From Rhodosorus marinus CCMP1338 (taxonomy: Eukaryota; Plantae; Rhodophyta): DNA of 64,000 bases. The notes under the pieces are model-generated. The model was not told the DNA's origin, did no database searches, and saw only the letters and a program-made list of their open reading frames with translations. The stretch covers positions 1,364,001-1,428,000 of the forward strand of contig JAMWBK010000004.1 in assembly GCA_029953675.1 (NCBI GenBank). Reading direction: 5' to 3'. Positions 1-64,000 of the stretch are shown here, piece by piece (the stretch's first letter is position 1; each line of letters opens with the position of its first letter). Made by a program: the position numbers and the translations under genes.

Positions 1-865
1 TTTTGCGAACGTCCTTCTCTTCGAGGGATCCACAATCGCTCTCGTCCTGCTCTGTCCACATGTGTGTCAGAGCCGGAGAAAAACACCAATGGCCGCCTTT
101 CGGAATCCTGCGAAATAGTTGCTTCCGCGTTAGAAGGTAGATCAGATCAACCTTGGATTCGGGGCGATGTCCACCCCCTTCTGTCCCAATTTCCCATTTT
201 CATCTCCCTTTTTTTGACCGTTTTGAAGGAATCAAAAAGAAAAACCATTTCCTGATGACACAGCTTCAGGGTTGCTCTCCCACACCTTAACCAAAAAAAA
301 AACCGCGAAAAATTCCCACCATTTTGGAGGAACTGAAGTTCTCGACCGTCATTTTTCGTGGATGCAAAAACGCGTTCGTTTTCTGCGCACGAAAAATGAC
401 AATTCGTAAAGTAAACGGCCCCTCTTTCCCCCTCCCCGTTTTTTAAAGCTTCAGGGTGAGAGGGGATTTTTTTCTTGATGACCATTTTTGGAGGAAGAGG
501 TCCTTTTCTTTTCCTCCTGGGGAAGAGTGAGTTTCGAAGGGGATATAAGGTGGGAAGGAGATCCAGAGGTGGTTTGGTGAGGGGGGAAAGGAAGGTGCGC
601 TGGATTGGATGGAGAGGATGAGACCTCTCCTTCTTCTGTTTTTTTTGGGGGTTTCCTAAGAACAGGAATAGTTTCAAATTTAAAGGTTTGGTTTTAAAGG
701 GGAGTTACGATGAGGAAACCCAAAAAAAATTGGGGGGTAGTTAGAGGAGGTTTTGGTAGAAGTTGAAGGAGGGTTTGACAAATGGAGGATGTATCGATGA
801 GAAGAGGTTAGGATTGGTTGGGGGGGGTGGGGGGATTTGCTTGTTGTTTATAGGATTAGAATAGT

Positions 866-3005
866 ATGGCATTTCTTGTTCATGGGATAGCCAGGTTGAA
901 TCAGATAATCCGTGGAGGTGGTGGTGGTCGTGGTGAGTTGGAGAATGGGGATGTGTCTTCTGAGTCAGGTAGATCTGTAGATTCAATTCGTCTGGAGGAG
1001 GAGAAAGCTGTTAGGAATTCAGAGCAGAAGGAACTTGATGGGAAACTTAACTCGCTTCTGGAGAAGCCTGGGTCGATCAAGAGCCTCGTACAGACTCTGT
1101 CCAGGCTCAACTTTCAGATTCCTCCAGAACAATCTCTTTCGCTCTTCAAGACGCTTTCAAATTGTCTGCTCCAGACGGTTAGTTCCTTGTTTACCCAACA
1201 GCTTTACATAGAGATGTCCGTCCATACTCTTGCTGATCCTGTTCAACTACTCTAATTGCGTAGGATATCCTAGAGTTGATCATGTCGGAGGAGGAAGACA
1301 ATACCATGCAGGACATGAGATCGAGGAAGAGCTTATCGTATGTTTCTTCGGTTCTGATATGCTTTGGGCCGATAAATCTCTGCCAAGCCATTGCATCTAG
1401 CGACAAAGCGCTTGGATTGCTTCTCGATATTTTCCATTCTGAAGAGTACGTTGATCAACGGGTGATTCTCAACGTTTGCAGCGTTCTCCACGCAGTTCTT
1501 CTGACCAGCCCGTTGGAGGTTCTTCGCGCGATAGCCTCGAGAGGCTCGGACATCGCAGCGATGGTGTATTACCTCGACATCGACGCCGTTGCTGAGCTCT
1601 TGGTAAACATCTTGGAATCGACCTGCAGTTCAACCGTACATCCAAAAGCTTTCCAGAGCGCTCTACCGATTCTCAGCAACGAGAGGATCTTTCACCTCCT
1701 AGCGACCAGACTCGAGGAATGTGCCGAAGAAGCCGAGAACGATTTCGACTGCAGGAATACGCTCGATAACTTGGGTAAGAACGATACCACAGTCACAGAT
1801 AACGAGCCTCCGACGTCCACCGAGCTTAACGTTCAATATTCTCTCCCTTTATGCGTTTAAGAGTTCACTTTCCGATCTCTGGTGAGCAACCTGAACAGTA
1901 AATATGTAAAGTACCAAACGAATGTTGCGATGAAAATGCTGGATATATATCGCGAGGTTGAACCTGTCTGTAGAATGCTTAATGCCGGACTGCACGCTGC
2001 AGAGGTACGCTCTAAACCCGGGTCAGGCCCACCCCTATGCTCGCGAAGATGGATGAAATCCTGTGGTCTAAGGTCCGACCGTGAACTTTTTCTGTTGACA
2101 GAGTGACAGCGACGCGCATGCGCTCAGAGTCAGCGTTAAGATCCTCTCTGGTCTGCTGGAGTCTTTCAACGAGACTAGAACAGATGAGACAATGAATAGG
2201 CTGGAGCCGATTGAGCAAGTCCTATTCTCGAAAGCGTTCGGATTGATCTCGGTTGTTGATGAAGTTCTTGTCGCGGGCTCGATCCAGCCGTCTCCTCTGC
2301 TCGGACTGAACAGGCTCGAGATTGTCGATCTGTTTGCTACGGCCTTTGAAGTCTGTACAATGGTGAGCAAGCCCGTCTCAGCATGACCCTCCCTGGGAAC
2401 TATACTAATCTTCCGATACCTCGTGGTTGAAGCAGAAAACTTGTGAAGCGCTGATTACCATGGGCGTTTTGGGCTCATTCCTTGAGCTTCTGTATCAGTT
2501 CAAACAGAACAGCCTTCTCCACGTCCGAGTCGCAAGAGGAATTGATGCTTTGCTTGCAAGAAGCGACACGATGATGAGAAAACTCATATTCTTCAGGTTC
2601 TCACTCGTCCCGCGCGTTATGGACCTGTGGGACTTGAATACTAACCCCGTAAGATCACGAGATCCATCCTACAAAGCCCTCCACCACTGCTTAAGCATCT
2701 TCCTTTTTTCGTCTCTATGTAATCAGGTCCGTGGGCAGGATTATGCAGAGTATCGAAGCGTCTTATCCCTCATTTCCTACTCCATCTGGAACTGCCTCAA
2801 CTCTAGTCGGACAGATTGTCCATCAGATGACCTTGAATCTCTCATCTCTACGTCAGCGCTTGCCGAATTTGACCGGTTCACAAAGCAAATTGGAGGCGAC
2901 CGCCTAAACGAAGACCGTAGTGGATGGCCTTTCGGAGCTCCGGGGGGTCACCTGTGTACAGCAGCGAGCTCGGAGCTCGCACGGATGAACAATTCCCACT
3001 TGTAA
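866..3005 (+). CDS. SAPS-domain protein (PP6/SIT4 phosphatase regulatory subunit-like), multi-exon
   Basis: Track ORFs join in frame through inferred GT-AG introns 1178-1263, 1775-1861, 2005-2101, 2363-2435 and probably 2649-2726. The helical protein contains 'LGSFLELLYQFKQNSLLH', resembling the SAPS 'LDLFFxYxWNNFLH' motif. The 3' end is uncertain. Confidence 0.55.
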
Positions 3006-3393
3006 TGAATAGCCTTGGTTCTTTCAGTCAGCTCCCTTTTTTGAGACAAGTATTTAAACAACTATCAAAATCGGCTCCTCTCTCACTGAAGTTTGAGAGA
3101 TTCTCTCCTTCGTGAGTGTTTGAAAGCGCGCTCCAGAGCACCTTGAGATGACCATTTCTCGGTTGTCCGATGAGTGTGGCGCGCCTTCACGCTGAGGGTC
3201 TCATAATCTCGCCGTCCTGAATTCGGCTGTTAGCGCCTTGGAGTTTTCTCCTTGGCACCGCAATGTTCGATATCGACAATCTGTCAGTCTCTCCCAGTGA
3301 TTTCTCTTGAGGGGTCTAGTTGGGTTAGTCTTGTGGTTTACTGTGCCTTTCCTTTGCTACTTTGCCTTGACGCTTTCCTTATACTAGGACCCC

Positions 3394-4122
3394 TCATCGC
3401 TCCCTTCGAAGCACGAAGAGGCTCTCAGTCTTATCTCTTGGGAATCGCTTCGTCCACAACACACGTACGTCCTCGTCTGTGTAACCCATTCTCCAGAAGC
3501 CGCCAGATCCCTCCGAAAATGGAGATTTCTGGACGGAAATGCCGAAGAGTGATATCTCCTTCGTCAGGAAGAGAACGTTGAAGTTGTTATCATCAAGGAC
3601 TTTCCAAGTGGCTTCAAGATTGAACTTGAGCGGCCCTAGCAAGCACATGTTTTCAAACCGCTGGTTCTCAAGATCAATTTTCTGGAGCACTCGACCAACA
3701 AACGGACCGAGCTTGCCGGAACTAGGATTAACCGTACTTGTATATTGCAAGTACCTGCGTTTCAAGAGCGATAAGCGTCAGTTTCGGTTAAGGTGACAGA
3801 AAAATGAATATCTAACTCTCGGAACTGATTCCTCCTACCAGCTTCCGTCTATCATCCCAACCCCGTCAGTAGCAGGATTAACCTCCTGAACTCTCCAAGC
3901 TTCATCCAGCTCCGCCGCCATCTTTGCGATGGAGTTCTTCGTCTCCTCTGTCTCTACAGTCCCATTCTGCCTAGTCCGCTCACAAACGTTCAACAACTCC
4001 TTTTTCAAACTCGCCGCAGCATCAACCATCTCAGTCCCGCCCGAGTTCGTCGCAACCCCAACACAGATATCCCGAGTCCTCTTCACCCTTCCTACCACAC
4101 TAACCCCGCCAACAAACGCCAT
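3394..4122 (-). CDS. Plastid lipid-associated protein (PAP/fibrillin family)
   Basis: Exons 4122-3839 and 3754-3394 (84-nt intron) give MAFV...LKKELL...GSWYLQYTST...KLGPFVGRVLQ...WRMGYTDEDVRVL. This is the fibrillin lipocalin-like pattern with an MAFV transit peptide. Confidence 0.85.
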
Positions 4123-4829
4123 CTCTCTCTCAGGCTATCTACCTACCGCCCTCCCAACCCCCAGAAAACCAATACCAACAAATCAAGACAATTAACCTCT
4201 ATACCAGATCATCCACAAACAAAAATAACAAAACAACAAGACCGTCCTCCTCCCTCCTCCCACCCTCCCCGTCGCTACAAGATGCAAAAGGGATCTGCCT
4301 TGTCCCAAAAATCAATGCACCTTTACCCAAAGCTACCCAAAGCAACCCAAAGCATCTCCTCCTCCGCAGCTGCCATCCAATATCAAAAATTTCCCGATGT
4401 CTCCTCCGTTCGTACTGATGATGATGAGTTACGAACGAGCAGGGTAAGGGGCATATTACCCCAGGCCCCCATTGCAGTTTGACTGCCCACGGGCAGTGAT
4501 AATAATAAAAATTAGAAAGTATCACCTTTGATTTCGGGGCAATAAGGCTTTTTGGTATGCCTATTAAACAAATTTTGTTTTATATTCATGAAAAAGGTGC
4601 CCCTAAGGTTTGAATTTATTATTACTTAGATACAATATATCATGTTTTATTAGTGTGATGAAGAAAAATTGAATGCCCCCGTAAAATGAATTATTGATAT
4701 GAAATTCATTATAGAGATCGATCTAAAAGTGTGCTTGTAAAGCTGAACCCCCCTTATCGCCAATCTTTCTCGATAAACCTCGAACTAAAGATGGTAAGAG
4801 GCCTGAATCTCCGATGAGGTCTAGGAGTC

Positions 4830-5950
4830 AGCAGTAGGACTGTTGGGGCATAGGGGCAAGCAGGGAGGCATTAGAATCCTGAACGGCCAGTTGGAATCTC
4901 CAATATATGACTTTCCGCGGGGAGAACCGGCAGTCGGGGCATCAAAAACTGCTGAAATCTGCAAGCTTTCTGGAAAATGGGGCAATGGGGCATGCCTCCA
5001 GGAGAATTGGGGCATGCTTAAGACCCACTTTAGCGTTCCGGGTGTCTTTTTACTATCAGTGGAGAAAAGAGGAGTCGTCTTCTACGCAGAGAGAGTGTGA
5101 AGATCCTACACCGAGCGATTGGCCACGCGTCGGCCCTAAAGAATTGGACGTGTTCTGAATAGAGCGAATCCAGGAGTCTCCGTACATAAAACGATGAGAA
5201 AGTCGGAACTGGAGGAGATTTAGCAGAGATAGCAAGCCTGCTAGAAACTAGGGACGAAACAGATACCCCCGCCCTCTCCCGGACGGTGGCGACTCCAGTG
5301 GACCCGCAGTTCAGCAAAGTCCCTGTTGAAGTTTTGGACCTGGATGGACGAGCAGTTCCGAGGCATGATGTGCAAGGGGGCGTCCAAAAGTTGTTGGCTA
5401 GTCGAACAGTGGAGAGCGTATGGTGTGGGTTCTATGGGGCTGGAATATTGGTGTATTCAGGGGCACCAGCCGTAGTTCAGCATAGCCCAGGAAAGGAATT
5501 GGTCAGCCGAGTAATCCAATCCAAAACATCTCAAGAATGGAATTGATGTGGAAGTCGAACCCGCGGGATTGCATGACAGCCTCGCGAAGGTCGAACGGTA
5601 TCATCACCTGTTGAGCAAGATCGTCGAGAAACTACGACATGAGGCAAGCGTGTCAGCGTATCACGCCCTATTGTCCGCAGTTGCGTCGTGTTTATATGTC
5701 TCTTCTGGTCCGGAAAGTCATGCACCAGCATTTGCTAGCGTGCGGAACTCTACCCGGGGTTCGACGTGGAATCTTCAAGGGCTCCTTGATATGGAGGCCT
5801 CTAGAACAGAGTACGGCAGGATCGATGCTGAGTGAAAATCAAGATGGCTCAGAAGCTCCGGAACCCTGCACCCCAAGGCAATTCGAAGCAGGACAGTGTT
5901 CTACAAGCTTGATTTTTTTTCACTCAGCCATTAATAGGTTCCTCACATGA
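4830..5950 (+). mobile_element. Decayed Ty1/copia-like integrase region
   Basis: Frameshifted and stop-interrupted motifs in the expected order: KILHRAIGHAS (about 5100, HH), QR*QAC*K (CC remnant), YSGAPAVVQHSPGKELVS, GIDVEVEP..HDSLAKVERYHHLL (integrase core ending in the ERxH motif). Confidence 0.6.
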
Positions 5951-5999
5951 CGTATACCCCCTTTCCTCCTTCGAGCTGTTCTACAGATGAAGGAATGCT

Positions 6000-7250
6000 A
6001 GGCGACCCGACATGTCTCTTCCTGTAAATATACTTTCGCCTTTATCAGGTAGGGCTTGCTTGTGTGAGAACTTCCGCGGATACTAGATTGCAACAAAAAG
6101 TATTTAATGCAGTACGAAGACGCACCAATACGCGTGCAAGGATCAACGAAGAGACACGATTACAAATGACATATTACACCAAACGCACTCATCAATACGG
6201 AGCATCGTAGTCTCATAATGATGGACCATTTAGATGTCACCAGAAATGATGAGCAATTGTCTCACCTTACCATCAATCACGGATCGAGATGTGCACGGCG
6301 CAAACTTGTGGCATCGAAGACATTCTTATCGATAGTGGCGCTACATACCACGTTTTCGGAAACAATGTCTTCGATGCCACGATTTTACGCCTGTATTGCT
6401 AGCCTCGTTACCGGCTCTGATCGTCTGGTTTTCCGTCCGTGTTTTAGAATTCGCGCGGACCGATATCTAGGCTTATACCCGTTTCTTCTGTGGTTATCTC
6501 TTTGTATCATTTTTCAGTCTTTGCAATTGATTTCATATGTTCGTAGCGTCCGCAGTTGTAGCAACGTATCTTTGACGGGCATCTTTTTGCTTCATGTCCT
6601 TGCTTCCCGTACGTGTTCATCATCTTCTTCTGTGCGTCGGCATTTAAACTAGCAATGTTTGCCGTTGTCAGCACTCCGCCCGGACCCTCCTCCGGGATCG
6701 TTGAAGCCTCCTGATCAATACGAGTCTTTACGGCCGTCTCCACAGCACTCTGTATCGACTTCCAAGTCAAAAGAGGTGTCTTCTGTCTGTCTGGAAGTAA
6801 AGGTTGTTGATCGTTTGGTGCTTGAGCGTGAACACCATCAGTGCGAGAGGCACTTTATAGGGCGAAGGAAACGAAGCTGCCCACCAAAGTTCGGCAAAAG
6901 GCCTTCCCTGCGAGTGGGATAGGTCACATAAGACCACCAATTGATTACCCAGTTTGGTTGCTAATCAACCTTCTAGTCGAAGAGAGAACGGGTGAGATTT
7001 CACAGTTATTGAGTTATGGCAAATGATGTCAACGAAGAGCGGGAACGCGTGTGAGTCTCCCGGCGATCGCGAAAGCAGTCCGGGAGGCATGCCGCCCGTG
7101 CACTCTCAACTGGGACAGCACGGGGACGAAGCGCGGGAACATTACTAAACCGATTCGATGTAGCTTCGGGGTTGCCAGGGCTGTGAAGTCGGGCACTGGA
7201 GAGGACTAAAGATGGCGATATACAAGTAGATAGTCCCAGATACATGCGCT
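6000..7250 (-). mobile_element. Decayed Ty1/copia-like gag-protease region
   Basis: Two degenerate CCHC knuckles in ORF 6507-6770 (GKQGHEAKRC, CYNCGRYEH). The copia protease motif ILIDSGATYH sits at 6322-6351 but is locally inverted onto the + strand. Downstream on the - strand, IDGKVRQLLIISGDI..LRIDECVW resembles the protease C-terminal half. Boundaries are approximate and no LTRs were found. Confidence 0.65.
6308..6380. repeat. Perfect 17-bp inverted repeat with 39-nt spacer
   Basis: gtggcatcgaagacatt (6308-6324) is the exact reverse complement of aatgtcttcgatgccac (6364-6380). Confidence 0.95.
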
Positions 7251-10200
7251 TGTCTTAGTACTGGCGGATGGCAGATTCTATGAGATAGTGACGAACGACT
7301 TGAAGGGGAAAGTGTAACTCGCAGCATCGATAACTGGATCGCTTACATCGCGTCCGTCCTTTGAAATTTCGATCGACAACAAGATCAAGAACCCACAAAA
7401 ATGAGAAGCGGACCCTTACTCACCGCCTCCCCCGCATGGAACTACCGGTCAAAAACTATCATTTTCTAATTGTTCGATGAGCATACTTCTGCCGCCCCTC
7501 GGCGCGCCGGGAGTGAGTTGCGTAAACACCACTTTCAGCAAGGTTTGCGGAAACGACGCGACACGCTTCCAGATGGCGCCTCAGCGACAAACTGTAGAAC
7601 GGAGTGGAGCTTCAGATCAACGCAAAAAGGGATTCCCAGAAACTTGTTCCGATCCAAGGCGTTGCAAACATTTCCCAGTTTGCAATGAACATGTTCCAGC
7701 CTTTCCTTCCCTCGAAGTCTTCTCCTATGCAGGATGAGTGAACAGTGGGTGAGTCACAAGGTCAGAGTAGGCACTCACAAAAGAACTGAATCATCGTCGC
7801 GTGTTCGAAAAGAGGAATAGCACAAAAAAAACAGGAAGATGTTCAAATCGACACTATTCAGGAACTATGACGTGCAACTAAAGACAGCGAAACAATCATT
7901 TCAACACAGTTCCCCCCCCCCCCACACCCCGAGTTTTGAAATTTTCACCCCTCCAAGCTCGACGCAAGTTTCTATTGTATTCCCTATTTTGCGATCCACT
8001 TCGACAATGATCTATCTTACGTGTGTTGAATAATAGCTAATTCGTACAGCAAACAGCTCTTACACCTCGATTTTTCATGCTGCTTAATTTCTTCTTTTTT
8101 TCATTTCAGCCCGGGGGTGGGGGGGAGAAGGGCGTTCGGGTTACCGTGTACTAGGTATCATACCTAAAGAGAATCATTATATTTACTTTATGCAAAACAG
8201 ATCCGGAAAAGGCCAATTATTTAAACTACATAAATATTTCTTCTTAAATTCGAATATATTTTCATGCTCTCCGGTGAAAACTGTTAATGTTTGTTTTTAC
8301 TTTTTGAACTGTCAAGACAATTTTCCTACACCCATCCCCTTTTTCAGGACAGTTTTTCTTCTTCCATGATCGACGCCAGAATCAAAGTTTCTGCATTTGC
8401 TGAGCAGTTTGGCTTTTTGCTGTTTTGCATGAAAGGTGAAGTCGTATGGTTGTATTGGCATTCAGGATACTAAACTATCTGCTTAGGCTTAGCGAGAGTC
8501 TTTAACACAATCTCCGCAAATATTAATATAATTGAAATTTGCTCGTAGTCTCATATTCTGCCCAAATAGATTAAAAAATCATGGCCAAGCTTCCTAGCTG
8601 CCGAAGGTCCTAACGTGGGCATAAAAAACAACTTTTTAATACAAAATACGGTTGTTTTTCAAAGATTTGCAGACCAATAATCCCGAAAAACAAAAATTCC
8701 TACTCTCGTCAATCAAATCCTGAACCAGTGTTTTGGGAGTTTTTGGTTCGCCTCTCCCCACTCTCGCGTCGTCAGTTTTTCACTATAGCTAAGATATGCT
8801 TTTGAAACGACCTCAATTTTCAAGCTGTGCGAGAAACGCTATAAAATTCTACACCCAATCAACAGTATATCCTGGGGCACCTAACTGTTCAAATGTTGCC
8901 AATAATATATAAATTATAGGTTCATTTCTTCCTTTTTCCTGCTCTTGCCACGCTTTTTAATTCATATTCTCATTCAAAATAGCAAAGCCGTGGGGCGAAA
9001 AGCGCTTCATGAGTTTAGCGAGCATGTAAGGTATTTTATTTTCTTTTAGAAAATATATCCTTTTCCATTTGTTTGATTGAATTCCATATGTTAAGGCGAC
9101 GAATGCAAATTGTCTTTTCCAGCCCCTTCCCCCCCCTTCCCACCGTATGGGCACATTACAAAATTCCCATTCGTTTCAATATTCAAGTCGTTTTGAGAAC
9201 ACACTAGTTACCGAAGATCTACATGAAAACGAGAAACAGGAAAATTGAAGCTAATTGATCAAAGAAGATCACCAAAATGCATTCCACCGTTTTTGATTAC
9301 GTGAAGACAATGCTGCCTAACTCTCACAAATACAGTAATTGCCCCGATTTCACAGCTGTGGCAGCGTTTTGGAGACGATTTCGAGCCACATCGAGGCCTG
9401 TGCAGGCAGCGGGCAAACGGCAAACACTCCAGCATAGTCCACAATAGTTCTAATTTCTGAAGGGAAAATACTGGAGAAATCGGACATCTTTTGACTTAAA
9501 AAGTATCGTCAAAAATGACGTCGCTTCAGATCCTAAACGGCCCTCTGAGTGGTACTCTATTTTTGCGACACCGACGCACTGGGATAAGTCTGATCCGATG
9601 CGCTGGCGGTAATGGTTGGAAATATAGCACTGTTTCGTTCATGTAGATACGACAAGCTTTTTCTAAAATGATCGCGGCTTCGCTCAAGCTTCGCCGATTC
9701 TCTTTCTCCCCCAAACCACCATATCTTATTGCACCGAAAACGAAGACCAATGAAGGGACTAACCGACTAGGTTGAGGCTGCATGCGGATTAGATGACTGT
9801 ACTGAACGAATGGTGCCTTTGTCTTGAATCTTGTCCTATACGCTAAAACATAAAGATCAAGTTCGGACTGAAAATCCGAAAATTCATTGCAGCGGACAAT
9901 GCCTTATGCAAATTCACGATGACGAATGGCCAATCCCAAACAATCCTGCGAGCATCGTGGACAAAAGGCCCGCACCCTGATCAAACCTTGGCGAGAGGAG
10001 GGAAATTTATAGGGACGTTTGAATTAAATGTCTTTGCATGCAAAAGCAGAAAAGATATATGGAGGGTTTTTTTCAGTGCAAAAGAACAATCAGCTCCGTA
10101 GATCCTTAAAAGAAAACCATTTTCTGCCCCGTGTTCGTCTCTGAAGAAATTTCTTCAATCTGTAGAATCTGCGTCCTTTTTCTTTTTTTTGCCCTTCTGA

Positions 10201-12768
10201 TGTGCATTCGCTCCAAACTCGCATGCCATTTAGACCAGAACAAATTCAATGAAATTTGAATGTTCGCGATAAGAACCCTAAGAAAAAGGTGTTTCTGAAC
10301 GCGTCACTGAAAACGACCAAAAACAGTACTTTTTTGACCACCTTCAGATATCCAAAATTGTGAAGTTGTTTTCTTTTTTTTGAGGAGTTCGGATCTTCCA
10401 GCGTCGGGAGTTTTTATTATGAAGCTTTTTGGTTGGTCACAGGAAGACTAACTGCTAAGCCAATCATATCTTGTTATGGGTTTATTTTTCTTAAATTATT
10501 GATGAGATTGGTTTCCCTGATCGGCCTGTGTTTTTTTTTCCTTGCATGGGTCAGTCCTCGCTATTGTCCAAAAAGAAGAACCCACCCCAAACACTGGGTT
10601 TTCTCCTTTTCACGATCAAACTTAAGTTTTCGACCGCTAGATTTTTGAGCGCCTCGTGGTGTTGTTCTGATGTCACACGTTCTCCAATTCAGTAATCTTC
10701 TTGGGTTTCAAGGACGTTGCCCGCTCATGATCACCGTTGCCATTCTGTGCACAGAAGCAAGGGCTTGGGTTTGCATGCATGTGAAGTGACTTCACATTCG
10801 ACAAGCAATTCGAAAGGTGCGGGAGCACTAAATTAGGATTCCTCCTGCTCCCAGTCTGAGTTTTGTCGTTTCTCCCAAGCGCATCTAGTCACGAGTCCCA
10901 GCGCAATTCGGGCAACATGCACTCGCGCTTCGGCAACAGATTCATTCCATTGTCTTCCCGGACTCTTCTGGATCGCTTCAATCACGCGCGTTCCCCCTTC
11001 TTCGTCGAGTTTTTATGCGCTGTCGTTCTGGCGTTTCCACACCGACCCTTAGGTTTTGAGACCGGGTTTTCTCCCCCGAGGGCGTAAGCTTTCCTCGCCT
11101 CCCCCCTTAGTAGTTGCCACGAGTCGACGACGATGATGAAACGTTTCCAAATCTGCACACCCATGAAGGAAAATGAGCCCACTATTGGTGAATACACGTT
11201 TCTCAATCAGTCGAGGTGACCTTTTTGCCCTTGGAGAGCCCATAGCTGCATATGTGCTAGCCCATTCAAACCCATTTAGGGGAATATTTTCGACATCGTG
11301 GCCAGCATCCAGAAGCGTATTTGATCAATCGTGTGGAGATTGATAGTTGCAATTTGTCTTTTAAGTGAAATGTACATGTAATGAATAGTTTTTATCCGTC
11401 CACATGAGACGTGATCCCATACTGCTAGCTTTGCTCTTCCCGACCCTGAATAGAGGGTCAAGATTGAGGTCCGTTCGAGTTCCAGAAAAATCGTTTAATA
11501 AAGGCGATCCACAGTAAAATAAAAAACAAATTGACGCCCCAGGGAATCATGGGAAAAATACTGACTGAGAAAAATCATTGAGCAGGCATTGATCAAGAAA
11601 TATGCGATGAGTATGCCAGTTTTTTTCCAGCTCAGATTCTAGAAAAGTCCCTTCCATCACCACCCCTCCAAATTTTCTTCAATGTAAACAGAATTTCTGA
11701 GTCCAAAACAGTATCGTATTTGCTTTTCTCGTACAATATTCTACCCCTTCTTAAAATTTACCAAAACAGTATCACTCCGTCTATTTACACAGCTTCTCCC
11801 CTTGTATTTTAGCCACGAGGACTCGAAGAAGAGGGAAAAATCCTTGTTAGATATTGATCTCATTCTTGAGAGGGGGGGGGGAATCGGCAGCGGGTTGCAC
11901 GCACGTGGCGTGCTTGAAAATTCTCTTGCGAACAGCCCATTTTTCTTCTATTTCAAAAACAAATTTCAAAGAAAACCCGAAACTACTTGATGCTCTCCCG
12001 ATTTTCCGGGCAGCACTTCTCATTGTTGGGTTTGCCACGATTAGTGATTCTTCTTTTTTTTCTTTTTTGTATGCACTCACAATTAGGACAGGTTTTGATA
12101 TTTTGGACAGAATTTTGACTCATTTCTATCGTACATTGCCTTGCAAAAGGAAAAGAAAAGAAAAGTGGAGCATGAAGCATGTATGGTTTTGAAATACCAA
12201 ATCGGCTGCGATGGAAGGCAGATTTCGGGTCCGAACTGCACGCTCAGCAGCTCAGCTGGTGGGTTCATCGAGGCGAGGATAGAAGCAGCAAAATATTACA
12301 AAACTACGAAATCAGCAACGTCTCGTGCTGAACAAAGAATCACGTTTTTAGTCAGAGCTTACCTACCCTCAAACAATAGTGAAAACCATCGAGAAATGTA
12401 AAGATCGATTGAATAGGGGTTGAATTTCCGAACAGTCAAATGTTTCGTTTCGGAGTACGCAAACAAAAGCGCAAATGGCATTTCAAACTTTGCATTCCAG
12501 GGCTGGTGCTTTTTTTCCCTTTTTGCCGCAAAAAGGCAGTCCTCGGGATCTCCACCATACTAAAGAACAAAGTATTGTACATTTAATTCACATAAATCAA
12601 ACCAAAACACAAATGTGCAATTTTTTTGGCACATGGTAGTGTTTAACGGACGAAATTGCTGGTATTTGGCAATCCTCTCCTCCACCATCGGTCTCTGTTC
12701 ACGATAGCCGTACTATCCGGCATTAGGTACTAGCAACTATACACTTCAGCAAGATCCCAGGACTTCAT

Positions 12769-13209
12769 CTAACTGAGCTCTCCGTGCAGAAGATTGTGGT
12801 GCCGCCTCCGGCAAGCCAGCGTCGCAAAACGTCGATTGCAAAGCGGGCACACGTATTGTCTTTCATGGAAGTGAACAAGTCTGATGTGCCTATTCATTGT
12901 TCCCTTCGTCCCGAAACTACGATTGCACTTGTCACAAGTATAAGGACGAAGCCCCTGGTGCACTGTTTGTGTATGCACCACCAAGTTCGACCTCGTCGTG
13001 AACGAAGAGGAGCACTGATCGCATCTGTGCGTCTTGGCGTGTACTGCTTTCAACTTCTTTGCGGGAAACTCGTTCTTCACTCGCACCGGCCAATTCGACG
13101 CAATTGGACTTTGTTGTCCAATCACTCTCGATCTGATCTGCCCATACTCCGGTAGGAAACCAGAGTCAAACTGGGTGCTCTCCGTGGTTAACAACTTGGA
13201 AATTTCCAT
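12769..13209 (-). CDS. Small C2H2 zinc-finger protein (3 fingers)
   Basis: HRCDQCSSSFTTRSNLVVHTQTVH, YTCDKCNRSFGTKGTMNRHIRLVH and YVCPLCNRRFATLACRRRHHNLLH, with QGLRPY-type linkers. Confidence 0.9.
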   Translation of the reverse strand: MEISKLLTTESTQFDSGFLPEYGQIRSRVIGQQSPIASNWPVRVKNEFPAKKLKAVHAKTHRCDQCSSSFTTRSNLVVHTQTVHQGLRPYTCDKCNRSFGTKGTMNRHIRLVHFHERQYVCPLCNRRFATLACRRRHHNLLHGELS

Positions 13210-13291
13210 CTTCGGCTGCCTTAACCAAACTCCTTCAGCACTTCAACACTAAGAAGTCTCCCAGTGCTCAGAAATGGAGATCCCTTACCCA

Positions 13292-13333
13292 CGCGCTCCA
13301 ACTTCTTCCCCTCGCGCTCCAACTTCTTCCCCT
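13292..13333. repeat. 21-bp exact tandem doublet
   Basis: cgcgctccaacttcttcccct x2, just upstream of the zinc-finger gene. Confidence 0.9.
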
Positions 13334-16300
13334 ACGCGCACCACTTGCACCTCGCTTATGTACCTCGATTATGTTGGCGCCCTATATATATTGAATCCAC
13401 CTCCAGCCGATAGGAACGTCCTAATTAATCACACGCACGGTGGAGTCACAGAGTGACTATCTTTTCTAGGTTCCATACAAGAGTCGAAGAGGCCCACTGT
13501 ATGAACACAAAAAAAAAACAAAAGACCATGATTGAGAAACAGTCAAAAACATCGAAATAAGAGAAGAACGCATGAATCGAATTTCGCAAAAACTGTGGAT
13601 TTCTTCAAAGAGAGCAGCCAAGCTTAGGGAAGGGGGGGGGAGGGGTTGGGGCTCACCACCCCTCTCAAGGACCAAACGAAAAATGAAAATATAACCGCGC
13701 ACGAATGAAAAAAAACACAACAAGATGCATGAGCTGTTTGCTTCCGAACACAAATTACTCAATTTTCAAGACACCTTTTTCATGTCAAATTCATCGAAAC
13801 TATATATTAAAAGGGAAATCCGTTTCATTTTCTGAAAGAAATTACAGTCCGGAAATTTTTCTTGCTGTGACGTGTTGGAGCGTGAATGGGCATTATTTTT
13901 TCAACCGCGAGGCGCAAACTTTCCTTCGAGGAAATTCAAACTCGTCATTGAGAATAAACAAAAAATCATTTTCAGGAAAATGAAGCTGGCCCCTACCTAC
14001 CCCCTGGCCCTCTCCATCGTGCATTCGATATGATTCAAATATATTTTTTAGGCCTAGTGAAACACTTCTTTCGGGGAGGTTCTTTAATGGTGCGCCGAGG
14101 CCCCTATTTTCTCCACGTCAACATGCCAATCGAGCAAGTAAAATTGGTTTTAACGTAAACATTAACATATCATAAATATGCGAAATACTTGTCTTTTTAA
14201 TATGCAGAATATTGTGATGCATGTCAACCTCTCCCCCCCTTTCCCCAGGCTCCCCTTCCCCCCCATAAGTCATTTATCCCAAAGACGTTTTCTACAATTG
14301 AAACCTTCTAAATATTTGCTTATATATGGAAAGGAACCCCAATATACTATGTTTAAGCTGATATTGACTAGAGTGTGCAACCTATATGGGGCTCTGAAAT
14401 ACATATGATTTTGTAGTGGCCACCGGTTTCCTTTTCGCTTTGGCACGCTTGTTCTTGTTCATATTTTTCGGCAAAACTCCACCGGTCGCCGTGCACAAAA
14501 TACCGTGGTAGCTTTGCACTACACCAGGAGAGACATAAAATGTACGTATGAGTTTTCTAAATTTCGACATGCTTCCGTCAAAATACTCGTGAACGAAGCA
14601 CGTTCGAAAGAGGCTCGCATTTTAGATCTAATTTATTCCAGAGTACGTACTAGAATATGTTCGCCTTGCCTGCACTAGGAGGGTTCACACGCCCAGGAGG
14701 GAAAAAAGGACGTTCCCCGGTGCGCCCTTTGGCCCCAGGATTGAGAATATTTTTTTGTTTTATCAGAATTTCTCGCGCCACAGATTTTTGGACTGAATCC
14801 CCGATCTACCAAAGGGTTGAGGAGCATTACAGCAGCTTTTTTGTTGCTGCCCAGGTAGTTGACCACGCTTCATACACCATAAGCTACCTAAAAAGAAAAG
14901 CTGATACGAAGGTGTGGGTGGCTTGAACACGTTAGTAGGTGGAAAAACCTGAAAAAAACGTTGAACCTTTCAAGTTTTCAATTGCATTTTAAGCAAATGG
15001 GGAAAAGGTGCAGTTCTTCGCTCTTTCCCATTTTTCAAAACCCGCGTCTGGACGAGAGTGCGAGTTTTGGTAGGATTTTTAGGCATTGTCCTCTATCTAT
15101 AGAGCTTCATGACCCGTCTTTTTCTTTTTTCTTCGGAATCCATCCACCGTCGCGAGGCGGGGGATGGGGAATCAAGCCCCGGTTTGCATGAGTTTGGAGC
15201 TCATGTTCCTTTTTCATCCATAGTTATTATCAAATACATAAATTGTCGCTCCGATGGGGTGTAGGAGAAGATTTTCGGAAGGTGGAGCTCATTAGCAGCT
15301 CCATATACAATGACCACGTACACACAAGGGCGTGATTCAACTGGAGCATTTTCATGGTGGTTCTTCTTTCCGCGTCCGAGCTCCCCTTCTTGTTGTTTTT
15401 CCCTTTTTTCTGTGGTCTGATCTATCTATCTTGATTGCTGGACCTTGCCTTCGAAACCCTCGTCCATGTTTTTTTTGTGCGTTTGATAGGTTTTTGCCTT
15501 TTTTTTCGGTTGGGGAGCAAGAGCTTATTATTGATCGTTAATACCCGACTTACGTCTTTCCCTCCCTTCGTCCCTCGCGTCTTCGCTTGACCGCGCTCTT
15601 TCTCGCCTTTACGAAACTGAAGCGCCCTACCACGACAACGACGATTAGACAAACAGTCCGCGCTCTTTATCGGGCAAAGAGAAAAGACTGGGGGTGGGCG
15701 GGGGGGGTGGGGGGGTAGGGGGTTTCGTTTCGACTCACACTTAGCGGTGAGGTGACGTCTTTTTGGCCATGACAGCGTGTGCATCCGTCGCATATCCTGG
15801 ACAGAAGAGGATATATGTGCAGAACACGTTTGAATTGGAGCACGTCCTTTCGGTGAAGAAATTAACTTTTGTCGCTACAAAAGCGAATGGCTTTGATGCC
15901 TTGGCAGAGGATTCCTGCACGTTACCATCAGCCCAAAAGAAAGCAAAAAGGTAAAACCTGATCGATGCAACGCGGCTAGGGACTCTCCGAGGCACCCACT
16001 TCATCATTTTCAAAAAGAGAACAATGAGCCGATTTACCGCAGAGCAAGCTTTTCGGGACAATCCCAAGGATAACAAAAAAAAAAGCCTGAGAAAAATCTT
16101 TCTTTGGGCACCGATGACAGTGGGTCTGACAACCTTCCGGATCATCGAGAAATAAAGAAAAAGGAAAAAATATCCCTCAAGTATTTCCTCTTCTTACTCT
16201 GAGCCAGTACAAAAAGTTCTCTCCCCCTTCCCACACCACACGCCCACCTCCCATTTTCTCTAAACCGTGTTTATCAAAATAGACAACCCGTTCACCAAGC

Positions 16301-19300
16301 ACATGGTTCGGTTCGCACAACTTGCTCACGACCAAAAAAATTAAAATTTAAGGATGTCGTAGTGGATCGCGACTCCGGGGAGACCTTCGCCTTCAGCCAA
16401 AGAGGAGTTTGTGCGCAATTCTATTAAATTGAACTGGCCTTTTTCGTCAGGGTGTTTTTTGGTTTGTTTTTTTGGTACTGACAGAAGTACAAAAAAAAAG
16501 TTAAGTCCTCCTCATTGGCTTAGAGATTTAATAATGCAGAATTTTAACCAATCACAATCCGTTAAGTTTCAGTTGAATCGAAAATATATCAATATCAATC
16601 GACCAACCATTTTGTTTTTGGAATATAAAGTGGTTGGCTCGTGAGTGTAGAAATAACCAATAAAAAGCAATTTCTGTACTGTTGGGCTTAAGACCAGCTC
16701 CAATCCACTCGCGAGAGTCTCTACGTAGATGTAAGCCGCTGTCCAATGAAGGCAAAGGAGGGTGGCGGTAGTGGTAGTAGTGAAACTGAGCTTTAGGCGC
16801 GCCGCGATGTGCTGATGGCCTTTTGGGCTTATTGTATCACTTCGTTGATCGCTGCTATATTCGATGTGAATCTTATTGTACTAAAAATGAATGGGAGTCC
16901 AAAGGTTGTTGATAAGCATGAGAACACGTTTCCGTGCGTAACGGACCCGACCTGATGATGGCGGATGGAGAACAGGACACAATGGAAGGTCAGCACATAT
17001 GGAAAGATCGTCTTGCTGCCACGGTTTCTCAGCAGAATCTATCACACGCTTCCCCGAGGGCTATGGAGGTCTGGCGTGATTTAAGCTGCGGGGACCTATC
17101 ATCAATCATCTGCTTTCAGAGTCGCTTGTGGACTCTTAGCGGTTATCCTACTAAACCTGTCGCTGTGCCCAACAAGCCTGTGCGTGTCACACGCATGGGG
17201 GAAAATCACAGAACAGACTCACTGAACATATGTTTCTGCTTGCTGAACACGTAAACGCCATTGCGAGTCTTATGGAAACTTCCAGCCATGTTCACGTGAT
17301 CTCGACACAGGCGCTTATTGCTAGTGCTTCATCCTTGGGGGATGTCTGCGATATCTGTCTGAGAAGCTCACGCCGAATCAGAATGCTAAAGAAGACCGCG
17401 AATGCATGCGGCTGCGATCTTCGCCTTCAGATCTCCACGTTGCGTTGAGAATTGTGGTCTTCTTGCTATGGAGCCTGGGTAGCTTTTTTTCGCATGGATT
17501 TGGAAGGTCCCCGCTTCCATTGGTAGAAGTTGTGAGCATCATTCTACCACATGCAAAATGCAGCCTGCTGCTCACTTCAGCACTGATCCCGATGGAATAT
17601 CAACCTTCCCTCTCCCCCCCCCCCTCTTTTTCCTACTCCTAGCCAACAGCGGAAAAACTCGCTTTGAGATTTCCACGTTGCAGTCAAAACTGTGATCTTC
17701 TTTCTATGGAGAGTCAACGGCTTCGTTCATATCGATTGGAGGGTCACTCTTCCCACTCCCGACAGTAAGTTTGTGGGCCTTGGTAACATCTGAATAGCTT
17801 CGATGCATAAAAAATAAATTTCTTTTTTCAAGCAAAAATAGAGGTCCATAGTGCTCTCGACGGAGCAAAATACAACTTACTTGCTAACTTCAGCAGCGAC
17901 CCCGTAGGAAGATCAATTCCCTTTGACTCGCTCCCCCCTCTCCCTCCCGCTCCCCGTCACCGCTTCCAACTTCTAAACTCCCAAATCAGTAGTGAAGTGC
18001 ATAAGCCTCAATTTTTCAAAAGGATTTCTCCCACTGAAGACCAACCCTCGCGGACGCCACTCGTTTCACTAAACTTCGGATAGCAAGCGGAAACTCGCAA
18101 AAGCCCATCAACAACCATGCAAAACTTAATTGCATTACATAAATATATCCCTCGCAGATTGGTTTGTCCAAATCATATTTGAAATATTGATTCAGGCATC
18201 AAAACACAGATGGAGGAAGGAAAAAAAAAGAAAAAAAGGACGATCAACAATTTGGCCATGCGAACTCACAGTACCAGTCAATATGGAAGAAGTCAGTCAT
18301 TTTAAGAAGGTATCACACCAGAGGAATTTCGAGCAATATCACACTTTTTTTTTAGCCTGGAATTTGCTAATTTGGTTGATTTTCAAGGGCACGAAAGCAA
18401 AAAAACAATTCAAAAATCCTTGAAGTCTAAAACTAGCATTACTATTAGCCAATCAATAAACGCTCTTCCGATTTTCTAGTAACCGATTGGTGAAATCAGG
18501 ACATATGGATTGTACTTCCTAGATTTTTTTGTTTTCTACAGATCCGATTCCCTGGTCTTCTTCTGGATTCGCATCTAAAAAAGTACTCAAAAATTTATAT
18601 TTCCTTGGGAATTTTGACAACTAGATTCAATCAGGAAACAGATCGGTGTTGTTTTTTTTGTGCTTTTTGCTCCTTTTTTAGTTTTTTTTTGTCTGCACTT
18701 TTGAACTTGATGATTATTTTGCCATCCTAATTGGAAATTTCACCTGAAAACATGTTTTATTCTCTTTAGGTAAAAAAAAAGACGTCATTGCTGAGCTAGT
18801 TTTTTTTCTCGATTGTTCTGTGGACACGTGTCCATGAGATTTCATTGTTGGAAAGTGACGTCAAGAACGCAGCGCAAAGTGTTTTTTTGAAGTCTGTATA
18901 TTAGTTTTTTTGGTCTTCGAGACACTTAACTCTTGGATTCACATATAGAGAGTTGTGCTTGGGACGTTCCCTTTGTGCCCTCTTGGAAGGTGAAATAGAA
19001 CTGATTGATTCTGTTGGACACTACGGGTACCCGTACAGCTACAAAAAAAAGCTTTGGCATTTCAGTGTCGAGACATATTGGCTAGCTTTTCTTGAGTACA
19101 GCGGCTAAAGCTTCGGCGGAAAATTATGCTCTCCGTGGTACAAGACCTTAAAAGAATTGGGCATGGGCACTGAGAAAAATTGGTCATAGCCACGATCACC
19201 GTCATGACCGTCGTCTGTTGGAATTCTTTGGACGGGGAAGCCGGGGCGGTGTCGTTCTGTCTAGCGATTGGCTTGTTTAGGACCCCAGAGGGCTTACCTT

Positions 19301-19435
19301 TTCAGATCAACCAACCATGGTAGCCCAGCTCGGATACCGCAGTCTCCGTTTAAGCTACTCAACATAATCCTTTAGTCAGAGACACAACCCTGAGAGGAGG
19401 AAGGCTAGGCTACTAACGAGATTAAGGAAATACTG

Positions 19436-19777
19436 CCCCGATACACACAACAGACTGAACGATTGAAAGCAGAAACTAGGTCAAAAATATTGCCTACGGG
19501 TGACCGGCCGGAGCTACTCCACGTCAGAATTCACAGCCACCAAAACTCCTTAAGACAATGAGCGAAGCACTGAAAATACTAGATTCACGTTCCAGAGAAC
19601 GCAGCTGAAGATCCTGAGGAGTCTCGCCTATACCCCGATACGCACAGGCTGAACCATTGAAAGAAGAAACCAAGTTTAAAATATTGCAGGCGGGTGACCC
19701 GTACAACACCTGCCGATGCTATTCCACGTCTGAATTCACTGCCACCAAAACTCCTTAGTACAATGATCGAAGCACTG
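19436..19777. repeat. Diverged tandem duplication, period about 197-205 bp
   Basis: 19436-19572 and 19633-19777 share ccccgatac..ctgaac.attgaaag.agaaac...aaaatattgc..cgggtgacc...tccacgtc.gaattcac.gccaccaaaactcctta..acaatga.cgaagcactg. Confidence 0.85.
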
Positions 19778-20096
19778 TGTTGGATGCTGGCCATGGTCTC
19801 ATCACACCCAGATTCAAATTTCTCAACACAAGCGTTCCTGCTTGCTCCCGTTAGCTGTGCAGCGGACCTATGGTACTTTTTAAGAGCTGTGTTTCCGCAC
19901 CAGACGCTAACTTCCCCTTGGATGCGTGGATTCGTGCATGAACGAAGGAAGCGGGAAGAGTGGCTCTATGGTATTGGGATGCCAAGGTATGCATGCCCTG
20001 ACATTCTTTCTTAGAGCAGTGATCCCCAAAGCACCTGACACAGTGATATGGACGCAAACACCTCTTTACCACTCTGGACCGGTACGTCTGCCTTCA

Positions 20097-20700
20097 TTCC
20101 ACCTGGACAAGTGACCAAAAAAGTTCAGACTTCGTCCCTGGCAAAGCAACGTTCCCAGAAAACGTAACGTGTACGCTTAAAAGCAGAGTAATGGACAATA
20201 GAAACGCCATACATACATACAACCTACTCTTCGAGGGCTAACACCCCAAGACGGGAGAACAACACTGGACACGAGGAACGAGCCTCAAGGATGAGGACGG
20301 CTGAACTCCGCTGCCCTTATGCACAGGGCTAGACTAAGCAGAGTTTGGAAACCCGTCCAGCGATCAAGTTGATCCCCAAAGCACTCACGCAACCAGAGAA
20401 CTCCTGAACTGTCCATGGACCCAGAGACTTCAACAAGAAGCGGGACAAAGCCACGCTCAAGGGCCGATTAAAGTACTCGAGCGTCTGTAAAAGTGCAGTG
20501 TCGATATTCGGCTTATGGGGGCGCATGGTGAGGGCAGCTGAACCACGGCGTCGTGACGAGGCCGGTAGGTAACGATGCCATCCTTCCACTTAGACAAGTG
20601 AGCAAGGTTCAGACTTGGTCCCGGCTAAGCAGCATTCACAGCAAACGGAAGGTGGACGGAAAGTTCAAACTTAGAAGCTGAGCAGTGGGCATTAGAAATG
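20097..20700. repeat. Diverged ~110-bp module present twice (20097-20206 and 20582-20700)
   Basis: ttccacctggacaagtgacc..gttcagacttcgtccctggcaaagcaacgttc versus ttccacttagacaagtgagc..gttcagacttggtcccggctaagcagcattc, then cttaaaagcagagtaatggacaatagaaa versus cttagaagctgagcagtgggcattagaaa. Confidence 0.75.
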
Positions 20701-22746
20701 GCGCTGTGGCGCACTCTGTTCATATTCTCGATCTAGTTGTCAGCATCTAGAGACACCTAGTTGCTCGCATTTCACATCTTTTCTACTTGTTGGCAACAGG
20801 CATGAACAATATTCTTGCACAGCTATAGTAGAGTAATGACCCAACCTGGGAGATGAACGCCTGAGAAACTTTATAGATGCATCCATCCACTGAGGTGAAT
20901 CGTGGGATCCATTTTTAAATCCCAGCAGCAACGAACATGCAACTTGGCAAAGCAGAAAAAGAGGAGCTACCTCGTTGACGAGGCTATTTTGGAGTTTCTT
21001 CCACTCGCTCGTCTGGAAGCAACATAAATGCAACCACCCTCATCTGTTCGTAGCAAGCACGCGTTTGAATTCCAACGACCGGCGAAATGGTATTCAGGAC
21101 ATCCGAGGTGCTGGTGCAGCTCAAGCGAAGTAAATTCGGAAGCACTAGTCTTTTTTTCCCCTCGGGGTTTTTTTTTCAGCCTCCGATTAAACCATTCGTT
21201 CGTTCGTTCGATCGGGTCAGAAATCCGATCCACGATCAGAAAAATAAAACGTTCACCGATGATCTAGACTACGCAGCGGGCCACTAGCGCTGGTTTAAAG
21301 GGAATCTCGTCCTTAAGTATCCCGCGCAAAAAACAGCGTTTAGCTTTTCTTGGATTGCCCTCACCCAAATGATCCTGGACGCCGCTATGGAGAAGAGAGC
21401 TGTAAACGCCTAGTTGCGCCTTTCCGATTTTGTCTTTTTGCCCCCTTCTGCTTCCCCTTAGCAGCGAAAGTAAGGTGTCTATAGAGCAACTACAGAGGGC
21501 TTTGCGTTCAGCACCCCCCCCCCCCAAATTCCGAGAAAACCCAATCTGTCCATATTGAAACGGCAACAAGAAAACAAAAACCACAGAACGTCATCTTTTC
21601 TCATTTGTTCATTTCATCAAAACCCGATCAATAAAACAAGAAAACAATCAACAGATAAATTAAATGATTGATTTATTGATTGAGGTAGACCCTCTTTTTA
21701 TCGCCTCTGCTGATAACTTCTGCAAACAAAAGTCAGCAAGGATCCATTTGTAAGAAAAAAAAGAGGTAATATTCTGAATGAAGGTTCTAATTCTATTGAA
21801 TCTCGGTCACAATGTCCGTCCCCCTTTTGTAATAAGATGTAAATTTCATACAAACATTTTTCTGAATGTATTATTGGATAAAATTTAAAATATCGAAATA
21901 TTATTGGACAATATGAAAATGAAATAGAATAACTTTGGATAGCTTTTTGACTTCCGCTCCACTGGAAAATTCTTTGTCAGAAGTTTCTGTTCTCGATTTC
22001 ACGTTAAAAAACAGAAGAGAAGCACAGAAACCCACTGAAACAACAAGACATCTCTTCCCCCCCACCCCCTCTCCCTCCTCATTTTCCTCCTGTCTAGATC
22101 TAGAATATATAGAGTTCTATACTTCATAAATTCGGCTTGGTATTTACAATAATTTATGTAATTCATGATATCATCGATTCTCTTGAAAAATGGGGATCCA
22201 TGACTTCCCTTAAATATAGGGTTTTTTAATCCAATCTTGGATATCGAATTCGACCACGCAGCGCCATGACCTTTCGAAGATGGATCAGTTTGCAGCATCG
22301 TTTGGTGTACCAACCCACCCCATTCTTTCTGAGACTAGAATACGCAAATTCAATATTTATCAAAAAGTAAGCAGGGTTATGAGATGCTATGGAGCCAGAA
22401 GGTTGGGGGGGGGGGGAGGAAGTTGCTTAGCATGGTTTGGGTTAGCATTAACTGCTCAACAATACTTTGGCCAACAGTTTTCTTGGGATTTTCAAAGTGG
22501 GGGGTTTTACGAGCTTTTTAAGTCAAGAAGTTGGACGCTCTGTTGAGAGGTGTAGGTTGGAGAGGTTTTGGAAAGGTCGAAGAGGGTGTTGGACGGAAAT
22601 ATAAGGGTGTCTGGGTCTGGTTCTGGTCAGGATCCCTGGAAGAGCTATGAGGAGTTAAAAAGCATTGGGAAGGCGGGGTGAGGGGGTGGGGCGAGATCTC
22701 CGTGTACAGGGGAGTGAAGAAGTTTGCTCTGACAGAACTCTGCGCG

Positions 22747-25700
22747 ATGAGGGGTATGAACGTGATCTTGATCGTCGCGGCGGTGGTCGTTGTGGCTTCT
22801 TGTAAACCTTCGTTTCCGCTTTTCATCAATTTTGGTCCAAAAAATGCTCCAGAGTGCGGATCTGAGGGGTCGTTCATCGAGGATACTGGTGAACCTTTCC
22901 GCTTCCATCATGACAACTTGATGAAGTACGGATGGAGAAGTGCAGTGACGCCCTTTGAGCCTACTCGAGCGAAAACAGCGCTCAGGAAAACGGACGCGAA
23001 AGTTGGATGTCCTCGGAAGAGCTTCGCATACATGCAGTTCGGAGACGCCAAGAAGGATCCAAATGAACCTGATGTACTGTGGCAATTGAGCGACGTCCCG
23101 AATGGGTACTACACCGTTGACTTGATTGTCGGTGACGTTGCCCGAACTGGGGATGTACATTCTGTTTTCGTGAATGGACAAAAATTGATCCAGAAACTCC
23201 AAAAAACTGAGACAGAATTCCTGAGGACCACGACTGTTGTGCTTGTCTCGAATGGGAGGATGAGGTTCTTTCCGATGGGGGGAAGGAACACAAAGCTCAA
23301 CAGGATAATAATTCACGAGGGTGGAACTCCGAAAACCGGCGGGAGCCTGAAGCAAGTTGAAGTCAATTTCCTTCCGAAAGGAGAAACAAATTGCGGCCAA
23401 AAGTTCCTAAAGGACGTGGGTGAGGCGTACGGATTGAAGAAAGAGGGATACAGCTATGGATGGTTCACAGCGGGTACTGAGGATGAGCTGAATGACGGCA
23501 ATCGGTACGACATCAGCGACCGGATGGTCAAGAGGAAAGGAGAAGACAATTGCCTCTTCTCCTCGTTCGCATCAATGCAGAAAGCCGGAGAACCTGACGC
23601 GGAGTGGAAGATCGACAATTTAACTAACGGAAACTACAAAGTGCAAGTAGTTGCCGGTGATCCGCAAGCGAAAGGGTTTGGCTCAACTCACTACATAGAA
23701 GCCAACGGAGTGCGTGTCCTCCGAGCTACCGTACCGGACAAGCCTGAAGATCGTGTCACTGGCTCTGCAACCGTCAAGGTATCCGACGGTACAATGAGAA
23801 TATCTGCTCAGAAACGGGGCAAAAACACAAAGCTATCTGCGGTTTCGCTGAGGAGAACTGGGCCCTTCCCGGTGCCCAAACCAGAGCCTACTCCAAAACC
23901 TCGATCCCCGCCCGATGAATGTATTCCAAATCCGTCGGAGTTCGATGGAGCGCTCATCTCCAATCTTAGGTGCGAGGACGTAGCGCAGTTACCAGTTTAC
24001 AGGCAGATCGGATTTAACGGAAAGAAAGCGGGACTGGTTGGTTCAGATGGGGTTTCTGTTGAATGGACAATGTTCCTGCCAACATCCAATCGTAACCTTG
24101 CCTATGATCACAAATACTTGCTGGCAAAATCCGGCGAAGGCCTGCAGATGCGCACCAGCTTTGGATCTATGAAGGGAACTGCAAACAACCAACTGAACGC
24201 CTTAGGAATCGGTCTGGATCTTCCGTCGAGGTCACTTTCACTGAGAATGACGTGGAAGCTCCCTGCAACCCTGAAGGGGAAGGGCGAGAGAGCATGCATG
24301 TGGTTCGGGAATAGCCCTCAAAAGTTTGTCTGGCTTTGTGTCGTGGCGCAGGGGAACAAATTCTTCATTGAGCTCATGGTGGAGAAGGATGACAAACAGC
24401 TGAGCAGAAAGCGGGTTCAAGTGAATGTGGACGAGAATCAGAGACTTGTAGTTCTTCAGCTTCAGCTTCTTTCGCAGTCAAGCGAAGTAGTTGCCAGATA
24501 TCGAACTACTGGAAAGCTGAAGGATTTCGCGTCTGCTGAAGTCCCTCGAGAGTATTTCAGCTTTGATGCTGCAAATTCGGACTTCAGGATGCTCTCAAGG
24601 TCCTATGCCGGACCGTATGTCAACCAGGGAACAGACAAATCCGATACTAGCCACAGATTCCTCATGACGGACTTCGAGATGAGAGAGATCCAATTTTCTG
24701 ACGTAAGGATGCCTCCACACCATCGCAGAGGAGAGTAGTCTAAACTCACAATGCTAACGACCCGTGTGTGTATTCCTCCTGATCTAGGACGTTAAAAATA
24801 CCCCCGGAATTGACTTCAAGACGACGTTCTTGAAGAATTTGAATTTCGTCACAGCAATGGCATTCGGACCCAACGGAAAGCTCTACACAACGAACGCAGT
24901 GTGCGACGTAAACGTTATATCTTTCAAAGCGGACGGGATCACAGAAGCCAAGAGAGTGACATATAAACCACTCGGAGAGCGCCTGTGCCTTGGACTAGAA
25001 ATCGATCCGGATTCCACCCCGAGCAATGTGATACTCTGGTTCAGTCACTCGGACAGCTCACAGGACGATGGACAAGCAAATTCTGGAAGGATTTCCAGAG
25101 TCAAGGGGGTCAAGTTGGATAAGGTCCAACACGTCATCACGGGCCTGCCAAGGGCGATTGGAAATCACGGTCCGAATTCCCTTCATTTCGGGCCCGATGG
25201 ACATCTGTACTTCACGATTGGGAGCAACACTGCTGGGGGCGCGTCGAATCCGAGGTCACCTACTTTTGGTTTGCGACCTGAGCAATGCTTGGCTGCAGCT
25301 CTTTTGAGGGCAAATGTGAAGAACAAGGGCTTCAATGGAAATTGCCTAGAGCCGGCAGATCCAGTTGAAATGGACAAGACCGGAATTGCGAGTGAAAAGT
25401 GCAACAACCTCTGCGACGTTGAAGTGTACGCTTCAGGTCTGCGTAACTCCTACGACTTTACCTGGCGAAACGGTGACTTGTTCGCAACGGAGAATGGACT
25501 AGGAGGAACGGGAACTGCTCCAATGATCAGCGACGATTATAAAGAGGGAGACTCGTGCAATAAGCCGGTGCCTGACGGAAAGATTGATCTGCAAGATCCA
25601 GAATCCACAGAGGACCTACTGCACAAGATTACGAGGGGTGCCTACTATGGGCACCCCTGCCCGCCCAGAAAGGAGTGCATTTATATGGGGGGCTTCCCAA

Positions 25701-27001
25701 AAGCAGCAGACGAGATTAAGGTACCACGACTTCCGCTTGAGGAAAACAAGGGTGGTCAGTACACGCTCACAACCGACATCTACAAGAAAAGACGCAACCC
25801 ACATTCAAAGTTGTTGCCGCCTATGCTCAGCTTTGGACTGAGTAGATCCCCGAACGGTATCATAGCCTACAAGGGCAATCAGTTTTGTGGAAAGATGAAG
25901 AATGACCTGCTAGTCACTTGGTATTCGCAGTTCGATCAAGTTCGATGGTTGCACATGAACAGCAAAGGGGGCGTAGAAAGAGACGAAACCCTCCGAAGGA
26001 CATCGCTGCAAGCTGGTGGCTTGGATCCATTGAGAAACCCGCTTACGTTGACGCAGAACAAGCGCGGGGACCTGTTCATTTCTGAGTTCTTCGGTATGCA
26101 AGTCCGAGTGTTGAGGCCGAAGGGAACAGGATGCAATAGGCAGACTGCGTCAAGGGCGACAATCCACAGACACGTAGACATTTCTGGAGCCTCTTTGGGT
26201 CATCACATATACGTATTCGGCGGACAGAATTCGGACCTCGATGCTGCGCAGACTTCGGATGTCCATTCGTTTGACATTGTGGAAGACAAGTGGACTACTC
26301 TAGAAGCGAAATTGCCCGTGGCGGCAAGATCTCTTGCCGCTGTGAACTGGAAAGACGAGTCGGTCTTTCTAATAGGCGGTTTCAATGATGATATGGGAGT
26401 GAGCACTTGTGCAAGATTGTCTTTGGAAGGTCAAGTCCACGAGCATGCATCAATGCCTGTTCCCAGAGGAGGATTGAGCGCTATTGCGCTCGGATCGGAG
26501 CGGATTTTGGTTGTGGGAGGGTCAGAACATGCGTCGTTGTGTCCCAGCCGTGAGACGTATATGTATAATCCACACGCAGAGGTGTGGTCCCGGGGGCCGG
26601 ACATGCACGACGAGAGAATGTTCGCAGCATCTGCTTACGTGAACGGAAACGCAATTGTGTGCGGTGGAGTTGGAAAGGCCCTCACGGAGATCCAAACTTG
26701 TGAGAGCTTCGATGGTAGTTCGTGGAAGAGAATTGCAAGTCTTCCTGCCCCCCTCAGCAGAGCAGGAGCAGTATCAACGGGCGATTCCCTGGTGCTGAAG
26801 GGCGGAGAGACGAACGGCAAAGTTTCTCGGGAAATCCTGGAGTACAACCCACAAGAAGATGCGTGGGACACGATTGGAACTATGGCTGTCGGGAGATCCG
26901 CTGGAATCGTCACCAAGGTTCCTGGGGCCGGGATATACGCAATGGGAGGAAGAACAGATGTTGGGGAAGCTCCTCACGCGGATATTTTCGAATACAAGTA
27001 G
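22747..27001 (+). CDS. Large secreted modular protein (~1389 aa): signal peptide, 2 carbohydrate-binding-like beta-sandwiches, Pro-rich linker, ConA/LamG-like sandwich, glucose/sorbosone dehydrogenase-like propeller, 6 Kelch repeats
   Basis: ORFs 22678-24738 and 24830-27001 join via a phase-0 intron 24703-24787 (gtaagg...gctaac...ctag). Signal MRGMNVILIVAAVVVVASC. Propeller motifs TAMAFGPNGKLY, NHGPNSLHFGPDGHLY and YASGLRN. Kelch GG blades IYVFGG, VFLIGG, ILVVGG, AIVCGG, LVLKGG and IYAMGG. Confidence 0.85.
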
Positions 27002-29057
27002 GTGGAGGACTGCTGCTTTATGCAACGTCCTTTTGTTCCGCAAGGGGAGCTTGTGGTTCGCTTGTCAACCGAGGGATAATCAAATTGCACATATCCAAAC
27101 CCGTTGCTTGACAAGGAGTCCGTCGTCTGTCACACACACAGCTGAAGAAGCTACTGGTCATGACTATCTAGTTGCTATCAACGAACACCATACATGCCTT
27201 GCAATGTCGCGCATAGCTACTACTAAAAAATGCCGACTTTTAATAAAACTCATGACAGATACATGAACATAACAAACGTAATTCGCGGAATTGACAGCTC
27301 GCGACAGGGTGGCAGTCGTCCACTTCTCCCTCGTCAGCTTCAAAATTCAAGGACAGTCTCTTCATGGCGAGTATACACCCACTCGATAGGAGCAAGAACA
27401 ACTACTTTCCTACCATACTCCAGCTCTCTTCTGCTGCACGACAACAGGAATCATGCCTGCGATCCACGGAGTGACAAAAACTAGGACTGTAGGCGAGGGC
27501 GAGAATTAGCCTAAAAGACGTAATCACATAAAGTAACATACAGCGACCTGCGTTTGAATGATTTACTTACAAGCCCATTTGAAAGCTTTGGCCCTGTTCA
27601 CCCCGCCCGTGTAGGCCATATAGAACATGTGCTTGTCATGCTGCCAATCGTACTGGTGGATCATCCGATCGAAACAACGAGGAACACTTCATATTAGCAA
27701 AAATCAAAGCCAATTGAAAAAGAAAACACGCTCTACTCATGGGAGCCGCTATAGGGCACGCATGACAGGGAATCTGTCTAGCTCCTCACCTCCTCACGAG
27801 TCGGAATCTTCTCCTGTGGCTCCTCTTTAGGAATTGTTTTCTCTTTGAGGGCCCCTGCTTGCGAGGCCTTTTGCATGTTTCTCGTGGAATGGAAACCACG
27901 CTGGTATTTTCCAGGCGCAACACCCCCTGACTGACTCAAGCCTCGCATAAGGCCTCCCGAACGACTAAGAACAGTGAAGGCTCTCGACTACAATAAACAA
28001 AGAAAACGAAGGCGTAGAAAACACGCAACAGACAATGAGCAACCAAGGCTATAACCAAACCAACTCCAGCTAATTGGAGAGGAACAAGGAGTTCCCTGCT
28101 GTTCCACTAACACAGAAATATAGCGCAGAAAATCCACCCACTAACAGCTCGAAGGCATAGAAAAGATCCCATTCAAATCCACGAAAATCTAGAAGCACGG
28201 ACAGAACTCAAGGATTCGCTCCACTTACCGACGACATTGTTGATCAAATAAGCCTTCTCAAACACTCGATATGTTGTATCCTCTTCGAATCTTCTCCAAA
28301 CAAAAAAAAGCAAACGTGTAGACGAAGCCTGCCTCAAGTCTATGCCGTCCCACAACCTCCCTTCCTCCTGACCGCTCCGACCCTCTGCCTAGAACCTCTA
28401 TATAGAACCCCCTTTTCTATTGTATACAACCCACCTAACCGTCACCCACGATTTCAATACCGTTTGCCGGCCAGAATCAAATGGCCAATGCTCCTCAGCC
28501 CCGACCTTCTATTTTCAATAAAAACTTCATTCAAAGATACCACCCCAGGGGTAAAATCCAAAAAAAAAATTACTCTGAAACTCTATTTCCGCTTAAATAA
28601 AATCAAAAAAGCACACTTCCGCCAAAATGTTCAGCTTTGGTAACCCTCCCGAAAAAAACGATAGCGAGGTCTCAAACCAATCAATATTAGATGAAAGTCA
28701 GTCGATTTAATAATGATTGAGTATATCAGTCAACATGAGATTGTCGCACGTCAGGCAGCTGCGGCCCAGGCATCGCGGTCGTTCCTAGTACTTCCTCCAG
28801 AGCGCCTTTCCGGGCCTTTCGAGGGATTAGATGAGTGACAATGCCAAGAAATGTACACAGATTGTCCTCCCCAGTACGCGCTGAGAATAATCTAAGTGTT
28901 GCATCTATTTATCCCGGCGCGCCGCCGGCGGAAGTACAAATCTCGGTTATTTTGAAGTAGTTGCAGCGTGGGTTTTTGTTTCTTCATCCCCTGCCCACAG
29001 GAGGCGTCGCACCTCTCGTAGACACTGCGATACTGGTTGTTTTCCCTGATGATGTAC

Positions 29058-29978
29058 TCAGTTCGCCAGACTCTCTATTATGCTCGCCCGCATCTCCCCG
29101 AGAATATTGGAGGGTTGAGAGCTTCCAAGTTTGAGGACAGACTGTATGACTTCGAGTTCCATACCAGTCGTATCCAGCCCACAGAATGCAGACCAATCGT
29201 TCGCCACGACTCCAGTTCCTACCAATCCGCTTCCCCGATTCACAGTTCCAGCTACCAACGGAACCTGTTGACGCGGCAAAACACTCTTAGCACAATCTTG
29301 AGAAAGCTTCGTGTAGAGCTTATCGTCGAGTACGAACGCATACCTGGAGAAGAGACGACAGCTCATCTTGGTCCTCAATTGAACATTCAGGATGGACAAT
29401 TCCTCCCTGGTTGGTAAACACCGAGTAGGTCCCAACCAGAGGTTCTCCCGCAATGGAATGTCTTATAGTTTCCACTCCCAACACGTCAGCAACGACCTCC
29501 TCGCTCTCCTTCGAGATATCAGGATGGATAAGAGCCACATAATCGTTGCAGGCAATACAGTTTCCCAAGGCAGTCAACCTGTCACTACAACGTACTATTC
29601 GTACAGTATCGGGAAGAGAATTCGCCATATGTTGCATCTCCTGGTCTGTCACTGAATCAGGAAGCACCAGTCCGTTCTTATTCCCAGCAACCATCCTACC
29701 AACTATCCTCGTCCCGCTCACTGATACGCGAACCACGGGAATGTGATCCGCAAGCTCGGCCTAATCAGCCAAAAATTTCCACAACAATCAGAACAAAATT
29801 TGAGCTCCAAACAAAGAAGGGAAGAAATCCAAGGTGGAACTTAGTTTACCTCAAACACCGAATAAAAGTTCTCAGAACCACCTGAAGCAACCAAACAGTA
29901 GGTGTTCGTTAGACAAGAGAACACTCCTATCTCACTGCTCCCCTCAAACTGACAAGTTACCGCCGACCTCTCCTGCAT
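29058..29978 (-). CDS. EIF6: Eukaryotic translation initiation factor 6 (250 aa)
   Basis: Exons 29978-29850, 29760-29344 and 29264-29058, all phase 0. Motifs [50 protein letters not shown] and [13 protein letters not shown]. Confidence 0.97.
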
Positions 29979-30275
29979 GTTTGGCAATCGATCAACAACG
30001 CTTACGATAACAAAAACAAACAAAAGCACTGGAACTACCAAAACCAAGCTCTTGTATTCAATCCTTCCCTCTTCTTCACGTATACTAATATCAACGCTTG
30101 CTCAAAACTACCCAAGGCAATCCCCCCCTCCCGCATTCCTACGAGCACGTCCCGCTCTCCTCGCTAAATAGCCCCCGATCGTTGAAAAAAAAAACTTGAG
30201 CACAAATTCCGTCAGGATATGTCGACGACGTTCGCAAAAAGCCTTAAAAGAGTACCATTTTGAGGGGTTCTTGGT

Positions 30276-30517
30276 CTTCGCGGTAATGAGTACTATTCTG
30301 TCCGCTTTGTGGCGGCGTAGTGAAGTTCTTGAAAAAAGGAACCGAAGCTCGAGCCATCGTTTTGTCGCATCACCCCTCCCCCGTCTCCATTCTGTCCTTC
30401 GCGGTAATGAGTACTATTCTGTCCGCTTTGTGGCGGCGTAGTGAAGTTCTTGAAAAAAGGAACCGAAGCTCGAGCCATCGTTTTGTCGCATCACCCCTCC
30501 CCCGTCTCCATTCTGTC
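30276..30517. repeat. Perfect 121-bp tandem duplication
   Basis: 30276-30396 is identical by eye to 30397-30517 (cttcgcggtaatgagtac...ctccattctgtc). Confidence 0.95.
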
Positions 30518-31004
30518 TGCTGCTGCCAAAGGTCTTTGTGGAGTATTTAGCGTGTTCGTGAACTGGTCGTTGTGATTCAGCAGAGGGTAACGCCGCCCAT
30601 CGTTCTGTTGGATCACGGCTTGGTGACTTTCGCCCTTTCCCTCCACGCGCTTCTGACGTGTGAACTCTGTTCGGGAACTTGCCAGGTCCGTTGTGGCAGC
30701 GTAGAGCCAGCTATAGAACTATTTGAAGATATAGCTAGCGTCTCCGAATGTGATAAGCATAGCTCACCCCTTCATTGGAATGATTCTGACCAAGAAACGA
30801 CATCACGTATTTTCAAGTTTCCATCTGCAAGTACGTCTACAAACCACCACAAACCTCCTCAAGTAAGCAAATCAGAAAACCTCGCGTTAACGAACTTCAG
30901 ATAAGTAACACCCCATCTCTGTGCGACAAGTCAAGGTGACTACCCAAAGAAGGACTATTCGGAAGACTAACGAAAATGGGAAAAACGGCTCTGCCGTAGG
31001 ACAC

Positions 31005-31084
31005 CGATGAACATTGTGCGTAAATACACATAAATTCCCTTAAGACCACGATGAACATTGTATATAAATGCACATAAATTCCCC
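31005..31084. repeat. 44-bp-period imperfect doublet just upstream of the tRNA
   Basis: cgatgaacattgtgcgtaaatacacataaattccc versus cgatgaacattgtatataaatgcacataaattccc. The second copy contains a TATA-like tatataaa about 30 nt before the tRNA. Confidence 0.85.
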
Positions 31085-31097
31085 GACGAGGGTAACT

Positions 31098-31171
31098 GCG
31101 CTCGTGGCCAAATTGGATAAGGCGCCCGCCTACGGAGCGGGAGATTGCAGGTTCGAGTCCTGCCGTGCGTG
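31098..31171 (+). tRNA. tRNA-Arg (anticodon ACG), intronless
   Basis: Cloverleaf: acceptor GCGCTCG/CGTGCGT, D-arm TGGCCAAATTGGATAAGGC, anticodon arm CCCGC-CTACGGA-GCGGG, T-arm GCAGG-TTCGAGT-CCTGC. Confidence 0.95.
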
Positions 31172-31179
31172 CGGTATAC

Positions 31180-31184
31180 TTTTT
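31180..31184 (+). terminator. RNA polymerase III oligo-T terminator of tRNA-Arg
   Basis: A T5 run starts 9 nt after the discriminator base. Confidence 0.7.
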
Positions 31185-31292
31185 CCTTAGAAAATTAGTA
31201 TCCTTGGAAGAGGTTGATGAATTCATGTTCTTCATGTTTCAGCATCGTTTTACGCCCATTTCCCTAACTTAGCGTGGGAAGGGGGAGCAGCG

Positions 31293-31355
31293 GGGTATTC
31301 AGTTATATAGGTAGATGCTGGCCAGGGTATTCAGTTGTATGGGTAGATGCTGGCC
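31293..31355. repeat. 32-bp-period doublet
   Basis: gggtattcagttatataggtagatgctggcc versus gggtattcagttgtatgggtagatgctggcc. Confidence 0.9.
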
Positions 31356-32246
31356 GGCAACGGCAATTTTTCCGGGTTTGTCTGAACTTGGTATGCTTGA
31401 CGATGCCTCGCCTTTCGACTGGCTTGAAGAGGCGGTACTGTCTGGTACCAAGCACACTACGCTTGCCTCTCTGCGTCAGCGATTGCACATACGGGAAAGC
31501 TCAGCGGAGGTAAGTAGTTGAAACTGCAATAGCACTAGTACGGAAGAGGATCGTGTGATGGCGAGTGGGGGTTCGCGGGATGTTTGCTGTTTTTTTCACT
31601 TCCCACTGCAGTGCCAGCGTACGAGCAGGTCCTGTCGACTATGAGCACATGCTCCGAAGCTTGACAACTTATGGATCCACGGCCTCAATCCCTAAGATAC
31701 TTTCTCAGTGAAACGTTCGCATTGCTCGTTGTCTAAGACATGAATCTGAATGTTTTGTCTGAACAAAATTGAAACTGAATTCATTTTTCAAAATTGGGGT
31801 CCCTTGACTAACGCCATGAACTTTGTCGTCTTTCTCTAGCTGCAGAGATACCGGTCCCGTATCCGGTTGACTCGTGCACATTCAACTAACAAGCCGAATT
31901 TAAACCACTCTTGGAGCTTTTCAAGAGCTATTCCAATGGCTATCCACGGCCCCACTACAACTCATTTGAAAAAACGCTGCGTTTTTACTCAACGAGGAGT
32001 GCTCGTAGATAAATTAAAAAAAAAATTGCATGTGGGAGAGAGAGTGCACCGAGAATTCACTCCTTTCAGCAACTGCAATTGAACCAAGAAACTGGACATG
32101 ACGGATAACGGCTTACGTTCGTAGCGTAACGGAAGTCGATCGCAAGATAAGATTCAACAATAACAACTTTAAGCGACTCGACAGTCTTCCCACTGTGGCG
32201 AACCCCTTCACCAACTGTTGCATGAATATCATAACCGGCGATTAGT

Positions 32247-32344
32247 GGGCTCCCGGTAATTTTCAGAAGCTCGTGTCACTCGCGTCACTCACGTCGGGCT
32301 CCTGGTAATTTTCAGAAGCTCGTGTCACTCGCGTCACTCGCGTC
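32247..32344. repeat. 49-bp tandem doublet with internal cgcgtcact sub-repeats
   Basis: gggctcc(c/t)ggtaattttcagaagctcgtgtcactcgcgtcactc(a/g)cgtc x2, two mismatches. Confidence 0.92.
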
Positions 32345-35300
32345 ACCGCTCACTGCAGGCAGCAGAAACGGACTAGTGGTCTTGGGAACACGCGGATGTA
32401 TTCGAAGAAACTACGTAAATATCTATGGATGGAATAGATCCGTTAAAACTCCCTCATTCACATGCATTGAAGGTCGTCTTCCAGCTCCTACTCGTTGAAA
32501 CGAGCCCAAACCAAGCTTTAGCGTACTATCAAACCCCAGATCTCAACGGCGGGCGAGCCTGTCGATTGTCCAAACAAAATCGGTCCAAGCCACTACCTTA
32601 CGAAAATAGCTCAGCAAGTGAATTCGGGTCACCGTCCCCGTGTATCCGCAAGAGCGGCTACTGATGCGCATCGGTTCGCTACAACAATTATGGGAGATAA
32701 TCGCCATTCCGTGCTCTAGCATCAACTGAACGTGGCCCTAAAATCCTCAACAGCGCCGTTCACTTCACACTTCCCTAACCCCTACTAAAAAAAACCCAAC
32801 GGAAATAAATATTCGAGCAAGCCACATCCTCCATCCTTACTACTGGCCGAAAACCCAAAAGTCCGTTTAAAACCAAAAAAAAAGTCATAGCGGATGTGTA
32901 CCCATTTCAATCCCATCGATGGTCAAGGAAAACCAGTTCTTACAGAACCTCAAAAACACTAAAACATACCACGAAAATATCTGAACCTGAACACTCTCTG
33001 ATTTTTGGCAATAAAAACACCCAGCCTATCAAAATCACCTCCATCCATTTTTATCCCAAAAATTTTCCCACGACGTTGAAAATAGTCTTGAATTTTAATA
33101 CAAAGACGAAAGCTCTCACACTAAACCCCCCTCCCCCTCTCTCTCGAACTTTTACTTACTTTCGCTAAGCGTTGCACCATCTTCCTTTTTGTTTCCTTTT
33201 TTCTTTTCTTTTCGGGGGAGATTTTGGAAGAGTTCTAAAATCATTTCATTCGAAACATAATCATAAAATAAAACAAAATTGATCATATAAAAAAAGGAAG
33301 CGAGCTCATCGTGGTTGGCCCAATGAAGAGGATCTGTGAAACTGATTGCAATAATGAAATCTATACAATAAATCCCTTCTCAGCCAATAACCATCACTTT
33401 GAATCAAGCAATGGAAAAGGAGTCTAGAAATATTGTAGGGGCTCGACTTATAATTTACGTTTACGTTGTAATATAATGTATAAACGATATAATAATTTTA
33501 TATTTTATATATTAGTGGATAACATATCGTGTCTATATACCGTTTTCCAATTCGCTAGTGCGTGGATCTTCTCCTTAATTCACTGTTTCTTCTAGCTGAA
33601 AACTATGCTAACTGTCTACGGCCTCGTATAAATATTGAAATATGCTACACTTTTGCATGATGATCGATGAGTCTATGTTTGTTTGTTTTTGAGAAGTATT
33701 CGTACAATTCTTCCTTTTCACCGGAAACCGGAGTGGAGGTTCTAAACAGCCTTTGGGTCGAAAAACAAGCGAAAGCGATAGTCCACGGCTTTCGGCGACA
33801 CTGAAAAATTATCAACAAGCCTACTTGCCTGGACTAACTGGGATGCTTCGATTTCAGCAGGGATTGGACCTAAACCTAGTAGCAGCCTATGTTTTCGAAG
33901 ATGGGAAGAGGGGTTGTTAATAAGTGCACTAGACGACGAAAACGGCGAAAACAGGAAACGAAAGGGTGGGAGTCGATTAGAGATCGCTGGAAGACTAGGC
34001 CACAGTGTCCATTGCTGGCCTCACCCCCAAGCAGCGAGATTTTGGGCTTCCTGGCTTGTCAATAGATAGTTTTTCTTGTACCCTTTAGCCCCTCTGATGT
34101 GCATAGCTTTATGGAGGATTGGTTCTCCCTGTGGTACATGATCTCTTCTGAGTTTTGTGAAAGTAAGTCCACCCTGTACTAAGAGTAAATTTTAAAGTAA
34201 TTCCACTACTAGTAAGCTTACAAAAATATTGAATTAATAAAATAATGCAATTATCCGGTCCTATGACCAATGGAAACAGGCATGAAGAACGGGGATCGTT
34301 GGTGATTGGCGAATTTTCGATTCGAGAGGGCGAATGAAGCACTTTCAAGGTTTGTCATCAAGAAGCGAGATAGTTCAATTTTCGTCCGAATGAATGGTCG
34401 GGGTTGTGAAGTGGACAAATAATTACGATGAAGCGAATACTTGACTTTTTTTCCTCTTCAGAGAGACCACCAGCGCAGGTGCTGAAGTCCAACGCCCGCA
34501 AGCCCTCCTCTGCAAAAAACTAATAGAATACCTTTCATTGATTGGTACTCATTGGCGGACCGTGTATATGCTGAAGTTTGGAAGAAAGTACGGTACCCAC
34601 TTACACCGTGTACTCATTCATTGCTCGGATGCTAAACAAAATGGTGCGCGAAATACTTTAAGGGGGGTCAGTATCCGCTTGTTCGCCTGTCTGCTAAGAA
34701 ACACTTGAATTACGGAATAGATTCCAGCACTTGTGTTTTGCGCGAGCAACAACCCCGGTTTGAATCCACGACTTCAATCGGATGCTTTGAATCGATCGCC
34801 TAACAGTTGTATTTTCTCCAGGAAAACGAGATAAAGCGGACCTCCTAAAAGTTTTCCTTAATTCTATAATCGGCGTATTGACTACTTACAAAGCCACAAG
34901 AACTTCTAAAAATTAAGACCGACATGAACTTACAATACCGACGTTCTCCATTTGTATTAAATTTTGTTGGTACTGCTCCTACTGCGCTGGAAAATGAAGT
35001 CGAATTTAACATAATTCAATAGGGGTCTTTTTCCGAAGAAACTCCAATTTTTTGTGAAATCGCATTTTAAAGTTTATATATAAAATATCTTCAATCTGGG
35101 ATAGGTTATCTGTTTCATTGGTTTTATCCACTTTCTCGACAACTAAGACTTAAAACGGCGGTCCGGAAAACCCTACCAAACGAGTGGGTCGCGCGCTCTC
35201 GTCTTCTCGAAATCTTATAAAATTTGAACTGCACAAACGCTCTATATGGACCTTTCGAATAAAAAAAAAGAAAAAAAGATGAAGCAAAAAACGAGGGGTG

Positions 35301-36333
35301 GGAACAAGGGGGGTAAAAAGAATTCGCGCATGACTCCTTACAAGTTCCGAAATCAGCTCGATTATCTCCCAATCTCTGGATTCAGAGAATTTTATTCACC
35401 GGATGAAGAGGGGGGGATACAAACTAGGTTCGAGTCCAATCCGTTCTTCGTTGTAATACAGTAAAAACATATCCTTAAGCTGAATTTATTTGAATATACA
35501 ATATATTAGCGTGATATGGTTGGCTGGAAAACCGATAAAGGACAGAAGAAAAAGAGTCGATGGATGGAACGCTGCAGCCGTTGAAGGTTCTCAAAAACAA
35601 CATAAAAAGTGGAAAGTGAACCCCGAAAAAAAAAGGCCCTCCCCCCCCCTCCCGCCCACCCACTCCTGGAAATAGATATAACCTTTAAGGAAAAAAAAGG
35701 AAGATTTCTTGAAATCTTGTTGGCTGTCCTCGATTATGCTTGATTTATTTTTTTTTCTAGTCAAGCCCACCAAATAAAAATTGCTAGCTTTTTTGCATCC
35801 GTGTGAAAATGAAGGGGTTCCCGGGGGGAGGCAGGAGGAGGAGAAGGAGAGGGGGGATGAGACCAGCTTAAGAAAAGATGGAATAAGGTAATATGGGAAT
35901 GAAATCGTCTCTGTTTCATTTTTTATTATTATTAAGGACAGATCTTGGGCCCGAAAATCAAAATAAAAAAAATTCGACGGGGAGTTCATCGGATTAAACG
36001 ACGAACAGAGGAGGGGTGGGAAAGGAGCGTCTATTTCTACTAAAACACGATAAAAAGATTTCCAAAATAAGGTGGGCCCCCTACGAAAGAAAAGAAAGTA
36101 CAAATGATTTGGAAGAGATAATCAGTCGGCAAAAGAAGAAATTTGTGTGTTTTGAAAAAAAAACAAGGAGTAGTAGTGGTGGGCGGTTGGAAGGGAGATT
36201 TTAGGCTTCCAACATATATATGGAGGGAGTAAGATCCTAGGAGGTGGGAGGGGGGAGGCAGGGATGAGGAGAGAGAGGAAAGGGAGTGTCTAGAGCGTAG
36301 TGCGTGGGGTGAACAAGTCTAACTGCTGGGACG

Positions 36334-36855
36334 ATGGATCCGATCTTAGTGAAGAAGGGTGTGTATAGGTGTCCAGTGAAGGGATGCAGCAAGGTCTCGC
36401 AGAGGAAGCACAATGTACAGATGCACTTGAGAAGGCATACGAAGGAGAAGCCGTTTAAATGTAGTTATGAGGGATGCACGATGGCGTATGGATGGAAGTC
36501 CAGTTTGAATCAACATGAAAAGCTTCACGTGAGGGATGGAGACAAGAAGGTCGATTGCGGAATGACTTTACTCGCCCATGTGGCGGAGGAGGAGAACCTC
36601 AAGTTGCCATACAACTCGAGCACTCTGTTCAAGCTTCTTTCTAATGAGAAGGAGTCGATGAATCTTTCAGAGGTCTCTAATGAGTCGCTGGAAAAACCTG
36701 AAGATGAGGTTGAGCCGGAGTTTTACTGCGAAGTGAAGGTCTTCGGGGATGCAAAGCCCGCGAAGTTAATTAGCTGTCCCCATGATGCCTGTTGCAAACT
36801 GTTCAGCTATGAACACGACATGAAGATTCACTGCAAAGAGCATATTCAAGCCTGA
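36334..36855 (+). CDS. C2H2 zinc-finger protein (3 fingers, C-x4-C type)
   Basis: YRCPVKGCSKVSQRKHNVQMHLRRH-TKEKPF-KCSYEGCTMAYGWKSSLNQHEKLH, plus C-terminal SCPHDACCKLFSYEHDMKIHCKEH. Confidence 0.92.
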   Translation: MDPILVKKGVYRCPVKGCSKVSQRKHNVQMHLRRHTKEKPFKCSYEGCTMAYGWKSSLNQHEKLHVRDGDKKVDCGMTLLAHVAEEENLKLPYNSSTLFKLLSNEKESMNLSEVSNESLEKPEDEVEPEFYCEVKVFGDAKPAKLISCPHDACCKLFSYEHDMKIHCKEHIQA

Positions 36856-37034
36856 TTTGGCTAAAAGGAACTGCACATATATTTAAGAAATGACGACTGG
36901 CTCGGTCTGGACAGGAATACGGGCTCTGTTTTAAGTGTGGAGGTAAACCAAACCACATTTGGCAAGTAACTGATGAATTAAATGAAAACTATTTTTTGGT
37001 CAAGCGACCCAGAGCCATGTCAAGTTAACAAACC

Positions 37035-37425
37035 TCAGCTGAGACCGCAACGGAACTAGCCACGTACTCTCTGTTGGGAACCGCTACCATGGAATTCCTT
37101 CATGGCAGACGATAGATTGCCGCACTACGTTCACAACGAACTGCGCTCTAGCTCAGCGTTAAGATTCGCAAAAGGACCCAGCCACCCACCCTCCGTCCAA
37201 CCACGACCATATTGAAAGAAACATAGCTTGCTGGATTGTGTTAAAGACTGAAACCCGCTCCACTAGATCAGCGCTGGTCTAGTGGAACTTGAGCTGGAAC
37301 GCAAAGGACGTTGAGTGCTAGCACTCTCTGTCAGCAACCACGACCATGTGGCAAGATGCATGCCAGACCTGGCTTGAAGCACCGCGCTAAGACTGAAAGA
37401 CGATGACCTAGGGATCAGCGCTATA
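37035..37425. repeat. Three highly diverged ~120-137-bp units
   Basis: Anchors aacc(g/a)c(t/g)accat at 37079, 37199 and 37336, and ctag..tcagcg at 37148, 37263 and 37408. The stretch ctag..actctctgt precedes units 1 and 3. Confidence 0.55.
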
Positions 37426-37604
37426 GTAGTCTGGTGGATGACTTCTGTCAGGATATACTTTCTTATTTGTAGTACAAGATAATTTCTTTACAAGCTTAAC
37501 AAATGCAATATTCCGCGAAACTATGTGCGTAACAGCAAATGACCGTCTGAGCCGCGATGGCTATTTGACCACTCAAAAAGACATCGACAAAACCCAGATA
37601 ACCA

Positions 37605-40184
37605 TCAGCATTTCACGGATTTGGGAACGAACACGCTAATTCTCGCATTTCGGTATTCGGCGACGTAAATATTCCCATCATCGTCTTGAGCAATGCTGAG
37701 GGGGTTGTTCATTTCCTCTCCTCCAGTTGACTTCGTGCTCCTCCTGAGCGTCTCGTCAAAGACCACCTTGGTTCCCGCATTGTTCAGCTTGAAACGTTTG
37801 ATTTGATCTCCAACGGAGTAGTAGGCCACCAGAAGATCGCCCTTCATCGCTCCGCAGAACGCGTTGCCACGGTAGGCTATGATACCGTTCGCGGATTTGC
37901 TAAGTCCAAGGGGTAGAAGGGGTTCCTTGTACGGAAACAGTCCTTTCTCATTCCCCTGTGCTTGAGTCCCGACCGGGTAGCTCGTGATCTCAAAAGCGTA
38001 CGACCTCCGCTCGCTAGGGGGTCCGGCGAGTCGGGCGTCCACACCACGCGTAGGGTTCCCAGCATCTCTGATACACTCGTTACGTGAAGGATTGGAATGT
38101 CCATAGTACCTGCCCTTCCGCAGCTCCAACAGGACATCCGGTCGGTCCACAACAATGTACTTGCTCAGGTCATCGCTTCGTGTTATTGGCTCATTGCAGT
38201 CATCGCCAGGCTTCCAGCCTTTCGGGAGCTTGGGGTGGGTGGCTCGGCCACTCCCAACGGCGTTGTCCGTAGCATAAATTCTCCCGTTCGGATGGAAGTC
38301 GAAGTCCCAGATGTTGCGCAGTCCTGAGGCGAATACTTCGACGTCACAATTCGGCTTCGCCTTACTGGCCTTCCTTGTTTCATCAAGGTTACGCTCGGAC
38401 TGGTTTGGTGTACAGTTGCCCTTGAATCCTGCTCTCTGTACCGGTGCAATTAAGACCGCTGCCGAAAGCGGTTGCTCAGGATAGTAAAAGGCTCCGTACT
38501 GGAAGGCGGTCCCTCCTGCCCCAGTGTTCCCACCCTGGGCAATGAGCAGGCTACCGTTCTCCATGAACTTGATTTGGTTCGTTGCGTGGGCGGAGTCCGA
38601 AGTTGGTAATCCCCAAATTACGGTCTTCGCATTTTGGAAGTTGTTACCACAGAACCTTGAGATTGATCCCGAGTTGGCTTTTCTGTCGGCATTGTACGCC
38701 TTCGAATGCGAAACCCAGATACACTTCTGCCCCTTCGCCCAGTCTGGGTCTACTGTTATGCCGAGCGATAATCTGTCCTGCAAGGGTAGATTGTACTTCT
38801 TTCTCGATATAATTCTCTTTCTCTCTGCGTTAATTTTGAACTCCAGTACTGTGGACTGGGAAGTCAATACAAGCATCGTCTCGTCCGGTGTCCATACAAG
38901 TGAAACTGGCAGCGTCACGGGCAGATGGAATAGGTCGAAGTCGATTTCGGGTTCTCCTGGCGGCTTCGTCGGAGCCGGAGTTTCTTTCACCTCCATTCGT
39001 ACCACCTCAAAGTCGTCGACGACCCATTTCGCATTCTCATTGGATTTACCGGCCGATGTTACAAAGCCGCACAATGAACGTGTCTTCGTGTCTGGATCAA
39101 TGGTTGCCTGGTCCTTACTCACGATGAGTCCTTTCACGTTGGTAGTAACCACTTTCCTAAATCCACCATTTCCGAGAGCGTAGGAAGCCACCACCGTGTT
39201 CTTCTCGAAGGCGCTGATCATGAGTTGCAGTCTCATCTTCCTGTTTCCAGGGAGGCTACCGCTCAATTTGGACTGCTCTGACATAACAATCTTCCCATTC
39301 TCTTCTTTCTCGACCAAATATCGTAGACCATTGGGCTTCGATATCAAGCAAATTTGAACGTAGTCGTCGATTGTTGCGCCCAAGAACAAGCAAAGTCTTT
39401 CGTTATCGCCGCCCAGCCCCTTTGGAACTGCAAAGTCGATCCTCACTCTTAGCTTCCTGTTCGGTAGCGGCAATCCCACAGACAAGGGATTCGCCATCAT
39501 ATTGACCGACTTCCCTCCCCATGTCCCTGCTCTACTTGTCACAACCAACGCCCCGTTCCTGACAGTCAAATGTCGCCTCTGGTAAGAATCGCCCTTGTCG
39601 GCGGGTACATACGCAGTAAACCCAGTTCCTACTCCCGTACTATCCTTTAACCCTCCAGACTTCCCGTTGAAGTTCAAGTTGAAAGGGAGATCGACCATAA
39701 TATTCTTACAGTTTAGAGTCGAAATGCTTTTGCCCGGAAACTCTGAGGGCTTCGGAGTGCACCCGCCGCTGCCACCGCCGCTTGTGGCCGAGACATCGAA
39801 CACTTTCTTTACCCTGGAGATGGCATCAGACGTACTCCCGTTCGTTGGCCATAACTCCAACTGGACCTCCACTTGGTTTAGGTTTGCTATTTCAGTGGAA
39901 AGGGTAACTCTGAAGTTCACGCCTTTGTTTGTACCAGCAGGGACAGTTAGGAACCTAAAACCCCCAATGAGGTTTCCATTGTTCGTCCTCTTGAACTTCA
40001 ACACCAGCTGCCTCTGCCTGGTCGCTGTGTACACACAAGCAAAAGTCGCCTGTCGGCTATCCTTGTCGATTGTATCCCCTTGGGATTGTGCAAAACTGGC
40101 TCGCTCATTCTGCGCACTACCAAAGGAGATCAAGAACGTGCAAACCAGCACAACTCCCAGCCCCAATTTCACACCCGCCATCAT
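37605..40184 (-). CDS. Secreted paralogue (~859 aa): signal peptide, small N-terminal beta-sandwich, ConA/LamG-like sandwich, glucose/sorbosone dehydrogenase-like propeller; intronless
   Basis: Single open frame; the first ATG is at 40184 (the track start at 40241 is GTG). Signal MMAGVKLGLGVVLVCTFLISFGSA. Extensive collinear similarity to the 22747-27001 protein: CxPxPSEFxG..ISxLxC, ANSGxISR, CDVEVxASGLRN, YYGHxxPxRxECI, GLSxSxNGIIAYxGNxFCGxMKxDLLV and DETLRR. Confidence 0.9.
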   Translation of the reverse strand: MMAGVKLGLGVVLVCTFLISFGSAQNERASFAQSQGDTIDKDSRQATFACVYTATRQRQLVLKFKRTNNGNLIGGFRFLTVPAGTNKGVNFRVTLSTEIANLNQVEVQLELWPTNGSTSDAISRVKKVFDVSATSGGGSGGCTPKPSEFPGKSISTLNCKNIMVDLPFNLNFNGKSGGLKDSTGVGTGFTAYVPADKGDSYQRRHLTVRNGALVVTSRAGTWGGKSVNMMANPLSVGLPLPNRKLRVRIDFAVPKGLGGDNERLCLFLGATIDDYVQICLISKPNGLRYLVEKEENGKIVMSEQSKLSGSLPGNRKMRLQLMISAFEKNTVVASYALGNGGFRKVVTTNVKGLIVSKDQATIDPDTKTRSLCGFVTSAGKSNENAKWVVDDFEVVRMEVKETPAPTKPPGEPEIDFDLFHLPVTLPVSLVWTPDETMLVLTSQSTVLEFKINAERKRIISRKKYNLPLQDRLSLGITVDPDWAKGQKCIWVSHSKAYNADRKANSGSISRFCGNNFQNAKTVIWGLPTSDSAHATNQIKFMENGSLLIAQGGNTGAGGTAFQYGAFYYPEQPLSAAVLIAPVQRAGFKGNCTPNQSERNLDETRKASKAKPNCDVEVFASGLRNIWDFDFHPNGRIYATDNAVGSGRATHPKLPKGWKPGDDCNEPITRSDDLSKYIVVDRPDVLLELRKGRYYGHSNPSRNECIRDAGNPTRGVDARLAGPPSERRSYAFEITSYPVGTQAQGNEKGLFPYKEPLLPLGLSKSANGIIAYRGNAFCGAMKGDLLVAYYSVGDQIKRFKLNNAGTKVVFDETLRRSTKSTGGEEMNNPLSIAQDDDGNIYVAEYRNARISVFVPKSVKC

Positions 40185-43100
40185 CCTCAAGATCTCTCCA
40201 ATCTCCCCACCCACTCTCACAGGGAGGAATTCTATTCCCACACTAATCCAAAGTAGATATCTCCAACAACCCTAGCGGATACCCTACTCCGTGAGCAAAC
40301 TTTCCCAGGCATAAAGCCCTTTATATACCTGGCAATCCCACCATATTTGGCAGCTTGCGCTCTCTCCCTTTCCCCCCCCCCCTCCCTCTCTCTCTCTCTC
40401 TAGCTGTTAAGCGTTTCACGTCTATCAATCCATGATGGCTTCTGCCTATTTGACAACGAACTTTCACAACAAAACACCGAAAAGAATTTTTTTAAAATCA
40501 CAATTCCCACTCCCCCCCCCCCCTCCCCTTCTGCCTTCCCGAAGAAGACGGCATTTGGGAAGCAAAAAAAAGAGTCGAACGTCAGTGATTCCAAAAAAGA
40601 ATGGGCCCTCCTTTTTCAAAAAAAACAGGAGAGAATAAAAGAAATTTAAAATAAAGCTCGCGACAAGATTGATCCTTCTCAGCCATAAAATCAACAAGCT
40701 CTCCATTCTCTCTGACCGCCATCCTCCCCCCCCTCAAGCATATTTCCCTAATTCTGTGGAACTGGGGTATCTATATTAAGCCTTAGATTCCCAGAGTTTG
40801 AGGTGTGTCGGACGCTAATTTGTTACAAATTTTTGTATTATTAAATATAAAAGCGTAAAACAGTTCTATATTTAGTTTCTATTCCGAAATCGGTGTTGAT
40901 CGAGAATAAACATGCTAATCCTCTCCCCCACTTCCCCTCCCCCTCTTTTGCTTTTCGGTGATGGTCCGGTCGTGAACAATTTCTTCAGGTGTTCATTGCA
41001 CAAAACCGCTGTTTGACTTTAAAAAAAATGAAGACAATATTAAGGGACAGCTGTCGACTGGCGTTTGATGGGACAAATTTTTTTTGAGCGGAAGTTGGCT
41101 TTGTAGCCAATCATTATACACGCTTTTCAAGCAAATTCTGGTAGCGATAGGAAATCGGACAGAAATACACTTGGATACCACATCTTGCAGTATTTCGTCG
41201 TAGGCCGTTGCCGAGGAGTGGACGTTGTTTGTATTATCTAAGTAAATCTGTGCGAAGGCTCTTAGGGTGGATATTGAATGATAAAATAGAAACATCAATT
41301 GGTTTAGTTTTTGACATATTCACAGATCATGACTCCCTCCACGCAGAAAGTCCTTCTTCGTGATTGCGGTATAGATAAATTTGTAAGAAAGATCTCAGGG
41401 CTACCTTTTTTATGTATCTTTCAGCTTTTGAATACATCCCGTTTCCGCCTTGTGAAACCCCCCCTATCCGTAATCGCTTTGGGTTACTGCACGTCCAGAA
41501 ACAGTCCTTTTGGTACAGTCTTATCATATCTTGTTGAACATCCCTTCATATCAAATCCCCCCCCTCCGTCAAACTTCAAGAAGTTACTCGGCAATGACCT
41601 TCAATAAAAGATCCAAAAAAACGGATTATTCTTTTAATTATTAAATAAAAGTCGAGATATATGAAATCCTTATAAACTTCGAAATCTCAACCGATGATAG
41701 AAAAACTACAAAAATCCAATTGTTTCTAACAGAAGCCGTATTCCTCCCTTATCCTCAATAATTTATCAACTTTTCTTTCTCAACGAGATTTTGTTCCCAA
41801 AGTGAACAGACCCCAACTAAGAAGCGAGTGGAAAGAGGAGGGGCACAGCCGCGAGCACAAATGTTTGTAATGAGGGTTTTATTTTCTAAAAACATTAACA
41901 GCTCCAGAAAAATGTCAATCTACCCCCTATTTTTTCAACGTGAATTGTTTTCTGATAATTTTTTTATAAAATAAGCAGATAATCCAATCAAAGTTTGGAT
42001 ATTTAGGATTTATTTTTATAGTGAAATAGAATTGCATTGTTTTTGTTTTTTGAACTTTTTAGATAGATGAGGAGATTTCTTTTCTAAATGTGTCTTTTTC
42101 GGGTTGGGATGACTTGTGAATTTGTTAATTGTTTGTCAAAGAAGGGGACACGGAGGGAGGAGTGGAAGTGCGGGAACAAGGCGATGAGGGAAGGATCTGT
42201 GTGACGGGCAGGGAGAGTTGAGAGTGAAACTTGATGATCTAAAGCATTACTGTTAGTGGTGGATGTTAAAAGATGTAATTCGCTGTGTTCGATATGAGAG
42301 AGACTGTGTGTCTGTGTGTAATTTTGAATTTTTTCGGTTTTGTTCCGAGTTTGAGTAAGAAAAAATAGTCAGCTTCCGACCGTGTTTGTTTGTTAGAAGG
42401 AACGTAGGGCTGTAGAGGAAAGTTTTGACATCCACTGCACACATCTGGAACGGATAAGTGCACTTTGCTTGCTTTTCATGGTGATACGAATAGGTTTCAC
42501 AATTCATGTTTGAATGGCGTGTGGCTCCTCCTTTTTTTGAAGAGGGTTTGATCGCTGAGTTGGTTGTGTTGGATAATTTAGGTCGCTTTGATACTATCTA
42601 TTGGGTGAGGTGTAGACTATAACGGGAGCTCCTTTAGGACTTCGTGCTCGGAAACAATTGCCACATCCGGTGCTTTAGGGCTGCATAATTTGTCCTCATG
42701 AAGGGGACATTTGCGCTACGCAATTGCCTCTCAGGGTCTCCGCGTTAAATTAGAGGCATATGTTTAACGGCTTTTTGGTCAGTTTTATCAACGAGGCTAT
42801 CTGTCAGGAGTTCCTCCATTTCAAGCAGTTTCACAAGTGAGACTCAATTTTCGGAAGAGGAGAGGGGCCTTGCGGTTACTTGCTTAATTCGCGAGAGTGA
42901 TTCCTTATTCACGTGAATTCAACCTTCGTCAACAGGTCGCTTCTTCGACCACGCTAAGAGACTAAAACGATGAAGTGGCAGCAGCCATCCGTTGTCGCCT
43001 GGCCGCCACGGAGCTCGAAACGGAAACCGCAATGAATCGTCATAGGCAGCGACTTACTTCACGAAGAAAGGTTTTTGAATCTGATGGCTTTGGACTGTCA

Positions 43101-43282
43101 GTTACTGCTTTGGCTGCGGCAAGACCAAAGTAGAACCCGAGAAGAAACCGTCCATGAACTTCCCGCCCGCTGAGCTGAACCAGCTCTTGCCCAACTTGAG
43201 CTTTGTCAAAGACGACCAGGAACTCAGTCTGCGCGCAAGAATCTTGACACGGAAGGGACAGGGCAAACTTCAAAGTAGGTCC

Positions 43283-43564
43283 TCAATCCTTCGCGTTGAG
43301 TCGAAATCTTATAGGACCCCTTGCATCCTGATCAGTAGACAAAATGTTTCCTCTCTGGGTGATCAAGATCTCGCCCTCTTCAGCAAGACGCCTACCCGCG
43401 CTTCTCACAAGTTCCATCATACCCCGCCACTCATTGCCTTTCGCCAACGCCCGAGCTACCTCAGAGGGACAGAGTGTCTTCTCAGGTCCTCGTTGCTGAA
43501 CCATGAATAGAATCATCTCCCGCACATCTTCTTCTGCGTTCGAGGAATGATCAGCCTTCTCCAT
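43283..43564 (-). CDS. DUF3253 family small protein (93 aa)
   Basis: ILFMVQQRGPEKTLCPSEVARAL...EWRGMMELVRSAGRRLAEEGEILITQRG...RGPIRFRL matches the DUF3253 pattern. Confidence 0.85.
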   Translation of the reverse strand: MEKADHSSNAEEDVREMILFMVQQRGPEKTLCPSEVARALAKGNEWRGMMELVRSAGRRLAEEGEILITQRGNILSTDQDARGPIRFRLNAKD

Positions 43565-43627
43565 TACCGGCCTCGCTATCGACGTAAACCCAAAACGCCT
43601 TTAGCAAGCCAGGCTGGTGAGCACGCA

Positions 43628-43822
43628 ATGGCAACACGTGCGCGAAGAGCAAGATCAACAACGAACAAAAAGAAAAGAACTACCAAGCCACAACAAGTAA
43701 GAGTTGCTTCGCTAAAAAGAATTCTTCCCCATGGAAGAGGAAACTACTTGTTGAGTCTGAAGGAAGGGAAGCCACTCTTGGAAAAGGAAGCCAACGAGAT
43801 CACTGCAGCCGTGGTTGAGTGA
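43628..43822 (+). CDS. Short basic ORF (64 aa): uORF, microprotein or extra first exon of STN1
   Basis: MATRARRARSTTNKKKRTTK...LKRILPHGRGNYLLSLKEGKPLLEKEANEITAAVVE. It fills the gap between DUF3253 and STN1. Confidence 0.35.
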   Translation: MATRARRARSTTNKKKRTTKPQQVRVASLKRILPHGRGNYLLSLKEGKPLLEKEANEITAAVVE

Positions 43823-43883
43823 CAAGCAAGAAGAAGCAACTAGGAACGCTTTCTGTGAATGAAATGGTTGTACCAGGATACCA

Positions 43884-45184
43884 ATGGATAATCAAGGAGG
43901 AGACAGCCTCCTTTGGGGTCTTGACGACCTTTTCTATTGTCACGTGAAGCTACTGGCTGAGGACGTTCATTCCCTTTTAATGCCCTGTGAAGTCCAGTCA
44001 GTCGCACTCCTTCCCCCCGAGAACCGCCCTGTCCAGTTCGTGAAGTGCACTGGTAGAGTGGTATCGATCTTTAGGTTGGGCAAGGTAAGGCGCTTGTAAA
44101 CTCCAAGAATAAAACAGACTTCGAGGGCTTCAAAGCTGAACCAGGAAATACCCTTTCCAACATCTTTCCATAGAGATTTATCATTCGTATTGACGACACT
44201 ACTGGCGTTATCGAATGTGACGTTTGGGAACAAGACGAAAGCAAGGTAAGGATTACCAAAGACAACGACGATAGGTCAGGACTAGGTCAAAAATGACCGT
44301 TAAGCGCGAGTCTCCGTCTCCTTCATAAGGTCATAGGGCGTCAACGTTTAGTCCTTGGCTGTCTTGTGGTAATCTTCGGGAGGGTAAGGTGGTACAAGTC
44401 GCAGCTTCACATCCGGTTGACTAGCTTGGAAGTTTGCAATGACCCGAACGCGGAAGTGCTTTGGTGGATTGAGACTCGTGAGCTGAGGAACAGCGTTTAC
44501 TCCAGTCCAGCTGATCTTCTTCAACATGGGCATGGTGCGGACAAGCGCAGTGGCGAATCGCAGCAGGCGGAGGTTATCTCAAGCCTTGATAAAACGGCTT
44601 TGCAGCTACTCAAGTACATACGAAGGATGGCCAGAACGGATCCGAAGGGAGCGAACTGGAACCAGATTATAGGCGATAAGGAGCTGGCTTTTGGCTGCGG
44701 TCGGTTTACAGCCGGCAGCAGCGAATTCGTCTTGAGAATGCAGGCCGCGCTTGCTCTACTTAGAATGGAAGGACTGGTGTTCTGCATGGACCAAGAGCCT
44801 CTTGTGAACGAGAACTTCTCAGCAATCTTTGATTCAGATCTGCACAGTGCAATCGTTCGCGTAATTCGCCAAAACTCACCGACGATCAACGAGAAAGACG
44901 AGGGTGAAAATGGACAGACAAAGGATGAGAACAGAATCGATGCAGACCGCAGCCTAGAGTTCAGAACCGCTCTGGAGTACTCAAGAAACCTCGTCGACGA
45001 GGAAGGAAATGCCAACCAGTATGGCGATACGAGCCAGAGTTTGATCATCGAGAAGCTCAGGGAAATGTTCAAAGGATCCAAGCTCAATATGGGACGAGTT
45101 CAGAATGCTTTGGAGTACCTACTTGAAGCTGGTGTAATATACGAGGTTAGACGTGGGTCGTATCGGTTGGTGGACAAGCGCTAA
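43884..45184 (+). CDS. STN1: CST complex subunit STN1 (OB fold + winged helix, ~375 aa)
   Basis: Exons 43884-44084, 44174-44245 and 44330-45184, all phase 0. OB-fold motifs VKCTGRVVS, IRIDDTTGVIECDVW, VIFGRVRWYKSQLHI and DPNAEVLWWIE; C-terminal LEYLLEAGVIYE is winged-helix-like. Confidence 0.8.
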
Positions 45185-45428
45185 AGTTGAAAACTGTCCC
45201 TCGTTCGAAGAACGCGCGAAAACCGGAGGGGTGGACGCAACTGGCGAATTCTGGACTGAACCTGGGTAGACGGTGATTCCCTAGGCCCGAGTGGATGCCC
45301 AATTGCTGTCTACAATGTCCTGCATTTCGTTCCCCTTGTGGAGGAGGAGTTTTGTAAACTTTTTCGCCTTTGTACATTCTGATTTGGGTCATAAATGTTG
45401 AAGAACCAAGGAACCAGACCAGGTACCC

Positions 45429-47001
45429 TCATTCGTCGCTGTCATCGTCGTCATATATATCGTACGCTTCATATTCCTCCACGTCTGCGCCTAGATGCTT
45501 GTCCAAGGAGGAGGACGCAGCAGCCGGACTCGTGCTGCTCGGTTCCTCAGGTGTTTCATCTGGCTTGGAGACAGGTTCCTTCGCTTGCTCGGAGGAATCC
45601 GGGCGACCTCGACCTACTGGATCTTCTGCGCTGAACTTGACCATAGGATCCTCCGTACTTCCAGCTAGCTCCTCCGCAAGTCGAGCTCTCAATCGCATCT
45701 TATCCATCATCGGCCTCCTCCTTCTCACCTTGGGAGCTTCCTCATACCCAACGGCTTTATACAATTCCTGCTTTATAGACCCGTAGACCTTCTCAAAACT
45801 CTCTCGTTCGAAGAATCCCCACTGACAAAACAACAGCAGGGAAAGAAAGACAGTCGACATTGTAAGAACTCTCTCCTGTAGCTCAAGATCACAGCTTGGC
45901 AGATCTCGGAGCTCATTAACCACGTACTCGATCACTTGATAATCTGGACCTAACATCAGCCTCTTCAACCGCTTTCTTCACAGAGGGTATGTCAACATCA
46001 CAGATCTGGAAACTTATCCTTCCTCTTCTTGCGACCGCTTCTTCTCCTAACAAGTTGAAGGTTTCGTCTCATTGAACACGACAAAACGATGAGAGAAGGA
46101 GAACTCTCTAAACTGTAGGATACTTACCAACAGCGACAAGCCGATGAGGTTTAAGAAACTTCTCACCCCATGAAGCAGCTACTTCACTCAGGGGGTGAAA
46201 CCTAAGCTCAATGGATTGATAGATCCTCGTTTCCGATGACTCTCTTGGATCATATCCGAGTCTTATCCAGACGTATCTGAAAGGTCCAGATCCCACGAAT
46301 CGATAAGCTACTGTTCTTAAAGCGGGAATCAGATCCTTATTCTCTATCGCCCCGATCTCGTGAGTTAGTCTCGATCTTGTCCACATGGGACGTTGTCCGA
46401 ACAACTCCTTTAGCCTTGTCATGCTTGATTCTGGTACGCCATCTCTATGGAAACCAGTTGTGGGGACATGTTCATCATCATAACGAGCGAAAGCGAATCC
46501 TTTTCGAACTGGATCGTCCTGAGGAGGCTTTAAGATTCCTCTAAGCGCGGTTTCCATTCTCGGCTTTTCGTATCGAGAAAGTTTTGCTGGTCTCACGGCG
46601 ACTAGATCCTCTTCGACGGGATCCAGAATTCGATTAGACAAGTCGATCTCGTTCCGAGCACCTCTATCGACGTATGTGAAGTCGCTTAGGTTGGAAAACT
46701 TGAGCGACTGGTTCACCGTCGCGAGGACCTCGCCGTTGTCGTCGGATAAAAGGTTGGAGACGACCTGAACATGGTTGGAAATAATCTCGCCGCTATGCCC
46801 ATCGCGTAGACGCAGCTTGAGGGTGCCAGAGCGTTCACTCATGATGTTTCTGAGTGCGTTCCAACCTCCCAGCGCCTTCACTGCGCCGCCGACAGCCCCA
46901 TCCTTCAGTTCGCCGGGGAATTCAACACAGAAAAGCTCGGGAAGCTTCTCCAAGCTCCGCTCAGGTGCTGCTTCCTCTTCGGTTGTTATCCGCTCATCCA
47001 T
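45429..47001 (-). CDS. GTF3C5: General transcription factor IIIC subunit 5 (tau95/Tfc1)
   Basis: Exons 47001-46128, 46046-45928 and 45821-45429 (an alternative in-frame acceptor exists at 45876). Motifs CVEFPG, LFGQRPMWTR, GPFRYVWIRLGYDPR, YQSIELR, FQICDV and an acidic C-terminus. Confidence 0.88.
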
Positions 47002-47089
47002 TTTTCTTCCGTGTTGGACATACCTCAATCGGCACTGACCCTTCAGCAGGAATCAGTCCGTCACCTCTCTTTCCGTCTGGCCATAGCAT

Positions 47090-47780
47090 CATCGGCTCGG
47101 TTCATCAGCCCATATCTCCTTCAGGAGACAACTCCTACCAATCCACACCGGGACAGTCGCAGGTACGTCATGGGCTGGTTGTAACCATTTTTCTTCGGAC
47201 GTTTTATGCTCCTTAAGCAAACAGTGTATTAATGAGCCCTCAGGGCGTTTTACCGGCGGTTGTTCCCCCCCCTTGCGCTCTCGTTCGATGTTGGGATGAT
47301 CCTTCGGCATGGCGCCTGTACGGGACAGCCGGGGGTGAAGTTCAGGGCCTGGTCCTATCCACTCTTTGTCAACGTTTTAAAGAGCTTCGTAGCTAGGAAG
47401 TAGAAACATGATATCTGAAGCGTTCTGAGCTATGATCTACTCTCTTTGTGCTCTGGTTCGACATTAGGCTTCGGCTCTGGCAACACCACCATAGGACACT
47501 GGGAGGTACCGTTGACGAGTCAGAGGCTTTGTCCTTGCACTGTACACGGCAGTTGCCTCCGGTAGGGGTTACGGATACGTCTATCCAGTTTCCTTCCGTT
47601 CTAGAGAAAGCCTGTGAGCTAAGCATTGGATCACTGAAAACTGAGGGCCCTGTCGTCGGTAGTCTTCGAGCGCTGTTCTATCCCACGCAAGCTCTGCTGC
47701 TCCTTATGAACAAGTTTCTCGACAGAATTTTTCGGGGCAGAGATGCTTCATTGCTGAACGACACCAACGGCGAAAGCTAG
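47090..47780 (+). CDS. Possible multi-exon hypothetical protein divergent from GTF3C5
   Basis: GC-rich open stretches (..WDDPSAWRLYGTAGGEVQG.. and ORF 47448-47780) with a strong donor cag|gtacgt at 47162. No family recognised. Confidence 0.25.
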
Positions 47781-48329
47781 AAACTTTAAGGTGACGCAGC
47801 CGGCGATTCCGCGCAGCTTTATTTCGTGAAGTTTTATCCGGTTGCTTTTCCAAAATTGAGAGGGTCCTCTACCGGGCTTGGTCCTCACGCCAGCTGATTC
47901 TGTAAACGAACTCCCTGATTCGTTTATGCGTAAGCGAGAGCTCCATCGTCGGCCGAAGATGGCTGCGACATTTTCAAAGGTGCCCAACAGAAGTACCCGG
48001 TGTCAAGCTAGCATGCTGAGTGAGTGTTAAAGTTTTCTGACAGCGCGTCTCGCACAGCTACAGAGTCATATTATTCCCCATCCGCTGAATGTCAAGATAC
48101 CCGAAAAGGGACCTGGGTGTTGTGCGGGGATGCTTGCAGGTTGATGAGAACGCGAGTTCTAAAAAGAACATAAATACGGTCATATTTTCATAACCTAGAA
48201 AATAGGACAAAAATTGGCTAAATTGAACTTTGAAACAAATGCTTGTTTAATTTTTTTAAAATAAATAAGTGAATGCTTCGTAAAAATAGTATGCTCAAAG
48301 TTGTTCAGCAATAACAAATTGTGTGGATA

Positions 48330-49200
48330 AGGGGGGGGTGAGTTTGGAGTGCTTCAGGTCGAACTCAAAACCTGACATCTCCTCTTGTGGGATTCGTCAT
48401 GGTAAGGCGTCATCCACAAAAATTTTCTTTCGGGCGATGAACTCCGGGAGCATATGCCCGTTGCGCTGGTCTCTCTGTCGTAGTCAAATGGGCCGTTTCA
48501 GTACAAAAAGCCTCGCTTATACATCGCGCAGGTGACATGCATTGAGGAGTGTGCCGTTGTTGGCAGAAAGGTTTAGCTATCCGATAGAATTGACAAGGCC
48601 GGTGGAATCGTGCTCTTGGATTCCCAGATCATGGCTTGTATCCAGCAGACGGGAAGGGAGCACTAGTGAATGCAATCCTCAGGACCTCAGAATGGTGTAT
48701 ATTCCCGCGGAAGAGATGATAGACACGCCAGAGTGCCGAGTTCCTATCAGGGGGCCAACTGGAATTTCAAAGTTCGAACAAAAACCGGGCCTGCTGCATG
48801 AACAGGTTGAAACCCCCAAGAGCAGCAGGCCCAAAACAAGCATAGACTTTTCGCGGGCAGATTTAATCTCCAACAGAGGAAACCTGAAACCAAGGGCGAC
48901 CCTTACACACGCCAAGGCCAGAAAACGTATTGAAGTGGAAGGTGTACAGGTCCTTGCGATCCACTAGTCTCTTAGTAGAGGCTCCACGTTTTTGCATCGG
49001 GGAAGCCTCCCTCGGTATTTCGCCGTGTCTGGAGATAGCAAACTCTTTCGTACGACTGTTGATTGGGACGCTGATTTTGGTTGTGAAGGTCATCAGTATC
49101 GACTGGCTTGTGCCTATCGTCTTTACGCGCGTCGTTACTCCGTTCACCGAGATCCTTCAGCCAGTTAGCCCGAGATGCTCGACTGCAATCGACTTGCACG
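48330..49200 (-). mobile_element. Possible highly decayed Ty3/gypsy-like reverse transcriptase relic
   Basis: Weak motif echoes in the correct order across shifting frames: RKDDRHKPVDTDDLHN, LYTFHFNTFSGL, SIISSAGI, GLVNS and KKILWTP. No intact YxDD. Confidence 0.3.
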
Positions 49201-51303
49201 ATTTTCTATCAGAAAGGTTTCAGCGAAGCGTCCATCCCCCGCAATCGGCAGATCGATGGCTTCTAGACGCTCCTAATCAACGCCAGCAATGAGTCCTCAG
49301 GTTGATTTTGACCTCTTTGATCGAAAAAAGGAGGAGTTAGTATCCTAGGTAACACAGATCAGACACACTTCATATCTGTCTTCTCCCCCCCAAGCCCGCC
49401 CCCAAGCGAACTTTCTCCTTCAAAAACGGAAACTCCCCAAACTTTCAGAGAAGTTTCCTTGCAAACTCAATAGACACCATCTCCCCCCGTTTATCTAATA
49501 CGATTAAAAAACATTAATAGTTCTACAAAACAGACATCAAGCAAAAGCTCTATCTAAATTTTTCAAAAACTCCACATATTTGCCAGTCAGAGAATCATTG
49601 CCTCCACGCCCTTTTTTTTCAAAATCAGCCCCTTCAAATTGGGAACCCCTATATCTCCATACATTTACCGTATATTCATATATATGATCTATATATTCAG
49701 TATAGTCCTATTCTAGTTTTCAAATTTTTGATCTATGGACGTATGTATCTTCAATCAGATCGTAATTTTCGTTGTATGATCAATTCCTACCCCCCCCCCT
49801 TTTCCGCGCCCAAATCTTTAAATCGGATTTGTTTTGTCCGTTTTGAGGTTTCTGGGGGTAGAAGCTGAATATGGTCAGAACTCCCGAGCTGACGGATTTT
49901 GAATAAATATACAAAAAACAAAAATCCTTTGCATATATTATTGTACAATTTGAAATGCATATTTCATGTCCATTTATATTTTATTAAATTATTTGATTAC
50001 TTACACCAATCGGAGAATGCTAAAAATGGTTATCAAAGATTAATTTAGAAAACAGAGATTTTTCACACCGGCAGGGGGTGAAGAATCCCTGGGTGACAGT
50101 GGGGGACTTTCAACGCAAACTCAATAGATGTTTTTAAAAACAACATTATTCGTGATTGTTATTTACTTTTTCCTTGATCACTGAGAAAGGAAACCGGCAA
50201 TCAGGGGGGTGTTAGTTTCAGGGATAAATCACAACACCAAATAGAGACGTTTTTGGGGGGGGGGGATGGGGGTGGTCCTGATTGGAACATGGTGAATGTT
50301 CAGACAGAGAATTGGGAATCAGGGCACGAGGTTGGATTCTTTTATTGACAAGTACATGTAAGCTACTAAATCGATTTTTCATAGCCATCAATGGGTTTGG
50401 AGGAGGATGGGACTGCGGAGGGTATCAATCAGGCTCAGGGAGGGGGGATGGGGGAGGGGGGGGTTCCGTTTGGGCCTCCCCAGTCAAAGTTATGGTATAT
50501 AGAAAAACTACTTTCAAAAATGACTAGTGCCGAATTTTTTTCCACATCAAAAGCAGTAAGTGTCCTGTTGTCTCCCTTGGTTGTTTTGCAAGCCAAAAAA
50601 AGGGAAGGGTTTTCTGGAGATACCATGGAGCAGAGAATGCGTTCCCCTCTAAATTTGTCTGCTAGTGGGAGATTGAGAGAGAAACAAGGAGTTCCGATGT
50701 CGCCGGCACTACCCTAGGATCCGTTTAGGGGAGAACTTTTCGGCTAAAAAAAAGTTGGCAAAAATCACTCTCCCAGCTTAGATACGTTGTGATCCTTCCG
50801 CGCGAGGCGGATTGAAGTCTGAGGGAGGTCTTGTTGTTTTCGCTTTTGTTCTGAGTTTTTTCTTCTGCTTAGCGGAAGCTTTATCAGGGAAGAGAGTTGT
50901 GAACTTTTTCTCGGACGGGGGGACCATGTTTTTTACCAATGCAAAAACTCAGTGAAAGCCTCAGTTGCTGCTCTCTACGTTCTCCCTTGTCTGAACATGG
51001 CATTGGTAAACGATGTCACTTTGGTGCGAACGTGATGGATTTGAACCGATCACAGCTTACTCTCTTCTGGGGGAAAAAAAAAGAGGCAGGGTTTAGCACC
51101 TAAAATGGGTTTCTTGCTGTTGCTTGTTAGAGAAGATGTTTTACTACTCTGCTTGATTTTCGCAGTCGTCTAGGTACTACCTACTTAAGTTTCCTGCCAA
51201 ACCGAATGACGCGAGTTAGGTAGAAGAGGTGTTCGTGTTGGCCCTTTTTTTCACTAGCGAGTGTGCATGGAGTAGACCTTTTCTGTAGATATTGATCGTG
51301 AAC

Positions 51304-51765
51304 ATGTTGTCAGTAACATCAAGTCCTAAGAGCCGCCTGTTTCCCCAGGAGCGGATGAGGCAACAAGCGAGGGAGAACCGTGTACCCGTCGTTGGAGCGG
51401 GAGCGCCTGCAAGAAGATCTGCACCTTTGGAAATGGAGAGGCAGAAGAGTTACGCGGGAAACCGCTTCCCCGCGAGAGGCAGCACATCGGAAGATAATTC
51501 TATCGAGGGAAGGTCGAAATCCTTCGCCTTGACGCGTTCACCGACCGAGGAGAATTTCCGAAGGCACGCTATGCGGAAATCGGCGACTGAGGATTCATTG
51601 CGGAGGCTACAATCCGGGGGTGGATCACCAGACAATGGGTTCAGGAGCATGCCCTCTGCTCGCTCCCCTCCAATCAAGATGAATAAGCAGGGCACCAACC
51701 CCGCGGCTGACTCGTTGAAGCGGGCTCAGTCCAGTCGCGCAACGAGGACGGGCTTGGTCACATAA
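51304..51765 (+). CDS. Hypothetical Ser/Arg-rich low-complexity protein (~153 aa)
   Basis: An isolated GC-rich ORF in AT-rich surroundings with repeated RxxS sites (RQKSY, RSKSF, RKSAT, RAQSS). No recognisable domain. Confidence 0.55.
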   Translation: MLSVTSSPKSRLFPQERMRQQARENRVPVVGAGAPARRSAPLEMERQKSYAGNRFPARGSTSEDNSIEGRSKSFALTRSPTEENFRRHAMRKSATEDSLRRLQSGGGSPDNGFRSMPSARSPPIKMNKQGTNPAADSLKRAQSSRATRTGLVT

Positions 51766-52833
51766 ACCTTTACTATCTACCGAACGATGAACAATACGGG
51801 GAGCTGAGAGCTCACGTTGCTGTAGTATGTATGTAATTCTAAACTATTAAATGGTAACCTTTTTTGAGAAGAACAACTGCGGACGCCACTCCACCTTAAC
51901 CGCAACTCACGAGATTTCAGAATCATTACCCCAGGGCTGATGATACCCGCAGTTGAACAGGGCTTCTTGCCCGCAACATCGTTGATACGGTTCCCAAGCT
52001 GTCCCCTTGACGAACAACATTGACAAAGCCGCGTCTGCCCGTTTCGAGATAACTATCAAATATTTGTAATTTTTACTCCAATCTGAAGGAGGCCCAATGG
52101 CACGACAAAACGCAAGCAATGTGGGCAGTTGAGCACCTCGTACTGGACTGGCTGAAGCGGATCTATAGACCCTTCCCTTAGTAACACAGTGACGACTTTA
52201 AGATGAAGAATCTTGCCACCGGCGCTCGCTTGGGTCCGTGGGCTTGTCTTCTCGTCAACGTAGGTTGCCTCAATTGTTCGGGGACGTCCGGCATATATAC
52301 CCAGAGCAGCTTTCCGATTCTTGCTGTTTTCTTTTTTTTTTCAGACAGGGGTTTAGCAAATGCTTCACGTTTTGACGTCGGACTGCGGAAAGTAACTTTA
52401 TAGGGCTGCTGTACTGCGTTGCTCGGATGCTCGCTCTCGACGCGCTTGCTGGCCCAGGCGAGACCGTGGAGCTCAGAACTTGCGAGGGTTCTAGCTGATC
52501 GGAATTCACCAGGAGGGTTTTCCAAACGAACGGATTTTGGGTATAGAGCGTGAAATTCTGACGGATGATACGTAAATGAAGTGTTCTAGGGGAACCGAAC
52601 TCTCCTTGTGAATCCATTCGTGAGATTCCCGGACGCCCGCTTAGCCAATGAGCCCTGCAGAGCGATGATCCACCTGTCAGAATCAGGGCTCTCATGGCCG
52701 CAGTTTGTTTGTTCTGGTAAGTATTGTTTATTGAGTTCTTCAGATCTTTGGCAGAGGGATACTACCAAATGATTAAAAAGGTAAGAGGGTAAAATGGTAC
52801 GAAGCAGAATTCTAGTCAATCTCCTGCTTCAAG

Positions 52834-54567
52834 TTACATGTACTGCTGGCCAGGGAGGTCACCCATTCCATCTCCAACTTGTGCCTTCTTCTCTGGAATT
52901 TCAGATACGAGACACTCAGTCGTCAGAACAAGGGATGCAATGGAGACGGAGTTCTCCAGACCCCAGCAGACGACCTTCGTGGGGTCAATAACTCCAGCTT
53001 CGAAAAGGTTCTCGTACGTGTCTGTTCTAGCGTTGTATCCCATACCGAAATCCATCTCGGCAACCTTTGACAGAACGACTTCACCCTCCTGTCCGGCATT
53101 GTCCGCAATCTGCTTGATCGGTGATCGCAGAGCCCTCTGTACGATCAACATGCCGTACCTCTCGTCCTCATCGCCCGAATCGCTCTGCAGATCGTCCAAC
53201 ACTCTGGAGGCGTTGAGGAGGGTAGTGCCCCCCCCAGGGACGACGCCCATCTCAACAGCGGCCTTGGTTGCGTTCAGGGCATCCTCGTATCGAAGCTTCT
53301 TGTCCTTGAGCTCGGTCTCAGTCGCAGCTCCGACCTTGATTCTTGCAATGCCGCCTCCAAGCCTGGCTGCTCTCTCCTCCAACTTCTCCTTGTCAAACTG
53401 AGAGGTGGAATTCTCCAGCTCGGCCTTGATTGCTCCAACTCTCTCGTTCACCTCGTCTTGATGCTCTCCTGTGGAAATGATTGTGGTGCTCTCCTTTGCG
53501 ACAACAATTCTCTCCGCCGTGCCGAGCTGATCAATGGTGAGCGAGTCAAGCGTCAAGCCAATGTCCTCCGCAACGTACGTAGATCCGGTGAGGATCGCAA
53601 TGTCCTGAAGGTAAGCCTTCCTCCTATCACCAAAGCCTGGGGCCTTGATGGCGACGCAATCAAGAACTCCACGCATCTTGTTGACGACGAGGGTGGAGAG
53701 GGCCTCTCCAGTGAGATCCTCGGCGACAATAAACAAAGGCTCCTTGGACTTGACGATGGCCTCTAAGATGGGGATGATTTCCTGAATGTTGTTGAGCTTC
53801 ATGTCCGTAACAAGCACACGTGGCTTCTTCAGCTCGGCGACCTGTCGCTCCTGGTCGTTGACGAAGTACGGGGAGATGAAACCTCGGTCAAACTCCATTC
53901 CCTCGGTGAACTCAACCTCATCTTCCAAACTCTGAGACTCCTCAACAACCGTTGATCCGTTCACTCCAGATCGCTCAAATGAAGTCGAAATAATGTTACC
54001 AATCTTCTCGTCATTGCCTGCGGAGATCGTCGCAACCGCGCGAATATCCTCGATTCCAGTAACATCGCGCGACAAGCGCCTAATCTCTTCAACAACCTGC
54101 TTCGACGCGGCCTCCATACCGCGACGCATCATGACGGGGTTCCTCCCGGCACTCACACCTCGCATACCCTCCTTCACCATAGCCTGGCAAAGTACAGTGG
54201 AAGTAGTGGTTCCGTCTCCTGCCTTGATATCGGTCTTGGATGCTACTTCCTGGATAAGCTTCGCACCAGTGTTCGCCTCCGGGTCGGCAAGGGATATATC
54301 CTTGGCAATTGTTACCCCATCATTAACCACCTGCGGGGCACCATACGACTTCTGCAACACGACGTTTCGTCCACGGGGTCCGAGGGTGATCTTCACGGCA
54401 TTCGCAACAGCATCAATCCCCTCAACAAGCTTGCTCCGTGCGTCATCGGAGAAGGTCACCTTCTTCGACATCATTACCACAGATCCAGTCCTGTTAGCCT
54501 TGGACGGAACGATCAGCGGCCTTCCCGACCGCGATCCCAAAAACCCAGAAGTCCCAACGAAAGCCAT
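52834..54567 (-). CDS. cpn60: Plastid-targeted chaperonin 60 (GroEL family), 577 aa, intronless
   Basis: MAFV transit peptide, then TLGPRGRNVV, VVNDGVTIAK, AGDGTTT, AIKAPGFGDRRK, GIARIKVGAATETELKDKKLRYEDALNAT and GVVPGGG. Confidence 0.97.
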   Translation of the reverse strand: MAFVGTSGFLGSRSGRPLIVPSKANRTGSVVMMSKKVTFSDDARSKLVEGIDAVANAVKITLGPRGRNVVLQKSYGAPQVVNDGVTIAKDISLADPEANTGAKLIQEVASKTDIKAGDGTTTSTVLCQAMVKEGMRGVSAGRNPVMMRRGMEAASKQVVEEIRRLSRDVTGIEDIRAVATISAGNDEKIGNIISTSFERSGVNGSTVVEESQSLEDEVEFTEGMEFDRGFISPYFVNDQERQVAELKKPRVLVTDMKLNNIQEIIPILEAIVKSKEPLFIVAEDLTGEALSTLVVNKMRGVLDCVAIKAPGFGDRRKAYLQDIAILTGSTYVAEDIGLTLDSLTIDQLGTAERIVVAKESTTIISTGEHQDEVNERVGAIKAELENSTSQFDKEKLEERAARLGGGIARIKVGAATETELKDKKLRYEDALNATKAAVEMGVVPGGGTTLLNASRVLDDLQSDSGDEDERYGMLIVQRALRSPIKQIADNAGQEGEVVLSKVAEMDFGMGYNARTDTYENLFEAGVIDPTKVVCWGLENSVSIASLVLTTECLVSEIPEKKAQVGDGMGDLPGQQYM

Positions 54568-56105
54568 CTTGTCACCCACAACCAACAACAACGACGAAAA
54601 AATAGATGTTCAAACTAAAACTCAACGGCCAGAACTTCTACAAATCTCTCTTACAGCAACACTTTTTGTTGATCCCTCCTCTCCCACCCACCCCACCCTA
54701 AACCAACCTCCCCCCCCCCCCTCCCGACCGACCAAACCGCGCCGGACTCCAAAAGACCTTTAAATGCGATGAACCTTCAGCGTCCCTCTGTCATACTACG
54801 AAAACTGACATTTCACCGTCAACCCTAAGCCCACACGCGGAAACAATAACTACCCCCCTCCTCCTCTTTTTGCATTTCAACGAATTGGACTATGATCAAT
54901 CTCCGCAAGGTCAACACACCCCTTAAAGCATAACCATCTTCTTTTGATTTCCTACCCTTTGACTTACAAAGTATGAATTACATATTTTTCAATATATAGA
55001 TAATAAAATTGTGAGTAGATTTTTCTATCAGGGGTAGAATCGGATTTATAAATAGTAATCTGTCTAATTGGAACAGATGGGAAGGGGGGAGAATTTCGTA
55101 AACAAAAAGCAAAAGATTCGAAATGAGGAGAGGGGGGAAGGAATTGGCGACGGAATTTGCGAAGATTTTATCCGAACCGGTTTTTTTAGGTCGTGACGAT
55201 AGGATTCTGCTTCTGTGGAAGAAATAGAAAGAAAACTGTGAAAAACCATGCAATCTCCAAGCTTCGGGTTTGGATCGTTGTGACAATTCTCATTTCTGTT
55301 ACATTTCCTACGTTTTACTCCGTTTTATATTCCGAATATGGGAGTATTAGTCTACTAAATTTTACTTTCGGCGAAACTATTATTAAGAAACAACTCTTTT
55401 TAGTAAAGCAAGGAGGTGTCGCCAATGCTCCCGTAAGGTCTCGTTGTCTAGTTTTGAGATTAAGGTTCTCGAACGTTCGTTTTCGAGTGGGTGCGACGGC
55501 CGTTACCAAAATCAAATCATGTTATCACACGTGTCTATGACCAAATGCACGTTTTTCCCACAGTGATCTCAAGGGGCTAAACGCACCTGCGCAAGGAACA
55601 ATGTAATCCTCTAATTCAATTTGTAAAAACAAGTATATTAGTAATAACGCTTGAAAGTTAGGGGGGTGGGGAATGGAGAGCTTTATCCATGGTCGATAGT
55701 GAGCCTATTTCGATGACGGGGAATTATTTTCTAAAAACGAACCCCAAAGGCGGGTGTGATTTGTGTGGATTTTTCTCAAATAATTTAGATGGAGTCTTTT
55801 CCACGAAGGGGAACTCCTCTCGAGAGCCATTTTTTCAACGAAAAACCTACTGTTGAAGTTCCAGCAGCCTAGCCAATCAAATGTCAACACGTGCGGGTAC
55901 GAATTCTTTCCTAGTACAATTTGTTATTGTACTAGAATTACTTTGGATAATGACTGGGAGGGGGTCGAATGCGAGAGCCTGGTTCGTCCTCGGAAGGGTG
56001 AGCCGCACGCGGTATACTGACGGAGACTTCTACAAGACGATATTGGACTCCACTATCTAGCAAGTTTGTTTACTTCGATTTGTCGGCGTTGCAAAAAAAC
56101 ACGAA

Positions 56106-56831
56106 TCAAGGAGACGTGTTCGACAGAGGAGTTGTCTCAGAATTCTTTCTATACAGGACGTAGTGCTGAAGGAGAAAGACCACGTCAAAGCCTATGCTTG
56201 TGAACCCGAGAAGGAACTTCACGGGATTGTCCAAGACAGATGACCAGTCCTTCCGGAGAAGCCCATCTATGACGACCTGAAGCATGGAGAGACTCCCGCC
56301 GGTGAAGTCTAGAAGGACATTCCACACGTTCCAGCCGACTGTAGATCGCCTGCTGTGGTTAAGCAGGACTTGCGGAACGTATTTGCCTGCTGTTATCGCG
56401 AGTTTCACGAAGCTTAAGGAAAGCAGCAGAGTCTTCCAGCTCAGAAACTCCGACGCAAAGGACAGTTTCATCAATGTGAAAATCAGCGCAGACGAAACCA
56501 CCGATCCCGAAACGAGCTTACAAAGGGGCGAGACTTTCTGCTCTCCACGATCATATATACTACACTGTAACGCCGTCACAGAAGTGAGCAAGAAAGCGTG
56601 AACGCTGAAGAACACATCGTTCAAACGAGCCGATGTCGGATACGCAGCGATGGTGAAGGCCGCATAGCAGGAAAACCCGAGCAGATTATAACAAACAAAG
56701 TCCAGGGACAGCCCCTGTACACTCCTCCTCCCATAGTTTGTTACCACCTGCGGATAGAACGATACACTCCAGCTTAGAAAGTACAGCCATCCAATTGCCC
56801 ATGAAACGAACCCCCACGTCACCCAAACCAT
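56106..56831 (-). CDS. CTNS: Cystinosin-like PQ-loop lysosomal/vacuolar transporter
   Basis: GWLYFLSWSVSFYPQ..RRSVQGLSLDF and KYVPQ..RRSTVGWNVWNVLLDFTGG..NPVKFLLG..QHYVLY. The start codon is uncertain (first ATG 56831). Confidence 0.9.
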   Translation of the reverse strand: MVWVTWGFVSWAIGWLYFLSWSVSFYPQVVTNYGRRSVQGLSLDFVCYNLLGFSCYAAFTIAAYPTSARLNDVFFSVHAFLLTSVTALQCSIYDRGEQKVSPLCKLVSGSVVSSALIFTLMKLSFASEFLSWKTLLLSLSFVKLAITAGKYVPQVLLNHSRRSTVGWNVWNVLLDFTGGSLSMLQVVIDGLLRKDWSSVLDNPVKFLLGFTSIGFDVVFLLQHYVLYRKNSETTPLSNTSP

Positions 56832-56884
56832 CCCACTGCTTGCAACCTCTTCAGCGCAGTTCCTACAGACCAACTTTCGATGCC

Positions 56885-57830
56885 ATGGCCACCAGATTCC
56901 TCAGTGACGCCTCCTCCGAAAGCACTCCTAAAGCCGATCTAACTTCAGCTTGGGATCGGAGAGGATTCTCTGACCAGCAAAGTTCCGTCATCGAAACACT
57001 AGTTCACCTTGTCGCCCGAAGCGCTCACCTGCTTTCCGATCTCTCAAAGACTTCACATCGGATTGTAGGTCTTACAGACTAAACGCAAGTCAGGGGTATG
57101 ATAAGCATACAAATCTTCATCAAGTCCATCCAAGTCGGTCTCTTAAGTGATCAACGCAGTGTATGAATGTCTTTATCGGTTGTCCAACTAGCCCCGGCAG
57201 GTACAAGTTGTCCTCTTATGAGCCGCCGCTGTGTCTAGAGTACTCGCGTCGACAGAGTTGATCACCAAGGTCTTAGGTCAATGCTGTTCTTGTGTATATA
57301 GTGAGATCTGGGAGGGGCTCAGATGCCGCCAAGGCTTCAAGGAGAGGTATTTATCACTCTAGCCTCGTAACGAAGATTTTGCTGCAACAGATAAAGAAGC
57401 CACAGTCAGAACCGCTTGAAAGCCGTGATTGAGCTACTATTGAGGACGAAAGTCCAGAGATGCTCAATGAACATGCGGTTGCCCTCTTTGCGTTAAGAGC
57501 GACCGGTTCACCTGGTCAAGGCAAGCCACAACTGTACTGAGGATTGGAGTACACTGTTAAGAACTTCAGGAGAGTGTTAGAACTAGACCACCCTGCCACT
57601 GATACGTCCAACAACACGTCTGCACGCTTGTTGGTTTTTTTTTTGGTTCAAGGCAGGTTACTCTTTCTTCTTTTAATCCAATTTCGAACGAGAAGCTGTA
57701 GTTTCAAACTCCAGTCGAGCGGCGATCGCGAGATCCAGCGCTGTGTTCTTGCTAAGCTGGTAGAGGTTTTTGATACAAAAAGGCCAGTCGCCATCGAAGA
57801 TATTAAGCATGGTTAATTTAGTGCGGTCAG
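56885..57830 (+). CDS. Hypothetical multi-exon protein, head-to-head with cystinosin
   Basis: ATG in gccatgg context 54 nt from the cystinosin ATG, with a 60-codon first exon ending at donor gtaggt (57065). Further donors at 57201 and about 57346. The downstream exons could not be resolved. Confidence 0.35.
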
Positions 57831-58015
57831 CTTCTACGTCTTGGATCTTAGCATATGAAATCCAATTCTTGTTCTTTGATACGATCGGTCATCAGAAACG
57901 TTCGCGAATGAGGTTTCCGTTCAATCTCACCAGGGTACAACAGCAAAGGTCAACGTGTCACGAGAAGCGTGGACTATTCTCAATTAGGTTCCGGAAGATC
58001 GCTAGTCTCGGAGTC

Positions 58016-58559
58016 CTAGATGTCCAATCCTTTGCTTTGAACTGCTTCTTGGCTCTCTAGCAGTATCTTGACGAGGTCTGAGGTGATCTGATTGATATCG
58101 TCTACTGTTTCCAGGAGCAATCCAACGTTGGCATGGCTCTCGGCGACGAGCTTCACCAAAAGCAGCGGCGAGATGAAATAGACAACAACGTTCGTACTCA
58201 AGTACGTCACAACACTCTTACATCTTCCCATTTGCAACTTTTCAGCCAGCTCCGCCGCGATAGAAGCTGCCTCAGTGGTCTTCAGCAAGGCCAACTCAGC
58301 CTCCCCGCAAGTGCTCCCAACCGCACATGTTACAGAAACTCCTTCAAGGTCAGATACAACAGCTCCCAGCAATCCAGGAGTTCTCTGAACAAGAAATTTC
58401 AGAGGTGCGTACGAAACAACCTCCGTTCCAGACGCTCCCTCCTGAAACCCCCCCCCCCCCAAAAAAAAAACAGAAAACAATCAGTTCTCATCTACCAACT
58501 GACCAAACCCAAACAAAAGCGCCCTCCAGGTATCAGTTGCTCACATGACTTACCTCCAT
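58016..58559 (-). CDS. LAMTOR3: Ragulator subunit LAMTOR3/MP1-like roadblock protein
   Basis: A 6-nt first exon ATGGAG|gtaagt (58559-58554), intron 58553-58442 and exon 58441-58016. GLLGAVVSDLEGVSV..AEKLQMGRCKSVVTY..LLVKLVAESHANVGLL aligns by eye with human LAMTOR3 GLHAIVVSDRDGVPV..GSKLGLSKNKSIICY..LVVSFIASSSANTGLI. Confidence 0.8.
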
Positions 58560-59993
58560 CGTGACAGAATCAATTCAACACGTTTAGATATACAATTTTT
58601 ATCCTCAGAAGCATCGCCAAACCCGTGTCAATCCTCCTCAGTCCAGATGTTCCTGCATCACCTTCCCCATGTTAATCAAACAGAAATGTCCCACGATGAA
58701 CTTCCGTGTCCTACAACACAGCATTTGTCCCATTCCAGGAAGGCTGCGCTTATGTTCCTGGGAAGGGGGTTGTGGTACTTGTAGCACTGTGATGCTGGGG
58801 TTGAAACTTTGAGATTTGCTTCATAAGTACTGTAACCCAATCCGTTGACAACTAGCATCTGTCAGTTTACTGGTGGACAGCCAAGGTAAAATGGTCCTGT
58901 CCAGATCGGGATGGTCTGGGGTACGGTTCAGGACGTTAATGCAGTTGTTCGCTGGGTTTTAAAAAAGGTTGCAAGCATTTTTTAATATCAAGCCTTGGAC
59001 GGGACAGTTATTTCGATGCTTTCAGATTACTGTCAACCTCCTCTCAGTCAAGCCGGAAGCACACTATGTCCAGCTGCACACGCCTGATTTCCGTACTTTC
59101 TGACCGCAACAGTTTTAGATATCTGTAACTTTACCCCTCAGGTAAAGTTACATATATCACGAACAACCATGAGAATTCAAGTCCGATTCGTTCGCCCGCC
59201 CTCCTCCCAATCCAGATAACCCACCTAATCCAGCTACCATTCCTCCACGCCGGAGCCCAGTGTTTCAGACTCATAGTTTCTGCCGGAGCATTCAATGGGG
59301 AAATTGAGAGGAAATATATCACAAATTCTAATTTCAGTCAATCCAGGACCAAGACAGTCATACGCCTCCCCTCATTCCAGTACGCGTCCCACCTACGCCG
59401 AACGTCGTTTCATATGGGTAGTTTGTGCGCGAGCGCCCAACCCCGCGGGAAACTGAGAGGACAAATCCTACAGACTCCAGATTCAGGCCTAAAACACCTA
59501 TCGGACCGATTAGATCTTCAATCTATCCAAGACCAAAGTACATCCCCCCTACTCCTCACCTCATCGACACCCTGTCCCATCAATCGTTTCCGCTCGAGCA
59601 TTCAACTCTCGAAGCTCCCTCTGAAACTGATACTACTCATTCGACAAATTCCAAGCTCATTCTGATATTTCCTATCCAAGGCCTAAGTAAGCTCATCCAT
59701 CCCCTCCCAATCCAGCCCGTCATCCCTCAACACCCTATCGAACGTTTTTACGTCCATAGCCGCTCCTGCCCGAGCGTTTGGCTGACAGTAAGAATGGAGA
59801 TTGTGCGAAATAGTTTTTTTCCGCTGACGAAGATTGACTTGGGATGGATTGGTGGGATGAGACTGAGCTGTCAGTGTATGAAGGACCTGAGTAATCTGGC
59901 AACGGTATGAAAGAGGAAAAACAAAAACCGAGGACTTAGGATGATGGTAAAAAAGGAACTAGAAGATTGTGTTCTCTAAGGGAAACCTGAGGG

Positions 59994-61193
59994 ATGGACT
60001 TGGAAGTTATTGCATTTGGAATATGTGGTCTTCTTCTGGATATGACTTTTGTTGTTCTTCTGGCTGCAGCGAAGGATATTGTGAGCGCATCATCGCTTCC
60101 GACGAGTTCTGTTCTTGTTGCTAGTATTGTTCCGCTTTGGTTTTTGAAGTTGGTGGCGCCGTTGTTTATTGAGAAGGTTCCCTACCGGGTGAAAATCTCG
60201 GCGGCGGCGTGGAGTGGGATGCTCGCGTTGTGTGGGACCGCACTGCTGAGCTCGATTTGGGGAAAATTGGTTGTCGGCGTCGCAGTGGGGGCGATTTCAA
60301 CTGCGTTGGCTGAGATCACATTCTTTGCGCTTGTGACGAGGTATTCAAAGCAGTGTTTACCAGCGCTCACGACCGGGACGGGTTTGTGCGGGCTTTGCGG
60401 CTCGGGGTTCTACTTCTTCTTCACCGAAGTGTTCAAATTTTCATCCAAAGTGACTCTTCTGATTACGTCCATACTTCCGCTGAGTTTAATTTTCGTGCAT
60501 GGGGTCTTCCTCACACCTGAACCGGGACTGAACAGAAGCAACAGCGAGTCTGCCATCGCTTTTGAGTTTCCAGGAGCGTACGATGCTACCACTGAGGCTC
60601 TGCTCTCTCCTAATTCCTCTACAAATGAACAGGAAGAATCAAGTGGCGTCCCAAGACTATCGTTAAGAGAGAAAACCGACTTCGTTTTCAACAAGCTGCT
60701 CTTTCCTTCGATGATCCCGCTGTTCCTAATCTTCTTCACTGGATACCTCATGACTCAAGCTGTTGTACCTGAGATAACTTTTGATTCAAAGCTGAGCTCA
60801 CCTCAAGGACAATACTCACTCTTCCTTTTCATCGCGAGTATCGGTGGAGTCCTTTCCAGAGCCTCTCTCTACTTCGTCGAGGTCGACAACCTCTACCTTC
60901 TCACTGGCGTACAGACGGTTTTCTTGTTGGTGCTGATCCTCGAGATCCATCGACCGTTTCTTCCAAGCCTAATGAGCATGCTTTTCATAGCTCTGGCCGA
61001 AGGTGCAATATCCGGACTGGTCTTTGTCAACGCTTTCAGACTAATCAACAACAGAGCTGATAAGACCCATATTCGAGAGTTTGCTATGGGGGTAGTCTCC
61101 GTTGCGGACGCAACCGGCGTCCTCGTCGCTGCTGCGGTCGGTCTATCGTTGGAACCTTACCTCGCTCACATAGATGAGCTCCAAAATGCCTAA
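59994..61193 (+). CDS. CLN3: Battenin/CLN3 (BTN1) family vacuolar membrane protein
   Basis: Multi-TM 399-aa ORF with AFGICGLLLDMTFVVLLAAAKDIV, TTGTGLCGLCGS, AEGAISGLVFVNAF and REFAMGVVSVADATGV. Confidence 0.85.
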   Translation: MDLEVIAFGICGLLLDMTFVVLLAAAKDIVSASSLPTSSVLVASIVPLWFLKLVAPLFIEKVPYRVKISAAAWSGMLALCGTALLSSIWGKLVVGVAVGAISTALAEITFFALVTRYSKQCLPALTTGTGLCGLCGSGFYFFFTEVFKFSSKVTLLITSILPLSLIFVHGVFLTPEPGLNRSNSESAIAFEFPGAYDATTEALLSPNSSTNEQEESSGVPRLSLREKTDFVFNKLLFPSMIPLFLIFFTGYLMTQAVVPEITFDSKLSSPQGQYSLFLFIASIGGVLSRASLYFVEVDNLYLLTGVQTVFLLVLILEIHRPFLPSLMSMLFIALAEGAISGLVFVNAFRLINNRADKTHIREFAMGVVSVADATGVLVAAAVGLSLEPYLAHIDELQNA

Positions 61194-61557
61194 CGAAATG
61201 GTAACCAATCTATACAACCCCGGACAAGTGTCAAGGCACTTTTCCATGCTCATGAGTGAGCGAATACACATCAGTTATCCAACCTCCTTGTTTAATATAT
61301 TGCTAAAAGCTACGACAAAGCTTCAAAGAGTCAGAAATGCAAACGAACAAAGAGCAAAAACAAAGTAGATACCTCAACGTCAAGCTACCAATGAAGGGCG
61401 TCAACTCCAGAACTGATACAAAGAAAATAAGGCAACCATGCCACCGCCTCGAAGAGTAAGCCCGTGGTTTAAGAGAGCGTCCTAAAAGGAAACGATAAAT
61501 CCTTCGTGCAGATGTAAATGGAAAGCATTGCCACTGAGAAAAGGCAGTTCTAAAGAT

Positions 61558-64000
61558 CTACACCGCGATTGCTGGTTCGCGCACTTCCAGAACGTGGGAC
61601 AGAGTCTGCTTGAGCTCTGAAATGAGTTCATCGCATTTCTGTACCTCCGTCACTGGACTGCACATGAGATAGACAGTGTTTCCTAGCGGTCGTGCGTAGA
61701 TGCCCTTCTCCCTAAGTGCCTGCGTTACCGCTACTGAACCGGTTGCAGTGTAACCAGAACCTACTTTCCGCACAGACTGGTTCAGAGTCTGATCCGTCGC
61801 TTCGTTTGACTCTGTGAGTATTATGAGGGCGTACCTGAGCCGGCAAGTCGAACTGCGAGGACTGTACCCAGGTTGACGACGCCATTAACATTTGGCATGG
61901 AGCTAATGTCCTTGCACATTTGATTGTCCCAATATTGAGGTTGCTGCCCACTCCCGGAGAATCGTTTGCCGTATTCTTGAAGAGCATGCACGGCAACTTG
62001 ACATCCAATAGGATGGGCCGTGTACGAGTGACCGTGCAGAAGGGCCTCCTCTTTCTTCTTCCCCTGTTAGTGGCAGTGATACGAACCCCATTGAGGACAA
62101 GTAAAACCTTACAGTCCCTTAATAAGGCTGTAGAATAGTTTAACGTTACCTCGAAAACCTTGAAAATCTCGTCGCTCGCAAGCGTAACGCTGAGAGGTAG
62201 CAGGCCGCCCGTAAGAAGCTTTGCAAACGCGGCGACATCTGGCTTGATACCCAACATTTGGCTTGCACTCGGTGCACCAAGACGCCAGAGACCGGTGAAA
62301 ACCTTTCCATTCGCGAACGATAAAACAAAAGACGACGAGCTCTCTTCTCTCAGAACAAGGTCTGCACAGTGAAGTTTGCTGCTGGCCAAGAAGTATATAA
62401 TTCGGAAATGAAGACAGCGGATGAGCCTCTGCACCTTGATATATGAGTCAACATACCTCATCCACCATCACCGGAATTCCAGTGCGCTGACACTCGTCAG
62501 CGAGAATTCTCTGATACAAAGGGTCAATGAAACGCATGCCTCCAGCACCTTGAAGTACCGGCTCCATAAGAAGACCTCCAATCACCTCTGGTTCCTCAGA
62601 AGCCAACACCGCTTTAATCTGTTGTCTGTAGTCCTCAGCAAGAGATGATGTGAGCCTCTTCTCCATTGCGAACAGATCTTTCCGTTCTCCGTGCTTCTCA
62701 AGCACCTATTCAGTAAACGTTCATAGCACAGCACATATTGTCAGAATTTACCACCAAGAAATAAAAATTCATTTTCTTTTTCGCTCTGGGTAACCTTGTC
62801 GCCTTCAATAATCCATTGGCTGTGTCTCATGGACACGGTCGGAGGATCCAAAAAGATCCCATTGGGTTTGTACCAAGGCATCTGGGTAGCGTTGAAAACA
62901 CTACTAGGCGAGCAATCCATAACGCCTAATGTATCGCCATGATAAGACTCCTAAATCCATAAATTCAAGGATTCAGTTCGATCGGACAGGGTTCATCGCA
63001 CAGATCAACCTTACCTCAAGTGCGATAACCTTCATGTTTTTCCACGGATACTCATCACGGCGACCGTAAAGGTCATTCGCTCGTTTCCTAAGGATCATCT
63101 TTAGACCGACTTCAACGGCGGTGGAGCCATTGTCCGTGAAGAAGACTCTATCAGCCCAAGTGCTGCCAACGTTGTCGAGCAGGAGGTTGGTGAGGTCCAC
63201 GGCGGGCTGATGCGCAACCTCAGGGAAGATGACATGTCCATATCGGGATGCACCTTTGGCAGCTTCCAGTGCTAGCTTTGGATTGCCGTGGCCGAGTCCA
63301 TTCGTCCACCAACTGCTACATGCGTCGAACTGCGTTGAGAGGTTGACCTTGTCTGTTGACGAATAGTAAAGACCGGGTTGAAGTGGTCGTCAGATCCCAC
63401 ACCCATCCGCTTTCGGAAAGATAATCTCAGGTGCACCTTTCGGGTCTGTCGTTGCGACCGTGAAGTCATCTCCGAAAGCGGAATCAATAGTAGTCACCTT
63501 GTTCGTCGTCGCGTGCTGTGTAAAGGGCCACCAAATGTGATCCTTTGCTTCTTCTGAGAGCGTTCTGAGTCTTGATTCTGTCGAGTTCATATAGGAAGCA
63601 ATTGTCTTGCATGTCGACGAGAAAGCTTCCCGCAGGCCGTCTTCCTCAAAGTACCTAAACGAGCAGAAACGTCAGCTCCAGCATGTTCAGAGCTTAACAG
63701 AAGGGAAGGCTCTTATTCATCTCGTGGAAAGCGGGTCGTGTACTTTGTCAAAGGTTCTGTCTTTGGCGGAGGCGAAGGTGCTACAAGCACATTGGCATCT
63801 ACTGCCTTGTCAATCGCTTTGTGGTTTTCATGTTCAGTTCCGAATACGAAAACAACGGGAACGTCATATCCACGAATAAGAAGCGACTCATAGGCAGACA
63901 AGGTTTCAGATATTCCGCCAAGCTGACCACTACCGACTAGGACTGCCGTCATTCGTAGCGGTCTGTACACGTCAGCTTGGAGTGAACCGGATGGAGCGGG
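61558..64000 (-). CDS. BIO3-BIO1: Bifunctional dethiobiotin synthetase / DAPA aminotransferase (BIO3-BIO1), multi-exon, 5' end outside the window
   Basis: VLVGSGQLGGISETLSAYESLLIRGYDV (DTBS part), IWWPFTQH, FDACSSWWTNG, VFFTDNGSTAVEVGLKM, EPVLQGAGGM, DEV..FTGLWRLG, AKLLTGG, HGHSYTAHPIG and GIYARPLGNTVYLM. Confidence 0.93.

Follow-up and report, generated by a model that had tools for sequence, protein, structure and literature searches.

We found that two convergent genes of the red alga Rhodosorus marinus, here called copy 1 and copy 2, are best explained as a whole, with moderate confidence, as domesticated, old paralogues of a bacterial family whose products are secreted and act on extracellular polysaccharide via a putative catalytic propeller. 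Taken alone, the bacterial origin of the genes and their integration into the algal genome can be stated with high confidence. The strongest clue to function is the exopolysaccharide (EPS) locus context of the bacterial gene, which is new here and did not appear in an earlier note on the same DNA. The window, the whole stretch of 64,000 nucleotides that was analysed, is part of a 3.19-Mb R. marinus chromosome contig (JAMWBK010000004.1), to which both proteins map. The genes and their N-termini are laid out as follows:

22747..27001, + strand: copy 1 gene, NDN08_002196, 1389 aa, from open reading frames and a splice model
22747-24702 and 24788-27001, + strand: copy 1 exon 1, opening with the ATG at 22747, and exon 2, including the stop codon
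24703..24787, + strand: copy 1 spliceosomal intron, 85 nt, GTAAGG...CTAG, removal of which restores the frame; it lies at the boundary between the ConA-like domain and the propeller
22747..22803, + strand: copy 1 signal-peptide-like N-terminus, aa 1-19, MRGMNVILIVAAVVVVASC, putative cleavage before K, from sequence inspection
37605..40184, - strand: copy 2 gene, a single intronless open reading frame of 859 aa, from the ATG at 40184 to the stop at 37605
40113..40184, - strand: copy 2 signal-peptide-like N-terminus, aa 1-24, MMAGVKLGLGVVLVCTFLISFGSA, ending in FGSA with putative cleavage before Q, from sequence inspection

The NCBI model KAJ8905691.1 corresponds to our copy 1 model and has the same splice junction, ours being 3 N-terminal residues longer. 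For copy 2, the exact protein is present on contig JAMWBK010000004.1, and MMETSP transcripts match it at 93% identity. These models agree with the convergent pair described in the earlier note, with 10.6 kb between the 3' ends. An n/h/c layout, recognised by eye, is apparent at both N-termini, in keeping with the secretion signals that had been claimed for both copies. Downstream of the signal peptide, copy 1 consists of two CBM/malectin-like sandwiches, a Pro-rich linker, a ConA-like domain, a GSDH-like propeller and a Kelch propeller, and copy 2 of a lineage-specific N-terminal module, a ConA-like domain and a GSDH-like propeller.

The genes are integrated in the R. marinus genome and fully domesticated. 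Their neighbours are eukaryotic (Tau95, Stn1, a C2H2 zinc finger and eIF-6), and the GC3 of both copies is 0.55-0.60, compared with 0.47-0.64 in neighbouring ORFs. Transcript contig L090 skips exactly the intron stretch of copy 1, and MMETSP ORFs of copy 1 occur in a spliced (P0018) and an intron-retaining (P0020) form. Because the contig spans 3.19 Mb and carries eukaryotic neighbours, and because the intron is spliced in transcripts and GC3 is host-like, we rejected bacterial contamination, a possibility that the earlier note had raised. Comparison with another Rhodosorus strain gave dN/dS values of 0.120 and 0.124; a dN/dS of 0.12 does not separate catalytic from binding readings of the proteins.

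The two copies match collinearly by BLASTP, at 27% identity over 272 aa in the first shared domain (E 1e-26) and at 38% identity over 420 aa in the propeller (E 4e-77), as expected of the secreted paralogues with a common core that had been proposed. Approximately 700 collinear residues are common to both, running from C.P.PSEF..C through ASGLRN to DETLRR..NPL. The ends differ as previously described, with two sandwiches and six Kelch blades in copy 1, and a different N-terminal module and no Kelch in copy 2. A tblastn search of the 64-kb window found no third copy.

Word-indexed homologue searches with single queries returned only 9 and 4 proteins and missed the paralogue; an exhaustive profile search revealed a family with 1687 cluster representatives at E<=1e-30. 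Large multi-domain proteins are frequent among its best 150 matches. A GTDB scan placed the core in Chloroflexota, Actinomycetota, Cyanobacteria, Gammaproteobacteria, Myxococcota and others. The bacterial homologues are collinear with the algal proteins at 30-38% identity, which bears out the bacterial-type core of the earlier note. In a distance-based neighbour-joining tree of 137 cores with 100 bootstraps, a red-algal-type clade (Rhodosorus, Bangiopsis and Porphyridium), several of whose members come from transcript-like contigs, had a bootstrap of 99, and its enclosing bacterial subgroup had support of 89 and then 100. Three insertions and a C.P.PS(E/Q)F..C motif are common to the red-algal clade and this enclosing subgroup only, and the CBM-ConA-GSDH-Kelch order of copy 1 also occurs in the bacterial sister group. 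The red-algal clade has derived extra cysteines. Horizontal acquisition, as the earlier note had suggested, is supported by this nesting within bacteria, by the shared insertions and by a bacterial diversity that is far larger.

The named eukaryotic members come from Rhodosorus, Bangiopsis, Porphyridium and Diplonema only. If the genes had not been horizontally acquired, they would reflect an ancient vertical eukaryotic family, contamination or transfer from alga to bacteria, and Diplonema transcript P0008 could be cited in favour as a eukaryotic member outside the red algae. This transcript, however, groups apart from the red algae with Marinobacter-type sequences, and the named eukaryotes are few. 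Further evidence against such an origin comes from the contig, with its eukaryotic neighbours and spliced intron, from the far larger bacterial diversity across many phyla, and from the red-algal clade itself, which is nested in bacteria, shares its insertions with one bacterial subgroup only and has derived extra cysteines. We consider it very improbable. Vertical eukaryotic ancestry in particular was rejected on the restricted eukaryotic range and the nesting inside bacteria. In the favoured reading, a bacterial gene would have entered an ancestor of the red algae that secrete mucilage and grow as single cells or filaments, a group including at least the Stylonematophyceae and Porphyridiophyceae. 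Our literature searches, including papers on HGT in Rhodosorus and Porphyridium, returned neither this family nor its link to EPS loci. GSDH-domain genes have been counted in other red algae at the Pfam level (PMC12115072), a count that says nothing of subfamily presence.

Because Bangiopsis has members of both copy clades in one sample, a copy-1 orthologue (P0015) and a copy-2-clade member (P0095), the duplication is older than the Rhodosorus/Bangiopsis split. A recent tandem duplication was rejected. The duplicated family proposed in the earlier note is supported in this form. Copy 1 retains the full architecture of its closest bacterial relatives, its malectin/CBM sandwich being duplicated, and copy 2 is the derived form: after Rhodosorus and Bangiopsis separated, copy 2 lost its CBM and Kelch modules and acquired its lineage-specific N-terminal module. 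Of the domain shuffling that had been suggested, loss and gain of modules therefore stand, but the swapping is one-sided.

The first shared domain is positioned as follows:

23911..24693, + strand: copy 1 ConA-like jelly-roll, first half of the shared core, aa 389-649, from the HMM envelope and 27% identity to copy 2
38991..39773, - strand: copy 2 ConA-like jelly-roll, aa 138-398, from an AlphaFold2 model and Foldseek

Neither the algal nor the bacterial versions of this domain gave a useful Pfam match at E<=10. An AlphaFold2 model of the copy 2 domain (pLDDT 90.3, pTM 0.90) had 354 Foldseek matches against the PDB at E<=1e-3, the top matches being the C-terminal sandwich of GH43 beta-xylosidase (E 5e-9, TM 0.5-0.6), 3mep/3o12, GH16 and legume lectins. 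The model indicates that the shared first domain has a concanavalin A-like lectin/glucanase fold lying outside Pfam sequence families; for copy 1 the fold was assigned via the model of its copy 2 homologue.

The accessory modules are confined to one copy each:

22822..23322, + strand: copy 1 CBM/malectin-like sandwich 1, aa 26-192, matched by the sandwich-2 HMM at E 7e-54
23359..23859, + strand: copy 1 CBM/malectin-like sandwich 2, aa 205-371, AlphaFold2 pLDDT 88.6
26135..26998, + strand: copy 1 six-blade Kelch propeller, aa 1102-1389, from Pfam Kelch_1 and Kelch_6 and six hhhhGG motifs
39774..40112, - strand: copy 2 N-terminal module, aa 25-137, 113 aa, unrelated to the copy 1 sandwiches

The two sandwiches of copy 1 are homologous to each other. 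Foldseek matched the model of sandwich 2 to the accessory beta-sandwich of Bacteroides uniformis beta-glucuronidase 2 (5uj6), to CBM35/CBM6 and to the malectin-like domains of ANX/FER, at E 3e-5 to 1e-3 and TM 0.4-0.56. These predicted carbohydrate-binding folds are consistent with the polysaccharide-binding modules that the earlier note had envisaged. Neither sandwich matches Pfam Malectin, even at E<=10, and phmmer found no more than a chance match for the copy 1 N-terminus among PDB sequences; the bacterial relative P0057 has a Pfam Malectin (PF11721) match on record. The UniRef name of the intron-retaining copy 1 fragment is 'Malectin domain-containing protein'. The Kelch region of copy 1 matches Pfam Kelch_1 (E 2.5e-21) and Kelch_6, both at about 1e-21, and its PDB matches are Kelch domains of the KLHL/KEAP1 type; it is collinear with bacterial Kelch at 26-28% identity (E 1e-14). 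Pfam found no Kelch repeats in copy 2. The copy 2 N-terminal module has no Pfam match at E<=10, with a 'faint' precomputed PF27624 match only, and phmmer (E<=10) among approximately 270 family proteins found relatives only in Rhodosorus.

The propellers and their candidate active-site residues are:

24803..26125, + strand: copy 1 GSDH-like six-bladed propeller, aa 658-1098, from Pfam GSDH and alignments to sGDH, PaeAsd and YliI
25166-25168, + strand: copy 1 candidate catalytic His779
25442-25447, + strand: copy 1 candidate Arg871-Asn872
37617..38951, - strand: copy 2 GSDH-like six-bladed propeller, aa 412-856, from Pfam GSDH and NHL
38586-38588, - strand: copy 2 candidate catalytic His533
38313-38318, - strand: copy 2 candidate Arg623-Asn624

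Pfam GSDH (PF07995) scored 37.0 bits in copy 1 and 32.4 bits in copy 2 at a cut-off of 25, in a match confined to approximately positions 3-136 of 332 (6-136 in copy 1), the first third of the profile. The last propeller blade of copy 2 matches NHL in Pfam. When the whole core served as profile against the PDB, the matches were mostly designed 'Pizza' NHL proteins, drawn in by the last blade; in a rerun without that blade, sGDH and Asd matched at E 1.6e-5 to 8.6e-4, and GSDH was the only enzyme family matched. The candidate catalytic His is invariant in the family alignments and aligns with the His of sGDH (His144), 3A9G and YliI. Within a G(L/F/T)RN motif, which aligns with GHRN of sGDH (R228-N229) and GIRN of YliI, the Arg is invariant, and the Asn is invariant in one alignment and nearly so in a second. 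A further family motif, G.YYGHP, aligns with G.NYGWP of YliI. The roles of the catalytic His and the Arg-Asn pair in GSDH enzymes have been described, with Arg-Asn contacting the quinone oxygens (PQQ O5/O4), and the C-terminal Arg that clamps PQQ is conserved in sGDH, Asd and fungal AA12 (PMC6881789). The clamp on the PQQ carboxylates comprises R406, R408 and K377 in sGDH, and R621 in CcPDH. Local hhalign of the family with E. coli YliI covered the N-terminal half only and ended after the Arg-Asn motif; in a forced global alignment of low confidence, the R-I-R of YliI, its PQQ carboxylate clamp, fell opposite N-P-L of the family. No invariant basic residue was found in the last propeller blade in the family alignments. 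The earlier note's oxidoreductase is thus a putative assignment: the His and Arg-Asn are invariant and the Pfam GSDH cut-off is passed, but the match covers only the first third of the profile, and N-P-L lies opposite the Arg clamp in the low-confidence alignment.

The proteins could be canonical PQQ/Ca2+-dependent soluble sugar dehydrogenases, in which the propeller would bind PQQ in the manner of sGDH and Asd and form lactones from free aldoses or reducing ends, while the remaining modules would do no more than target it to polysaccharide. In favour are Pfam GSDH scores above the cut-off in both copies, the invariant catalytic His and Arg-Asn, the alignment of G.YYGHP with its YliI counterpart, the PGAP name 'PQQ-dependent sugar dehydrogenase' for bacterial members, and the precedent of fungal AA12, a secreted eukaryotic PQQ enzyme with a CBM (PMC6881789). 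We nevertheless regard this as rather unlikely, given that the C-terminal half of the propeller lacks a local alignment to GSDH, that the Arg pair clamping the PQQ carboxylates lies opposite N-P-L (in the forced, low-confidence alignment) and that NCBIfam TIGR03606, the model for non-repeat PQQ glucose/sorbosone dehydrogenases, scored 18.7 and 22.3 bits, below its cut-off of 434.55. Moreover, to our knowledge eukaryotes, and hence the alga, make no PQQ.

Of 80 bacterial loci, 36, spread over several phyla, have an EPS machinery marker within 6 kb of the gene; approximately 20 of these positives are related Marinobacter genomes, and 33 of the 80 have no EPS gene nearby. Pfam confirmed Bac_transf, GT2, Wzx, Wzz/GNVR, EpsH, pyruvyl transferase and BBP2 porin at Marinobacter, Georgenia and Ferrimonas loci; a Chloroflexia locus (L088) is another example. 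In several phyla, then, there are bacteria in which the gene is embedded in EPS loci of the Wzx/Wzy or exosortase type. The contexts of the homologues in Anabaena azotica, P0057 and P0173 gave no functional clue, the algal copies have no informative neighbour genes, and literature searches for EPS clusters with GSDH/Kelch proteins returned nothing specific. Because these are predicted sugar-binding proteins of bacterial origin, and the bacterial gene often lies in EPS clusters, they probably tailor the alga's own mucilage. We envisage that both proteins are exported to the extracellular polysaccharide layer, which in the alga would be the mucilage or cell-wall matrix, and act on it. Docking on the polymer would fall to the CBM and ConA-like modules, and the GSDH-like propeller would be the catalytic module, its invariant His serving as general base and Arg-Asn polarising a bound carbonyl or quinone.

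Location inside EPS operons would also suit a non-redox enzyme (lyase, hydrolase or epimerase) that cleaves or modifies the polymer for chain length or release, with the His as general base and no quinone; dedicated enzymes perform chain-length control or release in other EPS operons. The ConA-like domain, closest to the accessory sandwich of GH43 propeller hydrolases, and the undetected PQQ clamp point the same way. Strict Arg-Asn invariance is, however, hard to explain without a quinone, since these residues touch quinone oxygens in GSDH enzymes, and neither Pfam nor PDB searches linked the sequences to a GH or PL family. Such an enzyme seems unlikely to us. Alternatively, the proteins could be non-catalytic lectins or scaffolds of the matrix, in which all four beta-rich modules attach to glycans or partners and serve to cross-link the polysaccharide layer or hold it in place. 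This role is favoured by the CBM, ConA-like and Kelch folds, which typically serve in binding, by the many bacterial relatives that are giant, repeat-rich surface proteins and carry several propellers, and by HHIP, in which the GSDH fold serves binding only. A non-catalytic role is made improbable by the GSDH active-site positions, which are invariant across bacteria and algae whereas surface positions vary.

Returning to a catalytic propeller acting on extracellular polysaccharide, we tentatively place first, at less than even confidence, a chemistry in which a sugar hydroxyl, either on the polymer or on its oligosaccharides, is oxidised with the help of a cofactor. A broader proposal, to which we give only a small chance, is a hitherto unrecognised candidate class of EPS-tailoring enzymes in which a GSDH-derived propeller oxidises sugars, or alters them in some other way, at the level of the polymer, common to bacterial Wzx/Wzy and exosortase EPS loci and to red-algal mucilage. 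If so, part of red-algal matrix chemistry would have been imported from bacteria, possibly with dependence on a bacterial quinone cofactor. Red-algal mucilages matter both ecologically and commercially, and few extracellular enzymes that shape them are known. A large bacterial family with no characterised member found in literature searches gains a functional lead from EPS loci in several phyla, and one of its branches was captured, duplicated and remodelled by red algae. Should the propeller prove catalytic, the family would represent a new EPS-tailoring activity. The undescribed system of the earlier note holds insofar as no characterised member was found, but members already carry names taken from their domains ('GSDH domain-containing', 'Kelch repeat-containing', 'PQQ-dependent sugar dehydrogenase'). 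Some database names in Porphyridium, such as 'Kelch domain-containing protein 8B' and 'Influenza virus NS1A-binding protein-like', are misleading and are corrected by the present finding.

Among known systems, sGDH of A. calcoaceticus (1C9U), YliI/Asd of E. coli (2G8S) and Asd of P. aerophilum (3A9G) resemble the family in PF07995 above cut-off, a collinear six-blade layout and conservation of the catalytic His, Arg-Asn and G.(N/Y)YG(W/H)P. The family differs in E values of only 1e-5 to 1e-3, a diverged C-terminal half, an NHL-like last blade and a PQQ-carboxylate R.R clamp that was not found; its propeller is fused to ConA-like, CBM and Kelch modules, it has extra disulfides, and its bacterial copies lie in EPS loci. 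GH43 beta-xylosidases/alpha-L-arabinofuranosidases also place a jelly roll beside a propeller and have the accessory sandwich closest to the ConA-like domain, but at 9-14% identity, with no Pfam GH43 or GH43_C2 match, in reversed domain order and with a five-bladed propeller, in contrast to the six-bladed, GSDH-type propeller of the family. The copy 1 sandwiches have the fold of malectin/CBM57 and CBM35/CBM6, although at TM 0.4-0.56 and without a Pfam Malectin match. The fungal AA12 pyranose dehydrogenase of Coprinopsis cinerea, CcPDH, is likewise a secreted eukaryotic modular protein that joins a six-blade GSDH-type propeller to a carbohydrate-binding module, and fungal AA12 uses a cofactor that its host cannot synthesise (PMC6881789). 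AA12 has no detectable sequence match to the family in PDB searches, carries an AA8 cytochrome and CBM1 rather than ConA-like, malectin-like or Kelch modules, and keeps the C-terminal Arg ligand; if PQQ is used, the algal proteins would be a counterpart of these enzymes that relies on a bacterially made cofactor. In their history, the two genes resemble bacterium-to-red-alga transfers in general, being nested in a bacterial clade, having gained an intron, a signal peptide and host codon usage, and having then been duplicated.

In an ORF search of the window, the + strand yielded two long reading frames, 22678-24738 and 24830-27001, and the - strand a single one, 37605-40241. The start positions that the earlier note had read from the sequence, 22747 and 40184, match the gene models we obtained for both copies:

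22747-27001, + strand: copy 1 gene, 1389 aa from the ATG at 22747
24703-24787, + strand: copy 1 intron, 85 nt, GT..AG, joining both + strand frames with the frame restored
ATG 40184 to stop 37605, - strand: copy 2 gene, 859 aa

The NCBI model of copy 1, KAJ8905691.1 ('hypothetical protein NDN08_002196', Rhodosorus marinus), has the identical junction and starts 3 residues further in. By BLASTP, copy 2 matches the two halves of copy 1 collinearly: the first match spans 272 aa at 27% identity (E 1e-26), the second 420 aa at 38% (E 4e-77). No third copy was found within the window. Judged by inspection only, both proteins have a signal-peptide-like N-terminus and a non-hydrophobic C-terminus. Three other features lie between the two genes:

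30276-30517: 121-bp unit in perfect (100%) tandem duplication, ~300 bp past the inferred 5' end of the eIF-6 gene (- strand), which could be very recent or an assembly artefact
31098-31172, + strand: tRNA-Arg (anticodon ACG), found by ARAGORN and Rfam (59.1 bits)
about 31500-36300: gene-poor stretch of lower GC (0.41-0.42) between the tRNA and a C2H2 zinc-finger gene, where no gene is called and only short ORFs occur, along with small tandem repeats, listed at 31293-31355 and 32247-32354

Apart from GSDH (PF07995), present in both copies, Pfam recognises only a set of six Kelch repeats in copy 1 and, in copy 2, an NHL repeat within the final propeller blade. The GSDH match, at 37 bits in copy 1 and 32 bits in copy 2 (cut-off 25), covers the first third of the profile. 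At E<=10, Pfam gave no match for the N-terminal sandwiches of copy 1, the N-terminal module of copy 2 or the first shared domain. A precomputed 'faint' PF27624 ('Porph_assoc') match is on record for copy 2 (L001), whose - strand N-terminal module spans 39774-40112, and for its orthologue (transcript L089). Modelling of the copy 2 version of the first shared domain from a 23-sequence alignment (pLDDT 90.3, pTM 0.90) shows it to be a concanavalin-A-like (ConA-like) jelly roll. Its closest structures are the C-terminal sandwiches of GH43 beta-xylosidases (E 5e-9, TM 0.5-0.6), followed by 3mep and 3o12 (function unknown), GH16 glucanases and legume lectins. The second sandwich of copy 1 (model pLDDT 88.6), which is homologous to the first, structurally resembles carbohydrate-binding jelly rolls, namely those of Bacteroides uniformis beta-glucuronidase 2 (5uj6, in a region we take to be CBM57), CBM35, CBM6 and the malectin-like ectodomains of ANX/FERONIA, and a Pfam Malectin match is on record in the close bacterial homologue P0057. 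The Kelch region of copy 1 forms a canonical KLHL/KEAP1-type propeller with six blades, and the copy 1 intron falls exactly at the boundary between the ConA-like domain and the GSDH-like propeller. The two architectures are:

copy 1: signal peptide, two CBM/malectin-like sandwiches, Pro-rich linker, ConA-like, GSDH-like, Kelch
copy 2: signal peptide, 113-aa N-terminal module, ConA-like, GSDH-like

Bacterial contamination, against which the earlier note had cited the intron and the eukaryotic neighbours, is excluded. Both proteins match exactly on a single 3.19-Mb R. marinus contig (JAMWBK010000004.1, GCA_029953675.1), where the genes called nearby encode Tau95 (TFIIIC), Stn1, eIF-6, a DUF3253 protein and a 173-aa product; the last has no recorded Pfam match, and its ORF can be read as a C2H2 zinc finger. 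GC3 is 0.55-0.60 in copies 1 and 2, within the range of neighbouring ORFs (0.47-0.64). Transcriptomes of another Rhodosorus strain contain both genes at ~93% protein identity, and since transcript contig L090 carries the copy 1 orthologue as one ORF that skips exactly genomic 24703-24787, and a second MMETSP ORF continues into the intron, the intron is real and spliceosomal. Between the strains, dN/dS is 0.120 for copy 1 (dS 0.30) and 0.124 for copy 2 (dS 0.35), values indicating that both are under purifying selection. The MMETSP/JGI transcripts L089 and L090 are separated from the window by ~7% in protein sequence and a dS of 0.30-0.35, so the genome and transcriptome strains named R. marinus are quite divergent.

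A profile of the shared core, run without a word index, retrieved 9363 cluster representatives with E<=0.001; tightening the threshold to E<=1e-10 leaves 3204, and to E<=1e-30, 1687. The best 150 matches include many large multi-domain proteins, the longest reaching 7531 aa, and several propellers occur in some of them. The giant relatives, 5000-7500 aa long (P0046, P0059, P0064, P0073, P0091 and others) carry four to six GSDH-like propeller copies and may represent a class of huge surface proteins assembled from this module. A scan of one genome per GTDB species detected the complete core, at identities of 30-38%, in Chloroflexota (Ardenticatenaceae, Promineifilaceae, Herpetosiphonaceae, Thermomicrobiales), Actinomycetota (Georgenia, Oceanitalea, Demequina, Motilibacter, Solirubrobacterales), Cyanobacteria (Anabaena azotica, Gloeobacterales), Gammaproteobacteria (Marinobacter, Ferrimonas, Halospina), Myxococcota, Planctomycetota and others. 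Only a few named eukaryotes have a member: Rhodosorus, Bangiopsis sp. CCMP1999, Porphyridium purpureum and a Diplonema japonicum transcript. The Bangiopsis protein P0015 is 47% identical to copy 1 and has the same architecture. Porphyridium has three paralogues of at least 90% identity (P0107, P0170, P0171; 1778-1849 aa, two on one scaffold), each with ~600 additional N-terminal residues; their annotations, 'Kelch domain-containing protein 8B' or 'Influenza virus NS1A-binding protein-like (B)', mask the CBM-ConA-GSDH part.

The earlier note had proposed horizontal acquisition from bacteria, and this is borne out by the placement of the algal proteins within bacterial diversity. For 137 full-length cores, a neighbour-joining tree (distance-based only; 100 bootstraps) unites the proteins of Rhodosorus, Bangiopsis and Porphyridium with seven sequences from short single-ORF transcript-like contigs in a clade of 14 (support 99). 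The sister group of this clade (support 89) comprises six proteins of bacterial or metagenomic source, of which one lies on a GTDB MAG and another shares its contig with Omp85/TamB genes; six Chloroflexota proteins surround both groups (support 100). Concurring with the tree, three core insertions of ~19, 40 and 22 residues (medians elsewhere 8, 14 and 14), with recognisable sequences (MD.TGIA; GGNPT..D..VP;.ETL.RST..TGG), are common to these three groups and missing from most of the other 112 sequences. The bacterial sister group also shares the N-terminal C.P.PS(E/Q)F.G..S.L.C motif and the same N-terminal sandwich, several members having the complete sandwich-ConA-GSDH-Kelch order, and the Kelch region of copy 1 is collinear with the bacterial Kelch. 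Transfers from bacteria to red algae are well documented, and this direction is by far the simplest reading here; copy 1 retains the acquired architecture, with its sandwich duplicated. Two additional invariant cysteines in the ConA-like domain of the red-algal-type clade, where bacteria have EQAGLWFG, fit a derived secretory-pathway form. The Diplonema transcript (P0008, 1476 aa) has two ConA-like domains and a GSDH-like propeller. Because it branches with P0054 and Marinobacter-type bacterial sequences, apart from the red algae, it is a separate event, seemingly either an acquisition in its own right or carry-over of bacterial sequence into the transcriptome.

Copy 1 is joined in the same tree by Bangiopsis P0015 (support 100) and two further sequences, and copy 2 by P0067 (support 92) and by P0085, P0087 and P0095 (support 78). 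P0095 comes from a JGI sample and contig series identical to those of P0015, i.e. the Bangiopsis transcriptome, and retains CBM-ConA-GSDH-Kelch. The duplication is therefore older than the Rhodosorus/Bangiopsis split, and the loss of CBM and Kelch from copy 2 came later; that such old paralogues remain only 10.6 kb apart is noteworthy. No relatives of the copy 2 N-terminal module were found outside Rhodosorus among ~270 family proteins (phmmer, E<=10). Of the domain shuffling and swapped modules proposed earlier, the duplication and module differences thus stand, but mutual swapping gives way to loss and one lineage-specific gain, both on copy 2.

Bacterial family genes frequently lie among genes for exopolysaccharide (EPS) synthesis. 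In a Chloroflexia MAG, a homologue of 37% identity that belongs to the enclosing subgroup is preceded by Bac_transf and GT4 genes and followed by Wzz, GT4, GT2, Wzx and Wzy, all on the same strand. The family gene has exosortase EpsH, two GT2 genes and a flippase as its neighbours in Marinobacter similis, and lies between a flippase and Bac_transf, BBP2 porin and Wzz/GNVR kinase genes in Ferrimonas pelagia. In Georgenia, the stop of a GT2 gene that comes after Bac_transf overlaps with the start of the family gene, and a polysaccharide pyruvyl transferase gene is next downstream; an FrhB/FdhB-like (F420 hydrogenase beta-type) gene follows in Georgenia sp. 1P01AC (L012, 10121-11359) and could serve as a redox partner within this EPS operon. 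Among all ORFs of 80 GTDB loci with 6-kb flanks, a specific EPS-machinery gene was present at 36 loci, ~20 of them from Marinobacter, and any marker including GT2/GT4 at 47. As priming transferases and flippases are generally few per genome, this frequency is, judged from that background, probably far above chance. Together, the secretion signals, two kinds of carbohydrate-binding fold and EPS-locus context point to extracellular polysaccharide as the target. Mucilage is produced by Rhodosorus, Bangiopsis and Porphyridium, and the algal proteins most likely act on the mucilage matrix.

When profiles are aligned with the solved sugar dehydrogenases sGDH, P. aerophilum Asd and E. coli YliI, an invariant His falls on the catalytic His144 of sGDH and an invariant Arg-Asn on its R228-N229, giving these candidate catalytic residues:

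copy 1: H779, R871/N872
copy 2: H533, R623/N624

The roles of these residues in GSDH enzymes have been described (PMC6881789), and the family's G.YYGHPNP motif aligns with GKNYGWP of YliI. The C-terminal propeller half, however, gave no local alignment; in a forced global alignment of low confidence, N-P-L of the family faces R-I-R of YliI, whose corresponding Arg is conserved from bacteria to fungal AA12 (PMC6881789), and the NCBIfam PQQ dehydrogenase model scores ~20 bits against a cut-off of 434. PQQ dependence is thus plausible but unproven. The single most likely chemistry, which we put forward tentatively, is that the propeller is catalytic and would oxidise a sugar hydroxyl using bound quinone. 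Non-redox tailoring or cleavage is an alternative only slightly less likely, and pure binding, to which the carbohydrate-binding folds would lend themselves, is less probable still.

Our literature search found no paper on the family or on its EPS-locus link. Database entries label members by domain only, and a published tally of genes with a GSDH domain in other red algae stays at the Pfam level and is silent on this subfamily. The individual parts are known folds; what is new is a family derived from GSDH, fused to a ConA-like domain and associated with EPS loci, one branch of which has been domesticated in red algae.
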